32,000 bases of DNA from Alkanindiges sp. WGS2144 (GCF_043950625.1 NZ_CP171007.1); one strand, 5' to 3'. Positions 1 to 32,000 are shown, counted from the first letter of the stretch. The notes: generated from the sequence alone by a model not told the origin. Numbers and translations are program-made.

Positions 1-1
1 T

Positions 2-502
2 GCCAATTGTGAAAAAAAAGCTGCCAGTACGGCAGTGAACTTAATGTTCCGTTATGGTTTTTATACCGATTTGCAGCTAAAGCTATCGCAACTGGTGCGT
101 GAAGAAATGCTGCACTATGAGCAGGTACTGGAAATTATGCAAAAACGCGGGCAGGCGTGGGAAGCCGTTCCTGCCGGGCGTTATGCGGCAGGCTTGCGTA
201 AGGAAATTAAAACCTATGAGCCACAGGCTTTAATTGATGTGCTGATTGTGGGCGCATTTGTAGAGGCACGCTCCTGTGAGCGTTTTGCCGCATTGGCACC
301 CTTCGTGGACGATGATCTGGCCAGATTTTATCGATATTTGCTTAAGTCTGAAGCGCGGCATTTTGAGGATTATTTAGCGCTGGCGCAATCAGTGAGTGAG
401 CAGGACATTAGCACACGGGTAGAAACATTCAGGCAGCTAGAAGCCGGGCTGATTTTATCACCTGATACGGAGCTGCGTTTTCACAGTGGTGTACCGGCTT
501 AA
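2..502 (+). CDS. miaE: tRNA-(ms2io6A37)-hydroxylase MiaE, 5'-truncated by the window edge
   Basis: The frame is open from the window edge (ANCEKKAASTAVNLMFRY...), so the listed ATG at 35 is internal. Ferritin-like diiron ExxH motifs are present (EEMLHYE, SEARHFE, VEARSCERF), as in MiaE. Stop codon at 500..502. Confidence 0.8.
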   Translation, partial: ANCEKKAASTAVNLMFRYGFYTDLQLKLSQLVREEMLHYEQVLEIMQKRGQAWEAVPAGRYAAGLRKEIKTYEPQALIDVLIVGAFVEARSCERFAALAPFVDDDLARFYRYLLKSEARHFEDYLALAQSVSEQDISTRVETFRQLEAGLILSPDTELRFHSGVPA

Positions 503-523
503 TGGAAAGACAGTGATCAGCTC

Positions 524-1855
524 ATGAGCAGACACACTCAGGGATCAGTTGCCCAGCAAGCGGTGAACCAGATTTTTTATGGGACACCCGGTACGGGCAA
601 AACCTGGCATTTGCAACAACTGCAAAAGCAATATACCGAGCAACTGGCACAGCAAGATCAACACACGTTTATGGCTGAAAAGTTACGTGATCTCAGTTGG
701 GCAGAAGTAATTTGTCTGGTGTTTCTGGAAGAAAAACGCCTGTTGCGGGTGCCAGAGATCCTGAATCATCCGCTCATGCGCTGCAAGGTAAAACTGAGCA
801 ATCGCAAGGAACACTTGAGCCAGACTATTTGGGCGACACTCATGCGCCACAGCAGCCTGGATTCCAGGACAGTTAAATATAACCCTGATAAACGCTCAAG
901 CCTTGCCTTGTTTGATAAAGATGAAGCAGGGTTATGGTTCTTGCTGCCCAGTGCCCACGATGATATTAACCATCTGGCACAATTATTAAAAACCATTGAG
1001 CGCGGTGCACAGGCGGCAGAGGTGATTCAGCGCTACAGCTTTGTTACTTTTCATCAGTCTTACAGCTATGAAGATTTTATAGAAGGCTTGCGACCGGTAT
1101 TGGACGATGAAGAAAACAGCCAGATTCGCTACGAAATTAAACCGGGTGTGCTGGTCGAGCTATGCGAAAGGGCACGCCTTGACCCAACTCATGCGTATGC
1201 CTTGTTTATTGACGAAGTGAACCGTGGCAATGTCAGTAAAATTTTTGGTGAGCTGATTAGCCTGCTTGAGCTGGACAAAAGACAAGGTAAGCCCGGCCAG
1301 CTTGAAGTTGTTTTGCCTTATTCAAGGCGTAGGTTTAGTGTACCGGCAAATGTGAGTATTTATGCCACGATGAACAGTGCTGATCGCTCACTGGTGCCGC
1401 TGGATCATGCCTTGCGTCGGCGGTTTGAGTTTATAGAAATGCTACCAAACTATGAGTTGTTGCAGGCAAAAACCACGGCTAATGATCTGGCTGACCTGAA
1501 TCTGGCGCAATTACTAGCCACCATCAATAACCGCATTGAGCTATTGATTGGGCGTGACTATTTATTAGGACATGCCTTTTTTTGTGTGGTACACGACTTT
1601 GCAGATTTGCAACAGGTCATGCAGCAAAAAATTATTCCATTATTGCAGGAGTATTTTTTTGATGACTGGCAAAAAATCCGCCTTGTGCTTAATGACCACC
1701 GTAAACCTCATGATTTACAGTTCATTCAGCAAAAGTCAGCTGAGCAGCAAGCCACCCAGTTATTTGGAGAGCTGCCTGATATGCCAGTGCAGTCGACTTA
1801 TTATATTAATCAGGCCGCATTGAGCCAGTTGCGTGCTTATCAGCTTATATGTTAA
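524..1855 (+). CDS. McrB-like AAA+ GTPase subunit of an McrBC-type restriction system (atypical architecture)
   Basis: Walker A GTPGTGKT lies at residues 20-27. The McrB hallmark blocks are present: FHQSYSYEDFIEGLRP, Walker B FIDEVNRGNVSKIFGEL, the NxxD-type GTP specificity block ATMNSADRSL, and ALRRRF. Translationally coupled to the downstream mcrC-like gene. No upstream extension is possible because the miaE stop is in the same frame at 500..502. Confidence 0.85.
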   Translation: MSRHTQGSVAQQAVNQIFYGTPGTGKTWHLQQLQKQYTEQLAQQDQHTFMAEKLRDLSWAEVICLVFLEEKRLLRVPEILNHPLMRCKVKLSNRKEHLSQTIWATLMRHSSLDSRTVKYNPDKRSSLALFDKDEAGLWFLLPSAHDDINHLAQLLKTIERGAQAAEVIQRYSFVTFHQSYSYEDFIEGLRPVLDDEENSQIRYEIKPGVLVELCERARLDPTHAYALFIDEVNRGNVSKIFGELISLLELDKRQGKPGQLEVVLPYSRRRFSVPANVSIYATMNSADRSLVPLDHALRRRFEFIEMLPNYELLQAKTTANDLADLNLAQLLATINNRIELLIGRDYLLGHAFFCVVHDFADLQQVMQQKIIPLLQEYFFDDWQKIRLVLNDHRKPHDLQFIQQKSAEQQATQLFGELPDMPVQSTYYINQAALSQLRAYQLIC

Positions 1856-3162
1856 TGCAGCAGTTAAAACAACATATCGTCTGCTTTGAGCATGAATACC
1901 TGTATGCCGCAGGAACTCTACACACAGCACAACCCGGGCAGCGGGCTATTCCGCAGGCTTTGTTTGATGAGCTGTTTGAACAGCCAAAAATCTGGCTGAA
2001 GCGCGACTGGCTGGGTCGGCAGGCAGTATTAAAAACCTGCCAATATATCGGGGTCGTACAGGGCAAGTGTGGTCATAGTCTGGAGATTTTGCCCAAAACG
2101 GGTAAGGCTGGTCAAAGCCATGAACAGATACGCCTGATGTTATTAACCATGTTGCAGGCCTTACCTCAAACCCCGTTTAAACGGCTGGATCAACGTGCTC
2201 TGGTACAAAAGGCAAAATTACCTTTACTGAATATTTTTGTAGGGCAGGCGCTACAGGATATTTTAAGCGTATTGCAGCAAGGTACCAAAAGACACTACCA
2301 TAGCAGGCAGGGCAATTTGCCGGTATGGCGCGGCCGTTTACTGGTGCAGCAGCATATTTTGCATAATCATAGCCATCACGAACGTTTTTATACTGAGCAC
2401 GACGAGTACAGCAGCAATTGTCCGGAGAATCGGCTACTAAAGCGGGCGCTACAATGCTTGACTTATCTTGCTTGCACCGCCAGCAACCAGCAGCTTTTGC
2501 AGGTCTGCCTGCAACGCATGCGGCACATTCCTGCCTCAACCCATATTGCACAGGATTTTAAGGCGGTTTGCCTGGATCGTAACCAGCACTATTATTGGGA
2601 TGCCTTACAGTGGGCTAGATTGATTATTGATGGTTTTGCTCCCGTAACTGGCAAGGGAGAACAGCCAGCGTTCAGCCTGTTATTTGATATGAATCAGCTG
2701 TTTGAAAATATAGTGGCCAGCTGTTTAAAAAAACAATTGCCATCTGGCTGGCAGCTTAAGGTACAGCAACAGGCCGCCGCGCTCTTGCAGGTCAATAATC
2801 AGCCCCAGCAAAAACTACAACCGGATTTGTTGCTACTGGCTGAGCAAAGGCCAGTTGCAATACTGGATACCAAATGGAAGATCCTGAGTGGCACCACGTT
2901 TAGCCAGCTTAAGCCAAGTGAACCTGAGTTGTACCAGATGTTTGCCTATGCCGCTGCGTATTTGCCACAGGGTGGTGAGGTATGTCTGGTTTATCCAAAA
3001 ACAGCGCAGTTTCATCAGGCGGTAGAGCAGGCCGTGTTCCAGCATATCCGGGATGCTAAGGTGCACTTAAAACTGCTGCCATTTTGCCTTGAAACATTCT
3101 GCTTGCTGAATGCCCCTTTTACGCAGTTGGGTTTAGAGGCTGCTCAACATGAATCTTGCTGA
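1849..3162 (+). CDS. McrC-like nuclease subunit (PD-(D/E)xK)
   Basis: Overlaps the mcrB-like stop (ATGTTAATG; the start may instead be 1855). A C-terminal PD...(D)xK nuclease motif, LQPDLLLL-x9-ILDTKWK, lies at nt 2824..2874 and matches the McrC D...DAK layout. The position directly after an McrB homologue fits. Confidence 0.8.
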   Translation: MLMQQLKQHIVCFEHEYLYAAGTLHTAQPGQRAIPQALFDELFEQPKIWLKRDWLGRQAVLKTCQYIGVVQGKCGHSLEILPKTGKAGQSHEQIRLMLLTMLQALPQTPFKRLDQRALVQKAKLPLLNIFVGQALQDILSVLQQGTKRHYHSRQGNLPVWRGRLLVQQHILHNHSHHERFYTEHDEYSSNCPENRLLKRALQCLTYLACTASNQQLLQVCLQRMRHIPASTHIAQDFKAVCLDRNQHYYWDALQWARLIIDGFAPVTGKGEQPAFSLLFDMNQLFENIVASCLKKQLPSGWQLKVQQQAAALLQVNNQPQQKLQPDLLLLAEQRPVAILDTKWKILSGTTFSQLKPSEPELYQMFAYAAAYLPQGGEVCLVYPKTAQFHQAVEQAVFQHIRDAKVHLKLLPFCLETFCLLNAPFTQLGLEAAQHESC

Positions 3163-3196
3163 CTAAAATCAGGAAAAAATAAAAGCCTCTCTGTAA

Positions 3197-3223
3197 GCAA
3201 AAATGCAACTGGAGCATTTTTGC
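3197..3223. terminator. Hairpin between convergent genes (possible bidirectional terminator)
   Basis: Perfect 10 bp inverted repeat GCAAAAATGC / GCATTTTTGC with a 7 nt loop, located between the mcrC-like gene (+) and the L,D-transpeptidase (-). There is no clean U-tract on either side. Confidence 0.4.
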
Positions 3224-3284
3224 GTGACAGGTAAAGGCTACAAAATTTGCTGCATCAAAAAGAGTTGAGACGCGGGGTTGGCTA

Positions 3285-4544
3285 TTACTCTAAAAAGCGT
3301 ACTGTGACACCCGGCTTAACCCGCTGCGATAAGGCACCGGCATCCCAATTGGTGAGACGAATACAGCCATGTGAGGCAGTTTTAGAAATTAAAGACGGTT
3401 CAGGCGTGCCATGAATGCCAAAGGAAGGCTTGGACAGTGCAATCCACATATTACCCACCGGGTTGTTAGGGCCAGGTGGCAGGGAAAGCGGCTTCATATT
3501 ATTGCCCTGGACAAAGTTTTTTGGGTTATAGCCATACCATGGGTTAGGGGCAATGGCTTTGACCTGATAGGTGCCTTTGGGTGATGGCGTATCAGTACTG
3601 CCAATAGTCGCTGGATAAGAGGCAACCATTTTATTGTTTTTGTCAAAGGCATAGACATGCTTGGCACCTTTATGCGCAATGATCAGTGCAACCGGGTCTG
3701 TTAAGTCTTCACGCGGATTAGCTACAATAATAGTCTCACCGGCCTTTTTAAAGCTTGCGTCGGGATTGATTTTCTTCAGAAAGTTTTCATCCATGTGAAA
3801 GCGTTCGCCCAGCATTTCAGTCACCCGGGTGTAGCTGAGCGCTTTCATTTTGGCTTGTTCGGCGTAGTTGCGTGGAATGGAGTCGGCGTAAGGGCCATCA
3901 ATGTCCTGCTGGGTAATGGTATAGGTCTGAAATACGTCATTACTTTGACCGGCCGTTAAAGCTGCCCAGGTTTCAGCATCCAGCAAGCCGGTTACTTTAA
4001 GATTATTCATAACCTGAAAAGCTGAAATTGCCTTAAGCATATTGGTGCCGGAAATTCCATCAATTACACCGGGTGATGAGTGATGCCGATTTAATAACAC
4101 CTGAGCTTTAGCATATTCTATAAACTGGCCTTTACCCAGATCAGTAGTCCAGTTGGCATTATTCAGGTTTTCTAGTGACCAGTCGTTGCTGGGCTTTTTT
4201 GCTGGCGTTTCTACTGGCTCAATGCTTGGGGTTTCGGGAAGCTGCTGTACCACGTTCTGGGCTTTTTCCAGCGCTTTTTCAGTCTGGGCATTGACTGCCT
4301 GACTGGTATCTTCGCCAGTTCCTAAATTGACAGGCTGACTATCTTCTTCAGATTTTTCCTGCTGGTTATCTGGTTGATTAATGTCAGCGATTTGTGTGAT
4401 TGTGGCAGGTTTTAGGTGCTGTTCAGTGCTGGTATTTGCGCCAGCAGAAGTCGGGTCAGTGGGATTGGTATTGTCTTCTGCCGCAAAGCCGGGCTGTGTC
4501 AAGATTAATGCAAGTGCAAGGGTTAAAGTAGAGCGAGCGAACAT
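3285..4544 (-). CDS. Periplasmic L,D-transpeptidase (YkuD domain) with a peptidoglycan-binding domain and a long low-complexity linker
   Basis: Signal peptide MFARSTLTLALALILTQPGFAAED. PG_binding-like segment GVIDGISGTNMLKAISAFQVMNNLKVTGLLDAETWAAL. YkuD catalytic block HGTPEPSLISKTASHGCIRLTNWDA. SD AGGAAA lies 6 nt upstream of the ATG. Confidence 0.85.
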   Translation of the reverse strand: MFARSTLTLALALILTQPGFAAEDNTNPTDPTSAGANTSTEQHLKPATITQIADINQPDNQQEKSEEDSQPVNLGTGEDTSQAVNAQTEKALEKAQNVVQQLPETPSIEPVETPAKKPSNDWSLENLNNANWTTDLGKGQFIEYAKAQVLLNRHHSSPGVIDGISGTNMLKAISAFQVMNNLKVTGLLDAETWAALTAGQSNDVFQTYTITQQDIDGPYADSIPRNYAEQAKMKALSYTRVTEMLGERFHMDENFLKKINPDASFKKAGETIIVANPREDLTDPVALIIAHKGAKHVYAFDKNNKMVASYPATIGSTDTPSPKGTYQVKAIAPNPWYGYNPKNFVQGNNMKPLSLPPGPNNPVGNMWIALSKPSFGIHGTPEPSLISKTASHGCIRLTNWDAGALSQRVKPGVTVRFLE

Positions 4545-4756
4545 ATAATTTTCCTGAAAATATGTAACTTTGTATTTAAAGCATTAGTATGACAAAAGCC
4601 GCGCGGGCTTGCAGTGAGTAACTGTAAAAAATGGTGATTTCCTGCTAAGCGTACTGTGGTTTAAATGTAGCGTAAAATTATCTATTTAGGCTGTGATTTG
4701 CTATGATTTGGCCGGCATTCATGCTGTAAATAAGAAGCTATCGTGAGGAACTATCC

Positions 4757-5827
4757 ATGACTGTACTTAAAAACGACCGTTTCCTGCGAGCGCTGTTACG
4801 TGAACCTGTTGACTGCACACCCGTATGGATGATGCGTCAGGCAGGCCGTTATTTGCCAGAGTATAAGGCAACCCGTGCACAGGCAGGGGATTTTTTGTCC
4901 CTATGCAAAAATACCGAACTGGCTTGTGAAGTCACCTTGCAGCCCTTGCGCCGTTTTCAGCTTGATGCTGCAATTTTATTTTCTGATATTCTAACCATTC
5001 CTGATGCCATGGGCCTAGGTCTGTATTTTGAAACTGGTGAAGGGCCAAAATTCAGAAAAACAGTCCGTACTGAGGCTGATATTGCTGGTCTGCAATGGAG
5101 TAACCCGGAAGATTCGCTGGATTATGTGATGAATGCGGTGAAAGCAATTCGCTCGGCGCTGGGTGGGCAAGTGCCGCTGATTGGCTTTTCCGGCAGTCCG
5201 TGGACGCTGGCCACCTATATGATCGAAGGAGGCAGCAGTCGTGAGTTCCAGTATAGTAAAACCATGCTGTATCAAAGCCCCGAGCTATTACATGCCTTGC
5301 TGGATAAGCTGGCCACAGCAGTGACTGAGTATTTAAATGCCCAGATTCGGGCTGGGGCACAAGCAGTACAAATTTTTGACAGCTGGGGTGGGGCACTGGC
5401 GCATCGTGAATATCAGGAATTTTCCTTAAATTACATGCAAAAAATTGTGCAGGGATTGATTCGTGAGAACGAAGACCGCCGTGTACCGGTTATTTTATTT
5501 ACCAAGGGTGGTGGACAGTGGCTCCCGCAAATGCTGCAAAGTGGGGCAGATGCCTTTGGGCTGGACTGGACGACCAATTTGGCGGTTGCCCGGCAAACCG
5601 TACAGGGTCAGGCTGCTTTACAGGGTAACCTTGACCCTGCCACGTTGTACGGTAGCCCAGCGCGGATTCGTGCTGCGACCAAGGCCATGCTGGAAGATGC
5701 CTACGCAGATGGCGTGCATACGGGTTATGTGGCAAACCTGGGTCATGGCATTACCCAGTGGGTTAATCCTGAACATGCAGGCGTATTTATTGATGCTGTC
5801 CATGAGTTCAGCAGCGATATGTTTTAG
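4757..5827 (+). CDS. hemE: Uroporphyrinogen decarboxylase
   Basis: The N-terminal signature [15 protein letters not shown] and full-length similarity to HemE are recognisable by eye. SD GAGGAA lies upstream of the ATG. Confidence 0.95.
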
Positions 5828-5848
5828 TGTTAATCCCGTCGCTTTAAC

Positions 5849-6634
5849 ATGTTAAAAAACCTGCTACAGGGCAGTGTACTGGGAATGTATGCGGCCCTGT
5901 TTGGTCTTTTATTACTGCTGGCTTTTGTGGTGACTCATCAGATGCACTGGCCGGTTCTTGGTGTTTATCGTTATGATGCGCTGCTGGCCTACGCACTGAT
6001 CATTCAGCTGTTTCTGGTTTATTTTAAGCTTGAAACCTGGCGTGAAGTCTGGGTGATTGCCATTTTTCATATCATGGCGATGGGTATGGAGTTGTTTTTA
6101 ACGCACCCTAAAATTGGTTCCTGGCATTATCCAGAGGATGCAATATTCCGGATTGCCAATGTGCCGCTGTTTGCCGGTTTTATGTATTCGGCGGTGGGCA
6201 GTTTTCTGGCGCGTGGCTTACGGCTGTTTAGGATTTCTTTTATTCATCTGCCAGACTTAAGAGGGTTGGGTGTGCTGGCGATGTTATCCTACGCCAACTT
6301 TTTTACCAAGTTTTTTGTACCTGATATTCGCAACCTGCTGTTTGCTGCCTCGGTGATATTGTTCTGGAAAACCAGAATTTACCTTCAGTTGAAGCAGCAG
6401 GTTTATGGTTTGGCTTTTTTGCCCTTATTGTTAGGTTTAGCGTTTATTGTCTGGCTGTCAGAAAATATTGCGACCTTTGCCAATATCTGGCGTTATCCTT
6501 CGCAGGCCGAACTGTGGCATATGGTAGGCTGGGGCAAGTTAGGCTCATGGTACTTATTATTGACTTTAAGTCTGGTGCTGGTGCTGGCCGTTATGGGAAA
6601 AAGAGAGGCGAGCGGTAAATGGCAATTGCATTAA
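5849..6634 (+). CDS. Polytopic inner-membrane protein, DUF817-like
   Basis: There are about 8 hydrophobic helices. The RYD..L......Q..L...KLETWRE...I..FH..G..MELF pattern matches what I recall of the DUF817 family. No obvious SD. Confidence 0.55.
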   Translation: MLKNLLQGSVLGMYAALFGLLLLLAFVVTHQMHWPVLGVYRYDALLAYALIIQLFLVYFKLETWREVWVIAIFHIMAMGMELFLTHPKIGSWHYPEDAIFRIANVPLFAGFMYSAVGSFLARGLRLFRISFIHLPDLRGLGVLAMLSYANFFTKFFVPDIRNLLFAASVILFWKTRIYLQLKQQVYGLAFLPLLLGLAFIVWLSENIATFANIWRYPSQAELWHMVGWGKLGSWYLLLTLSLVLVLAVMGKREASGKWQLH

Positions 6635-6721
6635 ACCATCATTCAGTTTTTGAGGTGATTTTTACAAGGATGAATAAAAAGTCAGCCTTATACAGGAAGG
6701 TTTGAGCAAAAGAGCAATAAG

Positions 6722-7279
6722 CTAAACCTTTTGCTCTGGTACCGCCATTAAGAACTCCTGACGCGCCTGTGCATTGGTGGCAAATTCACCCAGCATGGAT
6801 ACCGTTCTGGTAGTGGATTGCTGTTTTTGTACGCCACGCATCATCATGCACATATGTGCAGCATCCATCACCACCGCAGCACCCCGGGCACCGGTAGCAT
6901 CCATGACAGCCTGGGCAATTTGTTGAGTTAAACCTTCCTGAATCTGCAGGCGGCGGGCATACATATCGACAATCCGGGCAAACTTTGACAGGCCCAGTAC
7001 ATGATCATTGGGTAAATAGGCAATATGCGCCTGTCCCATAAAGGGCAGCATATGATGTTCACACAGGGAGTAAAACTCAACGCCTTTAACCAGTACCATT
7101 TCACGGTTGGTTGAGGGAAACACGGCATTGTTAGTGACTTCATCCAGCGACAGGTTATAGCCATGCGTCAGAAAAGAAAACGCTTTGGCAGCGCGGGCAG
7201 GCGTATCAATAAGTCCTGGACGTTCTAAATCTTCGCCAATTGCAGAAATAAGATTGGCATAAGATTGTTGCATAGTCAT
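6722..7279 (-). CDS. folE: GTP cyclohydrolase I (FolE type)
   Basis: [13 protein letters not shown], the zinc-site block [18 protein letters not shown], and a length of 185 aa. Confidence 0.95.
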
Positions 7280-7400
7280 TGCGTCAGATCACCTAATTGG
7301 GCCGGAACCAGCTGGTTATGATGATTCAGCCAGTATTTGAAGCGGCGAATTATAGCAGAAAATACACTCAACTCGTGCCAGTTTTTAGGGCTAAAACGGA

Positions 7401-8117
7401 CTATTCACGCAGTTTTGATTTGGTGTGATTGTTTTTTTTGTCATCGGATTGGCGTTCTGCACGCTTAATCAGTACCAGCACGGCGCCAGTGCCTCCCTGA
7501 TCCGGCGGGGCGCTGACAAAAGCCAGTACTTCACGATGCTGGCGCAACCAGCCATTGACGTAAGTTTTCAAAATTGCCTGTGGCCCTTTACCATGCACAA
7601 TCTTGATGACGTTTTCATTGGCTTGCCGTGCCATGTCAATGATTTGCAATACGGCGCTACGCGCTTCCTCTATGGTACAACCGTGTAGATCCACTGCCTC
7701 GTACCAGCGCAATTTGCCAGCTTTTAGTTGCTCAAAAATACGATGCTGCAAAGTAGCGAGCCGATAGCTTAAAAAGGCTTCACTGGCCACCGGATTGAGC
7801 ATGGCCTGGGTATCAGAGATACCTTCCATGCTGTGTTCATCCTGGCCTACAGCGGCAGCCCGTCTGGCTAGCATCTGTGCATCAGGCCTGGCTGGCCGGG
7901 CAGGAGAAAAAGCTGGCGGCTGTTCTTCCTGTCGCAGTGGTTTTACGCCTTGCATGGCCTGCTGGAACAGGTTTTCTTCATCAGGTGCTTCATCAGGTAT
8001 TGCAGTCACCCTGGTTTTCGCAGGTGATGAACCTGATTGGGGCACGGCTTTTAGTTGCTGTTTCAGGGCACGTAAAGCCTGCTGGGTATCTTTGTTCAAA
8101 GAGGAAGATTTAGCCAT
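7401..8117 (-). CDS. Smr-domain protein (SmrB/YfcN-like)
   Basis: The C-terminal Smr domain reads DLHGCTIEEARSAVLQIIDMARQANENVIKIVHGKG...GGTGAVLVLIK. The N-terminal half is disordered and Pro/Gln/Ala-rich. Confidence 0.8.
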   Translation of the reverse strand: MAKSSSLNKDTQQALRALKQQLKAVPQSGSSPAKTRVTAIPDEAPDEENLFQQAMQGVKPLRQEEQPPAFSPARPARPDAQMLARRAAAVGQDEHSMEGISDTQAMLNPVASEAFLSYRLATLQHRIFEQLKAGKLRWYEAVDLHGCTIEEARSAVLQIIDMARQANENVIKIVHGKGPQAILKTYVNGWLRQHREVLAFVSAPPDQGGTGAVLVLIKRAERQSDDKKNNHTKSKLRE

Positions 8118-8168
8118 GGCGCGTCCTGATTCATCGTATAAAACAACCGTTAAAAGCGTAGAAAATGC

Positions 8169-8987
8169 TTAAGCGCTTAGTATACGGGGCTGGCCAAAAA
8201 GTGCATTGAGTGCGGTACCGGGATTGGACTCACGCATAAAGCTTTCACCCACTAAAAAGGCATTGATATTATTAGCAAGCATCAAGTCCACATCGTTACG
8301 GGTTTTAATGCCGCTTTCGGTGACCAGAATTCGGCCAGCGGGAATATACTGCTTGAGCCCCAGTGTTACATTCAGGCTTACGGAAAAGTTTTTCAGGTTG
8401 CGGTTATTGATGCCCAAAATACAGTTTTCCGGCAGTTTTAGCGCACGATCCAGCTCGCTATGGTTATGCACTTCTACCAGTACATCCATGTCCTGCTCAA
8501 ATGCAATGGAAGCCATTTCCTGCATCTGTGCATCAGACAGGCAAGCAGCAATCAGTAGCACGCAATCAGCCTCCAGTGCCCGGCTTTCGATGATCTGATA
8601 AGGGTCAATCATAAAGTCCTTGCGTAAAGCGGGCAGCTTACTCACGCCACGTGCAAGCTTTAGGTACTGATCGCTACCCTGAAAAAAATCAATATCGGTG
8701 AGCACGGACAGACAGGCTGCCCCGGCTTTTTCATACTGCGCTGCAATGCCTGCCGGGTTAAAATTCTGGCGAATCACGCCCTGAGAAGGAGATGCCTTTT
8801 TTATTTCGGCAATAACAGCAGGCTTCTTGCCTTGTAAGGCTTTAGCAAAACCACGGGTTGTAGAGGCAGCCTTGGCTTGCTGCTCTAGATCATGTAGCGA
8901 CAACTTTTTACTGCGTAAAGCCACTTCCTCACGCTTACGGTCGACAATCTTTCCAAGAATAGTGTCTTCTATCCGTACCATAACCAT
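8169..8987 (-). CDS. trpC: Indole-3-glycerol-phosphate synthase
   Basis: Contains [12 protein letters not shown] and LSVLTD..FFQGS with a TIM-barrel pattern. Sits downstream of trpD on the same strand. Confidence 0.93.
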
Positions 8988-9039
8988 TCATGTCCTAAAA
9001 TAAAGTGATCACTACAGTTTCAATTTTGATAAGCAAAGC

Positions 9040-10089
9040 TTAAAGGCTGACTGGTTCAGTCATACTATGCGTAAACTCAGCTAAAATTGACATTTTTTCT
9101 AAAGCCTGACCGCCACAGATGATGTCATGCGCAAAGTTAATGCCCTGACCTAAAGTGCTGCTTAAACCAGCAACATAAATACCAGCACCGGCATTTAATG
9201 TGATCATGTTGGCAGCTTTTTCGCCCAGGCGTGACTTTTTACGTCCCAAAGCATCCTGAATCAGTTTTAGACTCTCCTGGGAGTTTGCAACATTCAGACC
9301 AATTAAGCTCTGGCTTTCAATACCGTAATCTTCAGGCGTAAACTCCCATTCAGTAATTTCACCATTTTTGAGCTCGGCTACATGAGTTGCCTGTGCCAGG
9401 CTAATTTCATCCAGGCCATCTTTAGAGTGCACTACCATGGCATGCACGGTATCAAGCTGGCGCAATACTTCAGCAATGGGGCGGCATAATTTTTCATTAA
9501 ACACGCCAATGACCAGGCGTTTTGCGCCAGCTGGGTTGGTCAGTGGGCCAAGCAGGTTGAAAATAGTACGCATGCCCAGTTCACGCCGTACCGGATTGGC
9601 ATGGCGCATGGCCGAATGATGGTTGGGCGCGTATAAAAACCCTACACCCATTTCACGAATGCAGCGTTCAGTTTGAGTAACATTTAGGTCAAGTTTGATA
9701 CCCGCCTGTTCCAGTAAGTCTGAGCTACCAGATTTGCTGGAAACCCCCCGGTTACCATGCTTGGCAACAAATGCACCTGCCGCTGCGGCAACAAAAGCCG
9801 AAGCAGTGGACACATTAAACAAATGCTGACCATCGCCTCCTGTGCCGACAATATCAATCAGGTGAGGCAGATCAGACACCGGAACCGGTAACATGAGCTC
9901 ACGCATTACTGTAGCTGCGGCTGTAATTTCATCAATACTTTCGCTTTTCATGCGCAGGCCAACCAGAAGTGCACTAATCTGGGCAGCGGTGGCTTCACCA
10001 GTCATGATACTGCGCATGACATCGCGCATCTCATTTTGTGACAGGTCTATATGGCGTACTACCTGATCAAGTGCTGTTTGAATATCCAT
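9040..10089 (-). CDS. trpD: Anthranilate phosphoribosyltransferase
   Basis: Contains [18 protein letters not shown] and [14 protein letters not shown]. Starts 10 nt after the trpG stop. Confidence 0.95.
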
Positions 10090-10099
10090 ATTTCACCTG

Positions 10100-10696
10100 T
10101 TATGTGGATTGATGAGCAAAGTTATCAATAAAGTTTTGCAGCAACTGATGACCATGCTCGCTTAAAATGGATTCTGGATGAAACTGAACCCCTTCAATGG
10201 CAAGTGTTTTGTGGCGTAATCCCATGATTTCGTCTATCTGACTATCAGAAGTCTGTGTCCAGGCGGTTATTTCAAGACAATCGGGCAGGGTGTTTTTGTC
10301 AACTACCAGCGAATGATAGCGGGTTGCCTCATAGGGGTTAGGCAGGTTTTTAAAAATACCTATATTGGCATGGTACATATGTGACAGGCGGCCATGCATG
10401 ACTTCGCGGGCGCGGATCACATTGCCGCCAAAAGCCTGCCCAATAGCCTGATGACCAAGGCATACGCCCAGCAAGGGAATTTTGCCAGCAAAATGCTCAA
10501 TCACCTGTAGGGAAATACCGGCTTCATTGGGTGAGCATGGGCCAGGGCCAATCACAATATATTCAGGTTGCCACGTTTCGATTTGCTTGATGGTCACCTC
10601 GTCATTACGGATGACTTTAACTTCCTGACCCAGTTCGCCAAAATACTGGACGATGTTGTAGGTAAACGAATCATAATTATCAAGCATCAGAAGCAT
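10100..10696 (-). CDS. trpG: Anthranilate synthase component II / aminodeoxychorismate synthase glutamine amidotransferase
   Basis: Class-I GATase. The start is [14 protein letters not shown], the nucleophile elbow is GVCLGHQ, and the C-terminal block is FHPES. Confidence 0.93.
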
Positions 10697-10904
10697 TTTG
10701 TTTGCAACCTTTTGAAAATACGTATTTATTCTGGAAAAAGAGGCGGTTTTCCCTGGCAGATATTCACAAGCTTACTCACAGACAGAAATAAATTTCACAA
10801 TATAAGCCATCTGGAACAAGACGCGGCGCTGATTTGAGCCTGGCTCAGGGTAAAATATTTTAGCAGCTATCGGATGTGGTTGAAACCTGTTACTGGCAGG
10901 GATT

Positions 10905-11171
10905 CTAGCGTAATTGGCTATCCTTGCTGCCACGGCGATTAAATAACTCAAATTTTTTGGCTTGTGCTTCCAGTTTGCTTTGGCAGCTTACACAGTGCTG
11001 CACTCCGGGAATAGCAAGCTGGCGTGCTCTGGCGATAGGTTGGTCGCATTCTTCACAAAATTCGGCGCTATCTCCCATGGGTAGCGCTTGCCTGGCGCGT
11101 TGCAGGGCGTCATTTACAGTTGCTTCAATTTGTTCCTGCTCGGCACCATCACGTGACCAGCCACCCGCCAT
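10905..11171 (-). CDS. TraR/DksA-family C4 zinc-finger protein (YbiI-like)
   Basis: C4 finger CEECDQPIARARQLAIPGVQHCVSCQ. I prefer the internal start MAGGWSRDG at 11171 because it has an SD (GGAGAGGAAT-ATG) and matches the roughly 88 aa family length. The ORF-track start at 11222 has no SD. Confidence 0.8.
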   Translation of the reverse strand: MAGGWSRDGAEQEQIEATVNDALQRARQALPMGDSAEFCEECDQPIARARQLAIPGVQHCVSCQSKLEAQAKKFELFNRRGSKDSQLR

Positions 11172-11385
11172 ATTCCTCTCCCCAATCATGGTGTGTTGTA
11201 AACATTCGCTATTAAAGGACAATATGGGTATTTTTTAATCAATTTCAACCTACTATGTGGCTGTTAATGTTTTTTGAAGTTGGCATTTGAGCAAAGCTTC
11301 TATAAGGCTGTTTTGTTGATGTGCGTTTTATTCATTACGCTCTATGGCTTCGTTGTTTACTTAAGTCAGCATGATGTGGTTTTAA

Positions 11386-11402
11386 TGCCCCCTTTTGGTG
11401 CT
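11386..11402. promoter_or_regulatory. NtrC-like enhancer site upstream of glnA
   Basis: TGCCCCCTTTTGGTGCT compared with the NtrC consensus TGCACC-N4-TGGTGCA matches 11 of 13 defined positions. A second half-site, TGGTGCA, lies at 11446..11452. Both are 100-190 bp upstream of the predicted sigma54 promoter. Confidence 0.35.
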
Positions 11403-11549
11403 CAAAGCGATTTTATGAGGGCATAACATATTTCATTATTGCAGATGGTGCATTTTTATAAAGAGTGCGTATAATTTGCCGCATATTATTTTTAGGCTCA
11501 TTACTAAATTTTACTTTAAATTCAATCATGTAAAAATTTAAAGAAAAGT

Positions 11550-11565
11550 TGGTATGGCTTTTGCT
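11550..11565 (+). promoter_or_regulatory. Sigma54 (-24/-12) promoter for glnA
   Basis: TGGTATGGCTTTTGCT has GG and GC separated by exactly 10 nt, as in the consensus TGGCACG-N4-TTGCW. It lies about 80 bp upstream of the glnA ATG. A sigma70-like TATAAT is present at 11470..11475. Confidence 0.5.
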
Positions 11566-11592
11566 AATATATCAGACATGAAATTTGTAAGT

Positions 11593-11608
11593 TGCACCAT
11601 GGGGTGCA
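11593..11608. promoter_or_regulatory. Perfect palindrome TGCACC-ATGG-GGTGCA in the predicted glnA 5' UTR
   Basis: The half-sites are NtrC-like (TGCACC/GGTGCA), but the element is 16 bp rather than 17 bp. It lies downstream of the predicted sigma54 promoter and 37 bp before the ATG. Confidence 0.35.
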
Positions 11609-11644
11609 ATTACCCAATATGGGCAATACTGGAGCAACGCGAGC

Positions 11645-13054
11645 ATGGCGAACAAAGTCCTCAATCTAATTGAAGAGCACAAGGCCAAATGGGTCGATTT
11701 TCGTTTTACCGATACACGCGGCAAAGAGCACCATGTGACTTTTCCGGCAAGCACCATTGATGAAGATACCTTTGAAGATGGAAAAATGTTTGATGGTTCT
11801 TCACTGGCTGGCTGGAAAGGCATTGAGGCCTCTGACATGATTTTGCTGCCAGACCCTGAAACTGCTTTTATTGATCCGTTCTTTGAAGCAACAACCGTGG
11901 TCGTTACTTGCGACGTGATTGAGCCTTCTACTGGACAGGGTTATGATCGTGACCCGCGTTCTATTGCTCGCCGCGCTGAAGAATACCTAAAGGCTACCGG
12001 TATTGGGGATACTGCATTTTTTGGCCCTGAACCAGAATTTTTTATATTTGACGAGGTAAAATGGGACATTGATATGTCCGGTGCGCGTCATACTATTTAT
12101 GCTGAAGAAGCAGCCTGGTCTACCGGTAAGGATTTTGAAGCTGGTAATACAGGCCACCGTCCACGTGTCAAGGGTGGCTACTTCCCGGTTCCACCGGTTG
12201 ATAGTGCCCATGACCTGCGTGTTTCCATGTGTGATGCTATTGAGGCGATGATGGGGCCTGGTCGTGTTGAGGTGCAGCATCATGAAGTGGCATCTTGCCA
12301 GTCAGAAATTGGTGTGAGTTTTAATACGCTGGTACGCAAGGCTGACGAAGTACAGGTATTAAAATATGCCGTATTAAATGTGGCGCATGCCTTTGGTAAA
12401 ACAGCAACTTTCATGCCCAAGCCATTGGTTGGCGATAACGGTTCTGGCATGCATGTGCATGTATCAATCAGTAAAGACGGCAAAAACCTGTTTTCGGGCG
12501 ATGAATATGCTGGCTTGTCTGAAATGGCACTGTTCTTTATTGGCGGTATTATCAAGCATGCGCGTTCATTAAATGCCATTACCAACCCATCAACCAACTC
12601 GTACAAGCGTCTAGTGCCGCACTTTGAAGCCCCGATCATGCTGGCTTATTCTGCACGCAACCGCTCTGCATCGATTCGTATTCCTTATGTGTCCAGTCCT
12701 AAAGCCAAGCGAATTGAGGCGCGTTTTCCTGATCCAACGGCCAACCCATACCTGTGCTTTGCCGCCCTGTTAATGGCAGGCCTGGATGGTATCCAAAACA
12801 AGATTCATCCTGGTGATGCAGCAGACAAGAACCTGTATGATTTGCCGCCAGAAGAAGAGGCCAAAATTCCAACCGTGGCACATAGCCTGGAAATGGCACT
12901 GGATGCCCTAAAGGCAGACCATGACTACCTGACTAAAGGCGGTGTATTCACCAAGGAAATGCTGGACGCTTATATTGAAGTGAAGATGGAAGAAGTACGT
13001 CGCTTAAATACCACCACTCACCCGGTTGAGTTTGAGATGTATTATAGCTGCTAG
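11645..13054 (+). CDS. glnA: Glutamine synthetase type I
   Basis: Full-length GSI similarity. Motifs include [20 protein letters not shown] and the adenylylation-site motif [10 protein letters not shown]. Confidence 0.97.
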
Positions 13055-13074
13055 GCTTTTTTTGTCGTGATTCC

Positions 13075-13105
13075 AATACCTGTCCACTACGGATGGGTAT
13101 TTTTC
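13075..13105 (+). terminator. Rho-independent terminator of glnA
   Basis: 11 bp stem AATACCTGTCC / GGATGGGTATT (two G-U pairs) with loop ACTAC, followed by TTTTT. Confidence 0.7.
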
Positions 13106-13283
13106 TGCCCTACATCCTGAAAAATAGACTACTTATCTTTTTCCCAACACTATAGGTAGTTAATAGGCTTTATACTATTGCGATAAGCATGCTTATTATT
13201 CGGCGTTCAGTAAAACCGCTCAGGGCTTGCTCATATGAAATAAAAATTCATCAGCTCAGGCACAATTCAGGAGTGGACTTAAT

Positions 13284-13835
13284 ATGTTAAATAAAAAATT
13301 ACTGGCATTTGCTGTCCTGGCAACTTTAATAAGTACAGGGGCACAGGCCGCTATTTATAAAAGTGTTGATGCGCAAGGCAACGTGGTTTACAGCGATTCA
13401 CCCTCCAAGGATGCCAAGACTGTTGACTTGCCACCACTGGCGATTGTGCCCAGTTTATCTGCTGAACAAATTGCCCAGGCTAACGCCACGCAGCGTACTA
13501 AGCCTGCGGCAATTAACTACCAGTTGAGCTTTGCGCAGCCGACGGCCGATCAGGTAGTGCGTAAACCAGAACCGGTATCGGTTAGTGTGGACATTCGCCC
13601 CGCATTGGCCAATGGCGATGTAGTGACCATTTTGCTGGATGGAACAGTGATTGCCAATAGCAATGCTGCCTCTGTGTCTACCGAAGCGCTGGATCGCGGA
13701 GCGCATAGTATTAGTGCACGGATTACCAATGCAACTGGTAAAGTGGTGAGTGAAACCAGCACTACCTTTCATGTATTGCAAAACAGCGTCAATTCACCGA
13801 CCAGTCAAGCCAATAAACCCAAGCCTGCAAGGTAA
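13284..13835 (+). CDS. Secreted DUF4124-domain protein
   Basis: Signal peptide MLNKKLLAFAVLATLISTGAQA, followed by the DUF4124 signature IYKSVDAQGNVVYSDSP. Confidence 0.7.
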   Translation: MLNKKLLAFAVLATLISTGAQAAIYKSVDAQGNVVYSDSPSKDAKTVDLPPLAIVPSLSAEQIAQANATQRTKPAAINYQLSFAQPTADQVVRKPEPVSVSVDIRPALANGDVVTILLDGTVIANSNAASVSTEALDRGAHSISARITNATGKVVSETSTTFHVLQNSVNSPTSQANKPKPAR

Positions 13836-13920
13836 TTGATTTATTTGTAGGCAGCTTTTGTTGTCAAGCAGGAATGAAGGGTGTAAAACATTGCCTGATT
13901 AATCGAATACTTCTGGTGTT

Positions 13921-14445
13921 ATGCCTGTTTTTTTGCCCCATCATCTCACCCACTGGTATAGCCCCGCTCAGCCCCTGCTAGACCTGCCTGAGAACCTAAA
14001 GCCCTGGTTACTGGCTTCGGGTTCTCTAACCCGCCAGCTAACATTACTTGCTCATGGGCAGTTTCATGTCGACCCGCTCAGGCAGGGTTTTGAACGTCTG
14101 TATTTGCATGAAAACCAGCTTCTGAATATACCTTTTGAGCAGCAGGCCTGGGTACGTGAGGTGTACTTATATGGTTGTGAGCAGGAGCCGTGGGTCAGGG
14201 CACGCAGTATATTTCCACTAAAAAGCCTTAAAGGACAGGGTTTACGGTTACGCTATTTAAAAAACAAGTCACTCGGTTCATTGTTATTTTATCGTAGTCA
14301 GCCGCAGTGTGTACGTCAAATTGCCAAACTGCCTGAGGGTTGGAGCCGGCGCAGTTTATATCTATGGCATAATCAGCCCCTGATTGTGCAGGAAACTTTT
14401 TTGTCAGCATTTGAAAATTTTCTTGCCGCACAAAAAAATCATTAA
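13921..14445 (+). CDS. ubiC: Chorismate--pyruvate lyase
   Basis: Contains the UbiC-like block LLASGSLTRQLT. Length 174 aa. Lies immediately upstream (9 nt gap) of ubiA. Confidence 0.85.
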   Translation: MPVFLPHHLTHWYSPAQPLLDLPENLKPWLLASGSLTRQLTLLAHGQFHVDPLRQGFERLYLHENQLLNIPFEQQAWVREVYLYGCEQEPWVRARSIFPLKSLKGQGLRLRYLKNKSLGSLLFYRSQPQCVRQIAKLPEGWSRRSLYLWHNQPLIVQETFLSAFENFLAAQKNH

Positions 14446-14454
14446 GAGGCTGTC

Positions 14455-15357
14455 ATGCAACCATCTGCAACATCTCAAAACTGGCAACAGCGGTTTAAAG
14501 CCTATATTCAGCTCACTCGTTTTGATAAACCCATTGGTACGGAACTTTTATTATGGCCTACGTTTTGGGCTGTGTGGATTGCTGCCAATGGTCAACCCAG
14601 CTTTAAAGTCGTGCTCATCATGTTTCTAGGAGTGCTGTTGATGCGGGCAGCCGGCTGCGCCATTAATGATTTTGCGGATCGTAAAGTAGACGGATTGGTA
14701 GAGCGCACTAAAAACCGTCCTTTGGTGAGTGGTGCTATCTCCAGCAAGGAAGCGCTGGCTGTATTTGCAGTGCTGGTCTTGCTCAGTGCATCTTTGCTGT
14801 TGTTCTTACCTGTAGAGGCTTTTTACTGGTCGTTTGGCGCATTAGGCCTGGCGGCTTTATATCCTTTTACCAAACGCTGGACTTATTTGCCGCAATTTGT
14901 ACTCGGTGCGGCATTTTCCTGGGCAATTCCTATGGCCTATGTGGCGCAGGGCAAAAGTCCGGATTTATCCTGCTGGCTACTGTACGCTGCCAACCTAAGC
15001 TGGACAGTAGCTTACGATACCCAATATGCTATGACGGACCGTCCAGATGATTTAAAAATTGGGGTTAAATCCACAGCCATTTTATTTGGTAAATATGATC
15101 TGGCTATTATTTTTGCCTTGCAAGTACTGAGTCTTGTATTGTTGGGCTGGGTATTCTCCTTGCACCATTTTTTTACTTCTTTTATGGGTGGGACGACACT
15201 TGTTTTAGTGCTGTGCCTGTTTATATATCAGCTGATTAAAACCCTTGACCGGCAGCCTGTGCATACGTTCTGGGCATTTCGGCATAATCGCTGGGTAGGG
15301 TTGATTATCTGGTTGGGAATTATTCTGTGCTACTTTTATAATTATCAGCTCAACTGA
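14455..15357 (+). CDS. ubiA: 4-hydroxybenzoate polyprenyltransferase
   Basis: UbiA prenyltransferase motif [14 protein letters not shown], a second Asp-rich block [13 protein letters not shown], and multiple TM helices. Confidence 0.95.
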
Positions 15358-15498
15358 CTTACGCATTACTACGCTTGATTACCTGTTATCTACCTTGGCA
15401 ACACTTGCTTATATGTTTTATACAGGAGCACAGCACGCCCATGCAGCATATTGGTTATATTAAAAACACGAGGTAAATTATAAATACAGGAGCGCTGC

Positions 15499-15909
15499 AT
15501 GACTTCCACCAACAATAGTAACATAGCCAATAGCACTAACCAGCCGCAGAGCCGTACTGACCATGGCGCTGACGCCAACAAGGCTCCGGCACGACAGGAC
15601 TATACGGCTAGTGCTGTGTTTGATAATGACAAAGTCAGCTCACAACAGGTTGAAGGTCTGACCGATACGGATGAATTGAGTGAGCAACTGGCTAACAGTG
15701 AGCAAGATATTGATAAAAACCCCGAGAACGCACTAAATGAGCAAAGTGCGCAGCGACAATCCCAGATAGAAAATGGCGATGGTAGCGCTGGTAATCAAGG
15801 GATTCGTGAAGCCGTAGATCATCTAAATCAAGATAAGCTCAAAGAGAACCTGCTGAATCAGGATCAAAAGGGTAGTGCAGATAATCCAGTTCCATTCTCA
15901 CCCGATTAA
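15499..15909 (+). CDS. Hypothetical acidic, low-complexity (predicted disordered) protein
   Basis: SD CAGGAG lies 6 nt upstream of the ATG, and its own terminator is at 15984..16018. The protein is 136 aa, rich in N/Q/D/E/S, with no hydrophobic core or signal peptide. I recognise no family. Confidence 0.55.
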   Translation: MTSTNNSNIANSTNQPQSRTDHGADANKAPARQDYTASAVFDNDKVSSQQVEGLTDTDELSEQLANSEQDIDKNPENALNEQSAQRQSQIENGDGSAGNQGIREAVDHLNQDKLKENLLNQDQKGSADNPVPFSPD

Positions 15910-15983
15910 TCATATATAAACTGATAATTTGATATAACCAATAGATAGTTGACCTATTGAATAGATTTTAAAGTTTAACCCCA

Positions 15984-16018
15984 CACCATAGATTCCCCAA
16001 ATTTATGGTGTTTTTTTT
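15984..16018 (+). terminator. Rho-independent terminator
   Basis: Stem CACCATA / TATGGTG followed by an 8-T run. Confidence 0.7.
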
Positions 16019-16171
16019 ATTTTTAAGAAGGTTTTGGTGATACATAGGTTTTGTGTGAAGAGAATGTGAACTTTTGTTTTATGGCCTTATCGGGTCTTTA
16101 TTTTTCAGCTAGTCTCAATATGTGCAACGGAAAACGAGCTTATTTACTCGATAGTTTTAAGGAAGATCATC

Positions 16172-17437
16172 ATGCAAACACCTTCATTCTCCCGTCATAT
16201 CCTTGCTATAGCAATTTTTGCTGGCGTAATAGGCTTGAGTGCCTGTGGTAGTGATTCCTCTGATGATTAGAGTTATCAGACCGAACGTACATATATTAGT
16301 GAAACCCCTTATGCGCACAACAAGGGCGAGAATAAAATTAATCATGCCAAAAGCATTGAGGTGATGAGCTACAACATGCCGGGTGTACAGGGCAAAACTG
16401 TTAAAGCCACTGCACTGGTAATGACACCAAAAGGTGAGATGCCTAAGGATGGCTGGCGCATGGTGGTTTGGGCGCATGGCACAGTAGGGGTAGGTGATGC
16501 TTGTGCCCCTAGCAACAATGGCTTTAGCAATAATCGTTTCTCTGCCATGGCAGATCAGTTGCTAGCTGAAGGTTATATGATTGTAGCTCCTGATTATGAG
16601 GGTTTAGGTACACCTGGTATCCACCCTTACTTGAATCTTGGCAGCGAAGCTCAGTCGGCTATTTATGCAGTTAAGGCAGTTAAAGATCACTATAAAAATA
16701 ATATTCAGGGCGACTGGATGTCTGTGGGACAGTCGCAGGGCGGACATGCGGTACTGGGTATTGCCGAGTATGCTACCAATGATAGCCACTATAAGGGCAC
16801 AGTTGCTGGCGCACCTGCTTCCAGCTTAGGGTACATTATTATGGACGTTGCGCCACAAGCGCTGGCTCAGGTGCTTCAGGGCGAAGCAGCCGGTAAACTG
16901 CCTGTGGGAACTGCGAGGGAAGCCTATGCCGAGCTACTGGCCTACGCCGCTTATACAGCGGTAGGTATCAAAGCCTATGAGCCCAGATTTGAATATAAAA
17001 AATTATTTTCTGAGCGGGCAGGGGCAGTTGCTACAAATGCTGAGGGCACCAATGGTGAGAATGGGGTTTGTCTGCCAGAGTTGCATGACCAGTTTGCTAC
17101 GGATATTCAGGATTATCTGGATAACAATCCGGGCAAGACAGTCATAGATTATCCAGGACTGGATCAGGCCGAATTTGCCAGAAATACAACACTGTCAGAG
17201 TTCCTGAAAAATACCCAGCCAGCGACTAAAAAATTGAATACACCCACCCTGATTATTCAGGGACAGGCGGATATGGCAGTACCTTATCAAGTCACCCAGC
17301 AGCTACAGCTGAACCTGAAAAATATGGGGACAGATGTGAAGTTTGAACTGGTCGAAGGTGCATCTCATACCGCCGCCATTGTTCAAAAACGTCCAGAACT
17401 GGTGGCCTTTATCAAACAACACATGCCAGCCAAGTAA
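16172..17437 (+). pseudogene. Lipoprotein alpha/beta-hydrolase (secretory-lipase/esterase-like) interrupted by an in-frame TAG at 16268..16270
   Basis: ATG at 16172 with SD AAGGAAG encodes MQTPSFSRHILAIAIFAGVIGLSACGSDSSDD, a lipobox L-S-A-C signal. A TAG follows. The same frame then continues SYQTERTY... into the 358 aa ORF listed at 16361..17437. That ORF has the nucleophile elbow GQSQGG, the acid QGQADMAVP and the His in GASHTAA. The internal ATG at 16361 has no usable SD spacing and no signal peptide. Confidence 0.7.
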
Positions 17438-17449
17438 ATAAAATGGTGT

Positions 17450-17479
17450 TCACATGCCTGCCTAATGGTGGGCGTGTGA
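17450..17479 (+). terminator. Hairpin after the hydrolase gene (candidate terminator)
   Basis: 13 bp stem TCACATGCCTGCC / GGTGGGCGTGTGA (three G-U pairs) with loop TAAT. The U-tract is only weak (TGCTTTC). Confidence 0.4.
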
Positions 17480-17615
17480 TGCTTTCAATCTATAATGAAG
17501 AAATATCAGTCTATTAAAATTATAGCTTCATGTTAAACTATGGTATGTTTTTGTTTGCCCGTGTTTTAACAGCCATTTGTTTTAGAAGCCCACTATTTGA
17601 CAGGTAGAGTTTTTC

Positions 17616-18869
17616 ATGTTTGCCAATATTTCCATTCGCGATTTTGATCCAGAACTGGCACAGGCCATTGCTGCCGAAGATCAACGTCAGGAAAATCACA
17701 TTGAGTTGATTGCCTCTGAAAATTATTGCTCACCCGCAGTAATGGAAGCGCAAGGTACCAAACTCACCAATAAATATGCAGAAGGCTACCCTGGCAAGCG
17801 CTATTATGGTGGCTGTGAGCATGTGGACATCATTGAGCAACTGGCCATTGACCGTGCCAAACAACTTTTTGGTGCAGACTATGCCAATGTGCAGCCACAC
17901 GCGGGCAGCCAGGCCAATAGTGCAGTATTTCTGGCGCTGCTAAACCCTGGCGATACTATTTTGGGCATGAGCCTTGCACATGGTGGTCACTTAACCCACG
18001 GTGCAAAAGTTAACTTCTCTGGTAAAAGCTATAATGCCATTCAGTATGGCTTAAATGTTGAAACCGGTGAAATTGATTATGACGAGGTTGAGCGTCTGGC
18101 CCTTGAACACCAACCAAAAATGATAGTGGCTGGTTTTTCTGCTTACAGTCAGGTGGTAAACTGGCAGCGTTTCCGTGAAATTGCTGACAAGGTTGGCGCT
18201 TATTTCATGGTAGATATGGCGCATGTGGCTGGTCTGGTTGCAGCGGGTATATATCCAAATCCGGTGCAAATTGCGGATGTAACCACCACCACCACGCACA
18301 AAACCCTGCGTGGCCCGCGTTCTGGTTTGATTTTGGCCAAAGCCAACGAAGAAATTGAAAAGAAACTGCAATCTGCTGTATTCCCTGGTAATCAGGGTGG
18401 GCCTCTGATGCATGCCATTGCAGCCAAGGCCATCTGTTTTAAGGAAGCCATGAGCTCTGAGTTTAAAACCTACCAGCAGCAGGTGGTTAAAAATGCACAG
18501 GCAATGGCCAAAGTGTTTATTGAGCGTGGTTATGATGTGGTATCTAATGGCACAGAAAACCATTTGTTCTTGTTATCTTTGATCAAACAGGATATTACTG
18601 GTAAAGAAGCAGATGCATGGTTAGGCCAGGCACATATCACGGTAAACAAAAACGCAGTACCTAATGATCCGCGCTCACCTTTTGTGACCTCGGGTATTCG
18701 TATTGGGACGCCTGCGGTGACAACCCGTGGTTTTGGTGAGAATGAAGTGCGTGATCTTGCCGGCTGGATTGCAGATATCCTTGACAGCAAAGGCGATGAA
18801 AAAGTTATTCAGGAAGTTAGCCAAAAGGTGGCGGCAGTTTGCGCCAAATTCCCGGTCTATGCCAGCTAA
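17616..18869 (+). CDS. glyA: Serine hydroxymethyltransferase
   Basis: PLP-lysine block [14 protein letters not shown] and full-length SHMT similarity. Confidence 0.97.
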
Positions 18870-18886
18870 CTAGCCCTTGAGAAGTT

Positions 18887-18917
18887 AAACGCTCCCTCAA
18901 GGGAGCGTTTTTTTTAG
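18887..18917 (+). terminator. Rho-independent terminator of glyA
   Basis: Perfect 10 bp stem AAACGCTCCC / GGGAGCGTTT with loop TCAA, running directly into a T-tract that ends at 18917. Confidence 0.85.
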
Positions 18918-18951
18918 TATGAAAAATGTATAACGACGCAGGAATTTAATC

Positions 18952-19356
18952 ATGAGTAAACCTGGTATTACCTTGTCTAGTCAGGATCTGGCGCGACTGG
19001 AAAGTCTGCTGGAAAACCAGCCCGGCAGTAGTGTATTAATTGTACAACTGGAAGACGAACTAGCGCGTGCCAATGTGGTGGCGCCTAATGAAGTACCTGC
19101 CAATGTGGTAAGCATGAATTCACTGGTCAAATTTAAAGTGTTGCCTGGGAACGAAACCTTTGAGCGTAAGCTGGTTTATCCCCATGATCTTGCCCAGCAT
19201 GCAGATGCAGTATCTATTCTTACGCCAATTGGTAGTGCGCTACTAGGTATGGAGGAAGGCCAGACAATTGACTGGCCGCAGCCTAACGGGCAAACTATGC
19301 AGGTTATTATTGAAAAAGTACTGTATCAGCCGGAGCGAGAGGGAGAATATAACTAG
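18952..19356 (+). CDS. rnk: Regulator of nucleoside diphosphate kinase (GreA/GreB C-terminal-domain family)
   Basis: 134 aa, colinear with E. coli Rnk as I recall it (L..D..RL..LL; VVSMNS.VKF; L.YP; SILTP.G.ALLG; YQPE..G.Y). Confidence 0.8.
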   Translation: MSKPGITLSSQDLARLESLLENQPGSSVLIVQLEDELARANVVAPNEVPANVVSMNSLVKFKVLPGNETFERKLVYPHDLAQHADAVSILTPIGSALLGMEEGQTIDWPQPNGQTMQVIIEKVLYQPEREGEYN

Positions 19357-19548
19357 CTTCGTGCTTATGAGCGCTCGCAGGCAGTATTTCATTCATTCTG
19401 CCTGTCAGTAGTTCTGATATTGACCTGATGGTTTAGGCTGTCAGGTACAATTAATTGTTATGAATCATTGTTTTGTAAAGTCGGACTGTTAAAGACTCTG
19501 ACCAAATTTAGAAAAAACTTGACAAGTTATAAAAATAATTTATTTGCT

Positions 19549-19578
19549 CTTGAAAATGTTAAAAAACGTCTCATCTTA
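19549..19578 (+). promoter_or_regulatory. Sigma32-type heat-shock promoter upstream of clpB
   Basis: CTTGAAA (19549..19555), a 13 nt spacer, then TCTCATCTTA. Compare the consensus CTTGAAA-N13/14-CCCCATNT. It lies about 60 bp upstream of the clpB ATG. Confidence 0.5.
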
Positions 19579-19634
19579 ATAAGCAACCCGCAATAAACCG
19601 ACTGGTAAAAAACCAGTACAGGAGGAATAAATCA

Positions 19635-22214
19635 ATGCGTTTTGAGAAGTTTACAGATCGATTACAACAAGCTTTATCCAATGCCCAGTCGCTAGCTGCC
19701 GGTCGTGACCATACCGGTATTGAGCCTTTTCATATTCTGGTCACTTTGCTGGAAGAATCATCTAACCTTAGTTTATTGCAACAGGCAGGGGCAAATATGC
19801 CCGCGCTGCAAAACAAACTCCAGCAAGCCCTGGAAGATGCTCCAAAGTTGGCTAGCCCTACAGGTGATATTAACCTGACTCCGGAAGCGGTTCGTATTTT
19901 GAATCTGGCTGATAGCTATGCCCAAAAAGCGGGTGATGAATATATTGCCAGTGAGTGGGTGTTGCAAGCCTTAAGCGAGCAGGGGACGACTAAAAAAATC
20001 ATTGAAGCCGCAGGAGCAGACAGTAAAAAACTGCGTGCCGTCATTGAACAAATTCGAGGAAATGAAAAAGTGACCAGCAATACCCATGAAGACCAGCGCG
20101 AAGCATTAAGTAAATATACTATTGATTTAACCGAGCGCGCATTAAGTGGCAAACTTGATCCGGTGATTGGCCGCGATGACGAAATCCGCCGTACTGTTCA
20201 GGTGCTGGCACGCCGTACTAAAAACAACCCGGTTTTAATTGGTGAACCGGGTGTGGGTAAAACGGCCATTGTGGAAGGGCTGGCGCAGCGTATTGTCAAT
20301 GGTGAAGTACCTGAAGGCCTGAAAAACAAAAAAGTATTGTCTTTAGATTTAGGCGCATTGATTGCAGGTGCTAAATTCCGTGGTGAGTTTGAAGAGCGCC
20401 TAAAAGCAGTGCTTAATGATCTGGCCAAACAGGAAGGTCAGGTGATTTTGTTTATTGATGAATTGCACACCATGGTAGGAGCAGGCAAAGCTGATGGCGC
20501 AATGGATGCTGGCAATATGCTCAAGCCTGCCCTGGCGCGTGGTGAGTTGCATTGTGTAGGCGCCACCACACTGGACGAGTACCGCCAGTATATTGAAAAA
20601 GATGCAGCGCTGGAGCGTCGCTTCCAGAAAGTGCTGGTCGATGAACCATCTGTGGCCGATACCATTGCAATTTTGCGTGGCCTAAAAGAGCGCTATCAAT
20701 TACACCATAATGTGGAAATTGAAGACTCGGCGATTATTGCCGCAGCCAAAATGTCACATCGTTATGTGACTGACCGTAAGCTGCCGGATAAAGCCATTGA
20801 TTTAATTGACGAGGCAGCCAGTCGCTTGCGCATGGAAATGGACAGTAAACCTGAAGCACTGGATCGCATTGACCGCCGCCTGATTCAGCTCAAAATGGAA
20901 TATGAGGCCATTAAACATGATGAGCAGGCTGTAGCCCAGCAAAAACAATTGACCAGCCAGATAGAGCAGCTGGAAAAAGAATTGGCTGATATGACAGAAG
21001 TCTGGCAGTCTGAAAAAGCCCTGATGCAGGGTGCGCAAAACTTCCGTGAAGAACTGGATAAAGCCAAAATTGCCTATGCCAAGGCTGAGCGTGATAGCGA
21101 TATTGCCGAAATGTCACGGCTAAAATATAGCGTGATTCCCGAGCTGGAAAAGAAAATCGCCAGCGCGGAAAAGGCTGAGGATCAGGAGCAGGGCAAGTTC
21201 AAGCTGCTAAGAACCAAAGTGACCGATAATGAAATTGCTGAAGTGGTCAGTGCTGCAACCGGAATTCCTGTGGCTAAAATGATGCAGGGTGAACGGGAAA
21301 AACTGCTAAATATGGAGGAGTTCCTGCATAAACGTGTGGTTGGGCAGAATGAAGCCGTGGTGGCAGTATCCAATGCTGTACGACGTTCACGTGCTGGCTT
21401 GTCTGATCCAAACCGTCCAAGCGGTTCATTCCTGTTCCTTGGGCCAACCGGCGTGGGTAAAACCGAACTCACCAAAGCGCTGGCTAACTTTTTGTTCGAC
21501 AGTGATGATGCCATGATTCGTATTGATATGAGCGAATTTATGGAAAAACACAGTGTTAGCCGCTTGGTAGGTGCACCTCCGGGCTATGTAGGCTATGAAG
21601 AGGGCGGAGTATTGACTGAGGCAGTGCGCCGTAAACCCTATAGTGTGGTGCTGTTTGATGAAGTAGAAAAGGCACATCCCGATGTGTTTAATATTCTGCT
21701 GCAAGTGCTGGATGACGGACGTCTGACTGACTCACAGGGTCGTGTGGTAGATTTTAAAAACACCGTGATTGTGATGACCTCCAACCTGGGTTCGCAGGCT
21801 ATTCGTGAACTGGGCAGTGATGCAGCGGGTGATGAAGTTAAAGCAGCTGTTATGGCGGCTGTGGGTGAGCATTTCCGGCCAGAGTTTATCAACCGGATTG
21901 ATGAGGTCGTGGTTTTCCACAGTCTGGATAAGGCACAGATCCGTGGCATTGCCGAGATTCAGCTTGATCGTTTGCGTGCCCGTTTGCAGGAGCGTGAAAT
22001 AGGCCTGCAACTGAATGACTCTGCGTTTGAGGAACTGGTACAGGTTGGCTATGATCCGGTGTTTGGTGCACGGCCATTGAAACGTGCGATTCAGTCAGAA
22101 ATTGAGAACCCACTGGCACAGCATATTTTGTCAGGTGATTTCCAGCCGGGGGATCAAATTGAAGTGAAACGCGAAGGTAAGCAATTGAGCTTTGAAAAAA
22201 TCAAGCTACACTAA
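19635..22214 (+). CDS. clpB: Disaggregase chaperone ClpB
   Basis: Two AAA+ modules (GEPGVGKT and GPTGVGKT), a long coiled-coil middle domain, 859 aa, and SD AGGAGG upstream. Confidence 0.98.
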
Positions 22215-22236
22215 TTCTAAGGACTATTTGAATATA

Positions 22237-22276
22237 ACAGTACCTTATCATTATTGTGACAAGGTGCTGTTTTTTT
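22237..22276 (+). terminator. Rho-independent terminator of clpB
   Basis: Stem ACAGTACCTT / AAGGTGCTGT (one G-U pair) with a 14 nt loop, followed by TTTTTTT. Confidence 0.65.
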
Positions 22277-22641
22277 ATTCAAATAAGTGGTTTTATTTGC
22301 ATTAATTGTCATATTTTGCCAAAAAAAGAAAAATAATGACGCCTTGGCTTACTTTTTTGTAAGCCATTGCCTATTGCGTAAAAAATACGAACATGGAAAA
22401 CTCCTTGTCCTCGCTTCGCTGACATCTTGCTTTCTATAAAAATTTATTATTGATAGAAATTCAGGTGGACGAAAGCATGCTCGAGGATAATTAACGTGAT
22501 GCAAAATTATCGAACCATTGATAAAAATAGTGGCATATTGCCTGAAAATTTAAAGGCTCACCTCACCATATGCCTGTTTTTCGTTAACTATCCGACTTTA
22601 AAGCTGAGTTCAATCTAGAACTACTATAGGGATCGGTTTAT

Positions 22642-23430
22642 ATGAAATTGTTTAAGCTGGCGCAAACTGAACTAAAGGCCAAATTTCAAAAAGTAGAGAA
22701 ATTTACAGTACAGGACTTAAAAGTCATGTACAGCATTTATGAAAAATACTATGAAAATACCAGTTTCAATATTTTTCAGCAGGATTTTTATAGAAAAACA
22801 GGTGCTTTTATCATATACGATCCAGAGACCAGCCGGATCGTGGGGTTTTCTACTTTACTTAGCTGCAACATCAAAACCTCTAAGAAAACATATCATGCTT
22901 TATTCAGCGGCGATACAGTCATTGAAAAAGAATTCTGGGGCTCGCGTGCTTTACAAAGAGCCATGTATCTTTATCTGCTTGCTGAAAAATTTAGGCATCC
23001 TACCGAGCCTGTGTACTGGATGTTAATTTCAAAGGGCTTTAAAACCTATCTGTTACTGGCCAATAATTTTTTTACTTATTACCCGCATTTTGAGGGTGAG
23101 CACCAGTATTTGTCTGAGATTGTAGATAGTTACTGCCGACAGTATTTTGCAGACTATTATAATCCTGCCCATAAAATCCTGGATTTTGGCAGTGATTATC
23201 AGCCACTCAAGCAAAGTGTCGCGCCCATTACTGAGCATATGCGTGTAACCAATCCGAAAATCAAATTTTTTGAGCAGTGTAATCCGAACTGGGTGCAGGG
23301 CACTGAGTTGCCTTGTATTGGAGAAATCACCTGGCAGGATATTGCCAAATATGCACAGCGTTTTATCAGCAAACCGATCAGTCAGGGCAAGCTTGAAGCA
23401 CTGATTGTGAATGAAGCTCAGCCGGTATAA
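22642..23430 (+). CDS. Hypothetical protein, possibly a GNAT-fold-like acyltransferase (family not assignable by eye); first gene of the GH3 operon
   Basis: 262 aa. A strand-helix pattern resembling GNAT motif A is present (GDTVIEKEFWGSRALQRAMYLYLL, then YWMLISKGFKTYLLL), but without the canonical R/Q-x-x-G-x-G/A motif. Its stop lies 3 nt before the next ATG. It is visibly more AT-rich than its neighbours. Confidence 0.45.
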   Translation: MKLFKLAQTELKAKFQKVEKFTVQDLKVMYSIYEKYYENTSFNIFQQDFYRKTGAFIIYDPETSRIVGFSTLLSCNIKTSKKTYHALFSGDTVIEKEFWGSRALQRAMYLYLLAEKFRHPTEPVYWMLISKGFKTYLLLANNFFTYYPHFEGEHQYLSEIVDSYCRQYFADYYNPAHKILDFGSDYQPLKQSVAPITEHMRVTNPKIKFFEQCNPNWVQGTELPCIGEITWQDIAKYAQRFISKPISQGKLEALIVNEAQPV

Positions 23431-23433
23431 TCC

Positions 23434-25029
23434 ATGAAACTACTGACCCAACTCAGCCATCGGGCACTAATTCTGGCGTGTTATGGTGCAGATCAGCGTT
23501 TTCAGAAGCAGCGCTTAGATCTGGAGCAGGTACAACGTAAAAAGCTGGCCAAAACTTTAAAGCAGCTTTATTTACCCTATTCACGGCGGCGTATAAAAGA
23601 CTATGAAAGCTTTGCTGCCAATTTGCCATTGACTCGCTATGCTGACTGGAAGGGACGCATAGAAGATATGCGCCAAGGGGGAAAAGCTTTAAGTCGTAGT
23701 AAGCTGATTCGCTACCAGCCAACTAGTGGTTCCAGTGAACATATTAAATTTATTCCGTATTACCAGGGCTTTTTAGCTGAGCTTGATAGTGCGATTGGCC
23801 CCTGGCTTAGCAGTATGTACCGTTTGCATCCACAGCTTCAGCAAGGCTCGCATTATTGGTCTATTTCATGGTTGCCCGAAAGTCAGCGCCATCTTTTAAC
23901 AGGTGCCAACCTCAATGATGACAGCATGCTGCTGGATTGGGGTAAGCGATTGCTCAGCAAGTATACACAAGCGGTATCGTCAGAAGTGGCCTTTGCCGGT
24001 AGCGCTGATGATGCCCTGTTTGCCACCTTATGCTATCTGGTAGCAGATGCGCATTTAAGCATGTTATCCGTGTGGAGTCCTACATTTGCCTTGCAGCTTC
24101 TGGACAATATGCCGCGTTGGGGCAGCCAGATTATACAGGTTTTAAGGACGGGTAGCTGGGGTGGCCGCCAGCAGTCACTGACTCATGTTAAAGCGCCACA
24201 GTCACGTCAGCGTGCCCGCTTACTGGAATACCTGTTATCCAGGCCGCTGATGGACTGGCAGGCATTATGGCCCAGTCTGACTCTGGTGTCCTGCTGGGAT
24301 ACCGCAGGGGCAAAAGCCTGGGCAGAGCAGTTACAATTGCGATTACCTTTTGCCGCGTTTGAAGGCAAGGGCTTGTGGGCTACAGAAGGGGTGGTCAGCA
24401 TTCCATATAATGAGCTTTATCCACTAGCTTACCAGAGCCATTTTTATGAATTTGAGCATCTGGCTACAGGTATGGTCGTACCCAGTTGGCAATTAAAAGA
24501 AGGTGATGAAGTTAGCCCTATCCTGACTACAGGCAGTGGACTGCTTCGTTACTGCCTGGACGATCATCTGGTAGTCACGGGTTTCTATGGCAGTGTGCCC
24601 TGTTTTAGTTTTAAGGGGCGGCGTTTTGGCGTTGATCTGGTGGGAGAGAAACTTGATCCTGATACTGCTTTAGCTGTTTTGCAAAAAGCAGCGCAAACCA
24701 GAGATTATTGCAAGCCAGTTACTCTACTGGCGATTGATACTCAAGGGCAGACAACGCCTTATTATCTGGCAGTTTTTGAAGCTGCTCACCGTAATATGCC
24801 TTGTACCACGCTGCTGGACAATCATCTAAAACAAAATTTTCATTACGAATTAGCACGCAATCTGGGGCAGCTGGCTCCTGCTCAGGTTATTTGCGTAGAT
24901 GATGGCTGGCAGTATTACAGACAGCTTGCCATGCAAAGCGGCATGGTTGAAGGCAACATTAAGCCAGAACCCTTAAAGAAAATTTATGCAGATGTATTAG
25001 CTGGCGTCAGTGTTTCTGCGGCAGAATAA
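23434..25029 (+). CDS. GH3-family adenylate-forming acyl-acid amido synthetase homologue
   Basis: Ordered GH3/ANL motifs: TSGSSEHIKFIP (nt 23722 onward), LWPSLTLVSCWDTAG, LWATEG (nt 24376 onward), FYEFE, and GLLRYCLDDHLVVTGFYGSVPCFSFKGRR (compare plant GH3 GLYRYRLGDVVKVTGF..P.F.F..R). Length 531 aa. Confidence 0.8.
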   Translation: MKLLTQLSHRALILACYGADQRFQKQRLDLEQVQRKKLAKTLKQLYLPYSRRRIKDYESFAANLPLTRYADWKGRIEDMRQGGKALSRSKLIRYQPTSGSSEHIKFIPYYQGFLAELDSAIGPWLSSMYRLHPQLQQGSHYWSISWLPESQRHLLTGANLNDDSMLLDWGKRLLSKYTQAVSSEVAFAGSADDALFATLCYLVADAHLSMLSVWSPTFALQLLDNMPRWGSQIIQVLRTGSWGGRQQSLTHVKAPQSRQRARLLEYLLSRPLMDWQALWPSLTLVSCWDTAGAKAWAEQLQLRLPFAAFEGKGLWATEGVVSIPYNELYPLAYQSHFYEFEHLATGMVVPSWQLKEGDEVSPILTTGSGLLRYCLDDHLVVTGFYGSVPCFSFKGRRFGVDLVGEKLDPDTALAVLQKAAQTRDYCKPVTLLAIDTQGQTTPYYLAVFEAAHRNMPCTTLLDNHLKQNFHYELARNLGQLAPAQVICVDDGWQYYRQLAMQSGMVEGNIKPEPLKKIYADVLAGVSVSAAE

Positions 25030-25041
25030 AAGGATACGATC

Positions 25042-26211
25042 ATGGTTGAAACTTTATTAGATTGTACGGCCAAGACAAAGCCCATGCAGATTTTTAGAAC
25101 TAATGCGGTTCAGGGATTTCATCTCCGTCCTGCCACTGTGGCAGATGATCCACAGCTGGTTAACCTGATTGCCGAATCCATGCCTGCCAATGGTGTATTG
25201 TTATCTTTTGAGCGTTGTCCCAGCTATTTAACAGCTGCCTATACCCAGTTTGAACGCCCCTGCGTGATGGTAGCGGCGGCGGATGATCAGCCTGAAAAAA
25301 TTCTGGCAATGTATAATCTAGGCGTTCGCAATTGCTTTATCAATGGAGTGGTTAAACCCTTACGTTATGTGGGCGATTTGCGCATTAACAAAACAGCACG
25401 CGGTACCGGGTTAATCAGTCTGCTCATGAGTCATTTAAAAGAATGTTATTCACAGGATGAACTTTACCAGACCGTTATATTAAACGATAATATGGTCGCC
25501 CGCCGGGTGTTACATGAGAGTCGCCCTGAAGTGCCCCCGCATTATATGGCTGACCAGGTAGAAACCTACACCTTAACCAGTTTTAAAACCAAAAAAGACA
25601 TAAACCCTAATTTACGTGTTAGCCCCATGACATTAGGGGATATCAGTGCAGTAAATCGCTTTGTCCGCCATATGGCCGACTATTATAACTTTTTACCAGC
25701 TTATAACTTTAGAGGCTTGGCTGCTCATGAACCTTACTGGAATGGTTTAAGGGTTGATGATTTTTTTGTGATAAGGCGAGCTGGTCAGATAGTGGGTTTG
25801 TTTGGTTTATGGAATCAAAAAACTTTTAAGCAAACCCGTATTGCTGACTATAGTAAGCTGACTGGCTTAATGCGACCTGCATATAATTATTGGGCAAAGC
25901 TAAGGGGTCAGTTAAGCCTACCTCAAAAGGGTAGTGCACTAAACTATCTAATGCTGCATTCTGTATTATGCAATCCATATAATACGAGTTTATTTGAAGA
26001 TATTTTAAGAGTAGCGCATCAGAAAGCTTGTAAGCGCGGTACTGAAGCCATCTGTTTTACATTGGCAGAAAATGATCCCAGACGAGACTGCAAACAATTA
26101 TTCATTGCACAAAAAGTACAGGCAATGCATGTATTTCACTGTTTTAAGGATAACCCGCTAAAGCATTTCGATGCCAGACGAATTAGTTACCTGGAGTGTG
26201 GGCGCATTTAA
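25042..26211 (+). CDS. Tandem GNAT-like acyltransferase (N-terminal half with an acyl-CoA motif, C-terminal half degenerate)
   Basis: The N-terminal half has a GNAT motif A (YVGDLRINKTARGTGLISLLMSHL, i.e. R-x-x-G-x-G-like RGTG). A second GNAT-sized half (FFVIRRAGQIVGLFGLWNQ...) lacks it. SD AAAGGA precedes the ATG, with a 12 nt gap after the GH3 gene. Confidence 0.55.
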   Translation: MVETLLDCTAKTKPMQIFRTNAVQGFHLRPATVADDPQLVNLIAESMPANGVLLSFERCPSYLTAAYTQFERPCVMVAAADDQPEKILAMYNLGVRNCFINGVVKPLRYVGDLRINKTARGTGLISLLMSHLKECYSQDELYQTVILNDNMVARRVLHESRPEVPPHYMADQVETYTLTSFKTKKDINPNLRVSPMTLGDISAVNRFVRHMADYYNFLPAYNFRGLAAHEPYWNGLRVDDFFVIRRAGQIVGLFGLWNQKTFKQTRIADYSKLTGLMRPAYNYWAKLRGQLSLPQKGSALNYLMLHSVLCNPYNTSLFEDILRVAHQKACKRGTEAICFTLAENDPRRDCKQLFIAQKVQAMHVFHCFKDNPLKHFDARRISYLECGRI

Positions 26212-26364
26212 GTTACATGAGGACACGGACACTCATCGAAATATGATTGAACTTTGTACAACAAGTTGCTAAAGTGAAAATAAGAACCAAAAATGTGGGA
26301 AGTCAGACAAATGGAAAGGCGGCTTTTATCCCCAGTTTCCAGAGCGGGTAGAAATACCAGTAAA

Positions 26365-26952
26365 ATGAGGAAGCTATCTAAAAAATATAATACTTACAAA
26401 GTGAACGCTGTAAGTGCTGGAGTCGTTTTACTGCTGAGTTCTGCGCTCCATGCTGCTACACCACTCAATGATATGGAATTAAACGATAATTTTCTGCACA
26501 ATGAAATTGCCGTCCCACAGTTGGCACTAGAGAGGCTACAAAATCCTGCACCTATAGCGGAAGCAGAACAGCAACTTCAGGTTATTGATCAGAATGAACG
26601 CATCAATAATGTTTTTGCTGATCTGGTTAAGGCAAGTGGCATTTCAAATGTACACCTCTCACTAGACAAAAAAGACCGTGAAGTCAACTATACGACCAAT
26701 AATCCTTTATTTGGCCTTGAGATTTTAAACCAGATTGCAATGGGTGACTTTGGTTCAGAACCTTTTAGTTTTCGCTGGCATGGCAACTATCACCAGATTT
26801 TTGACTTAAGCCAGATCAGTGGCATCTATTTTGATCACTCAACCGGTAGTTATGAAATTGAAAATGTGAGAGGCAAGGTAGAGTTTGAGGTTTCCAGCTA
26901 TGAAGGCAATGAGGCAGGCAGAAAATTCCGCCGTGAAATACATGTGTTCTAA
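26365..26952 (+). CDS. Hypothetical secreted protein
   Basis: The Sec-type signal MRKLSKKYNTYKVNAVSAGVVLLLSSALHA/AT only makes sense from the ATG at 26365. The ORF-track start at 26293 would add 24 hydrophilic residues in front of it. I recognise no family. Followed by the terminator at 26970..26996. Confidence 0.55.
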   Translation: MRKLSKKYNTYKVNAVSAGVVLLLSSALHAATPLNDMELNDNFLHNEIAVPQLALERLQNPAPIAEAEQQLQVIDQNERINNVFADLVKASGISNVHLSLDKKDREVNYTTNNPLFGLEILNQIAMGDFGSEPFSFRWHGNYHQIFDLSQISGIYFDHSTGSYEIENVRGKVEFEVSSYEGNEAGRKFRREIHVF

Positions 26953-26969
26953 TGGTATGGTTTAAGCCA

Positions 26970-26996
26970 AAGCCCAGTATTTACCTGGGTTTTTTT
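26970..26996 (+). terminator. Rho-independent terminator (may also serve convergent rlmL)
   Basis: Stem (AAG)CCCAG / CTGGG(TTT) with loop TATTTAC, followed by a T-run. It lies between convergent genes. Confidence 0.65.
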
Positions 26997-27038
26997 ATAT
27001 CTTATCTATATCTGATTTAATTTATAGATGCTATGTGT

Positions 27039-29285
27039 TTATAAATGCCGTATGCGCCAGGCCCGATGAATTTTGCTATTACGCTTAAAATCAAAACTAA
27101 TGGTTTGTGACGTAATTTCCTGCACATCAAAACGTGCTGTTAACTCTTCATCTATCTCAAATTGCCTGAAATTATTAGAAAAGTATAACATCCCCTCACT
27201 GCTAAGGCGATTCATGGCGCGTTTAATCAGTGATGCGTGATCCCGTTGTACATCAAAGGTTCCATGAAATTTTTTGGAATTGGAAAAAGTGGGGGGATCA
27301 ATAAAAATCAGATCGTAGGTTTCATGGCCTTCTTTTAACCACTCAAACACATCGGCTTCAAAAAACTGGTGCTGCTGATCATTATGATCAACAGTTAAAC
27401 CATTGAGGGCGAAGTTTTGCTTTGACCAGTTAATGTAGGTATTGGACAAGTCTACACTAGTCGTACTGGCTGCGCCGCCAACTGCGGCATGCACACTAGC
27501 GGTAGAGGTGTAACTATATAAGTTTAAAAAATGTTTACCCTTGGCCTCCTGTGCAATACGAAGACGCATTGGGCGATGATCCAGAAATAAACCGGTATCA
27601 AGATAATCCGTCAGGTTGACATAAACCCGAATATTGCCTTCCTGCACAATAAACCGTTTGCTGGCTTCACTTTGTTTCTCATACTGGTTTTGGCCTTTTT
27701 GCCGGGCACGGGTTTTAATAAATACATTTTCCCGTGGCAGGCCAGTTACCTGCCGAATGGTTGCCAGCGCCAGGTTGAAACGCTTTTTTGCTTTTTCCGG
27801 ATCAATAATTTTAGGCGGTGCATATTCCTGTACGTGCAGTTTGTCGTCGTACAAGTCGATAGCCAGATTAAAGTCGGGCAGATCGGCATCGTACAGGCGT
27901 AGGCAACTGACATTTTCACGCAAGGCCTGCTTTTTTAGGTTGCTGATATTCTTTTGCAACCGATTGGCAAAATCCTGTGCACCTTCAATCTCAACAGGGT
28001 TAGCTTGCCAGCTTGCCAGAAAAGGCATTTTGTCAGCTTTGGCCAGGATTGTGCCTGTGCGTATATAGATAGGCAGATTGCCATTCATCAGACGCATGGT
28101 ATGCGTATGCTTTAGAGGAAGTACGTCCACCTGTTCAATATGCGAGGCTAAAATAGCCGCCTGCTGATTGGGTAAAAACTTTTGTATTTGCCAAGCCAGC
28201 CCCTGATATAAAGCACGGTTGCTTGTTTTATCACCCAGTCGCTCACCATAAGGCGGGTTAGTCACGATGAGCGTTCTTGCCGAAATTGGCTCTTCGCCTT
28301 GTGCACAGACAGAGCGATGCTCTGTAAATCCATGCTCAGGCCAGTCAGCAAGAACCCGTTCTTCAATTTTAATATGTGGCAATAAGTCCTCAAAACCTGC
28401 TGCAATGATGTTTTGCCGTGTGGCTTTTACCGCATCCCAATCGGCATCATAAGCATAAATTCGGGGTAGAGGCTGTTGTAAGGCAGCGTGATGGCGTTCA
28501 GCAGCTTCTATTTTTAAACCTTGCCAGAGTGTATTGTCATGACCATGCCAGCCCATAAAACCAAAGTGACGTTGCAGGCCGGGCGCGCGGTCAGTTTGCA
28601 TCATTAAGGCTTCAATGACAAAAGTACCAGAGCCGCACATGGGGTCAATCAGCACATTAAAATGGGTATGGTGCCAGCCTGCCAGTCGTAAAATAGCCGC
28701 TGCCAGGTTTTCCTTAATAGGAGCATCGGTCATATAACGACGATAGCCGCGACGGTGCAGACTGTCACCGGATAAATCTAGGCAATAGGTATGTGCAGTT
28801 TTACCTGCTGCGATAAACAGGGTAATTTCAGGTTGTTTGGTATCAATGCTGGGGCGACGACCCTGAGCCTCCATAAAGCTATCTACTACACCATCCTTGG
28901 CACGCAAGGTCGCAAACTGGGTGTTGACCTTAATGTCGCGTTCGGTGTGCAGGCGAATGGCAAATGTGCTGCTGGGTGAAAAAATTAACGACCAGTCAAA
29001 GCTGAGTGCACCTTCATAAATTTCTTCGGCCACATCACGTGCATCAAGGGTTTTTTCCAATTCATACTGATGGATAGGTGATAATACCCGCGAAGCTAGC
29101 CTTGACCAAAGGCAAATCCGGTAGGCATCTTCCAGATTGCCTTGCAGTACAATCCGACCCGGTTTTTGATCACGAATGCTTGCTGCACTGTTTACCAGAA
29201 TTTCTTGTAGTTCTTCGGCCAGCAGCTTTTCCAGGCCATCAGCACAGGTGACCCAGTAAGTATTTAGGCGAGCAGGTTGAGTCAT
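27039..29285 (-). CDS. rlmL: Bifunctional 23S rRNA (guanine2445-N2)/(guanine2069-N7) methyltransferase RlmKL
   Basis: 748 aa. The N-terminal THUMP plus MTase module carries LIVTNPPYGERLG. A second C-terminal SAM-MTase module carries LIFIDPPTFSNSKK. Confidence 0.92.
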   Translation of the reverse strand: MTQPARLNTYWVTCADGLEKLLAEELQEILVNSAASIRDQKPGRIVLQGNLEDAYRICLWSRLASRVLSPIHQYELEKTLDARDVAEEIYEGALSFDWSLIFSPSSTFAIRLHTERDIKVNTQFATLRAKDGVVDSFMEAQGRRPSIDTKQPEITLFIAAGKTAHTYCLDLSGDSLHRRGYRRYMTDAPIKENLAAAILRLAGWHHTHFNVLIDPMCGSGTFVIEALMMQTDRAPGLQRHFGFMGWHGHDNTLWQGLKIEAAERHHAALQQPLPRIYAYDADWDAVKATRQNIIAAGFEDLLPHIKIEERVLADWPEHGFTEHRSVCAQGEEPISARTLIVTNPPYGERLGDKTSNRALYQGLAWQIQKFLPNQQAAILASHIEQVDVLPLKHTHTMRLMNGNLPIYIRTGTILAKADKMPFLASWQANPVEIEGAQDFANRLQKNISNLKKQALRENVSCLRLYDADLPDFNLAIDLYDDKLHVQEYAPPKIIDPEKAKKRFNLALATIRQVTGLPRENVFIKTRARQKGQNQYEKQSEASKRFIVQEGNIRVYVNLTDYLDTGLFLDHRPMRLRIAQEAKGKHFLNLYSYTSTASVHAAVGGAASTTSVDLSNTYINWSKQNFALNGLTVDHNDQQHQFFEADVFEWLKEGHETYDLIFIDPPTFSNSKKFHGTFDVQRDHASLIKRAMNRLSSEGMLYFSNNFRQFEIDEELTARFDVQEITSQTISFDFKRNSKIHRAWRIRHL

Positions 29286-29488
29286 GAATGGTTTCCAGCA
29301 AACAGCACAAAATAAACAGCTAGTTTAACTGATTTAAGATTTTTGAGGGTATTAATAATAGCGATGCGGTTGACTCGAGTAGACACGCCGTCTTTGTCGA
29401 ACTTTATATTTATAGCTTATACCAACATACTGGTATTTTTCGAGTAAACTAGCGCCATATTGCACTGCTATTAAAAAGGCCTTGTCTT

Positions 29489-30499
29489 ATGCACCTTGCT
29501 GCCTTGCACACCTTGAGCCAGATTCAACTTAACCAGTATGGCAACCTGCGTCATTTTCTAAGTATTGAGGGCTTATCGCAACAACACCTCATTAATATTC
29601 TGGAAACTGCCGAAATCTTTTTGGGCGAAAATGGGCAGATTATTAATCGTCCTTTGCTTGATGGCCGTACGGTCATGAACCTGTTTTTTGAGCCATCAAC
29701 CCGCACGCGTACCACCTTTGAAGTAGCGGCCAAGCGCTTGTCAGCGAATGTGTTAAACATTGACATGCAGCAGTCCAGTACCAAAAAAGGCGAAACCCTG
29801 CGCGATACGCTATGGAATTTAGAGGCCATGGCTGCTGATATTTTTGTGATCCGGCATTCGGCTTCGGGTGCGGCACACTTTATGGCTCAAACAGTGTGCC
29901 CTAATGTAGCAATTATTAATGGTGGGGATGGGCGGCACTCGCACCCTACGCAGGGTATGCTGGATATGCTGACCATTCGTCGCCATGCTGCCAAGCCATT
30001 TTCTGAACTAACGGTTGCTATTATTGGTGATATCAAGCATTCGCGAGTGGCGCGTTCTGATATCGAGGCACTGCAAACTTTAGGTGCAAAAGAAATTCGG
30101 GTAATAGGCCCCAAAACCTTGCTGCCTACTGGCATTGAAGAGTTTGGCGTAAAAGTGTTTGAGAACATGGATAAGGGTGTAGAAGACTGTGACGTGCTGA
30201 TCGCCCTCCGAATTCAAAATGAGCGAATTGGTTCGCCCTTGCTGGCTTCCAGTGAGGAGTTTTACAAGTTATACGGACTGACGGAGGCGCGGGTACAGCG
30301 TGCAGCGCCCAATGCGCTGGTCATGCATCCGGGACCCATGAACCGTGGGGTGGAAATAGCTTCTAGCGTGGCTGATGGCCCGCAATCTTTGATCTTAAAG
30401 CAGGTCAATTATGGTATTGCCGTGCGTATGGCCGTGTTGGCATTGAGTATGCAGGGGCAACTTGAGGCAAAAGGCTTACTCAATCAGCAGGCGGTATAA
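29489..30499 (+). CDS. pyrB: Aspartate carbamoyltransferase catalytic chain
   Basis: Contains [23 protein letters not shown] and HPGPMNRG. Length 336 aa. Confidence 0.96.
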
Positions 30500-30509
30500 G
30501 GGGCGTAAT

Positions 30510-31736
30510 ATGAGTATTATTGAAATTAAAAATGTCCGTGTGCTTGACCCGGTAAGCCAGACTGATGAAGTTAAAACTGTATTGATTCAGGATGGAAAAA
30601 TCATAGAGACGGGTGCGGCAACCACCAGTATTGACGGTCAGGGCAAATGGTTAATGCCAGCCCTGGTGGATTTGTGTGCACGCTTGCGTGAGCCTGGTCA
30701 GCAGCAGCATGGCACTTTAAAAAGTGAGGGACAGGCAGCACGGGCAGCCGGTTTTTTGCATGTGGTACTGCCACCAGATACCAAGCCAGTTCAGGATAAC
30801 GGTGCCTTATTAAAAGGTTTGCGTGAAAAAGCTTTTCATGATGGTGGAATTTATCTACATCCGATTGGCGCACAAACCAAAGGACTTGAAGGCAGGCAGC
30901 CTTCCAATATGGCCGGTCTTAAGCAGGGTGGCTGTATTGCAGTGGGTAATGCCCGTGCATCGTTTGTCGATGATGATGTCTTGCTGCGTACGCTGGAATA
31001 TGCAGCAAGCCTGGACTTAAAAGTATTTTTTTATCCTGAAGAAGCCACCATTGCCAAAGATGGCTATGTACATGATGGTTTTACTGCGTCGCGTCAGGGT
31101 TTAACCGGTATTCCTGCCATTGCAGAAACAGTGGCGCTGGCCAAGCAATTGCTGATGATTGAAGCCACTGGCGTACAGGCACATTTTGGTTTGTTGTCCT
31201 GTGGTGCATCGGTTGAGTTAATCAGGGCAGCCAAGGTCAAAGGTTTGAAGGTGACTGCTGATGTTGCCATGCATCAGTTGCATTTAACTGATCAAACCAT
31301 TGATGGCTTTAATTCCTTGGCGCATGTACGTCCGCCACTGCGTAGTGAGTCTGATTGCGAATTGCTGCGGCAAGGTATTGCCAGTGGAGTAATTGATGCG
31401 ATTTGCTCACACCATGAGCCATTATCAGCTTCAGCCAAACTGGCACCTTTTGCAGAAACCGAGGCGGGTATTTCGGGCTTTGATACGTTTATGGCATTGG
31501 GTACAGCCCTTGTGCATCAGAGCTTGCTTAGTCCTTTACAGCTAGCTAGTTGCATTAGTCAGAAGCCTGCTTATATTGCAGGTATTGAAACTCAGTGGCA
31601 GGAGACTGGTGGCTGGGTACTGGTCGATCCTGAGCAGGAGTGGGTGGTCAGTAATGATCAGTTCCGCTCGCAGGGCAGAAATACACCGTTTCTGGGTGCA
31701 GCAGTAAAAGGCCGTACGCTGGAATTGTTTATTTAA
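30510..31736 (+). CDS. pyrC': Dihydroorotase-like non-catalytic ATCase subunit (PyrC')
   Basis: Amidohydrolase/DHOase fold with degenerate metal ligands: DLCARLREPG in place of D-x-H-x-H-LREPG, and SHHEP in place of DHAPH. The start at 30510 has SD AAGGGG 7 nt upstream. The ORF-track start at 30462 would overlap pyrB by 38 nt. Confidence 0.85.
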   Translation: MSIIEIKNVRVLDPVSQTDEVKTVLIQDGKIIETGAATTSIDGQGKWLMPALVDLCARLREPGQQQHGTLKSEGQAARAAGFLHVVLPPDTKPVQDNGALLKGLREKAFHDGGIYLHPIGAQTKGLEGRQPSNMAGLKQGGCIAVGNARASFVDDDVLLRTLEYAASLDLKVFFYPEEATIAKDGYVHDGFTASRQGLTGIPAIAETVALAKQLLMIEATGVQAHFGLLSCGASVELIRAAKVKGLKVTADVAMHQLHLTDQTIDGFNSLAHVRPPLRSESDCELLRQGIASGVIDAICSHHEPLSASAKLAPFAETEAGISGFDTFMALGTALVHQSLLSPLQLASCISQKPAYIAGIETQWQETGGWVLVDPEQEWVVSNDQFRSQGRNTPFLGAAVKGRTLELFI

Positions 31737-31772
31737 GTCGTATAACGCCGCTCAGAAATGTAGTGGTCAACT

Positions 31773-32000
31773 CTATAAAGTGTTGGCCACTGCTTCAAGT
31801 TGTTTGGCGCATTGGGTCCAGCCTTCTGTAAAGCCCATATCATTATGTTTTTGCCGGTCTGCTGTACTTTTATGCATGACAGTCAGATGATAACCAGTCA
31901 CTTCTCCATGATCGCTAAGCCGGATATGCACAGTCATAAATGCTTGTTCTGCTGGCCGGAAATCTATGGTTAGGGCGTCTGTCCAGCACAGTTTTTCCGG
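31773..32000 (-). CDS. SRPBCC/Aha1-domain protein, C-terminal part only (5' end beyond the window)
   Basis: My manual reverse-strand translation is open from the window edge: PEKLCWTDALTIDFRPAEQAFMTVHIRLSDHGEVTGYHLTVMHKSTADRQKHNDMGFTEGWTQCAKQLEAVANTL*. The ending GF..GW...L..L is typical of the Aha1/SRPBCC family. It is absent from the ORF track because no start codon lies in the window. Confidence 0.55.
   Translation of the reverse strand, partial: PEKLCWTDALTIDFRPAEQAFMTVHIRLSDHGEVTGYHLTVMHKSTADRQKHNDMGFTEGWTQCAKQLEAVANTL

Follow-up and report, generated by a model that had tools for sequence, protein, structure and literature searches.

A conserved operon of a GH3-family protein and two GNAT-fold partners, a candidate core pathway to an amide-linked lipid

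OlsH of Singulisphaera acidiphila is a GH3 enzyme, characterised in 2025, that ligates free fatty acids to ornithine in an ATP-dependent reaction and thereby forms N-acyl-ornithine (PMC12493201). Its partner OlsI is an alpha/beta-hydrolase O-acyltransferase. The published OlsH phylogeny left out the clade of Moraxellaceae, Alcanivorax and Marinobacter (PMC12493201), and an initial reading of the present locus (hereafter the sequence-only reading) was mistaken in holding that bacterial GH3 homologues are essentially uncharacterised. The GH3 proteins of plants (JAR1, GH3.5/6/12/15) act alone on hormones. Two further systems bear on the partners of the GH3 protein described here. In eukaryotic N-myristoyltransferases (NMTs) the C-terminal carboxylate serves as the catalytic base. 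In mycothiol formation the ATP-dependent ligase MshC is followed by the tandem-GNAT N-acyltransferase MshD, a logic of ligation and subsequent GNAT capping that the present locus may share.

The window analysed is a stretch of 32,000 nucleotides from Alkanindiges sp. WGS2144 (NZ_CP171007.1). It contains three genes on the same strand, referred to here as the trio, with gaps of 3 nt (ORF1/GH3) and 12 nt (GH3/ORF3). These genes and the features around them are as follows.

22330-22520, plus strand: conserved non-coding stretch 5' of ORF1; candidate 5' leader, operator region or small RNA
22642-23430, plus strand: ORF1, 262 aa; protein of predicted GNAT fold, new family without a Pfam model
23434-25029, plus strand: GH3 gene, 531 aa; GH3-family adenylating amide synthetase (activity predicted)
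25042-26211, plus strand: ORF3, 389 aa; predicted tandem-GNAT, N-myristoyltransferase-like acyltransferase
26293-26952, plus strand: ORF4, 219 aa, with a signal-peptide-like segment (hydrophobic residues 37-55)
26969-26993, plus strand: terminator-like hairpin and T-run, a 9-bp stem followed by TTTTTTTATATCTT

The sequence-only reading had given the same open reading frames, strand and spacings, which held exactly, and every motif that it quoted is present in the translations. Sequence analysis of all three trio proteins indicates that they are soluble and without membrane segments. Neither a family for ORF4 (Pfam and NCBIfam profile searches) nor a terminator-like site between ORF3 and ORF4 was found. 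ORF4 is likely co-transcribed with the trio, with the hairpin probably marking the end of the transcription unit as inferred from sequence. It is nevertheless lineage-specific and lies outside the conserved module, its homologues being confined to three Alkanindiges-type loci (cluster c71). The non-coding stretch upstream carries near-invariant blocks in four Alkanindiges-type loci and is missing from other loci; its predicted RNA fold is more stable than expected (z = -3.27; 0 of 200 shuffles fold as well), is supported by only 3 compensatory pairs and has no match in Rfam.

The GH3 protein matches PF03321 (6.1e-32, 111.5 bits), GH3_M (PF23571; 2.4e-14, 53.6 bits) and GH3_C (PF23572; 1.2e-7, 32.8 bits), each against a cut-off of 23.6, and is a complete member of the family with N-terminal, middle and C-terminal domains above the curated thresholds. 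The family assignment of the sequence-only reading is thus upheld by a strong PF03321 match; amide-synthetase activity is predicted from the family. The three nucleotide-binding motifs of GH3 enzymes (SSGTSxGxxK, YxSSE, GLYRYRxGD) are all present and in the correct order as TSGSSEHIK, LWATEG and GLLRYCLDD. TSGSSEHIK (residues 97-105) opens TSGSSEHIKFIP (97-108), LWPSL..TAG follows at 279-293 and LWATEG at 314-319, and GLLRYCLDD (369-377) opens GLLRYCLDDHLVVTGF..PCFSFKGRR (369-397). Motifs I and III were aligned to AtGH3.15 by profile, whereas the position of motif II (LWATEG) rests on order and conservation alone. Across 19 aligned sequences of the clade, S98, G99, S100, K105, T317, E318, R372, Y373 and D377 are invariant. 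A profile built from this clade reached crystal structures of plant GH3 enzymes, including IAA-, benzoate- and JA-amido synthetases, with a best value of 1.8e-20. With the plant enzymes the trio protein shares the Pfam family, the three-domain layout, the nucleotide motifs and an expected two-step course of adenylation and amidation. However, identity is very low, with single-sequence matches covering only ~50-70 residues, and in contrast to the solitary plant enzymes the trio GH3 is tied firmly to a pair of acyltransferases and, in many cases, to exporters as well.

The resemblance to OlsH-OlsI extends to the size of the GH3 protein (~530 aa), the three motifs (trio/OlsH: TSGSSEHIK/TSGTTQGATK, LWATEG/YPCSE, GLLRYCLDD/GMWSHLIGD), the presence of acyltransferase operon partners and the lipid context, and, as predicted for the trio, ATP-dependent amide formation without a carrier or CoA. 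The partners differ. OlsI is an alpha/beta-hydrolase, whereas those of the trio GH3 are GNAT-fold proteins in all loci, from two families without a Pfam model, and no OlsG methyltransferase accompanies them. An OlsH-OlsI system proper would place OlsI in the operon, and the trio was rejected as such a system; the only alpha/beta-hydrolase of the window lies apart from it (16361-17437), with glyA, rnk and clpB in between.

ORF3 matches Acetyltransf_1 at residues 57-156 just above threshold (22.6 bits vs a cut-off of 20.7) and carries RINKTARGTG at residues 114-123. Its AF2 model (pLDDT 90.1) is a two-lobe GNAT that Foldseek aligned over the full length with NMTs (2.6e-13, TM about 0.55, range 0.52-0.60, 11% identity) and with the two-domain glucosamine N-acetyltransferase 5kf1. 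The likeness to NMTs comprises the pseudo-twofold tandem-GNAT build, an acyl-CoA loop in the N-lobe and a positionally conserved C-terminus. In all 78 of 78 gammaproteobacterial orthologues the protein ends at the same position in [E/D]-x-[G/A]-[R/K]-[I/L], two distant homologues stop four residues after the same Glu, and this terminus is confidently modelled. We take the match, which rests on a model, to reflect common architecture and not orthology. ORF3 has no NMT Pfam match, no NMT appeared among the PDB sequence matches of its profile, and membership of the NMT family was ruled out on these grounds, leaving NMT-like working at most; ORF3 is moreover bacterial, and the N-terminal glycine of a protein is almost certainly not what it acylates. 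The sequence-only reading had described a two-half GNAT with an acyl-CoA motif and a degenerate second half. The former holds, but the second half is in fact the most conserved, and it is the N-lobe loop that is degenerate in one subgroup of orthologues (P0250-P0255). The presence of a tandem-GNAT sugar N-acetyltransferase among the best fold matches recalls MshD, although the ORF3 profile retrieved no MshD-like chain from the sequences of solved structures, MshC belongs to the class I aaRS-like ligases and not to the GH3 enzymes, and no inositol or glucosamine genes lie beside the trio.

For ORF1 no match at E <= 1 was found in Pfam or NCBIfam, and a profile of 40 members still left the PDB sequence search empty; among 40 diverse family members, just 2 touched Acetyltransf_9 (best 0.001). 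The AF2 model is confident (pLDDT 86.7) and gave 39 PDB matches at E <= 1e-3 in Foldseek. All 50 top-ranked structures were GNAT or GNAT-domain proteins, with matches spanning ~125-150 residues (e.g., AAC(2')-Ia, 5.9e-5). The model thus predicts that the first ~145 residues adopt a GNAT fold; the match is limited to the N-terminal half, at E about 1e-4. The CoA-binding loop is atypical, with WGSRA in place of the canonical R/QxxGxG/A after strand 4, within a conserved FSGDT...YWG(S/T)RAL in which D91 and G100 are invariant. The earlier description of ORF1 as weakly GNAT-like and without a family stands, and both flanking proteins fold, by model, as GNAT-type acyltransferases. The ORF1 family comprises 1,337 clusters at 50% identity, and its members adjoin GH3 wherever the sequence of a locus extends far enough.

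Of 80 reference-genome loci from Moraxellaceae, Alcanivoracaceae and Marinobacter, 76 hold the complete trio, and contig ends truncate the remaining four. In a distant clade known from metagenomes (GC 0.28-0.74), the trio is complete in 32 of 34 long loci. It also occurs in more distant loci (L003, L086, L087/L088) and on a Citrobacter IncF plasmid. Orthologues in Acinetobacter baumannii share 57% identity with the GH3 protein, in a cluster of 3,539 member sequences, and 35% with ORF3 (2e-88); the Fluviicoccus ORF3 orthologue shares 36% (2e-82). Such recurrence in genomes and metagenomes, far outside Alkanindiges, shows that adjacency is far beyond chance, that the trio is a genuine operon and that the three-way linkage is obligate. 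Across the loci, neighbouring genes of the trio most often overlap by 4 nt, at the first boundary as at the second, and the genes are likely translationally coupled as inferred from sequence.

Neither tailoring genes nor a pump were found in the Alkanindiges window. In relatives the neighbourhoods are rich in both. Lipid-type tailoring neighbours include fatty acid (FA) desaturase, FA hydroxylase, Rieske, P450, AurF-like and B12-radical-SAM enzymes, PAP2, a PlsC acyltransferase, an acyl-CoA dehydrogenase and a weak, sub-threshold PapA_C-like match. At least one gene of this kind is present in 33 of 34 long metagenome loci, and ORF1 itself is fused in some relatives to an FA desaturase, to PAP2 plus an FA desaturase, or to MMPL. 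Of 66 long genome loci, 48 have efflux genes (MFP/RND or MFP/MFS/OEP) beside the trio or interleaved with it. A MATE gene is found in 19 of 29 metagenome loci, a divergent AraC regulator in 31 genome loci, and SARP-like regulators occur as well. The sequence-only reading that no regulator or transporter accompanies the genes consequently holds only for the window and close relatives, and their lack is a peculiarity of the Alkanindiges lineage. Aromatic acids, the classical substrates of plant GH3 enzymes, are likewise acted on by enzymes of the Rieske/VanA_C, P450 and AurF-like types.

One possible alternative is that GH3 conjugates an aromatic or small carboxylate to an amino acid, that the GNATs N-acetylate the conjugate or its precursor, and that the pumps remove it. 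The carboxylate could be endogenous or xenobiotic (auxin-, benzoate- or bile-acid-like) and the outcome phase II/III-type detoxification or synthesis of a small signal. The plant precedent, the similarity by profile to amido synthetases for IAA, benzoate and JA, and the commonness of Rieske/VanA_C, AurF-like and P450 enzymes in aromatic metabolism support it. Against it stand the ORF1 fusions with a membrane FA desaturase, with PAP2 and with MMPL, the adjoining PlsC, acyl-CoA dehydrogenase and weak PapA_C-like proteins, the long-chain acyltransferase architecture that best matches ORF3, and the use of fatty acids by OlsH, the sole characterised bacterial GH3. Detoxification would also leave two obligate acyltransferase partners over hundreds of lineages unexplained.

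In several variants of the locus there are between two and four B12-radical-SAM genes together with unannotated small ORFs, and GNAT-dependent lipidation of ribosomal peptides is known (selidamides). The trio could then lipidate such a peptide, with the GNAT-fold enzymes fatty-acylating it, radical-SAM enzymes tailoring it and GH3 supplying or attaching the acyl group. We consider this very unlikely. No conserved small ORF lies beside the trio in the 80 genome loci, where upstream neighbours vary between clpB, an MFS gene and AraC, peptidase and leader-recognition genes were not seen, and B12-radical-SAM enzymes methylate lipids too. PADLOC anti-phage defence models likewise gave no real match, with only a 14-bit, chance-level score for ORF1.

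The best explanation in our view, though one as likely wrong as right, is that the trio forms the minimal core of a widespread pathway to an amide-linked fatty-acyl amphiphile (a lipoamino-acid or N-acyl-amine lipid) that depends on ATP and acyl-CoA. It is inferred from families, folds and neighbours without activity data. In most lineages the product would be tailored on its hydrocarbon part and then exported. GH3 would first adenylate a carboxylic acid with ATP and couple it straight to an amine, needing neither CoA nor a carrier protein; the analogy with OlsH makes a free fatty acid or 3-hydroxy fatty acid the likeliest substrate. ORF3 would then take a long acyl chain, carried on CoA or ACP, and place it on a free amino group of the intermediate, as suggested by its NMT-like N-lobe loop, highly conserved acceptor lobe and fixed C-terminus, and ORF1 would carry out a further acyl transfer at the cytoplasmic membrane face. 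Substrates, order of steps and product are all inferred. A lipid is the leading prediction because OlsH uses ATP to couple ornithine with free fatty acids; against it, the reading rests on neighbours and fusions in relatives, and no activity is known for any trio protein. The inference of the sequence-only reading, that a carboxylate activator and two putative transferases make a conjugate, is supported. None of the refuting outcomes tested came out against it, including prior assignment to a characterised pathway, of which none was found in the literature searched.

The gene order MFP-MFS-ORF1-GH3-OEP-ORF3 is found in A. baumannii and at 22 further loci of Acinetobacter. Published primers for deletion and cloning of AmfAB map onto this locus, two of them within the ORF1 orthologue, which places the trio inside an amfAB-tolC-like operon; the Alkanindiges window, unlike this locus, lacks the pump. 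AmfAB (A1S_1773/1772) is an EmrAB-like MFS pump of unknown natural cargo that exported no tested antibiotic and whose overproduction leads to a leaky outer membrane (PMC10812440). In that literature amfAB is an operon of just two genes that lacks an outer-membrane channel, and the four downstream genes go unmentioned (PMC10812440). A1S_1769, the tolC-like gene in this operon, is among the genes listed for the Bae regulon, and impaired biogenesis of outer-membrane lipoproteins raises its expression (PMC11784087).

This regulation, and the finding that deletion as well as overproduction of AmfAB alters growth at pH 4.6 and the entry of NPN through the outer membrane (PMC10812440), would suit a second alternative. 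In it the trio builds or attaches an acyl or aminoacyl group on an envelope precursor (lipid A/LOS, peptidoglycan or a lipoprotein intermediate) on the cytoplasmic side, and the pumps serve envelope homeostasis and not export of a free small molecule. Tandem-GNAT architectures do include envelope-precursor enzymes (FemX, the MprF C-terminal domain). We regard it as unlikely given that the trio proteins are soluble and lack membrane segments, that the top folds of ORF3 are NMT and sugar N-acetyltransferase with FemX and MprF absent from the top 50, that the variable oxidative, radical-SAM and MATE neighbourhoods and the SARP-like regulators resemble specialised-metabolite clusters, and that the Citrobacter copy is plasmid-borne.

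Since amfA is reportedly induced by low iron (PMC10812440), a siderophore-like metallophore made by a carrier-free amide synthetase and N-acyltransferases can also be envisaged; NIS siderophore pathways pair ATP-dependent amide synthetases with GNAT-like N-acyltransferases (IucA/C and IucB). We give it very little credence. An N-hydroxylase, IucA/IucC, a TonB-dependent receptor and Fur-type context are absent from all loci examined, and there is no PF13523-type match. Neither the window nor the set of recurrent neighbours yielded a carrier protein, condensation domain or IucA/IucC synthetase, in keeping with the sequence-only reading that the window encodes no carrier protein and lacks a standard NRPS or siderophore layout.

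Under the preferred lipid reading, the product in A. baumannii cannot simply be ornithine lipid, because this organism already makes ornithine and lysine lipids via OlsB/OlsA (PMC11419095). A. baumannii is a hospital pathogen, and the trio lies in the operon of its AmfAB pump.

ORF1 (a 262-aa GNAT-fold protein), GH3 (an amide synthetase) and ORF3 (a 389-aa tandem GNAT) follow one another in this order in the Alkanindiges window, separated by 3 nt between ORF1 and GH3 and by 12 nt between GH3 and ORF3. The sequence-only reading had placed the three genes at exactly these positions, and all three proteins are 100% identical to Alkanindiges sp. WGS2144 (Moraxellaceae).

Features of the trio and its immediate surroundings
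19635-22214, clpB, upstream of the trio
22330-22520, conserved part of the clpB-ORF1 spacer
22642-23430, + strand, ORF1, 262 aa
23434-25029, + strand, GH3, 531 aa
25042-26211, + strand, ORF3, 389 aa
26293-26952, ORF4, 219 aa, with a signal-peptide-like hydrophobic segment, downstream of ORF3
26969-26993, terminator-like hairpin after ORF4

On its 3' side clpB is followed by a hairpin with a T-run and then by an AT-rich spacer of 427 bp. No terminator separates ORF3 from ORF4, which matched no family and was found in Alkanindiges-type loci only; rlmKL lies convergently beyond the closing hairpin. The wider neighbours are housekeeping genes (ubiC, ubiA, an alpha/beta-hydrolase gene, glyA, rnk, clpB and pyrB), and neither a pump, a regulator nor a carrier protein is encoded within the window. 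The earlier claim that no regulator or transporter accompanies the genes held for the window, but relatives have pumps and regulators. As a separate observation, an ORF directly 3' of pyrB (30462-31736, 424 aa, TTG start as listed), where a dihydroorotase-like gene would be expected, had no Pfam match at E <= 1e-4.

The conserved spacer contains near-invariant blocks, e.g., CCTCGCTTCGCTGACATCT and AAATTCAGGTGGACGAAAGCATGCTCGAGGATAATTAACG, which are common to four Alkanindiges-type loci and missing from Acinetobacter loci of identical gene order. Its RNA folding is good (z = -3.27), covariation is almost nil, and the region upstream of ORF1 had no match in Rfam, so that a known RNA element is not supported. 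A leader, an operator region and a small RNA are all possible.

The three genes make up one functional unit, and their adjacency is not accidental. Using the ORF1 family as probe, we retrieved 80 reference-genome loci from Alkanindiges, Acinetobacter, Agitococcus, Fluviicoccus, Alcanivoracaceae and Marinobacter; the order ORF1-GH3-ORF3 was found in 76 of them, and the remaining four were truncated by contig ends. A further scan, started from a distantly related marine ORF1 member, yielded 80 metagenome loci with GC contents of 0.28-0.74. Among the 34 loci whose two flanks both measured 3.5 kb or more, 32 had the full trio and two had ORF1 with GH3. Remote ORF1 members sampled singly were adjoined by GH3 in every case, and by an ORF3 homologue as well wherever enough sequence was available. 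One candidate was rejected: in locus L004, GH3 is followed by a radical-SAM-like gene (387 aa) and not by an ORF3 homologue. A 4-nt overlap is the most frequent junction at both gene boundaries.

The trio is also very widespread and at times plasmid-borne. On the mobilizable IncFIB/IncFII plasmid NZ_CP134684.1 of Citrobacter portucalensis (6145-15329), an ORF1-like gene and GH3 are followed by two radical-SAM genes, an ORF3-like 'N-acetyltransferase' gene, two further radical-SAM genes and a PAP2 phosphatase gene, indicating that the module is horizontally mobile in Enterobacteriaceae. A role in anti-phage defence was considered and rejected, as PADLOC returned no match.

As a GH3 enzyme the middle protein is complete. 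It matches PF03321 (6.1e-32), GH3_M (2.4e-14) and GH3_C (1.2e-7), all beyond threshold, and a profile of its clade finds plant GH3 crystal structures at 1.8e-20. In the alignment to plant GH3, the P-loop-like motif reads TSGSS..K vs. SSGTSGG.K and a second motif GLLRYxLDD vs. GLYRYRVGD; catalytic positions do not vary across the clade. There is a bacterial precedent in OlsH of Singulisphaera acidiphila, a GH3 enzyme that uses ATP and free fatty acids to form N-acylated ornithine without CoA or ACP, after which the alpha/beta-hydrolase OlsI carries out O-acylation of the product (PMC12493201). The tree in that study omits the clade of the trio, and GNAT partners are not described there. Ornithine-lipid synthesis is disfavoured as the function of the trio, which has no OlsI-like partner. 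In A. baumannii, moreover, ornithine and lysine lipids are made by OlsB/OlsA, encoded at other loci (PMC11419095), and the trio must therefore make another product. Literature searches for GH3 in Acinetobacter, Alcanivorax and Marinobacter and for A1S/ABUW tags did not reveal any functional work on the trio, ABUW_1948 being listed merely under 'tryptophan metabolism' in KEGG and as a gene that can be deleted.

ORF1 had no match in Pfam, NCBIfam or PDB sequences, even as a 40-member profile. Its model (pLDDT 86.7) displays a GNAT fold across the first ~145 residues, and the C-terminal ~110 residues contain a conserved NPxW..GxELxC block. The family comprises 1,337 clusters at 50% identity and includes fusions to a fatty acid (FA) desaturase, either alone or together with PAP2, as well as to an MMPL transporter and an FG-GAP membrane protein. 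An origin as a duplicate of a single ORF3 lobe was rejected beyond the common fold (hhalign probability 0.6%). The proteins of all three genes are soluble and basic.

The first half of ORF3 lies only just above the GNAT threshold, and searches of PDB sequences with the single sequence and with a profile gave nothing informative. The AlphaFold model is confident (pLDDT 90.1), and in Foldseek the whole chain matches N-myristoyltransferases (NMTs; 2.6e-13, TM about 0.55) as well as a two-domain glucosamine N-acetyltransferase, from which we infer a tandem GNAT. The RGxG acyl-CoA loop sits in the N-lobe. The C-terminus falls at the same position in all 78 gammaproteobacterial orthologues, which close with [E/D]-x-[G/A]-[R/K]-[I/L], and in two remote homologues the chain ends four residues past the same Glu. 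The catalytic base of NMT is its C-terminal carboxylate. By analogy, the fixed C-terminus of ORF3 therefore provides a lead to an NMT-like carboxylate base, although its place in the active site is only inferred. A subgroup of the family (alignment rows P0250-P0255) has lost the N-lobe loop (DFRVND-FK..L) and retains the conserved C-lobe and C-terminus. The apparent rarity of ORF3 in a word-indexed search (26 matches) is an artefact of sensitivity; orthologues occur in A. baumannii and Fluviicoccus at about 35% identity. Overall, the observation made in the sequence-only reading is confirmed and its interpretation supported with two corrections: relatives of the window have pumps and regulators, and bacterial GH3 enzymes, described as essentially uncharacterised, have the OlsH precedent. 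The second half of ORF3, described there as degenerate, is the better conserved of the two lobes.

Gene neighbourhoods in the gammaproteobacterial set fall into three types. In type A (29 loci), a divergent AraC regulator precedes the trio and MFP-RND exporter genes follow, with genes for an AdeT-type binding protein and an acyl-CoA dehydrogenase upstream; in Alcanivorax an inserted protein is weakly PapA_C-like (26 bits; cut-off 30). Type B comprises 23 loci, among them those of A. baumannii, A. calcoaceticus and A. baylyi, with the order MFP-MFS-ORF1-GH3-OEP-ORF3. Type C (17 loci, including the window) runs from clpB through the trio to rlmKL without a pump. An exporter gene was present in 48 of 66 long gammaproteobacterial loci. 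Two side observations concern these loci: the Acinetobacter corruptisaponis chromosome NZ_CP125669.1 carries two separate copies of the type B cluster, and a contig labelled as a Pedobacter sp. MAG encodes a Moraxellaceae-type trio with MFP-RND, its ORF1 being 54% identical to that of the window; the bin assignment of this contig looks doubtful.

Trio loci of the distant clade resemble specialised-metabolite clusters, and 33 of the 34 long ones contain at least one tailoring gene. Typically, genes for a SARP-like regulator, an FG-GAP/RnfD-like membrane protein and a Rieske/VanA_C oxygenase precede the trio; an FA desaturase with a P450, an FA hydroxylase, or an AurF-like protein with a desaturase follows, together with a MATE exporter. 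B12-radical-SAM genes (two to four), PlsC or PAP2 are found in low-GC variants. The prediction of a lipid product rests mainly on the hydrophobic, lipid-like nature of the substrates of membrane di-iron enzymes, PAP2, PlsC and MMPL. Desaturase, hydroxylase and PAP2 also parallel sphingolipid tailoring, but a ceramide-like pathway was set aside, as no serine-palmitoyltransferase-type aminotransferase is among the recurrent neighbours. Conjugation of a non-lipid acid followed by efflux is a possible but less likely rival explanation; synthesis of a metallophore is considered very improbable.

The families, folds, linkage and context of the trio have been shown, while its substrates and product are inferred. 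We propose a carrier-free route to an exported amide-linked lipid, a product class for which we see as much chance of being right as of being wrong; the order of steps is inferred and considerably less secure. GH3 would activate a fatty or hydroxy-fatty acid as acyl-adenylate and ligate it to an amine (an amino acid, diamino acid or polyamine). The NMT-like ORF3 would acylate a remaining amino group with a long chain taken from acyl-CoA or acyl-ACP, and ORF1 may perform an additional acyl transfer at the membrane surface. Lineage-specific enzymes would then modify the chains by desaturation, hydroxylation or methylation, and the finished lipid would leave the cell through a dedicated pump. Lipidation of a ribosomal peptide is a rival that we regard as very improbable.

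In A. baumannii, the trio belongs to the operon of the MFS pump AmfAB (A1S_1773/1772). The published primers map exactly onto the A. baumannii locus (contig JANJCI010000016.1, 372-8045): the cloning primer falls on the beginning of the MFP gene and an internal one on the 3' end of the MFS gene, and the primers for the 'upstream' arm and for the external check both lie within the ORF1 orthologue. No AmfCD primer matches this locus. Orthologues of ORF1, GH3, a TolC-like OEP and ORF3 lie downstream of amfAB, with stop and start codons that overlap. At a distance of three genes from the MFS gene, A1S_1769 has been described as a 'tolC like subunit' and is up-regulated under outer-membrane lipoprotein stress (PMC11784087). 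From primer mapping and this position we infer the operon amfA-amfB-ORF1-GH3-tolC-like-ORF3, the tags A1S_1771, 1770 and 1768 for the trio being inferred from consecutive numbering.

AmfAB contributes nothing to antibiotic efflux; overproduction causes toxicity and an NPN-leaky outer membrane, deletion lowers NPN uptake, and delayed growth at pH 4.6 was reported (all PMC10812440). Its authors described an operon without an outer-membrane channel gene (PMC10812440), but one is present after all, beyond ORF1 and GH3. As one homology arm of the deletion construct extends about 270 bp into the ORF1 orthologue, polar effects are possible, and the published ΔamfAB phenotypes may include effects on ORF1, GH3, the TolC-like channel and ORF3. 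The four overlooked genes may explain why the pump exports no antibiotics yet alters outer-membrane permeability. Modification of an envelope macromolecule is an unlikely rival explanation; an exported amide-linked lipid from the trio offers a concrete hypothesis for the orphan efflux pump of a priority pathogen, directly testable through mutant lipidomics.

GH3-dependent amide synthesis is known; the new part is its two obligate partners, acyltransferase families without a model. Two sizeable protein families lacking a curated model are thereby tied to one testable chemistry, and the newly found lipid role of bacterial GH3 (OlsH, 2025) is extended to a different and far more widespread gene architecture. 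New amphiphilic natural products might be sought in the clusters that contain desaturase, hydroxylase, P450, radical-SAM and MATE genes. A bolder reading, which as a whole we consider less likely than not, is that the trio forms the universal core for making bacterial lipids with an amide linkage, or lipoamino-acid surfactants, of a class not recognised before, with ORF1 and ORF3 as two new acyltransferase families, the latter NMT-like and using its C-terminal carboxylate. If true, the A. baumannii product would answer the long-standing question of what the AmfAB-TolC-like pump transports physiologically and would affect outer-membrane permeability and stress tolerance, and in Alcanivorax, Marinobacter, Alkanindiges and Acinetobacter the product might be a surface-active lipid with relevance to hydrocarbon use.
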